A stretch of 62,949 bases of DNA, the filler included. It is 7 parts of 7 records of this genome, joined end to end, with 100 filler letters (N's around TTAATTAATTAA, not from the genome) between each part and the next. Parts side by side here need not be neighbours in the genome. Positions count along the whole stretch, not along the records: positions 45,879 to 57,748 come from SRR31156797_17151; 6 more parts are not named here. One strand, written 5' to 3'. Below, one piece after another: positions 1-62,949 of this stretch. Position numbers and translations under genes: made by a program. The notes below the pieces were generated by a model, which saw nothing but the letters and a program-made list of their open reading frames with translations, did not search any database and had not been told where the DNA came from. How positions within the stretch are numbered: the first letter of the stretch is position 1; each line of letters begins with the position of its first letter.

Positions 1-54
1 GGCACAGCTCCGCCCCTTGGGTTACATTTTTGGGATGTTCCACGTTCATTTTTT

Positions 55-1293
55 TCAGGTGTTCTCTCCGTAGTACTTGGAGTAATATTTATGATAATAT
101 TTGTAATAGCCTTCTCTTTTGAGATCCACACGGTTGAGGACGATGCCCAGCAGATTGGCCTGGGCCAGTCGAAGCTGCTCCACACTGTTTTTCACCAGTT
201 CCCGATTCATGAGGCCCGCCTTGACCACGAAGACCACTCCGTCGGTCCGGGGAGTCAGGATCATCGCGTCACTGGCCGGCAGGATGGGCGGGGAGTCGAT
301 GATGAGGCAGTCAAATGTTTCCTTCAGCCGCCCAATCAGAAAAGACATTCGGCCGGATCCCATCACCTCCGACGGATTGGGTGCCCGCCTGCCCGCGGGC
401 AGCAGGAAAAGGTTTTCCGTGCGGGTCTTGATGACGGCATCCTCCATCCCCTTGCGAAGAAATGGGATTTCTTCGTTCCCCACAATGGCCCGTGTGTACA
501 CCTGGTTGAAGTCCACCGGATCGAATGAGCCCACGTCCAAATCGGAGTCATCGGATTCCAGAAAGCGAAATGTGCCGGTTTTCATCCCCAGGGCCGCGCG
601 GAAACCCTCTATCATGTGGATGGTGAGGGGGCCTTTCAGCTGGTCTTCCGTGAGAATCCCCATATTGACGATAATGTATCCCAGTTTCTGGCCGGTATCC
701 CTTTGCCGCCGGATGGCCTGGGTGGCCTGATCCGTTGTAATCAGGCCGGCCTTTCGGAGAACCGCAGCCAGTTTGTTATGATCCGGCCGGGTCATCCAGT
801 TGACGCCCCGGATACCACCCCTTACAAAGCGGATTTTGACCCCATCAACGGTATTTTCGAGGTAAAGAAGGCCGCTCTTTTTCTGAAGGGTGATGAGCCT
901 CACCAGGTCGCTGATGCTGAGATCCTCCAGGGTCCCCGCATCCACTTTTGTACTGAAAAGACCGGATATGAGCCCTGTAAGCCCGCGGGAATTGTTGGAA
1001 ACGGCAATGTTGCTGAGGACGGGCTTCCGCAGGTCCGCGTCCACCATGAGAACCCTTTTTCCAGCCTTGGCCACGGTATGGGCCAGGTTCATGACCGTCG
1101 TGGTTTTTCCCTCCGCCTGCCCTGCGCTGGTGACGAGAATGGCGCGGAACTCTTTGTCGAGAAAAGAGAACTGGATGTTGGTCCGCAGGGTGCGAAACGC
1201 CTCCGCAAATCGCGAATTTGCCGGATAGTTTTCCAGAAACGCCGTGAGGACGGAGCGTTTTTTTTGTTTGCGCAACTTGGTTTTTGATTTCAT
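55..1293 (-). CDS. CpsD/CapB-family bacterial tyrosine autokinase (BY-kinase) with internal DUF4388 + MshEN-like insertion
   Basis: N-terminal AEAFRTLRTN, Walker A TSAGQAEGKTT, Walker A' LMVDADLRKP, Walker B LIIDSPP, C-terminal Tyr cluster GYYKYYHKYYSKYYG. About 170 extra residues lie between Walker A' and B. Start ATG 1293 (GTG 1299 alternative). Confidence 0.92.
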   Translation of the reverse strand: MKSKTKLRKQKKRSVLTAFLENYPANSRFAEAFRTLRTNIQFSFLDKEFRAILVTSAGQAEGKTTTVMNLAHTVAKAGKRVLMVDADLRKPVLSNIAVSNNSRGLTGLISGLFSTKVDAGTLEDLSISDLVRLITLQKKSGLLYLENTVDGVKIRFVRGGIRGVNWMTRPDHNKLAAVLRKAGLITTDQATQAIRRQRDTGQKLGYIIVNMGILTEDQLKGPLTIHMIEGFRAALGMKTGTFRFLESDDSDLDVGSFDPVDFNQVYTRAIVGNEEIPFLRKGMEDAVIKTRTENLFLLPAGRRAPNPSEVMGSGRMSFLIGRLKETFDCLIIDSPPILPASDAMILTPRTDGVVFVVKAGLMNRELVKNSVEQLRLAQANLLGIVLNRVDLKREGYYKYYHKYYSKYYGENT

Positions 1294-1299
1294 GGGCAC

Positions 1300-2784
1300 T
1301 TATCCATATACCTTGCTCTTGGCTTTATCCGCTTCGGGCACCACGGAAAGGACCGGAAGACCCATGTACCGTTGTACGTCTTCTTCGGTGCGCAGGGAGC
1401 GGTCCATGTATTCCAGGAGAAAAGCGAGCCCCACTCCGGTCATGAGGCCGAAGATGATGCTCAAAGCAAGGTTCAGTTTCTTCTTGGGTTTTACCGGCAT
1501 CATCGGCAGGACCGCTTTTTCAACGATCCGGATATTGCTCACATCGGCGTCTTTCACCACGTTGGACTCCTCCACCTTGCTCAGGAGGGTGTCATAGAGC
1601 TTCTGGTTGGTTTTGACGCTCCTTTGAAGGATGGAGTACTTGAGTTCCTTCCGGTTGGTGCTCAGTGCCTCCTGGTCGAAGTCGGCAACGGTTTTTTCCA
1701 TGGCCTTTTCTCTCGCCATGAGCACCGCCCCTTCCGCCTCCAGGCTTTTGATCTCCTTTTGGACTTCCTGGGTCAGCTTTTTCCGGGTCTTTTCGATTTT
1801 GGTTTGGATCTGTATGATCTTGGGATGTTTTGATTTGTAGACCTTGCCCAGGCGCGAAAACTCCACTTCCGCATTCATAAGCTGGGTGTTCAGGTTGTCG
1901 ATGAGCGGGTTGGTGATGAGTGAACGCACATCCATATGACCGGATCCCGAAGCGAGGGACCGTTTCAGCTGCTGCAGCTTTGCATTCACCTCCAGCCGCT
2001 TGTTGCGGGCCTCAAGCATGGCATCGTTAAACTCGGCGATCTTCTGGGCGATGGTCTGCTGTTTTCCCTCAACGGAGAAAAGGTTTTCCCGCTGTTTGTA
2101 GGCCAAGAATGCCTCTTCCGAATCCTCCAGCTTTTTCTTGGTTTCGTAGAGTTGGTCGCTCATCCAACTGAGGGTGTTTTTGGTGGATTTAAGCCGGTTG
2201 GCCATGTTGAACTGGATGTAGGCTTTGGCCAGTGCATTGGCCATATCCATGGCCAGGGCCGGGGTGTGGTCTTCAACGGAGATTTTGAGAAGGCGCGTGT
2301 CCCTGACTTCCTCGATATCGAGGTTTTTTTTCAGGGCCTCGACCGTTTCAGTGAGCTGCTCCTCCGGGGTAGGCCGCGGCGCTTCCCGATCCAGTATAAG
2401 GCGGATGTTTTCCTTCACCTGGAGCAGCAGGCTGTTCCAGGGGCTCACATCAATATTTTCGTCGGTCCGGTCCAGTTTCAGACGCCGGATCACCTCTTCC
2501 AGGACCTGGCGGGAGGTGATCAGTTTAAAGTGGGTGTTGAAGGTGAGGGATTGAGAAACATAGCTTTCAAAATCAATCCTCTCCCCGGTGAGGGGCGATT
2601 TACTCTGTTCCTTGTCGATAACAAGGGTTGAGGTGGCACGGTAGACCGGTTTCATTTGAAAGGTGAAGAACATGGTCAGGGTGACCATGATGATCAACGA
2701 ACCGATGATGATCCATTTGTGCTTGCTGAGGATGTAGTAATACTCGGCAAGATGGGGTGATATGTCGGTTTTTTGTTTATTCAT
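1300..2784 (-). CDS. Polysaccharide co-polymerase, GumC/Wzc N-terminal (membrane/periplasmic) module
   Basis: Wzz-type N-terminus (HLAEYYYILSKHKWII, TM, PVYRATSTLVI), long coiled coil with YKSKHPKII, GNVR-like NIRIVEKAVLPMMPVKP, second TM, then EYMDRSL...LPVLSVVP. Abuts the BY-kinase. Confidence 0.92.
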   Translation of the reverse strand: MNKQKTDISPHLAEYYYILSKHKWIIIGSLIIMVTLTMFFTFQMKPVYRATSTLVIDKEQSKSPLTGERIDFESYVSQSLTFNTHFKLITSRQVLEEVIRRLKLDRTDENIDVSPWNSLLLQVKENIRLILDREAPRPTPEEQLTETVEALKKNLDIEEVRDTRLLKISVEDHTPALAMDMANALAKAYIQFNMANRLKSTKNTLSWMSDQLYETKKKLEDSEEAFLAYKQRENLFSVEGKQQTIAQKIAEFNDAMLEARNKRLEVNAKLQQLKRSLASGSGHMDVRSLITNPLIDNLNTQLMNAEVEFSRLGKVYKSKHPKIIQIQTKIEKTRKKLTQEVQKEIKSLEAEGAVLMAREKAMEKTVADFDQEALSTNRKELKYSILQRSVKTNQKLYDTLLSKVEESNVVKDADVSNIRIVEKAVLPMMPVKPKKKLNLALSIIFGLMTGVGLAFLLEYMDRSLRTEEDVQRYMGLPVLSVVPEADKAKSKVYG

Positions 2785-2858
2785 GGGTTTCCGGTTGTCA
2801 GTTGTCAGCTATGGTTTGCCCTTTGTCTCAAATTCAATGTTGGATGTTCATCTCTACA

Positions 2859-3764
2859 TCACAGCCATGTCTCCGGAACATGAATCCGGTCCCCCGGTTT
2901 CAGCGCCACGTCCGGGGCTTTTCCTTCTTTGACGTCATCCAGGTCCACCTCGATGACGGTTTGTTCGCCGTTTTCCTTACGGATGATCTTGGTGCGGTTG
3001 GGCGCGGCGAATTTGGCAAATCCGCCCGCCAGGATGCACACGTTCAAAGCGGTGAGACCGGGCTGATAGTCGTAAAGCCCGGGTTTTTCTATTTTGCCGC
3101 CCACATAGATCTTGCTTCGGGCCAGATTGAGTGCCTTGCGAAGTGGCAGATGGACCACATCGCCCGGGTTGAGGGATACGTTGGCGCTCATGTCGCCCCG
3201 GTCCAGCAGGCTTTCCAGGTCCACGCTAATGGGTTTTTTGTGGGAAAGGATATCTTTGATGGTCTTCCCATCCGCCAATTCGCTGGTGGACCCGCGCAGT
3301 ATGTAGGCCACATCACCCCGCTCCGGCACAACCCCGCCGGCCCTGGCGATCAGTTCCATGAGGGTGGTGCGTGAGGTCATTTCATAAAGCCCCGGCTGGT
3401 TGACGGCACCGGAAATGAAGTACTGAAGGCTGTGGTATTCGGCGATGCGGATGTTGACTTCAGGATCCACGAAATAGTCTTTTGACAGGGGGCGGGTGAT
3501 GCGGTCTTCAAGCTGTGGAAGGGTCAGCCCCGCTGCCTTCAGGGAACCCACGAAGGGCACACTGATCGTCCCCTTGGCCGATACGGTCAGATCAACCTCC
3601 TGCTGTTTTTCTCCGCCGGCGTAAATGGCCAGGGTAAGGACATCCCTTGGACCAATGATGTAGGCCTTGCTCTGAGCCGGGCATTGAGGGGGAACCGCAA
3701 GGGCGAAAACCTGTATGAGAAAGGTGGCGGCAATGATGCCTATGATGTTTTTTTTGGCTGTCAT
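2859..3764 (-). CDS. OPX polysaccharide export protein (Poly_export + 2 SLBB), lacking the C-terminal Wza OM helix
   Basis: YIIGPRDVL, VSAKGTISVPFVGSLKAAGLTL, two SLBB repeats (ISGAVNQPGLY, VGGKIEKPGLY). Ends LKPGDRIHVPETWL. Confidence 0.9.
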   Translation of the reverse strand: MTAKKNIIGIIAATFLIQVFALAVPPQCPAQSKAYIIGPRDVLTLAIYAGGEKQQEVDLTVSAKGTISVPFVGSLKAAGLTLPQLEDRITRPLSKDYFVDPEVNIRIAEYHSLQYFISGAVNQPGLYEMTSRTTLMELIARAGGVVPERGDVAYILRGSTSELADGKTIKDILSHKKPISVDLESLLDRGDMSANVSLNPGDVVHLPLRKALNLARSKIYVGGKIEKPGLYDYQPGLTALNVCILAGGFAKFAAPNRTKIIRKENGEQTVIEVDLDDVKEGKAPDVALKPGDRIHVPETWL

Positions 3765-3842
3765 AATGCAGGGTTACAGGTTACGGTTTTTCGTTTTTTT
3801 ATTTGCATATTCCGGGTCATCCACCATTCCATGTTCATATGA

Positions 3843-5087
3843 TTATTTCCCGCCCACATCATATTGAAATTCAAGCTGGGCCATGATGGTTTTGTCTTCG
3901 TAACTGCGTCCGGCGATATTTGAATTCCGCTTTTCGTACCCGGGCTTGATGGACAGGGTGAACCATCGCAGGAACATGTAACCGATTTTGAAGTAGGCCT
4001 TGTAGGTATCATCGTCCCGCAGGGCCGTACTCCCTGATGCGGTGACGCCCTCCCAGAATTCGTATTCGCTTTTCTGGTAATAGCCATTGAATTCGACCGG
4101 GATCCTTTCCATGAAAATATGACCGGCTTTGAGGGTAATCCGGGTGGCCTTGAAGTAGCTCTCTCTCAGGCCCTGATCATTGAAATCCCGGCTTCCCATG
4201 AGACTTACAAAGCTCCGCTTCCGCTGCACCGACAGGAGCGGGCTGATGAGGGCCGGCTCCGTGGCAAGTTCAACACCAAGACGCCACGGCACCACATTGA
4301 TGCTCTCCAGGCCTTCTTGGCTGAAAGACCGGGACTGGTATCCTGCGCCCGCCTCCAGTGAAAGGTATTGAAACTTCTGATTGAATGTCAGCATGGCCTG
4401 GTTGGACAGGTAGTCGGATGTGTTCTTGCTGTAATTTCTGCCCCAGATCTCGTAACCTAAATCCAGGGAGGAGGTCTCGGAAATATTGTATATGAGATCC
4501 AGAAGCCCCCTGTTTTCAATGGAGTCTTCCATGTACGATTCGGTGTAGTCGGTGATGGTGTTCCGGTAGCGCAGCCCGGCGGTGAAGCGATCGGAAAATT
4601 CGTAGAAGGCAAACGGCTCCACCCGGTTGATAAAGTATTTTTCCCGCAGGGTCGAATCGCTGTATATGTCTGACTGGGCGGGATCACGGGTCAGATAAAA
4701 ATCTTCCCGGACCCCCGCCAGGAGTCTTTCCTGGAGCTGCCGGGTGGAAGCCAGCAGTTGCAGGGTGTGCCCCAGATAATTATCGTCCGAGGCTTTTTGG
4801 ATCCCCGGAGAAGGGGCATCCCTGTCACTGTACATGTAGCCGTTCATGGTGTAGTCCAGAATAATCTGACTTTTATCGGTCTCGTAGCCGAAGCTGACGC
4901 CGGGCTGGATCAGGTAGGTGAAGACTTCTTTTTCGTTGGTTTCCGCCCACCAGAAGTTGCTGTCCGACTGCCAGCTCACATTGATGTGGGGTTTGATGAT
5001 AATTTTACCTTCGCCGGCAAAGGATTTTTGATAAGGGGCTGACAAAAAGAATAGAAAAATGACGAATAATATTGATTTATTTTTCAC
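3843..5087 (-). CDS. Outer-membrane beta-barrel, polysaccharide-export associated (BBP2/TIGR03016/EpsX-like)
   Basis: Signal peptide after GTG 5087 (GAGGA RBS upstream), DSN motif near the N-terminus, alternating aromatic strands, C-terminal YEKRNSN...LEFQY. Directly upstream of OPX. Confidence 0.8.
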   Translation of the reverse strand: MKNKSILFVIFLFFLSAPYQKSFAGEGKIIIKPHINVSWQSDSNFWWAETNEKEVFTYLIQPGVSFGYETDKSQIILDYTMNGYMYSDRDAPSPGIQKASDDNYLGHTLQLLASTRQLQERLLAGVREDFYLTRDPAQSDIYSDSTLREKYFINRVEPFAFYEFSDRFTAGLRYRNTITDYTESYMEDSIENRGLLDLIYNISETSSLDLGYEIWGRNYSKNTSDYLSNQAMLTFNQKFQYLSLEAGAGYQSRSFSQEGLESINVVPWRLGVELATEPALISPLLSVQRKRSFVSLMGSRDFNDQGLRESYFKATRITLKAGHIFMERIPVEFNGYYQKSEYEFWEGVTASGSTALRDDDTYKAYFKIGYMFLRWFTLSIKPGYEKRNSNIAGRSYEDKTIMAQLEFQYDVGGK

Positions 5088-5145
5088 TGTATCCTCATAT
5101 ATTTCATGAACCGGTTTATAAACTGAAATCCTCAATTTTTACCAG

Positions 5146-5163
5146 GCGCGGGTTAACCCGCGC
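5146..5163. repeat. Perfect 18-bp palindrome GCGCGGGTTAACCCGCGC (intercistronic hairpin)
   Basis: Read directly. Lies between the Ala/Pro-rich gene and the beta-barrel gene, with no U-tract. Confidence 0.7.
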
Positions 5164-5217
5164 TTCATAGATCATTTACGGGTAACATTCCTGATGAAAG
5201 GGGTGGATGCCCATTCA

Positions 5218-5898
5218 TCAAACCGGGCTCGCCGGTGGAAGGTCGGTAATGGGCGGTTCCGCATCAACAACCGGCGGATTGAAGGCGGCCGGACCAGGGG
5301 GAGCTGTGCCGGGGAGAGGCGCTTCATAGGCCTCCTCAGCGGCAGCCATGCTGGCGCCTGTGGCCACTGCCGTCTGCTGGGTGGTGGTGTTGGTGGCCTG
5401 GCTGGTTGTTGCCGATGCCAGCAGGGCATCGGCGGCGGCGACCGTATCGGGGTCGGTACCGGTGGCGGCTATCATCTCTGCTGCGCCGACAATCATGCTA
5501 AGGGCCTCCCCGACGCCTATGGAGGCATTCAGGGCCGCCTGGGCAAGTTCCGTATCGCCGGTGTCCGCCGCAAGGGCCGCCATTTGAGAGACGAGTTCCG
5601 CTGCTTCATCGGCCAATAAAAAGGCCTCCCGGGCCGGGGACAGGTCCACGGTTTGAAGGGCCCGGGTCGCTTTGAATTTGGCTGCGGCGCAAAGGGCTTC
5701 CGCCCGGGCAATTTTCTGTTCAGGGGTCAGGGCCGACAGCTCCGCGGGGGTCAGCTCCGGCGGGAGAGGGGGCGCCGCGGGAACCCCGGGAGACGGCTCC
5801 ACGGCCGAAACCGGGATGACTGAGAAAAACAGGGCCGTGAGGAGAGCCATGGCCATGCCGGCAAAACCCTTTTTACGGGCTGGAATGTTTTTTGACAT
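5218..5898 (-). CDS. Secreted Ala/Thr/Pro-rich protein of unknown function
   Basis: Strong RBS AGGGAGG before ATG 5898. Signal peptide (ARKKGFAGMAMALLTALFFSVIPVSA), Pro-rich ends, Ala-rich helical core, Thr-rich tract, C-terminus EPPITDLPPASPV. Confidence 0.8.
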   Translation of the reverse strand: MSKNIPARKKGFAGMAMALLTALFFSVIPVSAVEPSPGVPAAPPLPPELTPAELSALTPEQKIARAEALCAAAKFKATRALQTVDLSPAREAFLLADEAAELVSQMAALAADTGDTELAQAALNASIGVGEALSMIVGAAEMIAATGTDPDTVAAADALLASATTSQATNTTTQQTAVATGASMAAAEEAYEAPLPGTAPPGPAAFNPPVVDAEPPITDLPPASPV

Positions 5899-6009
5899 AA
5901 TATCCTCCCTATTCATAATCCAGCAAAAGTATTGTTTATGTCTGAATCCATTTCCTTGTGCGCTGCTTTACATTCGAGATGGAGATCCGAATTGTCAGAC
6001 CACTCATAG

Positions 6010-6025
6010 TGCATATTTGATGCCG
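6010..6025 (-). promoter_or_regulatory. Candidate sigma54 (-24/-12) promoter for the secreted protein and export operon
   Basis: Minus strand CGGCATCAAATATGCA = GG-N10-GC, about 110 bp upstream of ATG 5898. A bEBP gene is in the locus. Confidence 0.6.
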
Positions 6026-6162
6026 CGTTAGCGGTTTTTTGAAAAAAATGGATTTTGCGGGTTTTAATACTGAAAATGAAAGGAATATTTCCGGAAAAAA
6101 ATATGAGAGGGGGTTGATCAGGATAGAGAAAATCCAAAAAAGTGCCGATTTTGAACAAATGT

Positions 6163-6182
6163 TAGCGCCACTTTTTACTCAC
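6163..6182 (-). promoter_or_regulatory. Candidate bEBP upstream activating sequence, copy 1
   Basis: Minus strand GTGAGTAAAAAGTGGCGCTA, closely similar to 6647-6666, about 140-160 bp upstream of the 6010-6025 promoter. Confidence 0.45.
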
Positions 6183-6206
6183 CGTTACATTTTATTCTGC
6201 ATTGGG

Positions 6207-6458
6207 TTAACTTTTACCGGGATTATTGATTAAGAGTTCATGATTGATTTCGATATCCGCCTCCGCTTTGAGATGTGCTATCCGCTTCTTGAGACTGTTC
6301 CTCCATCCCAGGATACGTTCAAATTCGCCGTAGGTAAGATTGCGGCCGTTAATCCTGGCCAGTTTTTCGGTTTTTTCCTGTCCCGCCGTTGAAATCATCA
6401 GAAACGAGAGGGACAGAAGAATAACGGTTATACAAATAGTACCATTTTTTATGGTCAT
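6207..6458 (-). CDS. Small secreted SurA/PrsA N+C-terminal-like protein (internally shortened relative of 11753-12328)
   Basis: Hydrophobic N-terminus. LARINGRNLTYGEFERIL and LKAEADIEINHELL match both ends of the 11753-12328 protein. Start ATG 6458 or GTG 6485. Confidence 0.6.
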   Translation of the reverse strand: MTIKNGTICITVILLSLSFLMISTAGQEKTEKLARINGRNLTYGEFERILGWRNSLKKRIAHLKAEADIEINHELLINNPGKS

Positions 6459-6505
6459 GTAGGCATAACGCTTTCGAGGATTCACTTCCCGGTATCATGA
6501 AAAAA

Positions 6506-6522
6506 AGCATAAATCAGGCCAA
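6506..6522 (-). promoter_or_regulatory. Candidate sigma54 (-24/-12) promoter
   Basis: Minus strand TTGGCCTGATTTATGCT = TGGC...GG-N10-GC...TGCT, upstream of the small SurA-like ORF. Confidence 0.65.
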
Positions 6523-6646
6523 ATTTCCCGACTTCCGGCATAAAGATGCTTGCATGGTATAACATGCGGATATAAATAGAAATATTTGAATAAATCTTTG
6601 TGGATGGATCTTTTGGGCGGGGAGGATTTCAGGAAAAGTTTCGAAT

Positions 6647-6666
6647 GTGAGTAAAAGTTAGCGTTA
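6647..6666 (+). promoter_or_regulatory. Candidate bEBP upstream activating sequence, copy 2
   Basis: GTGAGTAAAAGTTAGCGTTA, about 130-145 bp upstream of the 6506-6522 promoter. Confidence 0.45.
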
Positions 6667-6737
6667 TTTGTTGGTCAAAGGGTATCTGTTTTTTCAGGAA
6701 GCCGGGCCTGGGAAACCCCCCGTATCAAGGTCGGAAT

Positions 6738-8165
6738 TCAGTGGTTTGCAAGGTCGTATTTGGCGATCCTGCGTCGCAGGGAACTGTAGCTCATACCCAA
6801 GAGTCGGGATGCCTTTCGCCGATTCCATTTTGTTTTGTCAAGGGCCGTTGCAATGGCATTGATTTCGGTATCGCGAACCGCATCGGCGACACCCGACGGT
6901 TCGCCTTCCCGCAGCAAATTTCCATTCAAGGCGTTGAGACTATGGGGGGTGCCCCCTTCAAGGATCCATCGCCGGATGAAGGCTTCGAGTTCGCGGACAT
7001 TACCGGGCCACTGCTGTTGTGAGAGTAACAAAAGGGTTTCCACCGGCATATCCATCCGGGGCCGGTTGAATTCGCTGCGGTAAAGGCTGCAGAAGTGCTT
7101 AACGAGAAGGGGGATGTCTTCTTTTCTTTCTCGAAGGGGCGGCAGATGGAGAGAGTACTCATCCAGGCGGTAGAAGAGATCGGCCCTGAAACGCTGCTGA
7201 GCGATGCGTTCCCTGATGGGCGCATTGGTGGCGGCAACGATTCGAAAGTCCACCGTTATGGTCTTGGTACTCCCCACGGGTGTAAAACATTTATCTTCAA
7301 TGGCCTGAAGGAGCTTGGCCTGAAGGTTCATTGGAAGATCACCGATCTCGTCGAGAAATACCGTACCGCCGGAGGCCAGTTTGAAACGCCCGGGTTTACT
7401 TTTTTTCGCGCCCGTGAAAGCCCCGGCTTCGTGTCCGAAAAGTTCGGATTCCAGGAGCGCTTCGGGAATGGCCGGGCAGTTGATTTTTACAAAAACATTC
7501 GGATCCCGGCCTGAGGATTCATGAATGAGCCGCGCCACCACATCTTTGCCGGTACCGCTCTCTCCCAGGATGAGCACCGCCAGATCGGTTGGAGCCACCT
7601 GGGCCACAAAATGTCTCACCTGCCGCATCCCCTCGCTTTGACCCACCAGGGAGTCCGATGCTTCCAGGCGGTGTTCAATCCCCCGCTTGGCGGCAACCAC
7701 TTCATCTTTAAGGCTGTCACGCTCAATGCGAAGCTGTTCCACCAGAAAACGGTTTTCCACGATCAGCCGGCGCCGCTCCAGTGCCCGCTCAATGATTCGC
7801 AAAATGACATATCGGTCGGCCGGTTTACACAGATAGGCGAACACATGATTTTCGATGGCGGCGAGGGAGGATTTAAGGGAGGGAAATCCCGTGAAAACAA
7901 TCACTTCCATGTCAGGATCTATTTTTTTCAAGCGCTCAATGGTTTCGATGCCGCTGAGGCCCGGCATTTTTAAATCCACAATGGCGGCTGAACAGACCTC
8001 CGATTCAGCGATGTTCAGTGCCTCACGGCCATTCGCCGCGGTCTTTACCGACAATCCCGCGCGGGAAACAATCTCGGCCAGGAATGTGGATACCCGTATT
8101 TCGTCATCAACGACCAGGATTGTTTCTTTTTGCATTTTATGATGACTTTCTTGTTTTTGCTTCAT
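6738..8165 (-). CDS. NtrC/AtoC-family sigma54-dependent response regulator (REC-AAA+-HTH)
   Basis: REC (ILVVDDE, VDLKMPGLSG), Walker A GESGTGKD, ESELFGHEAGAFTGA, FLDEIG, WPGNVREL, Fis-type HTH. Confidence 0.95.
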   Translation of the reverse strand: MKQKQESHHKMQKETILVVDDEIRVSTFLAEIVSRAGLSVKTAANGREALNIAESEVCSAAIVDLKMPGLSGIETIERLKKIDPDMEVIVFTGFPSLKSSLAAIENHVFAYLCKPADRYVILRIIERALERRRLIVENRFLVEQLRIERDSLKDEVVAAKRGIEHRLEASDSLVGQSEGMRQVRHFVAQVAPTDLAVLILGESGTGKDVVARLIHESSGRDPNVFVKINCPAIPEALLESELFGHEAGAFTGAKKSKPGRFKLASGGTVFLDEIGDLPMNLQAKLLQAIEDKCFTPVGSTKTITVDFRIVAATNAPIRERIAQQRFRADLFYRLDEYSLHLPPLRERKEDIPLLVKHFCSLYRSEFNRPRMDMPVETLLLLSQQQWPGNVRELEAFIRRWILEGGTPHSLNALNGNLLREGEPSGVADAVRDTEINAIATALDKTKWNRRKASRLLGMSYSSLRRRIAKYDLANH

Positions 8166-9777
8166 CCAGAACCTCCCTGATGACGGCCGCCAGCTTTTCC
8201 ATTGTGATGGGCTTTGTCAAAAAGGCTTTAATGCCACTCTTGAGGATCTTGTTGTCGGTTGCCAGGCTCCTGTGCCCGGAGTAAAGTATTACGGGCATAT
8301 GAGGGCGGATCCCCATAATTTTTTTTGCCAGGGTCAGGCCTGTCATACCGGGCATTGTCATATCGGTGTAGAGCAGATCAAACCGGTCAGGATGCCCGCG
8401 AAAGGTCTTCAGCGCTTCCATGGGGCATGATTTACCGGTCACTTCATAACCCAGTCGTTCCAGCATATCAACCTCGGCCTCCAGCAGGGCATTTTCATCA
8501 TCCACCACCAGAATCCGTTCAGTACCTTTCAAAACGGGTTGGTAATGATCGATTACCGTTTCAAGATCGGCTGCGTCCACAACAGGAAAGAGTATGTGGA
8601 ATGTGGAGCCCTTTCCCGGTTCGCTCTCCACCCATGCGGTACCATTGTGGGTTTCAATGATCCCATGGACCACAGCAAGGCCCATGCCAGTCCCCTCGTC
8701 CTCCTGCTTTGTGGTGAAATAGGGATCAAAAATTCGGGCAACAACCTTTTCGCTCATGCCGCATCCCGTATCGCTCACTTTCAACCTTACATATTTGCCC
8801 GCTTCCGGAACACGGAAACGCGCCTCATGACCGTCATGGATGTTGATGTTTTCCAGGCTTATGTTCATTATACCCGGTTCACCACCCATGGCGTGGGTGG
8901 CATTGGTGCCGAGATTCATGACAACCTGGCCGATCTGGGTGGGGTCCGCTTTGACGAAATCGACTTCATGGATCTCTTCACGGATTTCAATGGTGGATGG
9001 AATTGCCGATTTCAGGAATTTTATGGATTCCTTCACAACCGGAACAAGACTGAGGGGCATTAACTCCCGGTCCCCTTCGCGGGCGAAAGTGAGAATCTGT
9101 TTTACCATGTTCCTGGCACGAATACATGAATCATATATTTCGTCCAGATTTTTTCGGGCACGGGTCCCCTTTGGAACATCATCCATGGCCAGCTGCACAT
9201 TCCCCAGGATGACGGCAGTGATATTGTTCAAGTCATGGGCGATTCCGGCGGAGAGGGTACCGATGGCCTCCAGCTTTTGGGTGCGCCGCCGCCATTTTTC
9301 ATGCTCGAATTTGTCTTCATGGGCTCTTTTTATGGCCGTAATGTCCCGGCCTACGGCCTGATACTCCAACAAAGAGCCGTGCTCGTCGAACAACCTGTGG
9401 CCGGACCACCTTATCCAGCAGGTCGACCCGTCGCATTTGAACATCTGCACGGGATATGGCATTGTATTGGCCTTTACGACGCAGGCCTGGAAATCTTCCT
9501 CAACCTTACGGTCTTCATTATTCTTTTTTATCCATTGAAAGAAGTTATTTCCCGTCAGTTCGTCGATTCCACCACCCCTGTATGCTTGGCATGCGCGGTT
9601 TGCAAAGGTAACGGTTCCATGGGGTAGAAACCGACAGACCATTTCATGCATGTTCTCAGCGATTCCGCAATAGCGGTCTTTGCTTACTCGAAAATCCCCT
9701 CTCTTCACTTTCACCCTCTGTTTAAAAAGATCCCTTTGCCTTATGACCGCCGCTTCAGGTGCTCTTTTCTCATCCAT
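8137..9777 (-). CDS. Hybrid sensor histidine kinase (PAS-HisKA-HATPase-REC), cytoplasmic
   Basis: PAS/PAC (VGRDIT), H-box AGIAHDLNN, N-box NLGTNATHAM, DTGCGM/FDPYFTTK/GTGMGL, C-terminal REC (TDMTMPGMTG). Confidence 0.95.
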   Translation of the reverse strand: MDEKRAPEAAVIRQRDLFKQRVKVKRGDFRVSKDRYCGIAENMHEMVCRFLPHGTVTFANRACQAYRGGGIDELTGNNFFQWIKKNNEDRKVEEDFQACVVKANTMPYPVQMFKCDGSTCWIRWSGHRLFDEHGSLLEYQAVGRDITAIKRAHEDKFEHEKWRRRTQKLEAIGTLSAGIAHDLNNITAVILGNVQLAMDDVPKGTRARKNLDEIYDSCIRARNMVKQILTFAREGDRELMPLSLVPVVKESIKFLKSAIPSTIEIREEIHEVDFVKADPTQIGQVVMNLGTNATHAMGGEPGIMNISLENINIHDGHEARFRVPEAGKYVRLKVSDTGCGMSEKVVARIFDPYFTTKQEDEGTGMGLAVVHGIIETHNGTAWVESEPGKGSTFHILFPVVDAADLETVIDHYQPVLKGTERILVVDDENALLEAEVDMLERLGYEVTGKSCPMEALKTFRGHPDRFDLLYTDMTMPGMTGLTLAKKIMGIRPHMPVILYSGHRSLATDNKILKSGIKAFLTKPITMEKLAAVIREVLDEAKTRKSS

Positions 9778-9785
9778 TTTCGTTG

Positions 9786-10559
9786 TTACCTCATCTCCCG
9801 ATGAAAACAGTTTGGATTACACTTGTGAATAATCACTTCGGGTTGTTTGCCTTCAATAACCATGCCGGGAGTATCAGAGACCATACTTTCGGCAACGGCC
9901 CTGCCGGTGAGGGCTGAGAGTTTTAGAACCGCCTTGGAAAGCCTGGGTGGACGTGTTCCCGATGAATGCGCATCCGTTGCCATGAAATGAACCAGGTTCA
10001 ACCCGATCATTTTTACACAGGACTCAAACGCAGAAAAGCCGAACCCTCCGGTGAGGCTCCTTCCGGTGATTTGCGAAAGGGCCCCTGCCGCGACCAGTTC
10101 ATGGAGCAGGCTGACATCGCGCTGAATGGCCGAGTTCCTTTCAGGGTGTGCTATAATGGGGGTCACATTTTTCTCTTTAAGCTTTGAAATAAAACCCGTC
10201 ACCGTTGGGAGAATGAACTGGTCCGGGAGTTCGAGGAAAAAATACCGCCCGGTATCATTGAGGGTCATCAGCCGGCCGTCCTCAAGGGCATTTAAGATTT
10301 CCACATCCAGACGGACTTCGGCACCCGGTAAGACTTCAAGGGGTATACGGTTTTTTTCCAGGGCGGTATTGAATGTGGAACAGGCGGCCATGATGTTTTT
10401 TCTATGGTTGTTGTAGAGGCCGTTAAAGCAATGGGGTGTGGCCATGACGGTGCGGATGCCGTCTTTCACCGCCATGCGGGCCATTTCCAGTGCTTCGGCC
10501 ATGGCGGCGGGGCCGTCGTCCAGACCGGGAAGGATATGGGCGTGAAGATCAATCATCAT
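9786..10559 (-). CDS. CpsB/CapC-family PHP protein-tyrosine phosphatase
   Basis: IDLHAHILPGLDDG, ATPH, IAHPERN, ATDAHS. Expected partner of the BY-kinase. Confidence 0.93.
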   Translation of the reverse strand: MMIDLHAHILPGLDDGPAAMAEALEMARMAVKDGIRTVMATPHCFNGLYNNHRKNIMAACSTFNTALEKNRIPLEVLPGAEVRLDVEILNALEDGRLMTLNDTGRYFFLELPDQFILPTVTGFISKLKEKNVTPIIAHPERNSAIQRDVSLLHELVAAGALSQITGRSLTGGFGFSAFESCVKMIGLNLVHFMATDAHSSGTRPPRLSKAVLKLSALTGRAVAESMVSDTPGMVIEGKQPEVIIHKCNPNCFHREMR

Positions 10560-10568
10560 AAGGGTCGG

Positions 10569-11162
10569 CTAATATTTCCTGACTTCATCGTGAAGGTGTT
10601 TATCCACATAGCGGGCAAGGATTTCGGCCGTGGCCCTCGGGGGGCGTATGATCAGATAATGGTCCACAATGTGATGGCCCATTTCGTGGGCCATCATGCC
10701 GGCATGCACGTCGGAAACATTGGTGAAGATTGTTTTAAATTCATATAGATACCATGACCTGACGCTGCATGTTTTCTTGAAAAGCCCTTGATAGGCGCCC
10801 CTCAGCTGCTGTTTGTCGGCGTAGAGATTTATGGTGACCCTCTTCATCCTCTTGTGCATGTCCAATATTTTCTGAACCCTTTCAAAGAGGGCATCCATTT
10901 TGCGGGCGACTTTCCCGTGAAAATCACTGGGTTCAGAATCGGAAAGGAGCCATTTGAGCCCCCCCTCCTGTGGGGCGTAATCGACCGATTCATAAAATTT
11001 TTCCAGATCTTCCATACGCTGATATCGGATGGTGCAGTGTTTGGTTTTAAGAGAGCGCCAGTTGAATTTCTCAGCTGATTGCGCTTCTGACGGCCCGGAC
11101 GGCAAAAAAAAGAGAATCGCCAGCCAAACCGGTGAAAGTCTTCTTTTAAAGCGGATTTTCAT
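10569..11162 (-). CDS. Secreted zincin-like protein (peptidase MA-like, HExxH)
   Basis: Signal peptide, WRSLKTKHCTIRY, MMAHEMGHHIV followed by TAEILA. Confidence 0.7.
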   Translation of the reverse strand: MKIRFKRRLSPVWLAILFFLPSGPSEAQSAEKFNWRSLKTKHCTIRYQRMEDLEKFYESVDYAPQEGGLKWLLSDSEPSDFHGKVARKMDALFERVQKILDMHKRMKRVTINLYADKQQLRGAYQGLFKKTCSVRSWYLYEFKTIFTNVSDVHAGMMAHEMGHHIVDHYLIIRPPRATAEILARYVDKHLHDEVRKY

Positions 11163-11184
11163 GCATATACGCCGCTCGATACGT

Positions 11185-11751
11185 TTACAGTTTGAAATTA
11201 CTCCTGATTTTCCGTTGAAGACGTTTCAACTCCCCGATTATTTCTTCCGGCACATCCTTCCGGGAGGCCGATCCGATAATCCCGGCAAGGCCGGTTTCGA
11301 TATCAGATACCCGGCCGTGCAGACTCTTTGTCATGTTATTGATGCCGGCGACAAAATCTGTTAATTGATCTTTTTTTCGGAGTCGTACCTCCTTGACCAG
11401 AACACCACTCCCTATCTCCTCCAAATCCTTTTCAAAGCGATAGAGGGGCCCAAACAGCCTGTGGGAGATAATAAGGGTGACGACGATTGTGGCCAGTGTT
11501 ATCAGTGCAAGGGTGATGAGGTTGGTATAGAGTAAAATCGGCAGAATGGCCGAGGATGTGTTCTTTATGACCAATCGCGAATCCTGAAAAGAAGATGTGA
11601 GGGTGCCTGAAGAAAGGAAGAGAAACGCTCCGGTGGATATTGCGGTTCCCGCCAGAATCAAGAGACAGAATTTCAAAATAAACCTGAACTGAAAATCCTT
11701 CTTGATGAAACGGATTTTTCTTTTATTGAAAGTATGATCCCCGTGGGACAT
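11185..11751 (-). CDS. Two-TM HAMP-domain protein without output domain
   Basis: GGAG RBS before ATG 11751. KRKIRFIKKDFQFRFI, two TM segments, SHRLFGPLYRF...LRKKDQL...INNM HAMP, short coiled coil. Confidence 0.75.
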   Translation of the reverse strand: MSHGDHTFNKRKIRFIKKDFQFRFILKFCLLILAGTAISTGAFLFLSSGTLTSSFQDSRLVIKNTSSAILPILLYTNLITLALITLATIVVTLIISHRLFGPLYRFEKDLEEIGSGVLVKEVRLRKKDQLTDFVAGINNMTKSLHGRVSDIETGLAGIIGSASRKDVPEEIIGELKRLQRKIRSNFKL

Positions 11752-11752
11752 G

Positions 11753-12328
11753 TCAATCTCCATCTGCGTTCGTACTGAGAAGTTCCCGGTTAATATAAAG
11801 GTCTGCCTGTTTTTCAAGATCCGCCACCCATTCTCTCAGTTTTTCGCGTTTCTTCTTGTTTTTAAGTAATTTAGAGATCTTATGTTGTATTTTCGGAAGG
11901 GGGGGTATGTTTTTGTCATCTTCTTTGATTTTATTATAATATACTTCTATTTCAGTCTGTGAAACCGTTATCCTCTTATCTATTTCTTCCCCTTTTTTCT
12001 CCAGGAGATCCCTGATAAGGGTCGATTTCCAATGATTCTCGATGGCCCGGACAAATTTTTCCTTCCTGTCAAGCTCCAGTTTTTTGGCTTCCTGGATGAG
12101 GAGTTCTTCTTCAATCAGTTGCTGGAGGAACTCCTTTCTCACTTTTTCCGTGGATTTGAGCGCCTCATCGAAATTCACTTCGCGATCCAGTTGCTTTTGG
12201 AATTCACAGCAACTGAGCTTGTAATCGTTTATCCTGGCAAGCGTCTTCATCTCCGCCGGTTCCTCTTCGGAACAGGAAAAAAGGGTTGCGGTCAGGAGAG
12301 ACACAAATAGATAAAATGAATTTCTCAT
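11753..12328 (-). CDS. Lipoprotein with SurA/PrsA N-terminal chaperone-like domain, no recognisable parvulin domain
   Basis: Lipobox LFSC, LARIND, FLQQLIEEELLIQEAKKLELD, ITVSQTEIEVYY, WVADLEKQADLYINRELL. Start 12328 or 12346. Confidence 0.75.
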   Translation of the reverse strand: MRNSFYLFVSLLTATLFSCSEEEPAEMKTLARINDYKLSCCEFQKQLDREVNFDEALKSTEKVRKEFLQQLIEEELLIQEAKKLELDRKEKFVRAIENHWKSTLIRDLLEKKGEEIDKRITVSQTEIEVYYNKIKEDDKNIPPLPKIQHKISKLLKNKKKREKLREWVADLEKQADLYINRELLSTNADGD

Positions 12329-12398
12329 CACCGTACCGGGCTCCATTTATCAGACAATATGAAGAAAAACACCTGATAGGACAATAGCATATGCATGG

Positions 12399-12417
12399 GG
12401 CGGGGTCAAACCCCGCC
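12399..12417. repeat. GC-rich inverted repeat GGCGGGG-TCAAA-CCCCGCC (REP-like hairpin)
   Basis: 7-bp perfect stem read directly. Single copy in the window. Confidence 0.45.
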
Positions 12418-13022
12418 ATTTAAAAGTAGCAGCAACAGATCATTCTTCCATAGCGCCATCAGTCACAATGTCAAGCATATTCCATCAGTTGGTTGCAGTA
12501 AGCCCGGATCGGATTTTCCCTCGGGGGCATGGCGTCAAAATGGTCACATATAGCCCTTACTTTTTGACAAAAATGTATATTATTGCATGCTATAATTGAC
12601 ATATGCGGCGTTTCCATATAAAATGCTTCAGAAGAAAAAAGCGCCCTTCGGCATCCGGTTTTCCCTCCACCCCTTATCCTTTACTGACGGTGTTTTGTCC
12701 ATTCCCCTCTATGCCGTTGAAGCCATGCCCGTCTTGATATCACAGGTTTCGTCTTTCTCTCTGCAAAAATAACGTCAGTATCTCCAAGCATTGTTGCCCG
12801 CCATAAAAAATCAGAAATCTTTGCGGCCGGCACTGGTTCAGTTGAATAGGTGTTAAAAGCATTTTAAGCTAAACAAGTTATATCAATTGTGCGCTGAAAA
12901 GTTTTTTGGGGGTGAGACCGCTTTCTATCACCCCTAAATTAACCGCAGGCACCTCTTTGGTTGTAAAATGAACTCTTACTCAAGTTTGACAGCTAAAAAG
13001 AGATTATTCTGTCATTACAGGT

Positions 13023-13122
13023 NNNNNNNNNNNNNNNNNNNNNNNNNNNNNNNNNNNNNNNNNNNNTTAATTAATTAANNNNNNNNNNNNNNNNNNNNNN
13101 NNNNNNNNNNNNNNNNNNNNNN
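13023..13122. other. Artificial contig linker
   Basis: 44 N + TTAATTAATTAA (stops in all frames) + 44 N. Base composition changes across it. Confidence 0.98.
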
Positions 13123-14862
13123 ACTCTTCAGAAATATAATTTTATTGGGAAAATATATGCTGATATTGAAATTCTTAAAAACCTGCATTTCAAACCCAAC
13201 TTCTCGTATGTTTATAACTCAAATCTACGCTCAAAATTTACGCCCACATACCAAACCTACGATCTTGATGGAAATGTTATAAATGAAAATGTACACAATA
13301 AACAATTCGATAGTAACCAGACTTCTAAGAGATTTCAGGTTGAGAACGTATTAACCTATGATTTGTTTCTGGAAAGTGGGCATAAATTATCATTTCTTGC
13401 CGGTCAATCTGCTCAGCTCTTTCGTTTAGACTTTTTTAGTGCTGAGGTTGAAGATTTTCCGAATAATGAAATTTACGAGCTAAACGGTGGGATTGCCAAT
13501 AAAGATGTGGCAGGTTATGCCCGTGAGCTGGCTTTAGCTTCTTATTTCGGCCGGGTTAACTATAATTTTGCCGATAAATATCTTTTGGAATTTAATTATC
13601 GTTACGACGGTACTTCCAGAATGAGCTCTTCAAACCGTTGGGGAGGATTCCCTTCTTTTTCTGCCGGCTGGGTAGCAACAAACGAGGAGTTTATGAAAAA
13701 CCTGGGGCCTGTTTCTTTTTTAAAGCTCCGTGGAAGCTGGGGACAGTTAGGAAATGAAAACATAGGAAGTTCTAATTATTACCCTTATACGCAAACAATT
13801 TCAACAGGTGAGAATTATATTTGGGATTCGGGTGTAGTTGCAGGTGTGGCTGTTACCGATCTGGCCAATCAGAACCTGACATGGGAAACCACTACAATTA
13901 CCGATATTGGTATTGACCTGAATTTGTTTAAAAACCATTTTCAGATTGTTGCCGACTGGTTCGACAAAACCAGTACCGATGTCCTTGTTCGTTTGCCCAT
14001 ACCATCAACTATGGGAAATGTTACCGCTCCGTTTCAAAATATTGGCGAAGTTCAAAATCGCGGATGGGAACTTAACCTAAAATACATGGATTCATTTGGT
14101 GATGTGAATGTTTTTGCTGCCGTTAATCTTTCTCATGTCGAAAATGAAGTAATTGACTACGGTGGTTTAGAAACAATCAGCAATAACAGCATAACCCGTG
14201 AAGGAGAGTCTATCGGTTCTTACTATGCCTATATTGCCGATGGTTATTACCAAACACAGGAAGAATTAGATGAAGCTCCTACCCAGTTTGGCAGAGCTCT
14301 GCGTATGGGCGATATAAAATTGAGGGATATTAGTGGCCCCGACGGAGTGCCGGATGGTACCATTTCGGCCGATTACGACCGTACAATAATCGGAAACCCG
14401 TTTCCTGAATTGCAATATTCTTTTAACCTGGGCGGTAGTTATAAAGGATTTGATATTTACGCCTTTTTCCAGGGAGTTAGCGGAATAGATCGTTATTATT
14501 GGTACAACACCGAAACCAATGGTACATTTACAACAGCGGCCATGGATTACTGGACAGAAGACAATCCGAATGCAAAAACACCGCGCTGGGGAAATACAGG
14601 AAACAACTCGGTTTATTCGTCATTTTATCTTCGCGATGCTTCATACCTGCGTTTAAAAAACCTCGAAGTTGGGTATACAATTCCTAAAAAATTGACTCAA
14701 AAAGTTAAAATTGAAAATGCACGAATTTATACCTCGGGTATTAACTTATTAACCTGGACTAAAGAGGATGATTACGATCCGGAAAAAAAGACAAACGACG
14801 ACAGAAATCGCGATTATCCGCAATCTAAAGTTTATTCAGTCGGTATAAACATCACTTTCTAA
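13123..14862 (+). CDS. susC: SusC/RagA TonB-dependent transporter (5'-truncated by contig edge)
   Basis: Frame open from 13123 (TLQKYNFIGK...). SYFGRVNY, RYDGTSR, FLKLRGSWGQLGN, LTWETT, DASYLRLKNLEVGY, YPQSKVYSVGINITF. Confidence 0.95.
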   Translation, partial: TLQKYNFIGKIYADIEILKNLHFKPNFSYVYNSNLRSKFTPTYQTYDLDGNVINENVHNKQFDSNQTSKRFQVENVLTYDLFLESGHKLSFLAGQSAQLFRLDFFSAEVEDFPNNEIYELNGGIANKDVAGYARELALASYFGRVNYNFADKYLLEFNYRYDGTSRMSSSNRWGGFPSFSAGWVATNEEFMKNLGPVSFLKLRGSWGQLGNENIGSSNYYPYTQTISTGENYIWDSGVVAGVAVTDLANQNLTWETTTITDIGIDLNLFKNHFQIVADWFDKTSTDVLVRLPIPSTMGNVTAPFQNIGEVQNRGWELNLKYMDSFGDVNVFAAVNLSHVENEVIDYGGLETISNNSITREGESIGSYYAYIADGYYQTQEELDEAPTQFGRALRMGDIKLRDISGPDGVPDGTISADYDRTIIGNPFPELQYSFNLGGSYKGFDIYAFFQGVSGIDRYYWYNTETNGTFTTAAMDYWTEDNPNAKTPRWGNTGNNSVYSSFYLRDASYLRLKNLEVGYTIPKKLTQKVKIENARIYTSGINLLTWTKEDDYDPEKKTNDDRNRDYPQSKVYSVGINITF

Positions 14863-14869
14863 CTTTAAA

Positions 14870-16426
14870 ATGATACAAAAAATGAAAAAGATATTATCTA
14901 TTCTATTTATCGTAACTATCATTCTTTTTACAGGATGTTCCGATGATTTTCTTGACCGGAAGTCGTTAACCGATTTGGCTGATGATAACTTCTGGTCGAC
15001 AGAAGCTGACGCAGAAATGGCCCTGGCAGGTTGTTATTCTAATTTGCAAAGTGCATGGATTTTCGATTCTAATCCCTGGACGGCAGGCGCCATGCGTTAC
15101 GACTACATGTCCGACAATGGATGGGTACGCTGGAGTTGGGAAGCCGGTGGCGACCTTTCACGAGGCGAACAATCTTCTGCAAGTTGGATTATAACTGATA
15201 AGTGGGACGAACTGTATCAGACAATTGTGAGATGTAACCGGGTTATTGAAACTGTTCCAAACCTCGGTGAAGAAATTATCTCGCCGGAAGTTGCAGCACA
15301 AATTGTGGCCGAAGCAAAATTTATCAGAGCCCTGATGTATAACGAATTAACAATGACTTACACAGATGTTCCTATGGTAACCACAATTCAAACAGTAGAA
15401 GACGCAGATATTGCAAAATCGACAAAATCTGAAATTGTTGATTTTATACTTACTGATTTGGAAGATTGTGTAGAAGATTTGGCTCTGTCAGGAGATCTGG
15501 AATGGGGGCGTGCTTCAAGGGGGGCCGGATATGCACTTTTAGCTCGAATAAATTTATACAACCAAAATTGGTCGGCCACAGCTTCCTGGGCACAAAAAGT
15601 AATTGACCTGAATTATTCTTTATTTCCCGATTTTCATGGACTTTTTCAAAATGAAAATGAAATTAACGATGAAGTAATTTTTTCGGTATGTTTTGTAAGA
15701 GGGTCCGATGATGATGGAGCAAGTCATTCGGGCTATTGGGGAAAAGGTGTTGTAAACCACAACGAGGTATTACCAAATCTTGCCGAGGAATATTTCTGTA
15801 CCGACGGAAAACCTATTACCGAGTCGGAATTGTATAATCCTGATGTTCCGTCGGAAAACCGAGACCCAAGATTTGATGCCTCCATTGTTTCTAAAGGTTC
15901 AACCTGGCGAGGAGCAACCTTTAATACTTATTCAAAAACACGTACAGGTTATTGTCAACGTAAATATACCGAAGAAGGTAACAGCGAAGATCATTTTGAT
16001 GCGGATGAAGATTTTTACGTATTCCGCTTTGGTGAGGTAATTCTGATGAAAGCAGAAGCTCTTGCCGAGAGTGATGGTTCTGCAACCGAAATATTCGCCT
16101 TAATTAATCAGTTGCGCGATCGCACCGGCGTTATGATGCCACATGTCGATCAGGCAGAAGTAGATAACTTTTTCGGTGGCAGTTTAGTTGAAATGGTTCG
16201 TCATGAACGACGTGTTGAAACAGCTTTTGAAGGATTGCGCTATTTCGATTTGGTGCGTTGGGGAATTTTAAAAGAACGTGCATTTGATTATTATATGGAC
16301 AATGAACGACCCAATTTGAATATTTCTGATCGACACTGGCCGGGCGACAAGCAATACAAATGGCCCATCCCACAACCAGAAATTGACGTAAATAGCTTAT
16401 TGGAACAACATACAGAATGGAATTAA
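14870..16426 (+). CDS. susD: SusD/RagB glycan-binding lipoprotein
   Basis: Lipobox FTGC-SDDFLD, AEAKFIRALMY, RDPRF, RFGEVILMKAEA, ERRVETAFEGLRYFDLVRW, PIPQPEI. Confidence 0.95.
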   Translation: MIQKMKKILSILFIVTIILFTGCSDDFLDRKSLTDLADDNFWSTEADAEMALAGCYSNLQSAWIFDSNPWTAGAMRYDYMSDNGWVRWSWEAGGDLSRGEQSSASWIITDKWDELYQTIVRCNRVIETVPNLGEEIISPEVAAQIVAEAKFIRALMYNELTMTYTDVPMVTTIQTVEDADIAKSTKSEIVDFILTDLEDCVEDLALSGDLEWGRASRGAGYALLARINLYNQNWSATASWAQKVIDLNYSLFPDFHGLFQNENEINDEVIFSVCFVRGSDDDGASHSGYWGKGVVNHNEVLPNLAEEYFCTDGKPITESELYNPDVPSENRDPRFDASIVSKGSTWRGATFNTYSKTRTGYCQRKYTEEGNSEDHFDADEDFYVFRFGEVILMKAEALAESDGSATEIFALINQLRDRTGVMMPHVDQAEVDNFFGGSLVEMVRHERRVETAFEGLRYFDLVRWGILKERAFDYYMDNERPNLNISDRHWPGDKQYKWPIPQPEIDVNSLLEQHTEWN

Positions 16427-16495
16427 TTACAATCTTATAAGCTTGGGATTGTAATCTACTGAAGTTGATATAGTTTAGTTAGTTAGTGAGTGAGT

Positions 16496-16522
16496 GCCGG
16501 AGGTTGGTTTTAGACCTCCGGT
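16496..16522 (+). terminator. Stem-loop after susD (terminator or mRNA stabiliser)
   Basis: CCGGAGGTT...GACCTCCGG stem preceded by a GTTA/GTGA-repeat tract. Weak U-tail. Confidence 0.45.
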
Positions 16523-16711
16523 TGCTTAAATCGAAAAAATAACATTTCATGTTTTAATGCCTAATAGAAAGCTCTCTTTTGAAATTTTACAGGCTGTTAT
16601 GATCTGATTTTTCAATATCACAGAAGGTATTCTGACTGATTAAATAAAGTACTATTCTGAAATAACATTTGAAACCAATTAATGAATAAAATTAATTAAA
16701 AAACAAACCAT

Positions 16712-18061
16712 ATGATAAAAAATCTTTTAGTTCTGGCATTTATAATTGCCGGCTTTGGTTGCTCTAAGCAATTTGCAGAAGAAGAACTCGTAAATAGCGA
16801 TGCTCAATTAAAAAAACTTACCATTGATAAAAAAGATAAAACCAAGAAAAAAGGTATTGGAATGACCTATAAAAATGAGAATTGGTCTTCAAAAATATCA
16901 GCCCTTAAGTTAGAATGGCACTATTCGTGGGGATTCTATTATACTCCTAAAGAACCCGAAAATTTGCAGTATGTACCAATGGATTGGGGTGGATCGATTC
17001 AAAAAGATGCCTTAATTTCTTATTTAACAGCAAAGAAAAGTAACGGAGAAGCTCGTTATGTGTTAGGATTTAACGAACCCGATGGCGAAACTCAAGCCAA
17101 TATGACTGTTGAAGAAGCCTTAGAGTTATGGCCTCGACTTGAAGAGGTTGGTTTGCCTTTGGGGAGTCCTGCAACTGTTAGCCCTGAAAACGAATGGATG
17201 CAGGAATTTATGGCTGAAGTTGAAAACAGGGGACTTCGTGTCGATTTTATTTGTGTACATCATTACGGAGGTAAAAGCGCACAATCGTTATACGATAAAC
17301 TCGAGCGGGTATACGAAATGTACAACAGGCCAATTTGGATTACCGAGTTTGCTGTTGCCGACTGGTCTGCCTCAACGCCTGCCGAAAATAAGTATTCACC
17401 CGAAGATGTGCTTGGTTTTATGGAAGAAGTTTTACCGGGTCTCGATACACTAAAATATGTTGAACGATATGCATGGTTTCCGGCGAAACAAACCAACAGG
17501 GCGCTAACCTCTTCAGCATTATTCGACGACGAAACAGGAGAATTAACAACACTTGGAGAATACTATGCACACCATAAACACAATATGCGAATTGGCGATG
17601 GCAAAGATGATTTCTTTATAATTGATGATCCGGATAACCTTATTTTAAATGGCAATTTCGAAACCGGCGACAATATTCTTTGGGAGGGATTTAATTCGAA
17701 AACGGTAGGAATGGTTACTACAGAACCAAATAATGGAGATTTTTTTGGGCAAATTAATGCCGGCGAAGGTTCATTTGTTTATAATATTGATGTTATGCCG
17801 GGGGCTACTTACAATGTGTCGGTTTGGAATAAATGGGATTCAACACCTCCGGGAGTAGTTAAACTGGTGGTGAAAAATGCTTCAACAAATGAAAAAATCC
17901 ATGAAATGACTTTGGCTTCAGCAACATCATGGACTGAATCGGTTTCCGAATTTATCTGTCCGGAAGGGGTTGAGGCTATTAAAATAGCGGTTTGGAAACC
18001 CAAAAAACAATCTCAAATTGTAACACCGGCTTTATACCTCGACGATTTTAGTATTAAATAA
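16712..18061 (+). CDS. GH128 glycoside hydrolase lipoprotein with C-terminal CBM4/9-like module
   Basis: Lipobox GFGC, WHYSW, YVPMDWG, LGFNEPD, PIWITEFA, VERYAWF. C-terminal NLILNGNFETG...YLDDFSI. Confidence 0.88.
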   Translation: MIKNLLVLAFIIAGFGCSKQFAEEELVNSDAQLKKLTIDKKDKTKKKGIGMTYKNENWSSKISALKLEWHYSWGFYYTPKEPENLQYVPMDWGGSIQKDALISYLTAKKSNGEARYVLGFNEPDGETQANMTVEEALELWPRLEEVGLPLGSPATVSPENEWMQEFMAEVENRGLRVDFICVHHYGGKSAQSLYDKLERVYEMYNRPIWITEFAVADWSASTPAENKYSPEDVLGFMEEVLPGLDTLKYVERYAWFPAKQTNRALTSSALFDDETGELTTLGEYYAHHKHNMRIGDGKDDFFIIDDPDNLILNGNFETGDNILWEGFNSKTVGMVTTEPNNGDFFGQINAGEGSFVYNIDVMPGATYNVSVWNKWDSTPPGVVKLVVKNASTNEKIHEMTLASATSWTESVSEFICPEGVEAIKIAVWKPKKQSQIVTPALYLDDFSIK

Positions 18062-18121
18062 AATCTTCTGATTATAAGTTTGGCAATAGGGTGGTATTTA
18101 ATTAATATTAAAGATTTGTAA

Positions 18122-19216
18122 ATGAATATTTTAAAGACATCAGTATTTTTTGTGTTTGTATTATTTTTACTAGGCATAACAGCCAAAGGTCAAACAAAAT
18201 TCAGACCCGGGCAAATATGGTACGACACTGACGGGAATCCGATTAACGCGCACGGAGGTGGAATTCTGTTTCACCAGGGAACGTATTATTGGTATGGAGA
18301 AATTAAAGAAGGAAAAACCTATACTCCCGATTGTAATAAAAGTTGGGGAGGTACCCGGGTTGATGTAACCGGAGTTTCCTGTTATTCATCAACCGATCTT
18401 TTAAACTGGAAATACGAAGGCAATGTTTTGCCTGCCGTAAAAAACGATATCATGCATGATTTACATACGAGCAAGGTGGTTGAACGCCCAAAAGTGGTGT
18501 ATAATGCCAAAACCAACAAGTTTGTAATGTGGATGCATATTGATAGCAAGGATTACAAAAAAGCAAGCAGTGGTGTTGCGGTAAGCGATAGTCCTGCTGG
18601 CCCTTTTACATATATTCAAAGTATCCGCCCTAATGCCAAACAATGGCCGGTTAATGTGTACGAAGAAGATAAAAAGAACAGCAAACTCACCGACGATTTT
18701 GAAGGTGGTCAAATGACCCGCGACATGACTGTTTTTGTTGATGATAACGGTAAAGCGTATCATTTTTATTCGTCGGAAAACAATGCCACACACCATATCG
18801 CCGAGTTATCTGACGATTATTTGAGCCATACAGGAAAATATAAACGGGTTTTTATAAAGCGTTCGATGGAAGCTCCGGCTATTTTTAAAAATAACGGGAA
18901 ATATTATTTCATTGCTTCGGGGTGTACCGGTTGGGATCCAAATGCTGCCCGCATGGCGGTATCGGAATCAGTTTGGGGACCGTGGGAAGAAATTGGTAAT
19001 CCGTGTGTGGGAGAAGATGCCGAACTTACTTTTAATTCGCAGAGTACCTTCGTTTTAAAAGTGGGAGGAAAAGATGGGGCATTTATTTTTATGGCCGACA
19101 GGTGGAATAAAGATAATTTAGAAGACTCGAGATATGTTTGGCTTCCATTAGAATTTAATAACAAGCTTCCTGTGATAAAGTGGTACGAAGAATGGGATTT
19201 ACCGGTTTTTAATTGA
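18122..19216 (+). CDS. GH43 glycoside hydrolase (resembles GH43_24 exo-beta-1,3-galactanase)
   Basis: INAHGGG, YYWYGE, VERPKV, RDMTVFVDD, EAPA, GCTGWDPN, TFNSQST, YVWLPL. Subfamily is an inference. Confidence 0.85.
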   Translation: MNILKTSVFFVFVLFLLGITAKGQTKFRPGQIWYDTDGNPINAHGGGILFHQGTYYWYGEIKEGKTYTPDCNKSWGGTRVDVTGVSCYSSTDLLNWKYEGNVLPAVKNDIMHDLHTSKVVERPKVVYNAKTNKFVMWMHIDSKDYKKASSGVAVSDSPAGPFTYIQSIRPNAKQWPVNVYEEDKKNSKLTDDFEGGQMTRDMTVFVDDNGKAYHFYSSENNATHHIAELSDDYLSHTGKYKRVFIKRSMEAPAIFKNNGKYYFIASGCTGWDPNAARMAVSESVWGPWEEIGNPCVGEDAELTFNSQSTFVLKVGGKDGAFIFMADRWNKDNLEDSRYVWLPLEFNNKLPVIKWYEEWDLPVFN

Positions 19217-19218
19217 TT

Positions 19219-21414
19219 ATGCAAAGAATAAAGCTCATACTCTTTTTTATTTTTTCACTGCTTGCAGGTTGGGCTATTGCGCAACAACCGGCAAAACCAA
19301 ATGTGATAATAATACTTGCCGATGATTTGGGATACGGTGACGTTGGTTTTAACAGCTGTTTAGATATTCCTACTCCGAATATTGACAAAATTGCCACCAA
19401 CGGTGTTCGTTTTACAAATGCTTATGTAAGTTATTCGGTATGTGGACCGAGCCGCGCCGGCTTGATTACCGGCCGATATCAGGATCGATTTGGTTTCGGA
19501 CGTAATCCGCTTTTGGCTCCCAAAGATACAGCTCAGGGTTTGCCATCTTCTGAAGAAACGCTGGCATCGGCCTTAAAAAAAGCAGACTATAAAAGTATGG
19601 CGCTTGGGAAATGGCACCTTGGCGCTCACGAATCACAATATCCTTTAAAAAGAGGTTTCGACGAATTTTTTGGATTTTTAGGAGGCGGGCACGAATATTT
19701 TCCGGACGCATGGACATTAAACGATTTATCAGAAATTAAACAACAGTTTGATGGGTATAAAACTAAATTAATGCGCAATAATGGCCGCGTTGATGAAAAC
19801 GAATACCTGACCGATGCGCTGACACGGGAGGCTGTTTCGTTTGTTGAACGGAATTCCGGCGAACCGTTTTTTATGTACCTGGCTTATAATGCACCTCATA
19901 CTCCGCTTCAGGCTTCAACAAAGTATCTTAACAGGTTCGACCATATAAAGGATGAGAAACGTAAAATTTATGCTGCCATGGTTAGTGCAGTTGACGATGG
20001 TGTTGGTGCTCTTGTTGGAAAACTAAGGCAACTTGGAATTGAAGAGAATACAATGATATTTTTTTTATCGGATAATGGCGGACCGGAATACCATAATGCA
20101 TCGGATAACGGACCGCTAAGAGATGGCAAAGGAAGTTTGTTCGAAGGAGGAATCCGGATACCCTTTGCAATGCAATGGACTGGATATTTACCCAAAGGAT
20201 TAGTATATCATCAGCCGGTTATTTCTCTCGATATTTTTGCAACTGCGGTTCATTATGCACAGGTTCTGCCAAAAAATAAAATTGATGGTGTAAATCTAAT
20301 TCCTTTTATTAATGGCGAAAATAAAGGAAAACCACACGAGTCGCTTTATTGGCGAAAGTTCGATCAGAAATCGTTCGCAATCCGCCATGGAGAACTTAAA
20401 CTCGTTAAGTACAAAACAGAAACAGAACACCTTTATAATTTGACTGAAGATATTGGTGAACAAAACAAACTGCCTACGCAGGAAGAGAAAGTCCTTCTGA
20501 AAACAATGTTTAATAACTGGAATTCAGAGATTACAGATCCTGCATTTTTAGGATTAGTTCACGACAAAAAATATTCAGCCCTTCATCCTGATCGTTTTAA
20601 GCTGGTTAATCCTTATCGCCCCGACAGCTTGCTCCCAAAAATACCCGAAGGCTATGAGTTAACCTGGTCTGATGAATTTAATACCGATGGCAAACCCGAT
20701 GAAAGATACTGGTCGTACGAAACCGGTTTTATACGTAACCACGAATTACAGTGGTACCAGTCCGACAATGCAAATGTAATAAACGGAGTTTTAGTTATCG
20801 AAGGTAAAAACGAAAGAGTTAAGAACCCGGCGTATAAGGCCGAAAGTAAAAACTGGAAACTAAACAGGGAGTACGCCGAATATACTTCGGCCTGTATTAA
20901 AACCCGTAATAAATTCTCATTCAAATACGGTATTATGGAAGTTCGGGCCCGTATTGATACAAGTATTGGTTTATGGCCTGCCATCTGGACTTTGGGTGAA
21001 CATAATCCGTGGCCGGCAAATGGTGAAGTGGATCAATTGGAATACTATCGGTACGAAGGAAAAGCTGTAATACTTGCGAATGCAGCCTGGGCCGACTCGC
21101 AAAATAAAGCCGTTTGGGATTCTGAAAAAATCCCCTTGTCTTATTTCATAAATAAACAACCCGACTGGTTAGAAAGGTTTCATATATGGAAAATGGAATG
21201 GAACGAAGACCATATTCGTCTATATCTCGATGATGAATTATTGAATGAGATTGATTTAAAAACATCGTTAAATCCCGATGGCAGAAGTCCTTTTCATCAA
21301 GCGCAATATATTCTTTTAAATCAGGCAATTGGCTCCAATGGAGGAGATCCGGGGAATACCACATTTCCCCGTAAATACGAAATTGACTATGTGCGTGTAT
21401 TTCAAAAGAAATAA
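19219..21414 (+). CDS. S1 sulfatase - GH16 fusion
   Basis: N-terminal PNVIIILADDLG, CGPSRAGLITGRY, GKWHLG, SDNGG. C-terminal GH16: WSDEFN, KYGIMEVRAR, WPAIWTLG, GEVDQLE, IDYVRVFQ. Confidence 0.92.
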   Translation: MQRIKLILFFIFSLLAGWAIAQQPAKPNVIIILADDLGYGDVGFNSCLDIPTPNIDKIATNGVRFTNAYVSYSVCGPSRAGLITGRYQDRFGFGRNPLLAPKDTAQGLPSSEETLASALKKADYKSMALGKWHLGAHESQYPLKRGFDEFFGFLGGGHEYFPDAWTLNDLSEIKQQFDGYKTKLMRNNGRVDENEYLTDALTREAVSFVERNSGEPFFMYLAYNAPHTPLQASTKYLNRFDHIKDEKRKIYAAMVSAVDDGVGALVGKLRQLGIEENTMIFFLSDNGGPEYHNASDNGPLRDGKGSLFEGGIRIPFAMQWTGYLPKGLVYHQPVISLDIFATAVHYAQVLPKNKIDGVNLIPFINGENKGKPHESLYWRKFDQKSFAIRHGELKLVKYKTETEHLYNLTEDIGEQNKLPTQEEKVLLKTMFNNWNSEITDPAFLGLVHDKKYSALHPDRFKLVNPYRPDSLLPKIPEGYELTWSDEFNTDGKPDERYWSYETGFIRNHELQWYQSDNANVINGVLVIEGKNERVKNPAYKAESKNWKLNREYAEYTSACIKTRNKFSFKYGIMEVRARIDTSIGLWPAIWTLGEHNPWPANGEVDQLEYYRYEGKAVILANAAWADSQNKAVWDSEKIPLSYFINKQPDWLERFHIWKMEWNEDHIRLYLDDELLNEIDLKTSLNPDGRSPFHQAQYILLNQAIGSNGGDPGNTTFPRKYEIDYVRVFQKK

Positions 21415-21454
21415 TTTTTTACAAAAAAACCCGGAATCTGAAAAATAACTAAAA

Positions 21455-22894
21455 ATGAAATACCTAACCTATCTTTTTATTTTTATCCTTTTTGTGGCAA
21501 CAAGTTGTAAACAAAATACGCCTCCGAAAGAAAAACCAAACGTCATTGTAATGTTAATCGACGATGCTGGTTACGCCGATTTTGGATTCGCAGGAAGTAA
21601 CGATTTAAAAACACCAAATATTGATAAACTTGCCGCCAACGGTATTGTTTTTTCCGATGCCCATGTAACAGCAACAGTTTGCGGACCAAGCAGGGCTGGT
21701 TTAATAACGGGGCGTTATCAGCAACGTTTTGGATTTGAGTGTAATCCCTCTGAAAATTTTACCGGTATCAACTTAAACGAGAGCACCATAGCTGATGCAA
21801 TGAAGCAGGCCGGTTATAAGACGGCTGCTTTTGGCAAATGGCATTTAGGCAATAATCCCGAATACAGGCCTAATTCCAGGGGTTTTGATTATTTCTGGGG
21901 CTTCCTTGCCGGCTCAAGAAGTTATTTTAGGAACGACAAAGAAGATCAGGAAGGCGAAAATCATTCAATAAGAGAAAATGACAGATTTACAACTTTTGAT
22001 GGATATCTTACAGATTGCTTAGCAAAGAAGACTGTAGATTTTATTGAAAATAATAAGGATGATCCATTTTTTATTTATTGGTCACCCAATGCTGTTCATA
22101 CCCCAATGGAAGCTACTGGAGAAGATATGAAACGGTTTAAATCTCATCCCCGTCAGAAACTTGCCGCCATGACATGGGCTCTTGACCGCGCCGTAGGAAA
22201 TATTATATCGAAACTTGAACAGGAGGACTTGTTTGATAATACACTAATTTTCTTTTTAAGCGATAATGGAGGAGCGCATAACAACCAATCGTCTAATTAT
22301 CCTCTAAAAGGATTTAAAGGAAATAAATTCGAGGGAGGTCATAGAGTGCCGTTTTTTGTTCATTGGCCTGCAAAGTTCTCAAAAGGTAGGTATAACGAAT
22401 TGATATCGTCACTTGATATTTTTGCTACCTCAATAGCTGTAACAGGGGAAAGTGTTGAAACCAATAAACCTCTTGATGGTGTTAACCTTATTCCTTACCT
22501 CGAAGAAGAAAAAACCGGTGCCCCGCATGAGCTATTGTTTTGGAGGAAAGATAAAATGGCTGCCATGAGAGATTCTGAATTAAAAATGGTTCGAGTTGAA
22601 CAGCTGGGGTACCGCTTATACGATTTAAATAAAGATTTGGGTGAACAAATTGATTTAAGTTTAAAAGAGAAAGATAAGTTGGCAGGGATGAAGCAGGAAA
22701 TGAATAAATGGGAAGAAGAACTGGCGACATCTCTTTGGACCGAAGGCGAAATTTGGGATACAATTACCTGGATGATACACGAAGATTTATTTAATAACAA
22801 TGATATTCGAGTTGCTTCGCCCTTGGAATTGAATAAATACCTCGAAAATAAAAACAGCATTTTAAGTAATTTAGAAACAACTTTCGCTCAATAA
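21455..22894 (+). CDS. S1 (Cys-type) sulfatase, lipoprotein
   Basis: Lipobox ATSC, PNVIVMLIDDAG, CGPSRAGLITGRY, GKWHLG, SDNGG. Confidence 0.93.
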   Translation: MKYLTYLFIFILFVATSCKQNTPPKEKPNVIVMLIDDAGYADFGFAGSNDLKTPNIDKLAANGIVFSDAHVTATVCGPSRAGLITGRYQQRFGFECNPSENFTGINLNESTIADAMKQAGYKTAAFGKWHLGNNPEYRPNSRGFDYFWGFLAGSRSYFRNDKEDQEGENHSIRENDRFTTFDGYLTDCLAKKTVDFIENNKDDPFFIYWSPNAVHTPMEATGEDMKRFKSHPRQKLAAMTWALDRAVGNIISKLEQEDLFDNTLIFFLSDNGGAHNNQSSNYPLKGFKGNKFEGGHRVPFFVHWPAKFSKGRYNELISSLDIFATSIAVTGESVETNKPLDGVNLIPYLEEEKTGAPHELLFWRKDKMAAMRDSELKMVRVEQLGYRLYDLNKDLGEQIDLSLKEKDKLAGMKQEMNKWEEELATSLWTEGEIWDTITWMIHEDLFNNNDIRVASPLELNKYLENKNSILSNLETTFAQ

Positions 22895-22934
22895 CAGATG
22901 CATCAACTTTTCAATAAAATATTAATTCATTATT

Positions 22935-24452
22935 ATGAAAAATCTAATACTATTCGTAATCATAATAGTTCTTTCGGCATGTAATATGCACAAAAGCTCT
23001 TCAGAGCATAAAATATTTAATAAGCCAAACATAATAATTGTTTATACTGACGATGTGGGATATGCAGATATTGGTATAAATGGGGCTATTGGCGTTAAAA
23101 CCCCAAACATAGATCGTATAGCAAATAAGGGGCTAAATTTTACTGATGCTCATTGTTCTGCTTCAACATGTACTCCTTCCCGTTTTTCTTTACTAACAGG
23201 AAGCTATGCTTTTAGGGGAGATGCGTCTATTTTACCGGGCGATGCCCCTTTGGTGATCGATCTCGAAAAGGGGACCTTGCCGGGTATGCTCCAAAAAGCC
23301 GGATATAAGACTGCTGTAGTTGGGAAATGGCATTTGGGATTGGGAAATGGGAATATTGACTGGAATAAAGAGATTATTCCTGGAGCAAAGGAAGTTGGAT
23401 TTGATTATAGTTTTATTATTCCGGCAACTCCGGATCGAGTACCATGTGTTTTTGTAGAAAATAACTTGGTTGTAGATCTTGAAAAAGATGATCCAATAGA
23501 AGTAAATTATTCAAAAAACATAGGTGGTTGGCCCTCTGGAACAGAATATCCCGAACTTATGAAGGTTGGGGCTGATAAACAACACTCAGGCTCTATAATA
23601 AATGGGGTTAGCAGAATTGGTTATATGAAAGGAGGGGAAAAAGCACTTTGGGTTGATGAAGACTTTCCGTTCGTTTTAACTGAAAAAGCCAGAAATTTTA
23701 TCAACGCAAATAGAAAACATCCATTCTTTCTTTATTTCGCGATTCCTGATATTCATGTTCCTCGTATGCCGAATGCCAAATTTGCGGGAACAAGTACTAT
23801 GGGGGCACGAGGTGATGCAATTATTGAAACAGATTGGTATGTCGGACAATTGATGAAACAACTAGAAGATCTTGGCCTTACACATAATACCTTAGTTATT
23901 TTTTCAAGTGATAATGGACCTATTCTTGATGATGGATATGATGATCAGGCTATTGAATTATTGGGCAACCATAAGCCTTCCGGGCCATTTCGTGGAGCTA
24001 AATATTCAATTTTTGAAGCGGGCACACGAGTTCCAACATTTCTATACTGGCCCGAACATGTTAAATCTGGAACCAGTCCTGCACTATTGTCTCATGTCGA
24101 CTTGTATGCATCGCTTGCAAAGCTGGTAGGTCAGGAAATTAAACCGGGCGATGCGCCAGACAGTGAGGAACATTTGGATGCTTGGTTAGGAAAAACAGAA
24201 AATGGAAGACAATTTATGCTGGAAGAATCCTATACATTTGGATTACGAATGAACCACTGGAAATATATTAAACCCCAGAAAGGAGGTACCCCCGAATGGA
24301 TGATAAACAAAAAAATTGAGAGTGGGATGTCGGATAAGGCTCAACTTTACAACCTGAAAGATGATATTGGAGAAACAACAAATCTGATTTCAAAGCATCC
24401 TGATGTGGAAAAAGTTATGGAAGAAAAACTTAAGCAAATATTAAATGATTAG
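22935..24452 (+). CDS. S1 (Cys-type) sulfatase, lipoprotein
   Basis: Lipobox LSAC, CTPSRFSLLTG, GKWHLGLG, HVPR, SDNGP. Confidence 0.93.
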   Translation: MKNLILFVIIIVLSACNMHKSSSEHKIFNKPNIIIVYTDDVGYADIGINGAIGVKTPNIDRIANKGLNFTDAHCSASTCTPSRFSLLTGSYAFRGDASILPGDAPLVIDLEKGTLPGMLQKAGYKTAVVGKWHLGLGNGNIDWNKEIIPGAKEVGFDYSFIIPATPDRVPCVFVENNLVVDLEKDDPIEVNYSKNIGGWPSGTEYPELMKVGADKQHSGSIINGVSRIGYMKGGEKALWVDEDFPFVLTEKARNFINANRKHPFFLYFAIPDIHVPRMPNAKFAGTSTMGARGDAIIETDWYVGQLMKQLEDLGLTHNTLVIFSSDNGPILDDGYDDQAIELLGNHKPSGPFRGAKYSIFEAGTRVPTFLYWPEHVKSGTSPALLSHVDLYASLAKLVGQEIKPGDAPDSEEHLDAWLGKTENGRQFMLEESYTFGLRMNHWKYIKPQKGGTPEWMINKKIESGMSDKAQLYNLKDDIGETTNLISKHPDVEKVMEEKLKQILND

Positions 24453-25343
24453 GTCAGTAATAAACCAACGAATTAATATTAAAATACATTATTCTGCTTT
24501 TTGTTTTGTTGCTGCCTTATTATTAGCAATAGCATCTTGTAAATCAACTCAATCAGAACTAAAGCCTAATATTTTATTTATTTTGGCAGATGATTTAGGT
24601 TATACCGATTTAAGTTGCATGGGAAGCAATTTTTACGAAACACCAAATATCGACGGTTTAGCTAACCAAAGTATAATATTTACTAACGGTTATGCAACTT
24701 GTCAGGTTTGTAGTCCCTCACGAGCAAGTATTCTTACCGGAAAATTTCCTGCACGTCACGGGATTACAAACTGGATTGGGGAGAAATCTGGAAAAGATTG
24801 GAGAACGATGGGACGCTATTCGAAGTTATTACCCGCACAGTATCAACACAATTTGTGTAAAGAATATACTACCTTGCCCGAAGCTTTAAAGCAGGTGGGA
24901 TATAAAACTTTTTTTGCCGGGAAATGGCATTTGGGAGGAAAAGGCTCGTGGCCAACGGATCATGGATTTGAAATTAATAAAGGAGGTTGGGATTCTGGAA
25001 GCCCAAAAGGAGGCTATTTCTCACCTTATAGAAATCCCAATCTCCCCGATGGCTCAAATGGAGAAAACCTGCAAATGAGGCTGGCAAACGAAACTGTAAA
25101 ATTTATTGAAGCAAACAAAGACGAACCCTTCTTTGCATTCTTGTCATTTTATGCAGTTCACGGACCAATTCAAACAACAAAAGACAAATGGATTAGGTAT
25201 AGGAACAAAGTAGAGAAAATGGGAATCGATTCTATTGGTTTTTCTATGGAACGCAGACTTCCTTATCGTTTGCATCAGGATAATCCTGTTTATGCCGGAT
25301 TAATAGAATCGATGGACAATGCCGTTGGTATTATTTTAGATGC
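24445..25343 (+). CDS. S1 (Cys-type) sulfatase, 3'-truncated
   Basis: PNILFILADDLG, CSPSRASILTGK, GKWHLG, FYAVHGPIQ. Runs into the linker. Confidence 0.92.
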
Positions 25344-25443
25344 NNNNNNNNNNNNNNNNNNNNNNNNNNNNNNNNNNNNNNNNNNNNTTAATTAATTAAN
25401 NNNNNNNNNNNNNNNNNNNNNNNNNNNNNNNNNNNNNNNNNNN
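25344..25443. other. Artificial contig linker
   Basis: N44-TTAATTAATTAA-N44. Confidence 0.98.
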
Positions 25444-25444
25444 A

Positions 25445-26155
25445 AATACGGCTGAAATAAGAAACGGATGGATAAAACCCGGTGGCGAAAATTCGGAACT
25501 GCAAAAAAACGACGATAAATTTGAACTGACCACACGTTTTGGAGTAAGTGCTTTTAAAAAATGGTATTATAGTGCTGAATTAAACTATGAGACTCAGTTT
25601 TTTAAAGGGTATACATATCCCACTTCCGATAACCCTGACCCGATTTCGGCTTTTATGGCACCGGCAAAAACATTCATTAAAATTGGTCTTAATTATAAAC
25701 CCAATCAGGATTTTTCGTTATTGCTTTCGCCGTTAACCGTAAAAAATGTTTATGTGCGTGATACAATTTTAATCGATCAGACAAAATTTGGTGTCGATGC
25801 CGGAAGGAAGAGTTTTTGGGAACCGGGTTTAAATGCCGATTTGTTGTATAAGAAGCTCATAACAAAGGATATAACATACGAAACAAAATATAAAATGTTC
25901 ATTAATTATAAGGAGCCGTTTCGCAAGTTCGATATCAACTGGGAAAATAAAGTGGTTATGAAATTAACCGACTACATTAATATGCAAATGATGTTGCATC
26001 TGGTTTACGATGACGATGTTTTGTTTCCGGTCTACGATGATAATGATGTAAAAATAGGAGAGGAACCCAAACTTCAACTAAAACAGTTAATTACGGTTGG
26101 CTTTTCATACAAAATTAACCGAAATGTGCTGCGCACAAAACGGGTAAGATTATAG
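25445..26155 (+). CDS. DUF3078-like outer-membrane beta-barrel protein (5'-truncated)
   Basis: Frame open from 25445 (NTAEIRNGW...KNDDKFE...TQFFKGY...FMAPA), SPLTVK, DINWEN, LVYDDD, LQLKQLITVGFSY. Confidence 0.8.
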   Translation, partial: NTAEIRNGWIKPGGENSELQKNDDKFELTTRFGVSAFKKWYYSAELNYETQFFKGYTYPTSDNPDPISAFMAPAKTFIKIGLNYKPNQDFSLLLSPLTVKNVYVRDTILIDQTKFGVDAGRKSFWEPGLNADLLYKKLITKDITYETKYKMFINYKEPFRKFDINWENKVVMKLTDYINMQMMLHLVYDDDVLFPVYDDNDVKIGEEPKLQLKQLITVGFSYKINRNVLRTKRVRL

Positions 26156-26332
26156 AATATTTTTTTTGGCAGAAGGGAATTTGTTTAAATAATTGTTGCT
26201 GTAATTTCTGAAAATCATTAAAATATAGGTAATTAAATAACGAATAAACGGTGCTCAAAGCTAAATGCCATTCCCCCGAATAATTTACGATGATTTATAT
26301 TTAAGTTATCAACGACTTAAATTCGTATTGTT

Positions 26333-26566
26333 TTATAATAATTTGTCTAATTCGGCGGCCATTTTATAATCTTGTTCTGTAACTTTATTTTCGGAATGTG
26401 TAAAAAGTATAATCTTTACTTTTTTATACGAATGAATTAAAATGTCGGGATGATGATTAAGTTTTTCAGTAATTAGGGCAACAGAATTTACAAATTCTAT
26501 GGCACTTTTAAAATCTGAAAAACTAAATTCTTTAATTAATTTTTTATCGACTTTTCTCCAATTCAT
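26333..26566 (-). CDS. phhB: Pterin-4-alpha-carbinolamine dehydratase
   Basis: FSDFKSAIEFVN, NHHPDI, LFTHS, VTEQDYKMA. Confidence 0.9.
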   Translation of the reverse strand: MNWRKVDKKLIKEFSFSDFKSAIEFVNSVALITEKLNHHPDILIHSYKKVKIILFTHSENKVTEQDYKMAAELDKLL

Positions 26567-27873
26567 TTCCTGTTAATTATAATTTTTTTAGTTGTCGATT
26601 TATTGTTTTTTGTAACTATTCGAATATGGTAAATTCCATTTGTTAAGTGCTGTAAGTTAAGGTTGTAACTGTTTTTGCAGTTTGTGGCCTGAATTTCCAG
26701 TTTTCCTGAACTATTATAAACAAAGGCATCGAAGTTTTGGTTAGGAAACAAAACCCTACAAAAATCTTCAGCCGGATTTGGATAGATATTTACTTCCGTT
26801 TTTACTTCTTGCGTTATTGATGTAATTGTACAATCAAGGTTATTTATTTTTTCCCAAAGTAAATTTATAAAAGTTACCGCCAGTTCATCTTCTCCGGGAT
26901 TATCCCCAATTCTAACAACTACCAAATTTTCGCTGGGAATTATTTGTATTATTTGTCCGTTTTTTCCCAGGGCAGAAAACATGTCGGTTGGTGCATTTGG
27001 AATTAATGAACCTGAAAAAACGTATTGTAATCCGGGGAGCATAAAAGAAGATTTTCCGTTTAACCACCATAAATAACCATACGATGGATTAAGTTCTTGC
27101 GAAGAATTTATCATTTGATTATAATATACAGTATCTGTTAAAACCGGGTTCCCATTCCATTTTCCCTTGTTTAACATTAATAATCCGAAGCGAGCCATGC
27201 TAATTGGTTTGCTGTAAAAAACATTATTGTCGCCTGTAGGAACGAATATTCCCGTTATTCCGGTTATATTTTTTAGTTTTTGTGTAATATATAAATTAAG
27301 ACTTTTACCGGTTGACTTTTCAATTACTTCATCGAGCAAAGTGTACGGCGCATTGTGGTATGCCCAGCGGGTGCCGGCATCGGCTAAATAAATTAAACAC
27401 GAGTCGTAAGTACAGTACGAATTTTGTACCTGATCGTCTAATCCTGTGGTCATAGTTAGCTGGTTCCAAATTGTAATATTATTTTCCTGTTCTAAAGTAC
27501 AATTACTCCACCCGTTTCCTAAATAATCGGAAGTTTTATCAGAAACAGATAAATAATTTTCCTGTTGCGCAATTCCCACCATAAACGAGGTAAGCGATTT
27601 CCCGGCAGAAGCCCAATACCAAACACTATCTTTTGTGAAGGTTCCAAAATATTTTTCAATTACAATTTTCCCATCTTTAAGTATAATAAATGCCTTTGAA
27701 TTTTTTTCTTCCAGGTAATTTAGTAAATCATCTATGTTTTCAGTACACCAGTTTAAAGAATCGGGGGAAAGTGTCTCCCAGTTATCATTGTCGGAAGGAG
27801 GAAAATATAATGATTGTGCTTTTAATTCAAAGCAAACAAAAAACAGGGTTATAATCAGGAGTAATCTATTCAT
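26563..27873 (-). CDS. Beta-lactamase-fold serine hydrolase with T9SS C-terminal sorting domain
   Basis: SxxK (WASAGKS), LTMTTGL, YHN, YGYLWW, ALGKNGQ. C-terminal IYPNPA...LTNGIYHIRI...KKIII. Confidence 0.9.
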   Translation of the reverse strand: MNRLLLIITLFFVCFELKAQSLYFPPSDNDNWETLSPDSLNWCTENIDDLLNYLEEKNSKAFIILKDGKIVIEKYFGTFTKDSVWYWASAGKSLTSFMVGIAQQENYLSVSDKTSDYLGNGWSNCTLEQENNITIWNQLTMTTGLDDQVQNSYCTYDSCLIYLADAGTRWAYHNAPYTLLDEVIEKSTGKSLNLYITQKLKNITGITGIFVPTGDNNVFYSKPISMARFGLLMLNKGKWNGNPVLTDTVYYNQMINSSQELNPSYGYLWWLNGKSSFMLPGLQYVFSGSLIPNAPTDMFSALGKNGQIIQIIPSENLVVVRIGDNPGEDELAVTFINLLWEKINNLDCTITSITQEVKTEVNIYPNPAEDFCRVLFPNQNFDAFVYNSSGKLEIQATNCKNSYNLNLQHLTNGIYHIRIVTKNNKSTTKKIIINRK

Positions 27874-27924
27874 TTAAATGATTTAACGGGGTAAAATGTA
27901 CAATTTGTCCTGTTAGCTAAAATA

Positions 27925-28095
27925 CTAAAAAGTTTTAAGTGCCGACACAATAGAAAAAAGATCTGCGGTTGCAGGTCTTACAATCTCTTCATCCTCGGGG
28001 TCAATACCTGGAGTTGATACTTCAAATGCTGTCATTATAATGAATATGAATGCAAATAAAGTTATAACTGTTCCTGTAAATTTGTTACATTTCAT
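27925..28095 (-). CDS. Putative 56-aa single-TM/secreted small protein (below ORF-track cutoff)
   Basis: Translated by hand: MKCNKFTGTVITLFAFIFIIMTAFEVSTPGIDPEDEEIVRPATADLFSIVSALKTF*. Co-oriented with its neighbours. Confidence 0.5.
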   Translation of the reverse strand: MKCNKFTGTVITLFAFIFIIMTAFEVSTPGIDPEDEEIVRPATADLFSIVSALKTF

Positions 28096-28218
28096 AGATT
28101 TCCTGTTTGTTATCTTTCTCTATTATTGTAACAAATACAGGCTACATGAAAATTCTCTTAAGATATTGGATGTAAGATTTTAATATCGAAAATGGGCCTA
28201 AATATTTTTAATAAAAGA

Positions 28219-29556
28219 TTAATTTGAGTGGAGTTGGAATTTGTTTATTAAACGAATAAATTCTTCTTTTTGAAAAGGTTTTGCAATAAAATCATTAAAT
28301 CCGGCATGCATGGCTTTCTCTTTTTCTTCTTCAAGCGAAAAAGCAGTTTGGGCAATAATCGGAATATCCCGATCAAATTTGCGTATTTCCTCAAAGGCTT
28401 GGTAACCATCCATTTCAGGCATTTTTATGTCCATAAGAATAAGATTGTAATTATTGGAAGGGTAACACATTTGTACAGCCTCTTTGCCATTTTTTGCCCG
28501 TTGAAATGGGATTTTTTGCTGTTGCAGAATCTCTTGAACGTATCTGAAATTTAGGTCATCGTCTTCAACAATTAAAAGGAATTTAAAATTGGGGTGCTGT
28601 TGTTCGTTTTTTGAAGGTATATTTTCGTTCAAAACTTTTTTATAATGAATGGTAACCGTAAATTCAGTTCCGGTTTTAATATTCGATTTCACATCGATTT
28701 TGCCGCCTAGTAAATCAATATTTCCTTTACAAATGGCTAGTCCCAGTCCAATACCATCATATAGTTTAAAATTATTTTTTGAAGCTTTGCTAAATCGTTC
28801 AAAAATTTTATGCTGTGTTTCCTGTTCTATTCCTATTCCGGAATCTTTTACATAAAATTCAAGCATTTCTTTTTTTATAGTATATCCAAATTTTATTTGA
28901 CCTTTTTCTGTGAATTTAATTGAATTATGAATAAGGTTATAAATTATTTGCCTGAGTTTTGTTTTATCGGTAATAATCTCTGAATCAATATTATTCAAAC
29001 TTTTTTCCAGCAAAAAAGTTACATCCTTTTTTACTTGAGGTTTAAAAATTTCATACAGCTCGTCTAATAATATATTTAAATTAACCTGCTCTTTATTAAT
29101 TTCTATATTACCTGATTCAATCATAGAAATGTCAAGCACATCGTTTACAATTGTTAATAATTGATTTGAAGAACGGCTAATAATTTTTAAGTATTCTCTT
29201 TTTTTGTTTTCAGTTAAATCGTTGGATTCCAACAATCCGGTAAAACCAATTATCCCATTCATCGGTGTTCTTATTTCGTGCGAAATGTTTTGCAGAAAAG
29301 CTGTTTTTAACCTGTCACTTTCTTTGGCTACCTGTTCTGCTTTTCTTAATCTTTCCAAATGCTTTTTTAGTAATAGATAAAACAGAATTCCTGTAACGAT
29401 TACATAAAACCAACCTTTGTACGTTTGAATTTGTGTTAGAAGCTCAGCTTCAGAAACAAATAAATTGAGAATTTTATCTGAAAAAATTATCCAAATTCCA
29501 CCAATTAATAAATAGGCAGCAGTAATTCGGTATTCAAATTTTAAAAATTGTTTCAT
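28219..29556 (-). CDS. Membrane hybrid histidine kinase (2 TM-HisKA-HATPase-REC)
   Basis: FLQNISHEIRTPMNGI, NLIHNSIKFT, DSGIGI, GIGLGLAI, LMDIKMPEMDG. Confidence 0.93.
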   Translation of the reverse strand: MKQFLKFEYRITAAYLLIGGIWIIFSDKILNLFVSEAELLTQIQTYKGWFYVIVTGILFYLLLKKHLERLRKAEQVAKESDRLKTAFLQNISHEIRTPMNGIIGFTGLLESNDLTENKKREYLKIISRSSNQLLTIVNDVLDISMIESGNIEINKEQVNLNILLDELYEIFKPQVKKDVTFLLEKSLNNIDSEIITDKTKLRQIIYNLIHNSIKFTEKGQIKFGYTIKKEMLEFYVKDSGIGIEQETQHKIFERFSKASKNNFKLYDGIGLGLAICKGNIDLLGGKIDVKSNIKTGTEFTVTIHYKKVLNENIPSKNEQQHPNFKFLLIVEDDDLNFRYVQEILQQQKIPFQRAKNGKEAVQMCYPSNNYNLILMDIKMPEMDGYQAFEEIRKFDRDIPIIAQTAFSLEEEKEKAMHAGFNDFIAKPFQKEEFIRLINKFQLHSN

Positions 29557-29748
29557 TGTGTATTTTGTGAGCGCAAATAAAATCAGTTTTTAAATGGTAA
29601 AATATGATTTTTATTATTTGCTGTTGTTTGGTGACTGGAATCATTTTATATTTCTTTATGGTAAAACATTTATTTACCGAAAAAGTTCTTAGTTAGATAC
29701 TTAAAAGTATTTTTTTGTAAATTTTTCATAAAACTTAAAAAATATAAT

Positions 29749-30195
29749 ATGAGTTTGAATCGATATTTTACACTAATTATTATTGTTTTTCTTTTTACAA
29801 ACATTGGAATAGCACAGGATGAATCTGATATCTTAAAGATTCGTGAATTGCTAAATAAGCAGGTTGAAGCCTGGAATGAAGGAAACCTAGAAAAGTTTAT
29901 GGAAACATACTGGAATTCGGAAAAACTGGTTTTTGTTGGTTCGCACGGTCCAACTTACGGGTGGCAAGCTACTTTAGAGAGTTATAGAAAAGGGTATCCC
30001 GATAAAAAGGCCATGGGAAATCTGGAGTTTAATATTCTTGATATTACTAAAATCGATAAAAAAACAGTCTTTGTAATTGGCCGGTTTGAACTTACCCGCG
30101 AAATGGGCGATTTAGCCGGGCATTTTACATTGGTAGTTCAAAAAATAAATGGGAAGTGGTTAATTGTAAGCGACCATTCGAGTGGTGAGAATTAA
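29749..30195 (+). CDS. Secreted NTF2-like protein (YybH/DUF4440)
   Basis: Signal peptide, AWNEGNLEKFMETYW, GWQATLESY, WLIVSDHSS. Confidence 0.85.
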   Translation: MSLNRYFTLIIIVFLFTNIGIAQDESDILKIRELLNKQVEAWNEGNLEKFMETYWNSEKLVFVGSHGPTYGWQATLESYRKGYPDKKAMGNLEFNILDITKIDKKTVFVIGRFELTREMGDLAGHFTLVVQKINGKWLIVSDHSSGEN

Positions 30196-30201
30196 AGGAT
30201 T

Positions 30202-30387
30202 AAATTGCAAAATTGTTAAATGGTTAAACTATCAAACTGTTAAATTGTGAAAGTATAACAATTCTAACAAGCTAACAACATTAGTAAATGAATAAGTAAT
30301 AACTCTAAAATTGAAAAATTGTTTGAATTATAAAACTGTCAAACTGTTAAACTGTAAAATTGTAGAATTGTTATATTGTAAAACTGC
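30202..30387. repeat. Degenerate 8-bp tandem repeat arrays (AAA[T/C]TGT[T/A])
   Basis: Units AAATTGCA AAATTGTT AAATGGTT AAACTATC AAACTGTT AAATTGTG (30202-30249) and AAACTGTC AAACTGTT AAACTGTA AAATTGTA GAATTGTT ATATTGTA (30333-30380), with inverted TAACAA units between. Confidence 0.8.
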
Positions 30388-31449
30388 TTAATCTTGTTTT
30401 CTGAAAACAATTTGGAGTTCTAATTCAGAGTTTACAGGATGTCCGTCTATTATTTCAGGATTCCATCCGGGGCCGTTTTTTATAATTTCTTTTGAACGCT
30501 CAAAAAGTGCTGAATCGGCCTGTTTGGTATTTAAAATCTCTGCGATTTTTCCTTCGATATCAATTTTAAGGAGTAATAAAACAGTGTCATTATTGTTTTT
30601 ATACGCTTTTGGAAGAACCGCCTCTTTTTCCAAATATTTCTCAAATATTTCAAAGCCATTGGCAGGTTGAGGTTTTTTATCCTGCAGAATATCGGATGAT
30701 ATCATTCGCGATTGTTTTTGTGATAAAGTCTGGGTTAATGTTTCATCCATTGCAGGTGTCTCAAATGAATCGGAAAGACTTTTCATAATATTTACTGATT
30801 GCAGACTGCTTTTTTGCGTTTCTGTTTTTACAACATTTTCGTTTAAAATATCCTCATTTTTTTGTTTTTGCTGAACCTCCGTAAAAGCATACTCTTCTAC
30901 ACTTTCAGGTTTGGATATTTCCATTTCATTATCAGCATCAAATAAAAATTCTTGTTCCTGAGAAATTTCTATTTCTTCTTTTTCAGTATTTTCTGTTTTT
31001 AAAGTAATTTCTTCAGGAGATGATTTTTCCGGGCTTAATTCCGGTTGAATTAACTTTTTTTCCTGAATTTCAGGGTTATCTATTTTTTGTTCAACACCAG
31101 CTTTTTCTTGTTTTTCGATGGTTTGCGTTTCTGCCATTTCGGGAATTGGCGACTTTTCTTTTACCTGAAACCAGATTACCCCGGAAGTTACCAGTAAAAG
31201 GAATGTGGCCGCTACAGCCCAAATTGGGGATTTCGATCGTTTTTTATTTGGAGAGATTTTGTTTTTTAATTCCCTTAAATCGTGGTTTAGTTCTTCCGGA
31301 GAAATTTGCTGGAATCCTTCCAGTGCTTCTGCTTCGAAAGGATGTTTTTGTAATTCACGTTCAAAAGCATTGCGTTCTAAATCCGACATTTCATTATTTA
31401 AATATCGAATGAATTCTTTTTTGTTGATATGTGACTTTTTTGCGGTCAT
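30388..31449 (-). CDS. Putative anti-sigma factor with TM, acidic linker and TonB C-terminal-like domain
   Basis: RYLNNEMSDLERNAFERELQKHPFEAEALEG, TM WAVAATFLLLV, C-terminal PQPANGFEIF...GPGWNP...LQIVF. Overlaps the ECF sigma stop. Confidence 0.75.
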   Translation of the reverse strand: MTAKKSHINKKEFIRYLNNEMSDLERNAFERELQKHPFEAEALEGFQQISPEELNHDLRELKNKISPNKKRSKSPIWAVAATFLLLVTSGVIWFQVKEKSPIPEMAETQTIEKQEKAGVEQKIDNPEIQEKKLIQPELSPEKSSPEEITLKTENTEKEEIEISQEQEFLFDADNEMEISKPESVEEYAFTEVQQKQKNEDILNENVVKTETQKSSLQSVNIMKSLSDSFETPAMDETLTQTLSQKQSRMISSDILQDKKPQPANGFEIFEKYLEKEAVLPKAYKNNNDTVLLLLKIDIEGKIAEILNTKQADSALFERSKEIIKNGPGWNPEIIDGHPVNSELELQIVFRKQD

Positions 31450-32033
31450 TTTTTATTTTCCAAACAAATTTTCAGGTTTCTTTTTCCGTTCTGAATAAAG
31501 CTTTTCACTTTCTTTTCGTCAAATTTTAACTGGCTGCTAATTTCCCGGTAACTTTTGTTTTCATAATAAAACAACCGGATACACACTTTTTGTTCAGCCT
31601 TTAATTTTTCAATACAATCGTTTAATGCTTTTTCATTTATCTCTTCCCTGTCTCTGTCAATAGGATGCAAATCCACTTCATTTTCCATAAAAAATGCCAT
31701 TTCATTTTCATCGGCGACAGAAATTATTTTGCCGGCTTTGGTTTTACGCAATTCCATTAAACAATGATTCTTTGAAACTACATACAACCAGTTTTTAAAA
31801 TTACGGATTTCGTGTTTATCAATCTCAATAATCAGCTTTTCAAAAATCTCGATAACAGCATCCTTCGATTTTTCACGCTTTTTAAAATATTTCAGACAAA
31901 CACCGTAAACCAGGTTCATGTAGCGCGAATACAGCACACCAAGAATTTCCATGTCCCGGCTTCCAAGGAAATCAGCAAGTAAAACTTCGTCGGATTTCTC
32001 CTTTTTATTTTTGCGAAAAGGAATGAGTTGCAT
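31446..32033 (-). CDS. ECF sigma-70 family RNA polymerase sigma factor
   Basis: LYSRYMNLVYGVCLKY, FKNWLYVVSKNHCL, region 4 LFYYENKSYREIS...VKSFIQNGKRNL. Confidence 0.93.
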   Translation of the reverse strand: MQLIPFRKNKKEKSDEVLLADFLGSRDMEILGVLYSRYMNLVYGVCLKYFKKREKSKDAVIEIFEKLIIEIDKHEIRNFKNWLYVVSKNHCLMELRKTKAGKIISVADENEMAFFMENEVDLHPIDRDREEINEKALNDCIEKLKAEQKVCIRLFYYENKSYREISSQLKFDEKKVKSFIQNGKRNLKICLENKK

Positions 32034-32084
32034 ATAAACGATTTCAGCCTAAAAATAGTTCAATTTTTTTGGAATCCTTTCTTG

Positions 32085-32272
32085 GGGTCCTGCGATTTGT
32101 AATCGCAGTATTAATCAGGAGATTGCAAATCTCCGAACCCGAATCCTAAAGGGTCCTGCGATTTTTAATCGCAGAAAATCCGGAGAATGCAAATCTCCGA
32201 ACCCGAAAGCTGCTCCTAAGGGTCCTGCGATTTGTAATCGCAGAAAATTAGGAGATTAAAAATCTCCGATCC
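32085..32272. repeat. Three tandem REP-like double-hairpin units
   Basis: Units start at 32085, 32151 and 32220: GGGTC-CTGCGATT-nnn-AATCGCAG-spacer-GGAGATT-nnn-AATCTCC-GA(A/T)CC. Confidence 0.9.
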
Positions 32273-32281
32273 TGTTTCAAA

Positions 32282-32374
32282 TTACCAATCAAAAAATCCG
32301 TTTCCCGGCCAATCTTTTCTATCATTTACCAGTCCGGCATGAACAGGATTGTTTAATGTATATTCAATGGCGTT
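32282..32374 (-). mobile_element. 3' end of REP-associated tyrosine transposase (RAYT/TnpA-REP, HUH Y1)
   Basis: Hand translation NAIEYTLNNPVHAGLVNDRKDWPGNGFFDW* matches the Y-x3-NP-x2-AGLV...W C-terminal motif. Sits 10 bp from the REP-like array. Truncated by the contig edge. Confidence 0.75.
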
Positions 32375-32474
32375 NNNNNNNNNNNNNNNNNNNNNNNNNN
32401 NNNNNNNNNNNNNNNNNNTTAATTAATTAANNNNNNNNNNNNNNNNNNNNNNNNNNNNNNNNNNNNNNNNNNNN
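32375..32474. other. Artificial contig linker
   Basis: N44-TTAATTAATTAA-N44. Confidence 0.98.
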
Positions 32475-35230
32475 GTTCTTATCTCGTGACTCATATTAGC
32501 TAAGAAATCACTTTTAGCTCTGGTAGCTGCTTCCGCATCATTTTTTGCAAGCTCTAATTCCTGATTAAGATTCATTAGGTCAGTTACATCAGTTGCAAGG
32601 GTATAAACACCTATTTTTTTTCCAAATTTATCTTTGATAACTCTTTTATTAATTCTTACCCAGTTTTGTTTACCGTTTTCTGCAAATTCCAGCATCCTAT
32701 TAGTAATTACCAGATCATTTTCAAATACTTCACCATCATCTTCTGTAAACTCTTTTGCAAGATTTTTATCTAATATCTCTTCCCAAGTTTTACCTATTAT
32801 TTCTGTCCAATGATCTGCACCAACAAAGTCAGATAAAACCTTATTAGCCATTATTATTTTTCCGTCTTTATCAACTAAAGATATCATATCATCAGAACTC
32901 TCTAATATTGCAACAAAGTTCCTATTAAGAGCTGCCAGTTCGTCAATATCTTTAAATGCAACTACAGCACCAGTAATCTCTCCATTTTCAACTATCGGAA
33001 CACTGTTGTACTCTATATTAACTGAAGTGCCATCTTTTTTCCAAAGTACTTCATCTCTTACAGTACACTCATTTCCTTTTGTATAAGCTAAATAAACCGG
33101 TGATGATTCAGCTTCATATTTTTCGCCGTCAGCATGAGAGTGCATAATTTTTTCATGCAGTGACGCTCCTATTAATTCTGCTTGAGTATATCCTAAAACT
33201 TTAGTAACAGCAGGGTTAATAAATGTGATCATTCCCTCTTTATCAATTCCGACTATTCCTTCACCTACTGATTCAAGCAGCAATTTACTCTGCTGTTCAG
33301 CTTTTAATCTATCTGTTATATCCAGTGACCAGCCACCGAGCATATCTACATTTCCAAATAGATTAAACAACGGAAATTTATATTCGGCAAAAACTCTGTT
33401 TTCTCCGTCTACTTCTATAATCATATCTTTAGATATGATTCCTTTTTTATTCAAAACTTCCATATCAGATTCTTTCATCTTTCCAACGCAGAAATCAGCA
33501 TCAAATATATCTTCATCTTTCATTCCAACTACTTCGTTGACTCTATATGATGATTTGAACATTTCGTTTGCATATATATATTCACCTTTTAAATTTTTCA
33601 TATACATAATCGCAGGTGATGAATCTAATATATTTTGAAGTCTCTGCTCACTTTCAGCAAGTTGAGTCTCCATTTTTTTTCTATTTGTAATATCGCTAAC
33701 AAGTGTAACGAAATGAGTTATGTTCCCGTCATTAACCATTGGAGCTATAATTATATTTTCCCAAATTACTTCTCCATTAGCTTGTTTACGCTTCATATCT
33801 CCACGCCAAATCTCTCCATTTTTTACCTTATCTAAAATAGCAGAGAATTCTCCGGCAGAATCCGGCATCATAAGTTTAGTTCCCTCTATCTGCTCTCTAG
33901 GGAAACCTCTAACCTCACAGAATTTATCATTTACATACTCAATTGTTCTGTCAACATCAGCAATTAATATTCCCGAAGGATTTTGCTCTATCGCAACAGT
34001 TAATTTCTTAAGTCTCTCTGTTCTATCCTTTACTATCTCTTCCAGATGATCTCTGTACTCAGTAAGCTCAGCTTGAGAAGTTGTTAAATCGGCTTCTTTT
34101 TCAGCAAGTGATTTAATCATCTCATTAAAAGAGTTAGCAAGTGCTCCTATTTCATCTTTTGATTTTATATCAATTAACTCTGTAAGATCACCTGTTCTGG
34201 AAATTTTCTCAGTTTTCTTTTGTAATCTACTCAGAGGTTTTAGAACAATTTTAGATATAATAAATATTACTAGTACACTTAATGCTATTAAAGCACCAAT
34301 TAAAGCTCTTAAACTTTGTCCAATTACTCCTTTTACTTCATGCATTATATCTTCTTGGTCAACAAAAGATATTAAATCAAAATCTAACTCTTCACACTTA
34401 TATCTGAAAACAATTAGGTTTTTATCTTTCATTTCAACTCTAACTCGTTCTAAATCAAATTTAGAAAATATTGAATTTTCTCTAAAAGGATATGGTTTGA
34501 ACCAGTTTATATTTTGATTAATTAAACTATCATCTCCAGCCGACATTATCCTTCCATCTGTGTCAACCAAAGCAACCCAACCGGAACTCCCCATTCTAAG
34601 TGCCAATATATAATCTTTAACAAAATCAAGAGAAATATCCATCCCAACTACTCCATATACCTCTCCATCTTCATTAACTAAAGCCTTAGCTAAAGCTAAA
34701 GTTGCGTCATCTTCTGACATAAATACATTTGGAGTTGTAATAATTATTTCATCAGGCTTCTCCTTTGCCTTAATATACCACTCCTCTTTTCTGGGATCAT
34801 ATGACATATCTGCATTATACTCTTCATCTTTACCGACGAAACTTCCATTTTCTCTGGCCATATACACAGCCTTTGCCGAACTATGAGTTTCCACATAACC
34901 TTTAAAGAGATTTTTTATATTTGCCTCTTTGCTACTCATTTGTAAACTAACTTTGTTTTCCTCTTTATTAATACTCAAATAACTTGTAAAACCAGAAGCA
35001 TCTTTCTCTTTAACTTCTTTACTTAAAGAAAGAAGAGCTAAATCATCTCTAATTTGATCTAAATATGTGTTCATTGAAAAGTCAATATGCTCCATCTGTT
35101 TCATGAAACCATTCTCTATATCAACGAACTTCCATTTAGCAAGATCTGTTTCCATTTCAAAAAAGAAAAATACTGCAATTAAAAAACAAGATAACAGAAA
35201 AGTCGTTATCATTTTTCCCTTTACTTTCAT
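32475..35230 (-). CDS. Sensor histidine kinase: dCache-HAMP-4xPAS-HisKA (3'-truncated)
   Basis: YDPRKEEWY Cache motif, HAMP (KPLSRL...DEIGALANSFNEM), four PAS domains. Ends AKSDFLANMSHEIR at the contig edge. Confidence 0.92.
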
Positions 35231-35443
35231 AAATTACCTCCATTCATCTCTATATTAATTTTTTCTTTACTTAGTTTATCACTTACTCCTCATTATATAT
35301 ATTTTACCTTAACTTTTACTGAAAGTACAAATTCCAGATAAAATTATATATTTTAAACATAAGATTAACATATTTCAATAAAATCAATAACTTCTTTATT
35401 CATAATATTAGCAAAAATTTATGAATTTTTCTTGAATTTAGAG

Positions 35444-35473
35444 TTGAAATTTACATTCAATTAGATATATAAT
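35444..35473 (+). promoter_or_regulatory. Candidate sigma70 promoter TTGAAA-18-TATAAT
   Basis: Read directly upstream of the nitroreductase. The AT-rich background lowers specificity. Confidence 0.4.
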
Positions 35474-35669
35474 ACTATTAGAAGATTATATCTAATTAAA
35501 TATATTTTTATAAGTTTTTCTTTATTATAAAAACTAACTATACGAAGTCATTAATAAATTTGATAATTATAATGATTGTCTAAAAAAAATAAGTTCTCTC
35601 GGAAAATCAAAACATAAAAGGTTTGAGAGTTTCCGAGAGCACATAAAATATACAAGGAGGTACATCACA

Positions 35670-36293
35670 GTGATAGAAGATTTTAAAGAGTTAGCAGAAA
35701 GTCGGAGATCAGCAACTTTTTTTGACTCAAATAAAAAAATTCCAGATAAGACTTTGAGAAATATAATAAATTTAGCAGTATTAACACCATCATCTATGAA
35801 CTCGCAACCTTGGGAGGTTATAGCAATAAAATCAGATGAAAAAAGAAAAGAGTTATACGAAAAAGCATGTAAGCAAGCAAAAGTATTGGAAGCACCAGTC
35901 ACTCTTGCTATAGTTGGTAAAATCGCTGGTTATTCCAGAGATAATCCAATATGGGAAGTGAAAAAAGAGCTGCGAAATCTCAGCGAAGAATCTATAGAAA
36001 AAATGATTTCGAGAGTTGAAAAGATGACCTATCCAAGCGAAATAAAAAAATATGCCTATGCAATAAGAAATAGTTCTCTCTTTGCTATGTCTATTATGTA
36101 CTCAGCTAAATATTACGAAGTAGACAGTCATCCAATGATAGGATTTAAAGAGGAAAAAGTAAAAGAGATGTTTGATTTAGGTGAAGATAAAACAGTAATT
36201 ATGCTAATAACATTAGGTTATTTCAATCAGGATAAAAAACTATATCCACGAGAAAAAAGATTTGGATATGATGAGATTGTCACTGAGTATTAA
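35670..36293 (+). CDS. Nitroreductase family protein
   Basis: AGGAGG RBS + GTG, SRRSATFF, TPSSMNSQPW, SHPMIGF, MLITLGY. Confidence 0.92.
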   Translation: MIEDFKELAESRRSATFFDSNKKIPDKTLRNIINLAVLTPSSMNSQPWEVIAIKSDEKRKELYEKACKQAKVLEAPVTLAIVGKIAGYSRDNPIWEVKKELRNLSEESIEKMISRVEKMTYPSEIKKYAYAIRNSSLFAMSIMYSAKYYEVDSHPMIGFKEEKVKEMFDLGEDKTVIMLITLGYFNQDKKLYPREKRFGYDEIVTEY

Positions 36294-36336
36294 CTAACAC
36301 ACCTAGTCGCCTCCAAAACTAGGTTTCATATAAAAA

Positions 36337-36375
36337 CAAGCTCCCGACTTAAAATAGAGTTGGGAGCTTGCTTTT
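36337..36375 (+). terminator. Rho-independent terminator
   Basis: CAAGCTCCCGACT / AGTTGGGAGCTTG stem followed by CTTTT. Confidence 0.75.
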
Positions 36376-36417
36376 ATCTAAATATCATTTTCAATATTTA
36401 AGCAAAAAGAAATAGAG

Positions 36418-36446
36418 TTGAAATTTGTCTTTTTTACTGTTAAACT
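36418..36446 (+). promoter_or_regulatory. Candidate sigma70 promoter TTGAAA-17-TAAACT with TGn extended -10
   Basis: Read directly upstream of the HD-GYP gene. Confidence 0.45.
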
Positions 36447-36516
36447 TTTTATAATGATAAAAATAATGAAATGAATATAAGTTTTATAATTACTAATATT
36501 TTACGGGAGGATTAAA

Positions 36517-37713
36517 GTGAATTTCAATCTTAATGAATTTTTGATATCAATATCTTTTGCTCTTGATTTCGTAGAGATGGATATATTGGACAAAGTAACA
36601 AATCACAGTAAAAGAGTAGCATATATAGCGTATAAACTTGGAGAATACCTAGGATACAGCGAAGACGAACTATTTGATTTAGCAGCTCTTGCTATTATGC
36701 ATGATAATGGTACTTCCTCTTTATTTGGGAATGGAAAAAAAGTAGAGCTTGGAACAGTTGAAGGAGTTAAATCTCATTGTATCGTCGGGGAAGAAAATAT
36801 AAGGCATTTTCCATTTCTCACTTCACCAAAAAATATACTCAAATATCATCATGAAAATATAGATGGAAGTGGCTTCTTTGGACTCAAAGGAGATGACATC
36901 CCTATATTTTCTTTAATTATATCTTTAGCTGATAAAATAGAGATACAGTATAATTCACAAGGGAAATCTCAAAAGGAGATATTAGACTATTTAGAACTAT
37001 TCAGAGATAGATGGTATCCATCTGAAATTATCGATGCTTATATAGCTATTCAGAAAAATCATAGTTATTGGCTGGATATTTCTGATATGTTTGTTGCAAG
37101 TAGCTTAAAGAGAGTGCTTCCACAGAGGGAACTAAAACTTTCATATGATGAAATTCGTGAAGTAACAAAAGTTATCTCAAATATAATAGATACTAAATCA
37201 AAATTCACTAAAAGACATTCTAGCGGACTTTCTGAAAAAGCAGCAAAAATGGCTGAGTTTTATGATTTCCATATTGATAAAAAAAATAAATTTGTTATAG
37301 CTGCTGATCTTCATGATATTGGAAAATTAGCTATTTCAAATCATATTCTGGAAAAAAACGGCAAGCTGGATTATCAGGAGTTTAAAAAAATTAAAGAACA
37401 TACCTACTATACCAGAAGAGCACTTGAAAACCTGAAAGGTTTTGAAGATATTACTGAATGGGCAGCAAACCATCATGAAAAACTTAATGGAAAGGGATAT
37501 CCATACGGATTAGATGAAAGTAAATTGGATTTTCCGTCAAAATTATTAACTTGTCTGGATATTTATCAGGCTCTTGTAGAAGAGAGACCCTATAGAGTAT
37601 CATTAGGACATGAAAAAGCAATCTCAATACTTAAATCTATGCAAAAAAACGGTGAGATTGATGGAAATATCGTAAAAGATATTGATAAAGCTTTTATTGA
37701 ACTTACAAAATAA
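36517..37713 (+). CDS. Tandem HD / HD-GYP phosphohydrolase (putative cyclic-dinucleotide phosphodiesterase)
   Basis: N-terminal HD (HSKRVAY, MHDNG, HHENIDGSGFFG) and C-terminal HD-GYP (LHDIGK, HHEKLNGKGYPYG, RPYR). Confidence 0.9.
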   Translation: MNFNLNEFLISISFALDFVEMDILDKVTNHSKRVAYIAYKLGEYLGYSEDELFDLAALAIMHDNGTSSLFGNGKKVELGTVEGVKSHCIVGEENIRHFPFLTSPKNILKYHHENIDGSGFFGLKGDDIPIFSLIISLADKIEIQYNSQGKSQKEILDYLELFRDRWYPSEIIDAYIAIQKNHSYWLDISDMFVASSLKRVLPQRELKLSYDEIREVTKVISNIIDTKSKFTKRHSSGLSEKAAKMAEFYDFHIDKKNKFVIAADLHDIGKLAISNHILEKNGKLDYQEFKKIKEHTYYTRRALENLKGFEDITEWAANHHEKLNGKGYPYGLDESKLDFPSKLLTCLDIYQALVEERPYRVSLGHEKAISILKSMQKNGEIDGNIVKDIDKAFIELTK

Positions 37714-37720
37714 AAATATA

Positions 37721-37766
37721 AATAAAAAATCCCGAAACTTTAAAATAGTTATCGGGATTTTTTATT
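37721..37766. terminator. Bidirectional terminator between convergent HD-GYP and kbl
   Basis: AATAAAAAATCCCGA / TCGGGATTTTTTATT inverted repeat with A- and T-tracts. Confidence 0.85.
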
Positions 37767-37789
37767 ATTTTAGATAAACACTTTTTTGC

Positions 37790-38974
37790 TTATTTATTTA
37801 AACTTTTTCTAACTTCTTCAAATGCATTTAAAGCAAAATCTAAATCTTCTTTAGTATGTAAAGCTGAGATTTGTGTTCTGATACGTGCTTTTCCTTTTGG
37901 AACAACAGGATAATAGAATCCTATTACATATACTCCTTTTTCAAGCATCTTTTCAGCCATCTCCTGAGCAAGTCTTGCATCACCAAGCATAATAGGAACT
38001 ATCGGATGATCTCCGTCCTGAACATCAAAACCTCTCTTTTTAAGCCCGTCTCTAAAATATTTAGTATTCTCCTCTAACCTGTCTCTTAACTCTGTAGAAT
38101 CAGTTAATATATCCAAAACTTTTAGCGTCGTAGAAACAATTGCAGGAGCTAAACTATTTGAGAATAGATACGGTCTTGATCTTTGTCTCAACAGATCTAC
38201 TATCTCTTTTCTTGCGCTGGTATAACCACCACTTGCACCACCGAGAGCTTTACCAAAAGTACCTGTGATTATATCAACTCTCTCCATTACATCTCTATAT
38301 TCATGAGTTCCTCTACCTTTTTTACCAACAAATCCCACTGCATGACTGTCATCCACCATAACTAAAGCACCATATTTATCAGCTAAGTCACATATTCCCT
38401 TAAGATCGGCAATAGTTCCATCCATCGAGAATACTCCGTCAGTAGCAATCAGTTTTATTCTCGCTCCCTCTGCTTCTTTTAGTTTTGCTTCCAAATCTTC
38501 CATATTATTATTTTTATATCTGAATCTTTTAGCTTTGCACAGTCTGATTCCATCTATAATACTAGCATGATTCAGCTCATCACTAATAACAGCATCCTCC
38601 GCTGTAAGGATAGTTTCGAATAAACCACCATTAGCGTCATAACATGATGAATATAAAATAGTATCTTCCATTCCTAGGAATTCAGACATTTTATTTTCTA
38701 AGTCTTTGTGAATAGCCTGAGTTCCACAGATAAATCTAACTGATGATAAACCATAACCCCAATTAGCATAACTCTCTGAGGCAGTCTTAACAACTTCAGG
38801 ATGATTAGATAAACCCAAATAATTATTTGCACACATATTTAGGACATTATCCAAATTAGTAGTACTAATATTGCTTTTTTGAGCTGAAGTAATGATTCTT
38901 TCCTCTTTCCATAATCCGCTTTCTTTTATCTCATTTAAACTATTTTGATAAATCTCTTTTGTATCTTTATACAT
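37790..38974 (-). CDS. kbl: Glycine C-acetyltransferase (2-amino-3-ketobutyrate CoA ligase)
   Basis: [61 protein letters not shown]. Confidence 0.97.
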
Positions 38975-38975
38975 A

Positions 38976-40022
38976 TTACTCCTCCTCTATCCAATTTAAT
39001 ACTACTTTACCTGATTTACCTGAATTCATTGCCTCAAAACCTTTTTCAAACTCTGTATAATGATATCTATGAGTTATAATTGGCGTAATATCAAGGCCAG
39101 TTTGAATTAAGCTGGTCATTTTATACCAAGTTTCATACATCTCTCTACCATAGATTCCCTTTATAGTAATACCATTAAAAACTACTTTATTCCAATCAAT
39201 AGTTGTTTCTTTAGCTTGAATACCTAACATAGCTATTTTACCACCATGAAACATATTATTTAACATAGTGTTAAATGCACTTGCATTACCTGACATCTCA
39301 AGCCCTACATCAAATCCCTCTTTCATACCAAGTCTTTTCATGCAAGCTTCCACGCTATCTTTTGTTATATTTATTACTTCAGTTGCTCCCATCTTCTTCG
39401 CCAGTTCAAGTCTGTAATCATTCACATCAGTTACAACTATATGTCTGGCTCCAGCATGTCTTGCAACTGCAGTTGCCATCATTCCAATAGGACCGGCACC
39501 TGTTATAAGTACATCTTCACCAAGTACATCAAATGCAAGCGCAGTATGAACAGCATTACCTAGCGGATCAAAGCAGCTAATAACTTCTTCAGAAATAGTC
39601 GAGTCACAATACCAAACATTCGTAACTGGGATAGCCAAATATTCCGCATAAGCACCGGTTCTATTTACTCCTACACCACTGGTATTCATACATAAATGTC
39701 GTCTACCGGCAAGGCAGTTTCTACATCTACCGCAAACCAGATGTCCTTCACCTGATACAATATCTCCAATTTTAAAATCATGAACATTGGAACCCATATC
39801 AACAATTTCACCAACAAATTCATGACCAATAGTCATAGGAACAGGAATAGTCACCTGTGACCATTCATCCCAATTATAGATATGTACATCTGTTCCGCAA
39901 ATAGAAGTTTTATGAATTTTAATTAATACATCATTTATACCTATTTGGGGAATTTCAACTTCCTCTAACCACAGTCCTTTTTCAGGATATTTTTTAACAA
40001 GAGCTTTCATCGTTTTTTTCAT
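38976..40022 (-). CDS. tdh: L-threonine 3-dehydrogenase
   Basis: [56 protein letters not shown]. Adjacent to kbl. Confidence 0.97.
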
Positions 40023-40092
40023 AAATATACTCCTTAGTACTAAAATAATAATATTTTCATTCGATAAATAATAAATTTATGTTACTAATATG

Positions 40093-40121
40093 AGTATAGC
40101 ACTTGTATTTAAATTTGTCCA
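40093..40121 (-). promoter_or_regulatory. Candidate sigma70 promoter for tdh-kbl (TGGACA-17-TATACT, TG extended -10)
   Basis: Read on the minus strand about 70 bp upstream of tdh. Confidence 0.55.
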
Positions 40122-40223
40122 TTTTTTTGTTATTTTTATTTAAAAAATATTGTTTTTATGTACAGGCATGAATTTAATGGTTAGAATAGAAATCTTGCCT
40201 GCGCGGCAAACTGCGCGAACCTT

Positions 40224-40323
40224 NNNNNNNNNNNNNNNNNNNNNNNNNNNNNNNNNNNNNNNNNNNNTTAATTAATTAANNNNNNNNNNNNNNNNNNNNN
40301 NNNNNNNNNNNNNNNNNNNNNNN
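40224..40323. other. Artificial contig linker
   Basis: N44-TTAATTAATTAA-N44. Confidence 0.98.
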
Positions 40324-41657
40324 AAAGGTTGTCTCCATTGGTGAGCGATATTTCCAAGCATTTCCCCCATTGCAGCAAGTTTTGATTGTTGATTTAACAA
40401 AGAGTCTTTTTGTCTAAGGGTATTTACTTGTTGTTTTACTTTTTGCTCTAACTCTTCATTTAGTTTATGAAGTTTATTATTGCTATCTTCTAGGCTTTTT
40501 GAATAGTATTGGAAAATATTTTTTAATCTTCTTGATAGTATAAGTATAATTGCAATAATTAATATAGTAACTAGTAGTGAAGCTAAAACTATAGTGGAAA
40601 TATCATCTTGTAAATTTTTATCTAGTAATTCTTGTTTTCTTTTTATCTCTTTATTTAAATTATCGTTATAAAGCCCAGTTCCTATTACCCAATCTAAAAT
40701 AGGTACATGCTTAACATAAGATATTTTTTTAGAAGGTAAATGACCTTTAAAGAGTTTTTCTGATTGTTGGTACTCTATAAACGAGGTTTTGTTTTTTATT
40801 GCTTTATTTACTATTGAAGATACATTTTTTTGTATTTTTTCATCTAATTTACTAAGGGGCACACCTATAATTTCTTTATTTTTATGAAGAATAGAAGTTC
40901 CCTTTGAGTCCATAATAAAAATGTATGAGTCATCGGGGTATTTTAGTTTACTTAAAAAAGCTATTGAGTTTTTAGAGATGTCTTTTTTGATATCTTCTGT
41001 ATATAAAGCACTACCAATAACGATATCTAAAGGCTCAAATAGTTTTAAAAAGCCAATTTTTTCCTCTTTTATCTTTGAGTCTGGTCTAGTCCAGTGCCAA
41101 GAGGTAAAGCCTTCTTTTTTATTGTTTTTAAATACATTTTCAAAGCTTTCATAAAAGTTTAATCCATTTATATCTTTTACATTTTTAATTGAATTTCCTA
41201 CGTGAGAAGGTGTTCCTGCATTTGAAATAACTTTTGCACTTTTTCTATCATAAATAAAAAAGTAACCATCATTATTGTCAAAAAATCTTAATTTTCCCAT
41301 TCTTTCATCTAAGAAAGAGAATAACTCTTCTTTTGGAAGGTGGGAGTGATTTTTATACATAAGGTTTAAGTGTTGGTACCCGAGGTTTACAATATCTTTT
41401 ATAGAGTGTTTAGATCTTTGTATTTCATTTTCATAGTTTTCATTTAAAAGAAGAGTTAAATTATCTATTTTTTCTTTTATAGAGTTTTTTAGCTCTATAG
41501 TATGAGTCTGTTTTAGTTTATCAATTTCATTATTATGAACTTCATATCTAGAAGAGACAAAAATATTTGTAAGAATAAAGGATGTAAGTATAACTCCAAT
41601 AATTGGAAGAAGAACAATCCATTTTATGATTTTTATTTCATCGGTTAATTTACTCAT
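40324..41657 (-). CDS. Sensor histidine kinase with tandem Cache_2-type domains (3'-truncated)
   Basis: TM, GYFFIYD...KIGFLKLFEPLDIVIGS and YIFIMD...WVIGTGLY, TM, QQSKLAAMGEMLGNIAHQWRQP (Campylobacterota-type H-box). Confidence 0.9.
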
Positions 41658-41700
41658 AATAAATTATTATAGCATAAAGCTATAATAATTAAGGGTTTTA

Positions 41701-42885
41701 TTAAATAATTTTAGAATATATTTCTAAAAGTTCAATTTGTTTTTGTAGCTCTAGAATTTGTACTTCTAGGGATTTGATTTTTTGAGAGTTTGCTAAAGTA
41801 TCAACATCACTTTGCGTTTTTAGTTGAGCATTCTTTTCTTCAACAATAATTTTTAATAAAGAGTCATAAAGTTTATAATCCTCTTTTGCTATCTCTTTTT
41901 TTCTTTCAATCATATCTATTTTAGAAAGCTTTGTTTTATAGAAATTTTGTTCTTCTAAAATTATATTATTTAGATTTAATTTTGATTTTAAATATTCGAT
42001 TCTTTGTGCTTCTACATCATTTAATGCTCTTACATCAAGTGGCATAGAAACAGAAACTCCATAATTAGTTGTTGTTTCATCATTGATTGAAGGGTTTTCA
42101 TCTGTATCATGGTAATGGCTATAATCCATACTTACACTAAAAGTAGGCAAGTATTGAGACATAGACATTGATGCTAAATAATCTTTTTGTTTTACGTCAA
42201 CTCTTGCTTTTGCTAACTCTAAAGAGTTTTCTAAAAAGTTTTCTTTATCTGTAAGAGTTAACTTTGGTAACTCAAACTTTTTATACTCTTTACTTGCTAG
42301 ACTATTAAAGTTGTTTTCTAACTCATTTTTTTGAAAGTATAAATCTGCAAGGGCATTTTTAACACTGTTCGCATCTAAAATGGCATTGTCTAAATAAGAA
42401 GTATCTAAAAAGCCATTAAATACTTGCTCTTTTTTTCTTTGGATATCTATGTTTGCATTTTTTAATAAAAACTCATTTTTTTTGATATTTAAATCTATAA
42501 TATGAAGATTAAAAAGTAAAGTAGTTACTTGTTTTATTAACTCTTTTCTTTGAGTTTCAATATCCAAGTCATTATATTTGAAGTTTACATTTGCATATTT
42601 TATTGCACTATAGATACCACCACTTTTGAAAATGGGTTGATTTATAGATATCATACTTCTTGCTGTATCGTAAGTCTCAGTATAATCTTTTTTATAACTC
42701 AAAGTAACTGGATTAATCCAGTCTTTTCTTAACTTTGAGCTATTTTCTTCATTTTGCTTTTTAGAAAAATCAATAATATCTAATCTGTCTTGCGAAAGAA
42801 TTTTCTCATCTACTTCTTGGGCAAAAGAACTAGATAGAAAAATAGTTGAAACAAAAAATAGACTAGCTAACTTTTGAAATTGCAT
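41701..42885 (-). CDS. TolC/OEP-family outer-membrane efflux protein
   Basis: Signal peptide, INQPIFKSGGI, YLPTFSV...GVSVSMPL, helical coiled segments. Start overlaps the argD end. Confidence 0.8.
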   Translation of the reverse strand: MQFQKLASLFFVSTIFLSSSFAQEVDEKILSQDRLDIIDFSKKQNEENSSKLRKDWINPVTLSYKKDYTETYDTARSMISINQPIFKSGGIYSAIKYANVNFKYNDLDIETQRKELIKQVTTLLFNLHIIDLNIKKNEFLLKNANIDIQRKKEQVFNGFLDTSYLDNAILDANSVKNALADLYFQKNELENNFNSLASKEYKKFELPKLTLTDKENFLENSLELAKARVDVKQKDYLASMSMSQYLPTFSVSMDYSHYHDTDENPSINDETTTNYGVSVSMPLDVRALNDVEAQRIEYLKSKLNLNNIILEEQNFYKTKLSKIDMIERKKEIAKEDYKLYDSLLKIIVEEKNAQLKTQSDVDTLANSQKIKSLEVQILELQKQIELLEIYSKII

Positions 42886-44047
42886 CATCTAACCTTTTAA
42901 ATCCTTCATCAATCTCTTTTTTAGATATTGTTAATGGAGGTAAAAGTCTTAAAGTGTTTTTTCCAGCTCTTAAAACTAAAACACCTTCTTCAAAGGCATT
43001 TTTTATAATAGCTGCAAGAGAGTCTGCATCTTTTATTCTAATACCTTTCATTAATCCAACACCAACTTTTTCTTGTAATAAGCTAGCATGTTTTTCTACA
43101 AGTTCATTTATTTTATTATCAAAGTATATAATAATCTCATCTAATGTTCCTGCATTTTTATACTCATCTAAAATATCAACAACTTTTCCTGCAGCAGCTG
43201 TACTTAAGTAGTTTCCTCCAAAAGTAGAACCATGGTCACCGTATGTAAATAAATCTTTATGTTTAGTTACCACTGCTCCAATAGGAACTCCACCACCAAG
43301 ACCTTTTGCTAAAGTAATAATATCAGGTTCTATTTCATATAGGTTTGAAGCTAAGAATTCACCTGTTCTATATACTCCTGATTGAACTTCATCAATAATA
43401 AGTAAAATACCTTGTTCTTTTAAAAACTTTGCAAGTTCTTGAATATCTTTTTTATCAAAGGGTTGAACTCCACCTTCACCTTGAACTAGCTCAATCATAA
43501 CTGCAGCAGTTTCATCATCAATTGAGTTATAAATATCATCAATTCTTGCATCATATTTAAAACCATCTGGATATGGTGCGAAGTTTGGTGAGTGCATAGA
43601 AGCTTGACCAGTTGCTTTAACTGTAGTTATTGTTCTTCCATGGAATGAGTGCTCTAACGTGATTACTTTATATCTTTTTTTATCAAACTTAGTTTCACCA
43701 TATTTTCTAGCTAGTTTAATAGCACCTTCATTTGCTTCTGCTCCTGAGTTTGCAAAGAATGTAGCCACATCCATCTCTGAAAGTTTTGCAATTTTTTCAG
43801 CAAGTTTTGCTTGTGGTTCAATTGCATAAAGGTTTGAAATATGAATAATATTATTAGCTTGTTTACAAATCTCATCGGCAACTTCTTTATTTCCATGACC
43901 AACTGAAACAACTCCAATTCCAGAAGTAAAATCAATATAGTCTTTATCTGTTTCATCAAAAAGTGTTGCATTAATACCTTTTTTAAAGTTTACATAATTT
44001 CTTGCATATGTTTGAAGTACAAACTGTTTATCTAGTGTTTCTAACAT
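42863..44047 (-). CDS. argD: Acetylornithine aminotransferase
   Basis: YIDFTSGIGV, NSGAEANEGAIK, SFHGRT, ELVQGEGGV, DEVQSG, TLAKGLGGG, HGSTFGGN, LRLLPPL. Confidence 0.93.
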   Translation of the reverse strand: MLETLDKQFVLQTYARNYVNFKKGINATLFDETDKDYIDFTSGIGVVSVGHGNKEVADEICKQANNIIHISNLYAIEPQAKLAEKIAKLSEMDVATFFANSGAEANEGAIKLARKYGETKFDKKRYKVITLEHSFHGRTITTVKATGQASMHSPNFAPYPDGFKYDARIDDIYNSIDDETAAVMIELVQGEGGVQPFDKKDIQELAKFLKEQGILLIIDEVQSGVYRTGEFLASNLYEIEPDIITLAKGLGGGVPIGAVVTKHKDLFTYGDHGSTFGGNYLSTAAAGKVVDILDEYKNAGTLDEIIIYFDNKINELVEKHASLLQEKVGVGLMKGIRIKDADSLAAIIKNAFEEGVLVLRAGKNTLRLLPPLTISKKEIDEGFKRLDDAISKVS

Positions 44048-44097
44048 TTTTTTCCCTAAAAATTATAATATATAAAAAAGATTATATCTAATTAATA

Positions 44098-45777
44098 TTA
44101 ACGAAAGTTATCAATAGCTTTTTGGTAGTATCGATTTAAGTCAAAAAGCCCAAATTGTAATTCATCTTGCTTTTTAAATTCATTTGTAAACCAATCATAT
44201 TCATCCCAAAAATTAGGATTAGCTCTATTTATTATATATTTTAATATTAACTCTTTTTGCTCATTTGTTCCTTGATAATCATAGATTAAGTGGAAAAATT
44301 CATTTAAATCTTTTTGTTTTACTTTTACAAAGATATTTGGATAAGAACCAATAAAACCTTCAATAAAATTGATTCTATCTTTTTTAGGATTCAACCTTGA
44401 GTCCTCATCGAACATAAGTGCAACATTATCATGCCATCTATTTATAACCATAGTATAAATTAAGTTTTCACCATTTTCAAGCTCTATTCTTATATAAGCT
44501 AAGTTGGTTTTATCATCTGTATGGTATTGAATAAATTTAGAATTATTTGGAAGAGTTAATGTCTTAAAAGTTTGTTCTATTTGTTCTTTATTTTCATACT
44601 CTTTTAAGATCTTCACTGGAATATACTCTTTATCTATAAAGTTAATTGGATCTTTTTTTATATCTAAATATGAGAATAGTTTATCTGTAAACTCTTCTTT
44701 GTAGTCATTTGTTTGGTAATCTATATTTGGTTCACTATTTGAAGGAACATAAAGTGATAATCTTTTTGCTAACCAACCTTTATACCAAGAGTTGAAGTAC
44801 TCTTTTCTTGAATCCTTTGGTAAAAACTCTAAAAAGTTTGTTTCTCCTTCTATTCTAAGTCTATCCATATGTTTTCTAACTAAAAACTGGTGAGAAGTAC
44901 TTCCAAAAACATCAAAACCAGCAACAAGTGAATAATAAAGTCTTTCAATTAAAGGAAAATCTATAACCCACATAGTTTTAGGAATATCTCCTAGAGCTCC
45001 TTTATGAACTGATGCAGAATCAAAATGTCTATAAATAGTTAGTATTGAATCATTTTTATTATCATTATACTCATTGCCTTTCCAAAGCTCTTTTAATCCA
45101 AGACCTTGGGGATAATATTTACTATAAATTTTATTTCTATTTTCAAAATATATTTTTGCTTGTTGATAGTTTTTTATAATTGTAAAGGTTTCTAATAAAT
45201 CAGGAGTTGCTCCATATTTATTTGGAATAGAAAGGTTCTTTAGGTTTTCATCTAAATAGTTTTTATCTTTTACTGAAACATCTGCTTCGGGGTCAATAAA
45301 CATTACCCAGAAGTGGTCATTGATTACATTTAGTGCAATTTGACCTTTACAAACAGGACCTCTAATATATGTCATTATAAAGTAGTGAATATTATCAAGT
45401 AAGAATTTATACCTACTTTTTGCAGGAATTTGTTTAAAAGTTTTAAGTGCATTTGCAGAAACTTTAGTATCAAAAGCAGGCATATGTGGCTTTTCTAGCC
45501 AAGCAGTATTTATAAATAGTTCTTTGTAAGTTTTTAATCTTTTATCATCTAATGTATAAACCATATGTGTTTTATGAACAATAGTTGAGGTAATAGGTTG
45601 AATTCTATAATAAAATTTCTCTTCTATTTTACTGTATGGAAACCTTGTAGGAATAATATCAATTTCACCTGTTTTAGTTCTTGACCTTACTAGTTGAAAA
45701 AAGTTTTTACTACTATTATCAAAACTAAGATGTGCTAAAAATAAGTGTTCATAGATATATCTAGCAGTAACTTGGTA
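44098..45777 (-). CDS. cti: Fatty acid cis/trans isomerase (5'-truncated)
   Basis: Frame open to the contig edge (YQVTARYIYEHLFLAH...), RGPVCKGQIALNVI, RHFDSASVHKG, ERLYYSLVAGFDVFG, LRIEGE, GSYPN, DLNRY. Confidence 0.9.
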   Translation of the reverse strand, partial: YQVTARYIYEHLFLAHLSFDNSSKNFFQLVRSRTKTGEIDIIPTRFPYSKIEEKFYYRIQPITSTIVHKTHMVYTLDDKRLKTYKELFINTAWLEKPHMPAFDTKVSANALKTFKQIPAKSRYKFLLDNIHYFIMTYIRGPVCKGQIALNVINDHFWVMFIDPEADVSVKDKNYLDENLKNLSIPNKYGATPDLLETFTIIKNYQQAKIYFENRNKIYSKYYPQGLGLKELWKGNEYNDNKNDSILTIYRHFDSASVHKGALGDIPKTMWVIDFPLIERLYYSLVAGFDVFGSTSHQFLVRKHMDRLRIEGETNFLEFLPKDSRKEYFNSWYKGWLAKRLSLYVPSNSEPNIDYQTNDYKEEFTDKLFSYLDIKKDPINFIDKEYIPVKILKEYENKEQIEQTFKTLTLPNNSKFIQYHTDDKTNLAYIRIELENGENLIYTMVINRWHDNVALMFDEDSRLNPKKDRINFIEGFIGSYPNIFVKVKQKDLNEFFHLIYDYQGTNEQKELILKYIINRANPNFWDEYDWFTNEFKKQDELQFGLFDLNRYYQKAIDNFR

Positions 45778-45778
45778 T

Positions 45779-45878
45779 NNNNNNNNNNNNNNNNNNNNNN
45801 NNNNNNNNNNNNNNNNNNNNNNTTAATTAATTAANNNNNNNNNNNNNNNNNNNNNNNNNNNNNNNNNNNNNNNNNNNN
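45779..45878. other. Artificial contig linker
   Basis: N44-TTAATTAATTAA-N44. Confidence 0.98.
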
Positions 45879-46051
45879 TGGGAAGAAGGCGCTTGTGCTG
45901 GTTTTACCAGTAATGGAGTTAAATTACCACCGCCAAGTTTTACGTTTTGATTAGAAAAGTTGTAATATTGTAAAACGTAAAAGTTGGCTCAGTGCAGTTT
46001 TGAAGGTTTGTACAAGCAAATCTTCCTCCCACTAGCCCAAACGTTAGCTGC
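45879..46051 (+). repeat. attC-like long imperfect palindrome (5' end cut), ending in core-like GTTAGCTGC
   Basis: Nested arms GGGAAGAAG/CTTCCTCCC, GCTTGTGC/GTACAAGC and GCCAAGTTTTACGTTTT (45932-45948)/AAAACGTAAAAGTTGGC (45972-45988), then AAAC-GTTAGCTGC at 46043-46051. Confidence 0.6.
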
Positions 46052-46364
46052 AAGTGTAAAGAAGAAACTGCACCATTGAAACCTGAATATAAAATTTGAA
46101 AAACCGTATAGAAAATATAGGCACATTGATTGAAAGTTGGTTAAAGAAAGAATTAGTTTTTACTCACTATGATATTAATTTTATAGTTGTTTGTGATTTT
46201 CAATTACAAATCGCACATGCCGACGCACAAACCAAAATTTGCAAAAAAAAGTGCCACCGACCGAAGTTAGGTTACAATCACCTTTATTCAAAAATTCAAA
46301 TAGTGAGTAATTTTTACCAACGCACAAGCTTCAAAACTGAAACTTAATCTGTATTTTTGAAAAT

Positions 46365-47387
46365 ATGAATTATCTAAAAAAAAATATTAATAATTGGAAA
46401 ATCGGAGTTGCATTTTCAGCTTTGTTACCCTTATTTGGGGTTTTAAGCCAATCTGAAAATAAAATGAACCTTGCTATGCAAAGCTTTCTATTAGTTTGGC
46501 TAGGTTCGTTCTTATTTTTAATAATTGCATGGTTCTTAAATTCAAAGCTCGCTTCTTTGTTCCTTAGTTCACCTAAGAAATGGAATTTAGCCAGTAAAAT
46601 CCTTATTATTTCACTTTCCAATGGCCTTCTGCTATCTCTATTAATCTTTCTTAATTCTGTAGGAGGTGAAAGTGTTAACAATAACAGGGAAATCAATTTT
46701 GTTGTAATGTTCTTCAGAGGAGGTGTTGCCGTTGCAATGATTTATCTAATTCAATTTATATTGAATCTAAATGCCCGAAATCAATCTGTTTCAATGCAAA
46801 ACCAAATGCTAAAAACCGAAAATATTCGTGCGCAATTTGAGATACTAAAACAACAAATAAGCCCTCACTTTTTATTTAATTCTCTTTCCACATTGCGCTC
46901 TATGATACGCTCTTCAAATAAAAATGCGGAGAACTTTGTCATTAAGTTGTCGGATATCTACAGGCTATTGTTGCTCAATAAAGAAAAAGACACTGTTTCA
47001 CTTAAAGATGAGCTTGAACTAATTGATGATTATTCATTTTTGTTATTTGCCAGGTACGAGAACATGTTAACTATTAATATTGATATTCCTGAAAAAATAT
47101 TGAATTACAATATTCCGACCTTTTCTTTACAATTGCTATTAGAAAATTGCGTTAAGCATAATATTGTTTCGAAAGAAAAACCTTTACATGTTAAAATCTA
47201 TGATTCGGGCATTAATAGCATAACAGTCGAGAATAATTTGCAGCAAAAAACACTAGCAGATAATGATTCTGGATTAGGTTTGAAAAACCTGACTAAACGA
47301 TATAATTTATTAGGGGTTCCCGAAGGGGTTAAGATTTTTTCAGATGAATCAGTTTTTCGTGTAAAAATTAAATTACTTGGGCAATGA
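46365..47387 (+). CDS. LytS-type membrane histidine kinase
   Basis: Four TM segments, LKQQISPHFLFNSL, LQLLLENCVKHN, SGLGLKNL. Confidence 0.92.
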   Translation: MNYLKKNINNWKIGVAFSALLPLFGVLSQSENKMNLAMQSFLLVWLGSFLFLIIAWFLNSKLASLFLSSPKKWNLASKILIISLSNGLLLSLLIFLNSVGGESVNNNREINFVVMFFRGGVAVAMIYLIQFILNLNARNQSVSMQNQMLKTENIRAQFEILKQQISPHFLFNSLSTLRSMIRSSNKNAENFVIKLSDIYRLLLLNKEKDTVSLKDELELIDDYSFLLFARYENMLTINIDIPEKILNYNIPTFSLQLLLENCVKHNIVSKEKPLHVKIYDSGINSITVENNLQQKTLADNDSGLGLKNLTKRYNLLGVPEGVKIFSDESVFRVKIKLLGQ

Positions 47388-48148
47388 ATATTTTAATTAT
47401 AGAAGATGAGCCGCATACCGCACAAATATTAAGTGAAATAATAGTGCAAGTTCGTCCTGATTCAATTATTCTAGAAACTTTAGAAAGTATTGAGCAATCT
47501 GTAAAGTATCTTTCTTACGATAAAAACCTGCCCGATTTAATTTTCTCAGACATTCAGCTGGCTGATGGACTTAGTTTTGAAATATTTTCAAAAATACAAC
47601 TGAAATGTCCAATTATATTCTGTACCGCTTTTGACCAGTACACTTTGCAAGCATTTAAAACCAATGGCATTGAATATGTCTTAAAACCTGTAAAGGAAGA
47701 AGATGTGGAATTAGCCTTTACAAAATACGAAACACTGAAAGAATCTTTAAAGCCAGACACAGAAATTATAAACCTGCTAAAAAATACGTTTCAAAAGAAA
47801 GAAAACTATAAAAATTCAATATTAGTTCATGTTAAGGAAAGCTTCATTCCTATTGAAGTGAGTAAAATTGCATTTTTTATTGTTGATACCGAAATTCTTT
47901 ACATCCATACATTCGATAACAAACGTTATCCTGTTTTTAAAGCCATATCTGAAATTGAGGCTTCTCTTGACCCAACAATATTCTTTAGAATTAACAGACA
48001 GGTTCTACTTAGTAAAAAAGCCATTAAAGAAATTCAACCCTACTTTAATCGAAAAGTTATTGTTAAAACGGATTTAAAAATCGAAGAACAACTCATTGTA
48101 AGTCGGTTAAAAGTAACCGAATTTATGAACTGGATAGAACAATCCTAA
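47384..48148 (+). CDS. LytTR-family response regulator
   Basis: IIEDE, SDIQLADGLSF, CTAFDQY, YVLKP, FFRINRQ, VSRLK. Confidence 0.95.
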   Translation: MNILIIEDEPHTAQILSEIIVQVRPDSIILETLESIEQSVKYLSYDKNLPDLIFSDIQLADGLSFEIFSKIQLKCPIIFCTAFDQYTLQAFKTNGIEYVLKPVKEEDVELAFTKYETLKESLKPDTEIINLLKNTFQKKENYKNSILVHVKESFIPIEVSKIAFFIVDTEILYIHTFDNKRYPVFKAISEIEASLDPTIFFRINRQVLLSKKAIKEIQPYFNRKVIVKTDLKIEEQLIVSRLKVTEFMNWIEQS

Positions 48149-48151
48149 ACC

Positions 48152-48184
48152 TGTTCAATTCACCATCCAATTTGTTCAATTCAC
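48152..48184 (+). promoter_or_regulatory. LytTR-type direct repeat TGTTCAATTCAC x2, 21-bp period
   Basis: Identical 12-mers at 48152 and 48173, upstream of the efflux operon. Confidence 0.75.
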
Positions 48185-48249
48185 TTACTTATTGATTTTA
48201 TATCAAGAGTTCTGTATTCATATTTGCATTGAATCAAAATGCATAAAAT

Positions 48250-48738
48250 ATGAAAAAAAGTATTTGTTTAAAATCAATGGTTATTACCATGATTCTTTAC
48301 CTTTCATTATTAGAAGTAAATGCACAGCCTGGTAATATGAATCCACCTGACTTTAATGCAGAAAAAGCTGCAGGTATCTTTAAGTACGATATTGAAAAGG
48401 TGATAAAAAAATTGAAAATCATTGATGATTCTTTAATTGCTAAAGTAACTGAAAGTTTGAACGATTACAACAGTAAAATGAATTCATTGTCCCTATTACA
48501 CTCTACAACATTTCAAGAATTAGAAGCTGATTTCGATAAAAACGTTCAGATTGCCATGAGTAATAGAGATAGGAGTCAAATGGATGGTGTCAAAGCAAAA
48601 ATTCAACGCATTATTCCACCTATTAGAAAGCAAGTGCAGGAATACGAAGAATTGCTTAACAGTAAAATGTCAAATTATCTTACAGAGTCTCAAAATAAAA
48701 AATGGTTGAAATACCAAAACGGTAAAAAAGCTAATTAA
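48250..48738 (+). CDS. Secreted helical protein (Spy/LTXXQ-like)
   Basis: Signal peptide ending VNA-Q, helical body, C-terminal YLTESQNKKW. Confidence 0.65.
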   Translation: MKKSICLKSMVITMILYLSLLEVNAQPGNMNPPDFNAEKAAGIFKYDIEKVIKKLKIIDDSLIAKVTESLNDYNSKMNSLSLLHSTTFQELEADFDKNVQIAMSNRDRSQMDGVKAKIQRIIPPIRKQVQEYEELLNSKMSNYLTESQNKKWLKYQNGKKAN

Positions 48739-48741
48739 GAC

Positions 48742-50052
48742 ATGAAAAAGCAGTTTTTAATAGTGTTTGTTACCATGTTCTTAATGAATACGTCTGACTT
48801 ATATAGTCAACATGTATTTCAATCGGTAGATGAAATTTGGTTGTTTGCAAAAGAAAATAATCCGGATAATTTAATCTACCAACTTCAAGTTGACAAAGCT
48901 CAGAAAGACCAAAAAATTGCCTACAGCTCATTATATCCAAAAATTAATGCAGGTTTAAACAGTCAATATAATCTCGATATAGCGGAAACTCCATTGCCTG
49001 GTGAAATTGTTGGAAGACCGGGAGAAACTGTTTATGCAAAATTTGGTCAGGAATATAGTTACAATGGTGGTATTACATTTAGCAAAACCTTACTTGATTG
49101 GCAATCCATATTTCAATCTAAAATAGCAAAATCAAACACCTCACTTAAAAAAGTTGAGAAATCATTATTTGAGCAGAACCTTAAAGAACAAATAGCTCAA
49201 GTTTATTATGCTACATTAACAGCACAAGAAGCCGTTGAAAATGCAAATAAAGATTTAACACTTGCAGATTCAATACTTCAAATAGCTTCAGATAGATTTA
49301 ATGAAGGATATATTGATGCTATATCTTTCAATCAGGCTAAAATAAACCGGAATAATGCTTTTGATAAACTGGAACAAAACAAACAATATCTGTTTGAAAA
49401 CAAAATCAATCTGAAAACATTATTAGGTCTTTCAACTGCTGATAAACTGGAATTAAAGGAACAAATTGATTTAAACGACAACAGCACCATCGAAACAGTT
49501 TCGTCGAATGACTTAAATACTAAGTATTATGCCCTTCAGCTTGAAAATGCTTCTATGGAAAGCAAAAAAGCATTATCCCGCTTTTCGCCTAAGCTCGATT
49601 TAATCTATTATTGGGGTGCTGTTCAATATCAACAGGATTTTAAACTTTCACTAAATTCCAACGATTGGCAACCAAATAGCTACATTGGGCTTAATATATC
49701 TATACCATTATTTACTGGTTTTGGTAATAAAAATCAATACAGTTCTGCTAAAATTTCACAAAACATTGCACAGCTAAATTACGAAGAAGAAATCCGTAAA
49801 TCTTCGCTTAATGATAGTGTCCTGTTTAATAATTATTTATCATCAGGTAAATTGGTGTACATAGCCGAAGAAAATCTAAAAATTGCTGATGAAAACGTAA
49901 AGCTTGCATATAGTAAGTACTCGGAAGGACTTATAAGCCTTGATAATTACCTGTCGGTATATGATGATTATCTTGCTGTTGAAAGTCAATATTTCAGCAG
50001 GCTTTCAGACTATCTTATAAATAAAGCAATTATTCTATCACGAAATTCTTAA
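48742..50052 (+). CDS. TolC-family outer-membrane factor
   Basis: AKENNP, LYPKINAG, QVYYATL, IGLNISIPLFTG, YSEGLIS. Confidence 0.9.
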   Translation: MKKQFLIVFVTMFLMNTSDLYSQHVFQSVDEIWLFAKENNPDNLIYQLQVDKAQKDQKIAYSSLYPKINAGLNSQYNLDIAETPLPGEIVGRPGETVYAKFGQEYSYNGGITFSKTLLDWQSIFQSKIAKSNTSLKKVEKSLFEQNLKEQIAQVYYATLTAQEAVENANKDLTLADSILQIASDRFNEGYIDAISFNQAKINRNNAFDKLEQNKQYLFENKINLKTLLGLSTADKLELKEQIDLNDNSTIETVSSNDLNTKYYALQLENASMESKKALSRFSPKLDLIYYWGAVQYQQDFKLSLNSNDWQPNSYIGLNISIPLFTGFGNKNQYSSAKISQNIAQLNYEEEIRKSSLNDSVLFNNYLSSGKLVYIAEENLKIADENVKLAYSKYSEGLISLDNYLSVYDDYLAVESQYFSRLSDYLINKAIILSRNS

Positions 50053-50058
50053 CACAAA

Positions 50059-51144
50059 ATGAACAAAATTCTTATAATATTATCTATAATCATTGTATTT
50101 ATGTTTTCAGGTTGTAATCAGCAAAAAACAACCCAACCAATGCGAAAACATATTGTAGACGCAGTATTTGCAAGCGGAAGTATAGTTAGTGAAAATCAAT
50201 ATGTAGTTACTTCTCAAACAGATGGTTATCTGAACAAATCTTTTTTAGTAGAAGGAGATTCTGTAAGAAAAGGTCAGATAATCTTCCGTATTGAAAATGA
50301 ATCACAAGCAGAACAACTTGAAAATGCACAGGCAAACTATGCATATTCTAAGTTAAATGTAGCAAACAACTCTCCTGTTTTAGAACAATTAATAGCACAA
50401 AGGCTACAAATAAAAAATAAGCTCGTAACAGATTCATTAAATTTTATTCGTCATCAGAAACTAATTAAATCGGGTGCAGTAAGCCAGGTCGATTATGAAA
50501 AAGCTAAAGTAACATTTGAAAACTCAAAACAGGATTTAATTTCAATAAATAATCAGATTTCTGATACGAAAAATAAACTACAATTAGAAGTTACAAAAAG
50601 CAAGGCAAACCTGGCATCGCAACAAAATACGTCATCTTTTTATAACATTAGTAGCAAAGTTGATGGTGTTATTCTTCAGATTCATAAAAAAGAAGGTGAG
50701 CTTGTTAAAAGAGCAGAACCAATAGCCGAAATTGGGTCAGGTACGATATTAGCCAAACTGTTTATAGTGGAAGAAGATATAAATAAATTAATGCTTAATC
50801 AGGATGTGTTTATTGAGTTAAATACCGAGAAAAGCAAAAGCTATAAAGCAATCCTTTCGAAAATTTATCCCTATTTCGATGCTCAGGAACAATCTTTTAT
50901 TGCAGAAGCCCAATTTGTAGATAAAATCAAAAATTTAAAATCGGGAACTCAACTTCAGGCTAATATAAAAACGAATGAGAAATCAAATGCTTTGGTAATA
51001 CCTGCTGAGTATCTTTTACCAGGTGATTTTGTACTAACAAAAACTCAACAGAAGATTAAGGTAACTGTCGGTATTCGAACTTCAGAGTGGATAGAAATTC
51101 TCTCGGGTATAGACGAAACATCAATACTTGTTCTTCCAAATTAA
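50059..51144 (+). CDS. Efflux periplasmic adaptor (MFP/HlyD), lipoprotein
   Basis: Lipobox FSGC, AVFASG, EGDSVRKGQ, ISSKVDGVI, IEILSG. Confidence 0.9.
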   Translation: MNKILIILSIIIVFMFSGCNQQKTTQPMRKHIVDAVFASGSIVSENQYVVTSQTDGYLNKSFLVEGDSVRKGQIIFRIENESQAEQLENAQANYAYSKLNVANNSPVLEQLIAQRLQIKNKLVTDSLNFIRHQKLIKSGAVSQVDYEKAKVTFENSKQDLISINNQISDTKNKLQLEVTKSKANLASQQNTSSFYNISSKVDGVILQIHKKEGELVKRAEPIAEIGSGTILAKLFIVEEDINKLMLNQDVFIELNTEKSKSYKAILSKIYPYFDAQEQSFIAEAQFVDKIKNLKSGTQLQANIKTNEKSNALVIPAEYLLPGDFVLTKTQQKIKVTVGIRTSEWIEILSGIDETSILVLPN

Positions 51145-51150
51145 CCAAAT

Positions 51151-52398
51151 ATGGCAAAATCAGTTAATATACAAATTGCTGGTGTACATCTTACTTCAAA
51201 GATATGGCAAACCGTTGTAGCTGTGCTCGGGGTTACATTTGGGGTATCAATGTATATTTTCATGAATAGTTTCATGAATGGCGTAAACAAAACACAAGAT
51301 GACCTTGCATTTAGTGCTTTATCACATATTCGCATATATAATCATGACAATAACCATTCATTTAATCCTATAGAGAGTCAATACGACAATTCAACAACAA
51401 TATTTAACATTAGCAACAGAAGAAACATTCAGTATACCAGTGGTATTAAGAATTCTTCATTAATAGTTTCTTTAGTAAAAAAACAGGAAGAAGTAGTTGC
51501 TGTTGCACGTCAGATTAACCTAAGCGTATTCTTTAGAAGTGGTTCCAAAAAAATAAATGGACGAATTTCGGGTGTTGAATTAGAGCCTGAAGACAAATTG
51601 TTTAAAAGTTCAGAAACTATTACCGAAGGCAATTGGAACAATCTGTTAACCTATAAATCAGGAATAATTATAGGGAAATTGCTTGCAGAAGATTTGGGGT
51701 TGCATGTAAATAACAGTGTTAACCTGCTTACTTCCGAAGGCATTTCAAAAAATTATATCGTTGTTGGCATATTCGAAAGTTCAATCAAGGATGTTGATAA
51801 AAGTAAAGCATATTTGAATATTGCTGCAGCTCGCCAATTACAAGGCGAAAATTCCGATTATGCAAGCGATATCATGATTAACGTTAAGGACAAGGATAAT
51901 ACAGCGGGGGTTGTCAAGTCCCTTAAGACAATTATTCCTTACCAAATTGAGTCATGGCAAGAAGCAAATGAGCAAATGGTGGCAGGTGCATCATTAAGAA
52001 ACATCATAGCAATAGCCGTTTCGTTCACCATTTTACTTGTGGCTGGTTTTGGTATTTACAGCATTATGAACATGACGATAAATGAAAAGATTAAAGAAAT
52101 AGCCATCTTAAAAGCAACTGGTTTTTCAGGTAAGGATATAAAATCAATATTCCTTGCACAAGCCGGTGCAATTGGACTATTTGGTGGTTTATTAGGGGTT
52201 TTGCTTGGTTACTTAATATCCTTACTAATTAACCAGGTACCATTTACAGTTGCTGGTTTGAAAACTCTACCTATATATTTTAGGGCTCAGGATTTTATTC
52301 TTGCAGTTATTTTTGGGGTATTAACTACGCTTATTGCCGGTTATTTACCATCGAGAAAAGCATCCAAAGTGGACCCTGTAGCTATAATTCGTGGATAA
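51151..52398 (+). CDS. MacB/LolC-E type ABC permease
   Basis: VAVLGVTFGV, VAGFGIYSIMNM, KEIAILKATG, PSRKASKVDPVAIIR. Confidence 0.92.
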   Translation: MAKSVNIQIAGVHLTSKIWQTVVAVLGVTFGVSMYIFMNSFMNGVNKTQDDLAFSALSHIRIYNHDNNHSFNPIESQYDNSTTIFNISNRRNIQYTSGIKNSSLIVSLVKKQEEVVAVARQINLSVFFRSGSKKINGRISGVELEPEDKLFKSSETITEGNWNNLLTYKSGIIIGKLLAEDLGLHVNNSVNLLTSEGISKNYIVVGIFESSIKDVDKSKAYLNIAAARQLQGENSDYASDIMINVKDKDNTAGVVKSLKTIIPYQIESWQEANEQMVAGASLRNIIAIAVSFTILLVAGFGIYSIMNMTINEKIKEIAILKATGFSGKDIKSIFLAQAGAIGLFGGLLGVLLGYLISLLINQVPFTVAGLKTLPIYFRAQDFILAVIFGVLTTLIAGYLPSRKASKVDPVAIIRG

Positions 52399-52399
52399 T

Positions 52400-53077
52400 A
52401 TGGAAAATAATACATCATTAACAATAAGAAACCTTGTTAAATATTTTTATGAACCTGAAACATTTCAGGTACTAAAGGGTGTTTCTTTTCAAGTTAAAAA
52501 GGGGGAATTCCTTTCCATTGTTGGAAAGTCGGGTTCAGGTAAGTCTACATTATTATATGTGCTTTCAACTATGGATACCGATTATGAAGGAATGCTTCAG
52601 ATTAACGGTGATTTAATAACCGGGCAAAGTCAAAATCAGTTAGCAGCATTCCGGAATGAACATATTGGTTTTGTATTTCAATTTCACTATTTACTTCCTG
52701 AATTTTCGTGCTTACAAAATGTGATGTTGCCTGCCTTAAAATTGGGTAAATATTCAACAAAAGAAATTGAACACAAAGCCTATGAAAGCCTTCGACTGCT
52801 CGACATAGAAGACCAGGCACTAAAAAGTGCCAATAAACTATCAGGTGGTCAGCAACAAAGAGTTGCTATTGCCCGGGCACTTATTAACAATCCTTCAATT
52901 ATTATGAGCGATGAACCAACTGGGAATCTTGATTCAAAAAATACTCAGGCTGTACTTGAAATCTTTAAAGGATTGGCAAAAGAAAATGGACAAACCATTA
53001 TCTGTGTAACCCACGATAAAGATTTTGCAAATAAAACAGACCGCACTATTGAAATGGCAGATGGCTTAATTATTTAA
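52400..53077 (+). CDS. LolD-like ABC ATP-binding protein
   Basis: GKSGSGKST, GFVFQFHYLL, LSGGQQQRVAIARAL, DEPTGNLD, VTHD. Start ATG 52400 or GTG 52391. Confidence 0.94.
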   Translation: MENNTSLTIRNLVKYFYEPETFQVLKGVSFQVKKGEFLSIVGKSGSGKSTLLYVLSTMDTDYEGMLQINGDLITGQSQNQLAAFRNEHIGFVFQFHYLLPEFSCLQNVMLPALKLGKYSTKEIEHKAYESLRLLDIEDQALKSANKLSGGQQQRVAIARALINNPSIIMSDEPTGNLDSKNTQAVLEIFKGLAKENGQTIICVTHDKDFANKTDRTIEMADGLII

Positions 53078-53088
53078 CTATCTAAACA

Positions 53089-53337
53089 ATGAAAGAAAAA
53101 GTAAGCAATCGATGCAAAATATTAATTACAAAAAAAATTGCTGATTCTTTATCTGAAAATGAGCAAATCGAATTAAATGAATATTTGACTTCGAATAGCA
53201 TGGCAAAGCAATATTTTGCAGAACTAAAAAGAATTTGGGATTTGACAAACACACTGGTTCCAATAAGTATTTTCAAAACTGATGTATTTGAAGAATGGTT
53301 GAAATTCATAGAATTTCTAAAATCCCAAAAATCCTAA
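53089..53337 (+). pseudogene. Orphan FecR-like anti-sigma N-terminal fragment
   Basis: LITKKIADSLSENEQIELNEYL...FAELKRIWD...VFEEWLKF resembles FecR N-termini. It stops where a TM would begin, and no sigma gene is nearby. Confidence 0.45.
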
Positions 53338-53343
53338 ATTTAT

Positions 53344-54108
53344 ATGAAAAACAAAAAAAGCTTACGTCAATTATACAACTTACTTATATCATTAATCCCA
53401 TTTGTTTTTATGCTCTTTTTAAACAATACTCTTTTTGCTCAAGACTATGAATGGGAAATTGACAGAATCAATAGAAGAGAACGAGAAAAAAAGCGAAAAC
53501 TTGATTCCCAAATGGTTCACTTAAAAAACAACTGGCAATTATCTTTAAGCTATGGACAGTGGTTTTTCTTAAATTCAGCTAAATCCAATGAAGAAAACAT
53601 CTTGGATTTCCCAATAAATATGGGAGCTTGGAACTTGTCATTTTCCAGATACTTTTCAGAATCTATTTCTGTAAATGCTAATGTTGGCATAAATATTAAT
53701 AAGATTGAGCCTGAACCCGATTACAATTCTGTCTTGAGTGGTGAAGATGTTGATATTGAAGGAGGTGGATTAACCTTTATTCCTCTAAGTATTGGAGTTG
53801 ATTACTTTTTCATGAAGCAAAAGTTCCGTCCATTCCTCGGAATTGGTATTGGTTCTGTTTCTGCAAAATCAAAATTCGTTGAAGGTGCTGGTAATATAAA
53901 TGATGGTATTAATAAAGAAGAGCTGGAATTTAGTAGCAAAGCTCCTTTTGTAGAAGTATCAACAGGTTTTGTTTATCGCACTGGAGAAAACGTTCAGCTT
54001 GGATTGAATTGCGACTATGTTCATTCAAAAGGCTTCGGTGAAAATATAGGCTGTTATAAAAGCTTTACTGGATTAAAAATATCAGCCGTTTTTTCTATTG
54101 TCTTTTAA
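53344..54108 (+). CDS. OmpW/OmpA-like small outer-membrane beta-barrel
   Basis: Signal peptide, FIPLSIGVDYFF...FRPFLGIGIG, C-terminal ISAVFSIVF. Confidence 0.7.
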   Translation: MKNKKSLRQLYNLLISLIPFVFMLFLNNTLFAQDYEWEIDRINRREREKKRKLDSQMVHLKNNWQLSLSYGQWFFLNSAKSNEENILDFPINMGAWNLSFSRYFSESISVNANVGININKIEPEPDYNSVLSGEDVDIEGGGLTFIPLSIGVDYFFMKQKFRPFLGIGIGSVSAKSKFVEGAGNINDGINKEELEFSSKAPFVEVSTGFVYRTGENVQLGLNCDYVHSKGFGENIGCYKSFTGLKISAVFSIVF

Positions 54109-54153
54109 CTTCATAGAAAGATAACGGTTCACTAATTATTTTAATAATCAACT

Positions 54154-54186
54154 TGTTCAATTCACCCCCTGTTTTGTTCATCTGAC
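54154..54186 (+). promoter_or_regulatory. Second LytTR-type direct repeat (TGTTCAATTCAC / TGTTCATCTGAC, 21-bp period)
   Basis: Same 12-mer and spacing as 48152-48184, upstream of the TonB receptor. Confidence 0.7.
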
Positions 54187-54262
54187 TGAGTTTTCAATAT
54201 ATAATTAGGCTATCACCCATTAGTTTTGAACTAAAACTATTAAGTAAAGAAATCTACAAATA

Positions 54263-56590
54263 ATGAAAAGAAAAGTATTGTTGATAACAATTTTACTATG
54301 TTTATTTCTGGTGAATGCATATTCACAGGAAAAATATACTATTAGTGGTATTATTTCAGATGCCGAAACAGGCGAAACAATGATTGGAGCTACAATTTCA
54401 GTTAAGGAACTAGCTGCAACAGGAACAATAACTAATGCATATGGTTACTACTCTCTATCCATCCCTAAAGGAGAATACACAGTTATTTTTAGTTATATAG
54501 GTTATAAGTCGATTAAAAAAATAATTAATTTGAATGAGGATAAGCGACTAGACTACAAATTATCACCTGATTCAGAAACTTTAGAGGAGGTTGTTATAAT
54601 AGGAAAAAAGAAAAATGAAAACATTACATCTGAAGAAATAGGAATTGAGAAATTAAAACCACGAGAAATAAAAAAGATTCCTGTTCTATTTGGTGAGCAA
54701 GATGTTATTAAAACACTTACATTAACTCCTGGCGTAAAAACTTCAAGTGAAGGTAGTGGTGGAATGTTTGTGCGTGGTGGTAATAACTCCCAAAACCTTG
54801 TTCTTTTAGATGAAGCTACAGTTTATAATTCAAATCATTTAATGGGATTCTTTTCTACTTTTAATAGCGATGCCATAAAAGATCTTACACTTTATAAAGG
54901 AACAGCACCTAGCCAATATGGTGGTCGTATTTCTTCTGTAATGGATGTTAAAATGAACGAAGGGAATAATCAAAAATATCATATAGGTGGTAGTATAGGA
55001 TTAATATCTGCAAAAGCTAATATAGAAGGCCCAATTGTAAAGGATAAAGGTTCTTTTCTAATTACTGGTAGAAGGACATATGCCGATATGTTTCTAAAAC
55101 TTTCTTCTGATGAATCATTGAATAATAACCAATTATATTTTTATGATATAAATGCTAAAGCAAATTATAAAATCAATCAAAATAATAGAGTTTTCTTATC
55201 AGGTTATTTGGGTAGAGATTATTTCAATATTCAGGATATGTTTGGTTTGGATTGGGGCAATATAACAGGTACGTTAAGATGGAATCATATTTGGAATAGT
55301 AAGCTATTTAGTAATACATCACTTATTTATTCCGATTACGATTATAAAGTTTCAATAATGAATGAAGGAGATGATGATTTTAGCTTAACTTCAGTTATTG
55401 GCAATGTTAACCTAAAGCAAGATTTTCAATACTTTATGAGTGATAAAAGCTCGCTGGCATTTGGTTTATATGGAAGGTATAATACTATTACACCAGGTCA
55501 GGTAGAGTTTTCTGAAGAGTCAGATTTTAAATCCATTGAATTACAAGAAAAATACACTTTCGAAACAGGTGCATATTTTGGACATGACTGGAAACCTTCA
55601 GAAAAATGGAACATTTCCTATGGTGTCCGGTTAAATGCATTTTATCTTTTAGGTGCAGGTGATTTCTATAATTATACTGACGGAAATGTATCAGATACTT
55701 CAACGTTTAAATCGGGTGAAATAGTCCAAAGCTATTATAATTTAGAACCTCGACTAAATATGGCTTATGTATTAAATCAAGCAAATTCATTTAAATTTTC
55801 GTATACCAGGAATACACAAAATCTACACCTGCTTCAAAATTCTAACTCATCAACACCTACTGATATTTGGATATCATCCAGTAACAATGTAAAGCCTGAA
55901 ATTGGCGACCAAATATCTTTAGGGTATTTCCGAAATTTTAATGATAATAAATATCAATTTTCAAGTGAAGTATACTATAAATGGATGCAGAACCAAATTG
56001 ACCTTAAAAATGGTGCAGAGCTGCAAGCAAATGAATTTCTTGAAGGAGAACTATTATTTGGAGACGGAAGGGCATACGGATTGGAATTAATGCTACGTAA
56101 AAAGACTGGTAGATTATCCGGTTGGTTGTCTTATACATTATCTCGAACCGAAAAAAACATTGATGGCATAAACGAAAACAATTGGTATCCGGCTAAACAA
56201 GATGCAACACATGATATTTCTGTTGTTGGTATTTATGATTTAAATGACAAATGGAGTTTATCAGCTACATGGGTATACAATACAGGTAATGCAGTTACTT
56301 TCCCAAGTGGTAAATATGAAATTGATGGTAACGTACAATTTTATTATACCGAAAGAAATGGGTATAGGATGCCAGCTTATCATCGGTTGGATTTAGGTGC
56401 TACATGGAATATTAAAAAGACCGATAAATTTGAGAGTTCACTGAACTTTTCGATATATAATGCTTATGGTCGCAAGAATGCCTATTCCATCGATTTCGAA
56501 GAAGACGAGAACGACCCGACCAAGACAGTGGCAGTAAAAACATATCTTTTTACATACATACCATCAATAACATATAATTTTAAATTTTAA
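54263..56590 (+). CDS. TonB-dependent receptor with N-terminal CarboxypepD_reg-like domain
   Basis: ISGIISDAETGETMIGA, GEQDVIK...PGV, VRGG...QNLVLLD, GRISSV, YHRLD, PSITYNFKF. Confidence 0.93.
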   Translation: MKRKVLLITILLCLFLVNAYSQEKYTISGIISDAETGETMIGATISVKELAATGTITNAYGYYSLSIPKGEYTVIFSYIGYKSIKKIINLNEDKRLDYKLSPDSETLEEVVIIGKKKNENITSEEIGIEKLKPREIKKIPVLFGEQDVIKTLTLTPGVKTSSEGSGGMFVRGGNNSQNLVLLDEATVYNSNHLMGFFSTFNSDAIKDLTLYKGTAPSQYGGRISSVMDVKMNEGNNQKYHIGGSIGLISAKANIEGPIVKDKGSFLITGRRTYADMFLKLSSDESLNNNQLYFYDINAKANYKINQNNRVFLSGYLGRDYFNIQDMFGLDWGNITGTLRWNHIWNSKLFSNTSLIYSDYDYKVSIMNEGDDDFSLTSVIGNVNLKQDFQYFMSDKSSLAFGLYGRYNTITPGQVEFSEESDFKSIELQEKYTFETGAYFGHDWKPSEKWNISYGVRLNAFYLLGAGDFYNYTDGNVSDTSTFKSGEIVQSYYNLEPRLNMAYVLNQANSFKFSYTRNTQNLHLLQNSNSSTPTDIWISSSNNVKPEIGDQISLGYFRNFNDNKYQFSSEVYYKWMQNQIDLKNGAELQANEFLEGELLFGDGRAYGLELMLRKKTGRLSGWLSYTLSRTEKNIDGINENNWYPAKQDATHDISVVGIYDLNDKWSLSATWVYNTGNAVTFPSGKYEIDGNVQFYYTERNGYRMPAYHRLDLGATWNIKKTDKFESSLNFSIYNAYGRKNAYSIDFEEDENDPTKTVAVKTYLFTYIPSITYNFKF

Positions 56591-56594
56591 TATT

Positions 56595-57398
56595 ATGAAA
56601 ATATATAAAAAAACAATAGTATATAATCTTTTAATCGCAGTGATATTATTATCGTCCTGTACAGAAGAAATTGATATAGACCTTAACTCGTCAGATCCGC
56701 AAATTGTCATAGAGGGCAATGTATCAACTAAAGGTGATCCTGTTATTAAGATTACAAAATCAGTAAATTTTGATGAGAGTAATGATTTTCCAAGAGTAGG
56801 AGATGCATTTGTTGAAATATCAGATAATCTTGGTAGTAGTGAAATCCTATTAGAATCCTCTGAAGGTATTTATTCAAGCGATTCTTTTACTGGAGTTGAA
56901 GGCCGAACATACACTCTCAGTATTCAGATAGGTGATAAAACGTTTGAATCTAGTAGCACTGTCCCTAATCAAGTTAGTTTTGATTCTTTAATTGTAAGAA
57001 AAGGTTCTTCACCAGGCTTCCCGGCTGCTCAGGAAAATGATTTATTTTATGAAGTGAGGGTACAGTATAAAGACCCGGTTGATGAGGTAAACTATTACCG
57101 TTTTGTAGAAATTGTAAATAATGAAATCACGAACTCTTATGTCTTTGATGACAGGTTAAATAATGGAGAATTTGTTACCCAACCATTGCTCAACTTCTCC
57201 AGAGAACTTGTCCCTGGTGATGTGTTAGAAATAGAGATGCAGTGTATTGATGAATCGGTTTATGAATATTTCAATAGTTTTGGCAATACGCAAGGAAGTT
57301 CCGCAACACCAGCAAATCCATACACAAATATTATAGGTTCAGAATTGGGATATTTTAATGCACATACCTCGGAAGAAAAGACGCAAATAATTGAATAA
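56595..57398 (+). CDS. DUF4249 lipoprotein (TonB-receptor partner)
   Basis: Lipobox LSSC-TEEIDIDL, IVIEG, DPVDEVNYY, PANPYTNI...LGYF. Confidence 0.85.
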   Translation: MKIYKKTIVYNLLIAVILLSSCTEEIDIDLNSSDPQIVIEGNVSTKGDPVIKITKSVNFDESNDFPRVGDAFVEISDNLGSSEILLESSEGIYSSDSFTGVEGRTYTLSIQIGDKTFESSSTVPNQVSFDSLIVRKGSSPGFPAAQENDLFYEVRVQYKDPVDEVNYYRFVEIVNNEITNSYVFDDRLNNGEFVTQPLLNFSRELVPGDVLEIEMQCIDESVYEYFNSFGNTQGSSATPANPYTNIIGSELGYFNAHTSEEKTQIIE

Positions 57399-57664
57399 AA
57401 GGCTCTTACTTTATTGTAATATAAATTCTATCAAGCTCACAGACGTAAGCACATTTGCAAGCCCACACGAGTCAAGGCTTAAACTAAAGGCATGCAAAAG
57501 AGCTTCCGCCTCTCCAGCCCGAGTAACCGCTTTCTGGGGCGGCTTTAGGATTGCCCATGCTCAAAAAACAAAATAAATTTTTGCTTTGTGGATAGGTTGG
57601 TGCAGATTAGTGACGATTAAAAAATACTAAAGAGCTGATAAACAAACAGTATTGAATAACACCA

Positions 57665-57748
57665 GCCCCTAACAACGGCGAATAAAGCAAAGACGGCCAG
57701 TGCAGTTCGTATGTTGTAGTTTTAATTTAACCCCGCCAAAACTTCGTT
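57665..57748 (+). repeat. Start of a second attC-like site (inverse-core-like GCCCCTAAC), cut by the contig edge
   Basis: GCCCCTAAC at 57665-57673. Its interior TTAATTTAACCCCGCCAAAACTTCGTT resembles TTAAATTACCACCGCCAAGTTTTACGTT inside the first site. Confidence 0.55.
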
Positions 57749-57848
57749 NNNNNNNNNNNNNNNNNNNNNNNNNNNNNNNNNNNNNNNNNNNNTTAATTAA
57801 TTAANNNNNNNNNNNNNNNNNNNNNNNNNNNNNNNNNNNNNNNNNNNN
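57749..57848. other. Artificial contig linker
   Basis: N44-TTAATTAATTAA-N44. Confidence 0.98.
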
Positions 57849-58861
57849 ACGGCAAAAAGCGATACGGTCGCGATCTGCACGTCGTTGCCCGGCGGCAGTC
57901 CGCTGATATCCAGGTCCTCCACGGTGACACAGATCTGGGTCGTCACCTCACCGGGGCCGACGGTGTCGGGATCGAGCGTGCCCGACCAGGTTCCGCCGAC
58001 GCCGGCGCCCGGCGTGATCTCAACCGAGAGCAGGGCCCGGAAGTTCAGTTCCAGCGTTAGCATGGTACAGCCGGAGTAGTCGTTGCCAGCCGTTTTGCCG
58101 AGGACCAGGGCGTTGCCGCCGATGCCAATGACGATCTCGTCCGGCCCGGGTTTGGGTTCAGGCTCGGGGTCGGGATCGGGTTTGGATTCCGGGCAAGGCG
58201 ACAGGATCGGATGGTAGATATCGCCGTCGAGTTGGGGGCAGAGGCGAATCCCGGCCGGTCCGGGTGGGGTGTTGTTGAACAGGCCGTGAACTTGCACCTG
58301 GTCGCCAAAGCCGAGGGCGCCGCCCTGGTTGAGGGCGAGGTAGAGTCCCAGAGGGGCGACGAGATTGTAGGCCTGGCCCTCGTCGGTTTCCAGGTAGATG
58401 CAGCCTTCGAGCCCTTCGCGGATGGTGCCGCACTGATCGAAGTGCCGCCCGAGGAGCATCTGTTGCGGGTCGACCCAGAGCGCCGAGTTCACGGGAAAGA
58501 GCAGGGAGGCGGCGTCGGGGCATCGGGTCAGATCCGCCTTGCCGTTGGCCCAGAAGTCCCAGCTAATCAGGATGTCCCCGGAACCGTCGCTCGGGTCGGC
58601 GCAAACCACGGTGCCGCCGCGGCCCGCCATCAGATCCAGCGAACTGTCCAGAGGGGGGTCCTGGAGCACGACGACCCGTTCGCCCGGCGTGAAATAGTCG
58701 GGCCATACGCCCGCGAGTGTCAGCGATAAGACCTTCGGCGAACCTGGGTTGGCGGAGTCCATTTGGATGGCGATTTTCGGTCCCCGGGCGGGGATATCGG
58801 CTTGGACCGGGATCACTAGCAGGGCCATGATCCCCACGATAAGCATTCCTCGGTGTTTCAT
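57849..58861 (-). CDS. Secreted Cys-containing multidomain hypothetical protein (3'-truncated)
   Basis: AAGGAGG RBS before ATG 58861, signal peptide ending VQA, SH3-like segment (FTPGERVVVL...GTVVC...ILISWD), PDPDPEPEP linker. Confidence 0.75.
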
Positions 58862-59155
58862 GTTGACCTCCTTCTCGACTTGGGACACAGACGTTTACTT
58901 CTGGTCGACCACATGCTCACCTATTAGTATAGTCGTACGGGAGGCCGATTATCAAGTTCATCGGAATGGGTCCCCGATCAGCCCCTTTCTTCCGGCGGTG
59001 ATTCCTGTTGAATCAGCGTCACTGAAATGGTACAATCTGCCCCTGTCTCGGAGATCACACCCCCATCAATCTGCGGTCATGTGCAGGTCTATCCCGAGTG
59101 TTGCCGAGGGGGTGACAGAGAACTGCCCATGGAGATTGTCGCGAGGTTAACGAAG

Positions 59156-60403
59156 ATGAAGCATGTGTTGTTGGTTGGCTTGATTTTGTCGTGTGTTTGC
59201 CCCGGTGCCTGGGGACAGGTTTCGGTCACGGGGTCGTGCGACCAGGCCGGCGGGTGGATGGCCGGCGGGTGGGGCAGCTACAAGGTCACGGTCGCAAACG
59301 CGTCGACCGAGTCTGTCGCCGTCAAGCGTTTCTTCGCGGGCTGGCAAGGACGCGGCGATCGGAAGGATCGTCAGGGGGACGAACTGGATATCGAGATTGC
59401 CGCCGGAGAGAAATGGGTCAAGAGCGAAGTGCGGTACATGTTTCCGGATCTGGCCGAGGCCGCGGGCGAGAAGAGTCCGGTGATGGCCGGTGTGGTCGCG
59501 GTGCAGGTGGCGTCGGATATGCAGGAGATTCCGTTTTCCTTTGCGGTTCCCGTGGCGGTGTTGCCCGAGCCAACGCGGACGATAGAGGGTCGCTACGTGG
59601 GGTTGGAACTGGCGGAGTCTCGCTTCGACGCGTTCGCGCACCTGGAGCGGACGGCGCGCTGGATGGACCAGTGCTATGAGGCCATGGTCGACCTGACCGG
59701 AGGCCGGCCGTACGATGGTAACACAATCACTTTGAAAGAGAGCCCCGAACATCCCTACTGGGCGTATGCGGGGCAGGAGATCATTCTGAACACGCGTTAC
59801 GTCGGCTCGACCCTGGAGGATTTCGATAAGGGCCTGATGTCATTCGGTTGGGTGCATGAGATGGGGCATGATTTCGACGACGGTATCGGCCCGTGGTACA
59901 TCTGGAGCGGTCCGGCAGGGGAATGGCAGGCCAACTTCAAACTGTGCTATGCGGGCGAGACGATCGAAGACCAGTCCTTCCGTTACGCGTGGACGTTCCA
60001 GCCGCCGCATTTTCCGTCACCCGATCGAACCTCAAGACTTACGGGCTATGAGCTGACCGAAAAGATGTTCCTGATGTATGGCGACCGCTACCTGGCCGAT
60101 CCCAACCGGTCGTGGGAGACGCTGGCATCCGATGAGATGCACTCGCTCTTCCAGCGCATCCAGCGCGTGTACGGTTGGGAGATCTACCAGAATTGGTATC
60201 GCACCTATCGCGCTCTCAAGGCCCAGGGCTTCGGGCCGCCCGAGTCCGCGGAGGATAAGATCAACTTGATTGTGGCGATCTTGTCGCGCGAGGCGAAGGT
60301 GGATCTGGTGCCGGTCTTTCAGCAGTGGCGCCTGCCCGTCTCGAAAGAGCAGGTTGCCGCGATGGCGCGGAAATACAAGCTGTGCAGCGAGGAGGAATCC
60401 TGA
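59156..60403 (+). CDS. Secreted M60-like (gluzincin) metallopeptidase
   Basis: Signal peptide from ATG 59156, GWVHEMGHDF...WSGPAGEWQAN (HExxH + E), YGWEIY, DLVPVFQQWRLP. Confidence 0.75.
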   Translation: MKHVLLVGLILSCVCPGAWGQVSVTGSCDQAGGWMAGGWGSYKVTVANASTESVAVKRFFAGWQGRGDRKDRQGDELDIEIAAGEKWVKSEVRYMFPDLAEAAGEKSPVMAGVVAVQVASDMQEIPFSFAVPVAVLPEPTRTIEGRYVGLELAESRFDAFAHLERTARWMDQCYEAMVDLTGGRPYDGNTITLKESPEHPYWAYAGQEIILNTRYVGSTLEDFDKGLMSFGWVHEMGHDFDDGIGPWYIWSGPAGEWQANFKLCYAGETIEDQSFRYAWTFQPPHFPSPDRTSRLTGYELTEKMFLMYGDRYLADPNRSWETLASDEMHSLFQRIQRVYGWEIYQNWYRTYRALKAQGFGPPESAEDKINLIVAILSREAKVDLVPVFQQWRLPVSKEQVAAMARKYKLCSEEES

Positions 60404-60429
60404 GGCGATCCGGCGCGTCGGAGGACGTC

Positions 60430-62088
60430 TCAGGGCTTGACGCTGACATGCCATTCGTCGAGCGTACGCCGCTCCATGGTGAAGGTCAGATCGGTCTGCT
60501 GGGCCACGTGCGCCAGGAGTTGGGCCATCTCGTAGCGATACGTCGTTCCAGGTGTGCGGATCGGGTCCAGTTTCAACGAGAGGTAGTCCGACCATGACAC
60601 GTCCACCTCGGACGACAGAGTGTCATCGACGAATCGTTTCCCGGTCCGGTTGGTGATATGCCGCAGCAGTTGGGCCAGGGTGCCCGATCCGCGGCCCGTA
60701 CAGGTACCACGCTCATCGACGGAACGCTCGGTGAAGAGCTGCACGTCGTTTTCGCCCTGGGCGCCGGGCAGGGGATGGTACTGGAAGATGCCGGTCGCTC
60801 GGGCAATCTGGGCCTCGACACGCCGTCTTTCGAGGGTGATGTTCCGGCCCGTTTCCTGGCGCAGAATGCGCTCCAGGGATGCGAGACGCTCGACCCTGGA
60901 GGCGTCGCGGCGGACGATCCAGTCTCCGGTGAGCCGCAGTTCCAGCAGATGCTCAGGACCACTGAATTCGCCGATGCCGAGTCCGCAGATATAGGGGAGG
61001 ATTTCGGAGAGTTTCAGGAACCCCGTGCCCGTGTAGGAGACGGTTGGGTTGGCCGCATCGTCCCATTGGAAGATGTGAATCGTGTTGTGAAGTGCCGCTT
61101 CCGGTACTTGGCCCGGGTCGATGGCCTCGCCGGCGATAAACTGGCTTCGGGCTGAAGGAGCCACAGGTGCGATGCGCGTCAGCGCCTCGTTCGCATCGAG
61201 GCGATAGACGGCCTCGGAGGCCTTTTGCGCCTGGACGCCTGGACCGAGAGATGGCGACGCCTCGCCGCTGAGGGTCAGGCCGCGCCGGTGATCGACGACA
61301 TAGCGCACCCCGCGAATTTCATCGGCCACCGTGCTGCCGTCCGGTAGCTTCGGCGTCAGCAACCGGTCGAAATCCGGATCGTTGATTGTGACATCCGTGA
61401 ATCGGAGCCTGGGGCCGGGAGACGCCGGTACATGAGCGAATTGGGTCCACACCGCGCTGGGGAACCACAGGCCCGGGCGGATCGCTTTGAACTCAGCTCT
61501 CTCAGCTCGGCGCACTTCGCCCTGGGCGATCATCTCGTGGCGAATGGGCAGATATCCCCGTTTCGGATCGAGGACCCTGGCCATGACCGCTCCGGGGCCC
61601 AGGTGTGTCTCCAGATAGCAGCGTCCATCCTCAGTCGGCGCGACGCTGATCCGCGCTTCGCTGGCCAAGGCCTGTTTCAACTCACTGATCACAGATCCGC
61701 CAAGGTAGCCGGAGGCGACGTTGCCGCGGCCGCTCTCGACGTGTCTGCCCGGGAAGATGGTGGCGGAATGGATCACGGTTCCCGTCGGTTTGATACGTTC
61801 ATGCACTTGAATCGTCCGCGTGCCGTCCCAGATGAGGCTGGTCGCATTCCCATTGTCGTCGATCTCTCTGATGCGGCCGCGGCCCTGACGGTTGTAGGCG
61901 ATGCGCTTCTCTATGCCACCATTGATCAGCGTGCACTGGTAATTCGAGATGGTGGCGAGTCGCTTGCGGATCTGCTCGAGCACGAAACGCGGGTCGTTGG
62001 GGTCGCCGTCCTGTCGGGCGGTGGCTGATGGGGCCAGCGCTGAGCCCAGACAGACCAGCAAAAAAGTTCGTTGTACACACAGCGACAT
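60430..62088 (-). CDS. Secreted two-domain hypothetical protein (LolA-like N-part; C-terminal domain shared with 62218-62949)
   Basis: Signal peptide, LDPKRGYLP...GLWFP...INDPDFD, then VYRLDANEAL, GDWIVR, RFVDDT, QTDLTF. Confidence 0.75.
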   Translation of the reverse strand: MSLCVQRTFLLVCLGSALAPSATARQDGDPNDPRFVLEQIRKRLATISNYQCTLINGGIEKRIAYNRQGRGRIREIDDNGNATSLIWDGTRTIQVHERIKPTGTVIHSATIFPGRHVESGRGNVASGYLGGSVISELKQALASEARISVAPTEDGRCYLETHLGPGAVMARVLDPKRGYLPIRHEMIAQGEVRRAERAEFKAIRPGLWFPSAVWTQFAHVPASPGPRLRFTDVTINDPDFDRLLTPKLPDGSTVADEIRGVRYVVDHRRGLTLSGEASPSLGPGVQAQKASEAVYRLDANEALTRIAPVAPSARSQFIAGEAIDPGQVPEAALHNTIHIFQWDDAANPTVSYTGTGFLKLSEILPYICGLGIGEFSGPEHLLELRLTGDWIVRRDASRVERLASLERILRQETGRNITLERRRVEAQIARATGIFQYHPLPGAQGENDVQLFTERSVDERGTCTGRGSGTLAQLLRHITNRTGKRFVDDTLSSEVDVSWSDYLSLKLDPIRTPGTTYRYEMAQLLAHVAQQTDLTFTMERRTLDEWHVSVKP

Positions 62089-62173
62089 CGATTCTCCTCT
62101 CCTATGTTGTGATCCACCACGTGCGGCCCCAGACCCATTGACGCGGGGTTTGGATGCCCCCCTGGAGGCGGTG

Positions 62174-62204
62174 TCGCGATCGCGCCAATTATGCGCGATC
62201 GCGA
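62174..62204. repeat. 12-bp inverted repeat TCGCGATCGCGC / GCGCGATCGCGA
   Basis: Read directly, just downstream of the 62218 stop on the minus strand. Confidence 0.6.
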
Positions 62205-62217
62205 ATCTGGCGTCACG

Positions 62218-62949
62218 CTAATTGGCGCGGGCCGCGACATTTCGTTGCGCGGTCACCTGCCATTGGTCGACTCGGCCGAGCTCGATGGTGAAGGCCAGGC
62301 CCGTCTGACGCGAGAGGTTGTCGAGCAGCGAGACCAGTTGCGGGTTGAAGATCGACGGCGCATTGCGGAAGTGACGGAGTTGGGCGCTGTCGTGCCAGAC
62401 CCAGCACAGATCGGCCTCCGGCGACTGCGTGTTGTCGACAATGAACATGCCGATGCCATCGGCCACGTCCTCGAGAAAGTGTCCCACAATGTCGCACCGG
62501 GTGTCGCGCGCGGTCTGGCCCAGCAGGGCATTGACGTCACCGGCGTGAATGTGAACGCCATCGTCGGCCGCCAACCCCGGCAGCGCGCGGAATTGGTACG
62601 TCCCGGACGCGCGCACGACGATGGTTTCGACCTCCTGTCTGACGAACGCGATCGACCGCTGGCGCTGCTTCTGGATGATGTGCTCCAGGTTGATCAGGAG
62701 CTGTTCGGTGGGCACGTCCTTGCGGACGATCCAATCGCCCGTGACCGGCAAGCCGAGCAGATGCGAGAGGCCCGCGTATTCGTGGCTGTCCAGCCCGACG
62801 ATGTTCTCCAGTACCGATGCGAGTTCCAGAAACCGGCGGGGGGCAATTTGTCGGTTGTTCTCCAGGCCGTTGTCCCAGTCAAACTGATAGAGTCGGTTTT
62901 CGATCGCTCGGGCTGTCAGGCCGGCAAGGCTCGGCTCAGCGCTGACCAG
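62218..62949 (-). CDS. Paralog of the 60430-62088 C-terminal domain (5'-truncated by window edge)
   Basis: Frame open to 62949 (LVSAEPSL...YQFDWDNG). TGDWIVRKD, ASGTYQFRALPG and SRQTGLAFT match TGDWIVRRD, ATGIFQYHPLPG and AQQTDLTFT. Confidence 0.8.
   Translation of the reverse strand: MVSAEPSLAGLTARAIENRLYQFDWDNGLENNRQIAPRRFLELASVLENIVGLDSHEYAGLSHLLGLPVTGDWIVRKDVPTEQLLINLEHIIQKQRQRSIAFVRQEVETIVVRASGTYQFRALPGLAADDGVHIHAGDVNALLGQTARDTRCDIVGHFLEDVADGIGMFIVDNTQSPEADLCWVWHDSAQLRHFRNAPSIFNPQLVSLLDNLSRQTGLAFTIELGRVDQWQVTAQRNVAARAN

Follow-up and report, generated by a model that had tools for sequence, protein, structure and literature searches.

Integrons are generally seen as systems that gather small genes one by one, each without a promoter. 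The usual integron cassette is one promoterless gene under about 1 kb, and the classical attC site measures 57-141 nt. Some elements, namely the IS1111-attC group and the group IIC-attC introns, home to attC, and IS91-family members with a tyrosine recombinase gene upstream exist.

Bacteroidota are placed among the phyla with integrons in an excerpt of a review (PMC8618304), while integrons are rare in this phylum according to an excerpt of the IntegronFinder 2.0 paper (PMC9024848), which gives only In0 elements and one complete integron (Salinibacter). bioRxiv 2024.07.02.601686 gave no figure for the size of cassettes, and a literature search, largely of abstracts, returned no description of the Bacteroidota site system reported here.

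In the window, that is, the whole stretch of DNA analysed (62,949 nt), seven unrelated contigs with GC contents of 27-62% follow one another, separated by N runs that contain a TTAATTAATTAA linker. One of them, 11,870 nt long with 32% GC and assigned to Bacteroidota, occupies positions 45879-57748 in its entirety. In our view this contig quite probably represents one gene cassette of unusually large size from a Bacteroidota integron-like system: 11,631 nt, followed by a site of its own of ~190 nt that is truncated at the end of the contig.

The predicted cargo and its putative regulatory elements

The span that opens with GTT (G at 46043) and closes with AAC (C at 57673) is 11,631 nt, and all 11 of the 11 ORFs on the contig lie on the + strand, as the earlier note had stated. 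The features are as follows.

45879..46043, + strand: 3' ~165 nt of the preceding unit's attC-like site (L'' arm, truncated in part where the contig begins; central hairpin; L' arm; AAAC spacer; the G that belongs to the R' core)
46043..46056, + strand: R' core and cassette start GTTAGCTGCAAGTG, the start being identical in Marinilabilia rubra
46044..46364, + strand: cassette 5' leader, its first ~125 nt conserved with M. rubra (85.6% identity over 125 nt)
46365..47387, + strand: LytS-type sensor histidine kinase (PF06580 His_kinase, E 6.8e-21)
47384..48148, + strand: LytTR-family response regulator (PF00072 and PF04397)
48151..48184, + strand: two direct 13-nt boxes, CTGTTCAATTCAC and TTGTTCAATTCAC, start-to-start distance 21 nt; putative LytTR operator for the exporter operon
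48250..48738, + strand: 162-aa protein without Pfam family (M. rubra homologue 69% identical)
48742..50052, + strand: TolC-like outer-membrane efflux protein (PF02321 OEP, E 2.3e-47)
50059..51144, + strand: HlyD-family periplasmic adaptor (PF13437 / PF16576)
51151..52398, + strand: MacB-type ABC permease (PF12704 MacB_PCD and PF02687 FtsX)
52391..53077, + strand: ABC ATPase (PF00005)
53089..54108, + strand: 82-aa protein and 254-aa outer-membrane beta-barrel-like protein (weak PF13505, below cut-off)
54153..54186, + strand: second box pair, TTGTTCAATTCAC and, 21 nt further, TTGTTCATCTGAC; precedes the receptor gene
54263..57398, + strand: TonB-dependent receptor (775 aa; PF13715, PF07715, PF00593) and DUF4249 protein (267 aa; PF14054)
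57438..57560, + strand: conserved non-coding tail, with a ~55-nt hairpin and, after it, a terminator-like CCGC..GCGG hairpin with T-run
57655..57674, + strand: R'' box AATAACACCAGCCCCTAAC and A, with inverse core CCCTAAC
57675..57748, + strand: 5' arm (first 74 nt) of the attC-like site that belongs to the cassette itself, truncated where the contig ends; placed by analogy with complete sites in relatives

The gene set contains every part of a MacB-type tripartite efflux system (MacB_PCD and FtsX permease, ABC ATPase, membrane-fusion protein and outer-membrane factor), all with Pfam matches above gathering scores. The two box pairs precede a seven-gene run, which starts with the 162-aa gene and includes the exporter, and the TonB-receptor/DUF4249 pair. 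Allowing up to one mismatch, the 13-nt box has just three matches in the 62.9-kb window, all of them within these two pairs. Of 14 relatives scanned, 12 have a box pair after the regulator gene, and M. rubra (locus L002) carries one box, at 13428, in the place equivalent to the receptor-gene pair. The Pfam domains agree with the two-component system, exporter and TonB receptor of the self-regulated operon proposed in the earlier note. Judging by domain families, the cargo likely serves in sensing, and in exporting or resisting, an envelope-active compound, which would be the substrate of the pump.

The 82-aa and 254-aa proteins are both conserved in M. rubra and in loci L001, L003 and L005. 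Among the 30 loci listed, the TonB/DUF4249 pair comes after the exporter genes at the MacB locus only in M. rubra; another of these loci (L009) carries a pair that is diverged and inverted and lies some 4 kb downstream.

The end of the leader (...TTAATTGTATTTTTGAAA..ATG) is conserved across loci, and immediately 5' of the kinase start lies what we take to be a TATTTTTG-type -7 promoter box. An 83-aa ORF in the leader (46096-46347) has no Pfam match. The tail is found, 78-90% identical, after the operon in L002, L005/L086, L006, L007, L015/L092 and L084, with compensatory changes in 7 of its 41 consensus pairs. The ~55-nt hairpin is a repeat that occurs upstream of the kinase gene and again past the last gene.

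The two contig ends

The left boundary of the 11-gene block is G/TTAGCTGC at 46043 (a slash marks a boundary). As described in the earlier note, the sequence before it (45879-46043) is a nested imperfect palindrome that closes with AAAC/GTTAGCTGCAAGT, the G lying at 46043. The palindrome is genuine: its DNA fold of -29 kcal/mol (z -3.5) was equalled in stability by 0 of 200 shuffles. In an MFE window scan, no other region of the contig is as stable as the left end. The left site is at least 171 nt long, and crossover is predicted at G/TT, 46043/46044. On the right, ACCAGCCCCTAAC sits at 57661-57673, where it had been read before, and the boundary is CAGCCCCTAAC at 57673. The truncated right end folds no better than shuffles (z -0.2). 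The right arm and the left site both have a TTAAxTTAxCxCCGCCAA block, which appears to be about equally far from the R'' box in the two.

The earlier note also held that the reverse complement of the right-end sequence matches the left core and that both ends share a TTAA..CCGCCAA..CGTT motif. The 9/13 match and the motif both exist, but neither is above chance, since aligning the two ends locally gives a best score of 23, where shuffled sequences average 18.9 (sd 2.2) and reach 28. A repeat scan within the contig likewise gave no significant repeat between the two ends. It is the comparison with relatives alone that makes the end observations significant.

The left element has more than one copy. 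In run X1, the likely source, the contig is one record at depth 176.7, and a separate 192-nt record at depth 175.4 is identical to 45879-46046 at 156 of 168 positions (93%) and then differs, diverging right after AAACGTTA. We rejected the possibility that this second copy is the palindrome aligned to itself, the identity of the palindrome to its own reverse complement being 52/168. Both assembly breaks fall inside site elements, as noted earlier, and are explained by such repeats, given the second left-site copy at equal depth.

Runs X2 and X3 contain most of the block with many substitutions and run X4 only fragments; records of these three runs stop or continue differently near 46312 and 57692. 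A metagenome scan gave best matches of 85-88%, and neither the contig itself nor a longer near-identical one was among its results. When the end elements were compared with the rest of the window and with 163 loci, no further copies were found, and only the conserved tail and leader matched. An Rfam search of the contig ends (E <= 1) returned one sub-threshold unrelated match only, and a tRNA search of the contig returned zero. In M. rubra, the 17-mer around the left core has one exact match and 13 at <=3 mismatches compared to 11 for a control, so it is not a repeated core in that genome.

Two further candidates were set aside: a partial ORF at the left end, finishing ...KLPPPSFTF and stop, was taken as spurious, and group II intron remnants, suggested as the source of the palindromes by a shared GTAACYTGATAG string, had no Rfam support.

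Sites and boundaries in related loci

Carriers of the block are Marinilabiliales-, Chitinophaga- and other Bacteroidota-labelled genomes, in differing contexts. M. rubra has the same 11 genes in the same order, with 69-94% amino acid identity. Its DNA homology to the window begins at 46038, at AAAC/GTTAGCTGC, and the site at 45879-46043 is itself not homologous. At the other end, homology is strong to 57595 and continues as weaker similarity to the YAACA box. On both sides, different palindromes lie beyond the block.

The homologous block starts with GTTGGCAACAAGTG in L015. The 3' boxes that align with the R'' box of the window are GAACACCAGTTGCCAACA (L005, L015, L084), GAACGCCAGCATACAACA (M. 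rubra) and GAACATACAACA (L006, L007), and in all six loci a palindrome follows, preceded in M. rubra by an IS91-family insertion. The block has its limits at exactly these sites in M. rubra, L015 and L006/L007, and at the 3' end in L005/L084.

In L006 and L007 the block is 96.1% identical over 6,773 nt and the upstream sequence differs from exactly the GT(T/C) start, which points to a recent relocation of the block. L084 and L005, whose operons are 86% identical, are identical to CCAACA and then different. L084 and L015 (67% identical operons) have a 96% identical palindrome in common and diverge before GTT. In some locus pairs, the window and M. rubra among them, the central palindrome is not co-inherited with the block, which counts against the classical model.

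The operon is not intrinsically a cassette, because a narrow regular expression found the 3' box absent in 44 of 54 related operon loci, and because in L013 the operon lies between ~35-nt direct repeats, beside other recombinases.

As in integron cassettes, the first bases after G/TT complement the unit's own inverse core. Across 14 cassettes, own 5'/3' pairs match at 8.07 of 11 positions compared to 5.82 of 11 for non-own pairs, and 0 of 20,000 permutations reached the observed sum. Three lineages with distinct sequences each have a block whose first bases are the reverse complement of its 3' box: the window (5' GTTAGCTG, 3' CAGC[CCC]TAAC), L015 (5' GTTGGCAAC, 3' GTTGCCAAC) and L006/L007 (5' GT(C/T)GTATGT, 3' ACATACAAC). 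For the window, the complementarity is only 7/11 ungapped, and 8/8 if the CCC bulge is allowed.

The complete sites come from relatives, where they have the R''-L''...L'-R' layout of attC; those in the window are partial. In a consensus of 12 relatives' sites, an R box (YAAC paired with GTTR) is followed by an unpaired spacer and then by long L stems, and 13 of 20 consensus pairs show compensatory changes. In the fold of the L005 site, for example, TGCCAAC pairs with GTTGGCA. GTT and AAC persist in most sites; GTT is present in 10 of the 12, the exceptions being L006 site 4 (GTC) and the L166 site (GTA), and a T-G position in the L stem is also conserved in 10 of 12. The bottom strand is more stable than the top by 1.8-3.4 kcal/mol in 3 of 3 complete sites. 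No canonical extrahelical bases were identified.

The cores agree with GTTRRRY / RYYYAAC at 5-6 of 7 positions (GTTAGCT and CCCTAAC in the window); the earlier note had pointed to a deviation from GTTRRRY. With lengths of 134 nt in L005, 135 nt in L015, ~112-150 nt in M. rubra and 191-288 nt in L006, the sites span 112-288 nt overall and often exceed the classical range.

The sites occur in arrays. L006, a Chitinophaga-labelled MAG, has a co-oriented array of 10 sites in which a version of the block is one unit of 7198 nt among others of 759-3007 nt. Sites on the M. rubra scaffold that carries the block belong to one family with two ~150-nt sites on another contig of that genome (C20).

Recombinases, rival explanations and known systems

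The contig carries no recombinase, in line with the earlier remark that no integrase is visible, and no complete site, so that neither the 3' arm of the right site nor the R'' box of the left one can be seen. In relatives, arrays start beside Xer/IntI-like recombinases without the IntI insertion. In one genome (G007, contig C11) immediately after a 411-aa recombinase come GTTGGTGGCA, a toxin-antitoxin-like pair that ends in CTGCCACCAACA, and a site. On M. rubra C20, a 703-aa recombinase is followed by co-oriented genes and the two ~150-nt sites. The array-linked enzymes score 172-220 bits against the TIGR02249 cut-off of 265, and align in two stretches that skip the central positions of the model (about 177-239). 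None of 6 related genomes, which are incomplete, has an IntI above this cut-off. The search for a tyrosine recombinase suggested in the earlier note succeeded at the array heads of relatives, for enzymes that lack the IntI insertion.

In favour of the cassette reading, these sites also harbour elements of kinds known for homing to attC. In M. rubra, an IS91-family element is inserted directly behind YAAC in two of them, and group II introns lie 3-4 nt before GTT or about 20 nt after it. At the level of listings, a literature search found no paper describing an IS91-type element that targets attC.

Could the palindromes be dispersed REP/MITE-like or terminator repeats, the block an ordinary chromosomal operon and the contig simply broken at repeats, with no cassette recombination? 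The multi-copy left element, the repeated ~55-nt hairpin, the swapping of palindromes independently of the block and the lack of significant similarity between the two contig ends would all fit. We nevertheless consider this unlikely, as it leaves aside the cassette-specific covariation between a unit's 5' start and its own 3' box, the co-oriented arrays that begin beside a recombinase, and the sharp homology limits at GTT and YAACA in independent loci.

A composite transposon of two IS91-family copies (tyrosine recombinase and Y2 transposase), or one-ended rolling-circle transposition, would make the contig ends element ends. It is suggested by M. rubra, where two 100% identical 2,463-bp copies, the only ones found in that genome, flank the block in direct orientation. 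Copies at the block ends are found in M. rubra only. In the window, the YAACA box leads into a palindrome arm and not into the element left end TTCAGGGCTG, the left palindrome abuts GTTAGC with no element end, and tblastn with the element's two proteins gives no match. The same boundaries exist without the element in L005, L006, L015 and L084, and in M. rubra the element sits inside sites, just behind YAAC. This origin is very improbable.

The system is not a canonical integron either: a cassette of an integron with attI, an IntI with the additional domain and classical attC callable by IntegronFinder would agree with the attC-like layout and cores and with the presence of Bacteroidota among integron-bearing phyla, and is rendered highly unlikely by the absence of any IntI over the TIGR02249 cut-off (0/6 genomes), the low bit scores and skipped central positions of the array-linked enzymes, the 5-6/7 core matches, the site lengths of up to 288 nt, and the scarcity of integrons reported for the phylum in the IntegronFinder 2.0 excerpt.

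We therefore return to the large cassette. Under this model, the block would abut the preceding unit's attC-like site on the left and end on the right in its own attC-like site, opening with CAGCCCCTAAC-A. By analogy with integrons, an Xer/IntI-like tyrosine recombinase from an array head, encoded elsewhere, would recombine the folded sites (YAAC:GTTR), presumably as single-stranded hairpins; the block would be excised as a circle and then reinserted at another site. The attC-type reading of the earlier note is largely upheld in the layout, the covariation and the own-box complementarity, and the checks it had named, on copy number and on boundaries in relatives, came out in its favour. Its single-stranded hairpin recombination is inferred.

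More tentatively, we propose as a possibility, and one we hold with some doubt, that a Bacteroidota integron-like system with Xer/IntI-like recombinases lacking the IntI domain captures and moves self-regulated multi-operon modules (7-13 kb) as single cassettes, its sites being exchangeable at both core boxes (YAAC/A and G/TT). Exchange at both boxes would imply chemistry or site usage unlike the classical single bottom-strand exchange.

Here an 11-gene module (in M. rubra, one of 13-14 genes) that has its own sensor, regulator and promoters is bounded by a cassette-type site, which gives a traceable case of a common chromosomal operon turned cassette. Should the block move as one piece, the capture of cassettes by site-specific recombination is not restricted to small cargo, complete regulated envelope/efflux functions can be shuffled between Bacteroidota lineages, and an attC-type system does not require the IntI-specific domain.

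Compared with integron cassettes and attC (class 1, Vibrio VCR, CALIN), the units described here similarly begin at G/TT and finish in an imperfect palindrome with inverse core ..YAAC and core GTTR.., and their first bases complement their own inverse core. As in integron arrays, they are co-oriented, begin beside a tyrosine recombinase and have array-specific site families. Unlike IntI, the recombinase lacks the IntI insertion, has a long N-terminal extension and lies in the same orientation as the cassettes. The sites, at 112-288 nt, are often longer than classical attC, and whereas in the classical model the site travels with the block, here the palindromes are sometimes swapped at the YAACA box.

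As for elements that home to attC, an IS91-family element and group II introns sit in M. rubra sites; they are passengers in those sites and not vehicles, and none is on the window contig. The exporter resembles MacAB-TolC pumps in its MacB_PCD and FtsX permease, ABC ATPase, HlyD and OEP set, and differs from them in being coupled to a TonB receptor/DUF4249 pair that carries the same box. Its control is presumably of the LytS/LytTR type with AgrA-like paired direct-repeat operators, represented here by two direct repeats with starts 21 nt apart. Finally, unlike the usual small cassette with one promoterless ORF, this one comprises 11 genes and brings its own control, namely a LytS-type kinase, a LytTR regulator, promoters and paired operator-like boxes.

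Gene content and ends of the contig

The window links seven contigs, with GC contents from 27% to 62%, through N runs that surround a TTAATTAATTAA linker. The putative cassette corresponds to exactly one of them (45879-57748, 11,870 nt, GC 32%). The other six contigs (1-45778 and 57849-62949), which cover this same GC range, have no repeat in common with its end elements; the window is a mixed assembly and not a single replicon. Because the contig ends coincide with the limits of the finding, the proposed cassette bounds are contig ends. As the earlier note had claimed, the genes all share one orientation, with each of the 11 ORFs on the + strand.

Features of the contig
46365-47387, +, LytS-type histidine kinase
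47384-48148, +, LytTR response regulator
+, 162-aa protein, family-less
+, TolC-like OEP
+, HlyD adaptor
+, MacB-type permease (MacB_PCD + FtsX)
+, ABC ATPase
+, 82-aa protein
+, outer-membrane barrel-like protein
54263-56590, +, TonB-dependent receptor
56595-57398, +, DUF4249 protein
48151-48184 and 54153-54186, paired 13-nt boxes

The 13-mer TTGTTCAATTCAC has three matches with at most one mismatch across the whole window (48151, 48172 and 54153) and a further copy with three mismatches at 54174. Two pairs result, in each of which the starts are 21 nt apart; one pair precedes the 162-aa gene and the other the receptor gene. The first pair is present behind the regulator gene in 12 of the 14 relatives scanned, and Marinilabilia rubra has one box ahead of the receptor gene. 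The arrangement fits LytTR regulators, whose operators are paired direct repeats, and based on sequence the regulator is predicted to bind these boxes. A substrate for the pump is likewise putative.

The left core AAAC|GTTAGCTGCAAGT (G at 46043) and the right box ACCAGCCCCTAAC (57661-57673) are both present as described, and the reverse complement of the box matches the core at 9/13 positions. The left 182 nt indeed form a nested imperfect palindrome (DNA fold −29 kcal/mol, z −3.5, none of 200 shuffles equally stable), while the right end, cut by the contig end, folds no more stably than shuffles (z −0.2). The suggestion that the two ends are alike holds for the core match but not for significant similarity (best local alignment 23; shuffles mean 18.9, sd 2.2, max 28). 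A repeat finder detected no repeat linking the left and right contig ends, and Rfam and ARAGORN gave no relevant match on the contig. By itself, the end observation is real but weak.

Sequencing run X1, probably the source of the contig, contains it as one record at a depth of 176.7. The same run holds a 192-nt record (depth 175.4) that is identical to 45879-46046 at 156/168 positions and continues past AAACGTTA with 24 unlike letters. Since the left palindrome is identical to its own reverse complement at just 52/168 positions, this record is a true second copy, joined at the core to different DNA. The left element is thus multi-copy at near-equal depth, which answers the copy count proposed earlier and accounts for the assembly break at this end.

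Boundaries and complementary ends in relatives

Querying species-representative genomes with the MacB protein yielded 80 loci. The M. rubra WTE16 locus (L002) encodes 11/11 of the proteins at 69-94% identity, and their order is unchanged. DNA homology sets in at window position 46038 (L002 3548), at AAAC|GTTAGCTGC. Strong homology stops at 57595, and a weaker alignment runs on to AATGAACGCCAGCATACAACA in M. rubra versus AATAACACCAGCCCCTAACA in the window; outside both limits the two sequences are unrelated.

After the operon, a non-coding tail of around 200 nt (57438-57640) is conserved in L002 and in the related loci L005/L086, L006, L007, L015/L092 and L084, irrespective of which gene comes last. 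In each tail-bearing locus it leads into a box GAACACCAGTTGCCAACA (or GAACATACAACA) and then a palindrome of 112-250 nt, which in M. rubra stands behind an inserted IS91-family element. The far sides, where readable, show a GT(T/C) core, for example ..TATGTATC|GTTGGCAGC in L005 and ..CCGCCAAAC|GTCAGAC in L015; the L084 ending is irregular and that of M. rubra is interrupted by the element and an intron. In the folded L005 site, TGCCAAC pairs with GTTGGCA around a long stem, and 3/3 complete sites fold more stably as bottom strand than as top strand.

The last gene is also followed by a hairpin of about 55 nt (CACATTTGCAAGCC...GGCTTGCAAAAGAG type) and then a terminator-like hairpin (57438-57560). 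The first shows seven compensatory pairs between two sequence types, and a related hairpin precedes the kinase gene. The ~55-nt hairpin may be a dispersed mini-repeat or a small RNA.

Hairpins, elements and repeats in relatives
L002 16700-16830 and 3715-3790; L005 225-290 and 8036-8160: the ~55-nt and terminator-like hairpins, or the related hairpin before the kinase gene
L002 973-3435 and 16945-19407: IS91-family element copies
L002 1-143 and about 19410-21223; L005 1-97: group II introns in or beside sites
L013 4745-4775 and 12780-12808: ~35-nt direct repeats around the operon

The two ends of a block are complementary to each other. The L015 block starts at ..ACATAT|GTTGGCAACAAGTG, a 12/14 reverse-complement match to its own 3′ box CACCAGTTGCCAAC; the L006/L007 block starts with GT(C/T)GTATGT and ends in ..ACATACAAC, and the window block starts with GTTAGCTG and ends in CAGC[CCC]TAAC. 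Start and end thus covary in three lineages that differ in sequence. Among 14 cassettes (nine from L006, plus the window, L015, L007, M. rubra and one from L166), which are partly non-independent because L007 and L006 c4 are one and the same cassette, own start-box pairs score 8.07/11 compared to 5.82/11 for non-own pairs, and 20,000 permutations never gave so high a total. End complementarity is weaker in the window (7/11) and M. rubra (6/11).

Arrays, recombinases and insertions in the sites

L006, from a MAG labelled Chitinophaga pinensis, consists of co-oriented genes with 10 sites between them, each 191-288 nt from R″ box to R′ core. The units measure 1171, 1071, 2079, 7198, 1613, 1168, 759, 781 and 3007 nt, and the 7,198-nt unit is a kinase-to-ATPase version of the block. 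The RNAalifold consensus of 12 sites has YAAC paired with GTTR, a short spacer that stays unpaired and two L stems, with 13 of the 20 consensus pairs maintained by changes on both sides. The L006 and L007 blocks are 96.1% identical over 6,773 nt and yet their upstream DNA differs from exactly the GT(T/C) start, which argues for recent relocation. The L007 site ends ..GAAC|GTTAGCGGC; just past it lies a broken tyrosine recombinase gene (9321-9679, the C-terminal ~120 aa in two frames).

A narrow regular expression found the 3′ box in only 10 of 54 related operon loci (eight of the 10, representing six distinct loci, were checked by eye), so that in most cases the operon is not a cassette. In L013, from a Melioribacteraceae MAG, it lies between ~35-nt direct repeats (TTTTAAGGAAA.GGAAAATA.AGCATACTCA) together with two Xer-like recombinase genes, a different mobile vehicle with this operon as its cargo.

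No match to the IntI profile TIGR02249 above its cut-off of 265 bits was found in M. rubra and five block-carrying MAGs. Below it, genome G007 encodes a 411-aa Xer/IntI-like enzyme (172 bits, in two stretches) directly followed by GTTGGTGGCA, a toxin-antitoxin-like pair ending CTGCCACCAACA, and a site. A 703-aa homologue (33% identity in the catalytic domain) on M. rubra contig C20 precedes small co-oriented genes and two sites of ~150 nt, of the same family as those beside the block's neighbours on scaffold C25. Two further genomes encode relatives of 536 aa (G002, 220 bits) and 496 aa (G005, 194 bits). A dedicated recombinase, IntI-related but without the IntI insertion, thus belongs to the system; an enzyme of this kind would act on the window's cassette.

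The M. rubra block is flanked by two direct repeats of 2,463 bp, 100% identical and with no further copy in that genome. Each has genes for a Xer-like tyrosine recombinase of 273 aa and an IS91-family Y2 transposase (NF033538, 426 bits). Each copy lies directly behind a CAACA box and is followed by an imperfect palindrome. The element is inserted right behind the YAAC of two different attC-like sites, with CAACA at both borders, and a third, truncated right end of like kind is found at the scaffold start. Group II introns lie beside two further sites on this scaffold. Comparison with an intact M. rubra site of the same family (L167 6706-6860) places the intron insertion 3-4 nt ahead of the GTT core; the L005 intron ends about 20 nt past the expected GTT start.

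Relation to known integrons

The boundaries, the end complementarity and the array context in relatives bear out the reading of the block as an operon-cassette. They support the view that the contig carries an operon-sized, self-regulated cassette between attC-like sites that belong to a non-canonical, integron-like system. Its recombination mechanism is proposed by analogy with integrons; an excised cassette circle would read ..CCCCTAACA-[site]-..AAACG|TTAGCTGC at its junction. Our literature search found no account of such a Bacteroidota system. Bacteroidota are among the phyla listed with integrons (PMC8618304), and IntegronFinder 2.0 reports only In0 elements and one complete integron for Bacteroidetes (PMC9024848).

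Unlike in the classical cassette model, the palindrome does not always accompany the block. After the block that they share, the window and M. rubra have unrelated palindromes. L084 and L005 (operons 86% and tails 93% identical) are the same up to CCAACA and different beyond. L084 and L015, whose operons are 67% identical, have a common palindrome with four differences in 112 nt; their divergence starts immediately ahead of the GTT. The L007 site combines two of the L006 site types. This pattern could stem from sites being homogenised within host arrays, from exchange via the IS91-family elements at YAAC|A, or from crossover at a second point.
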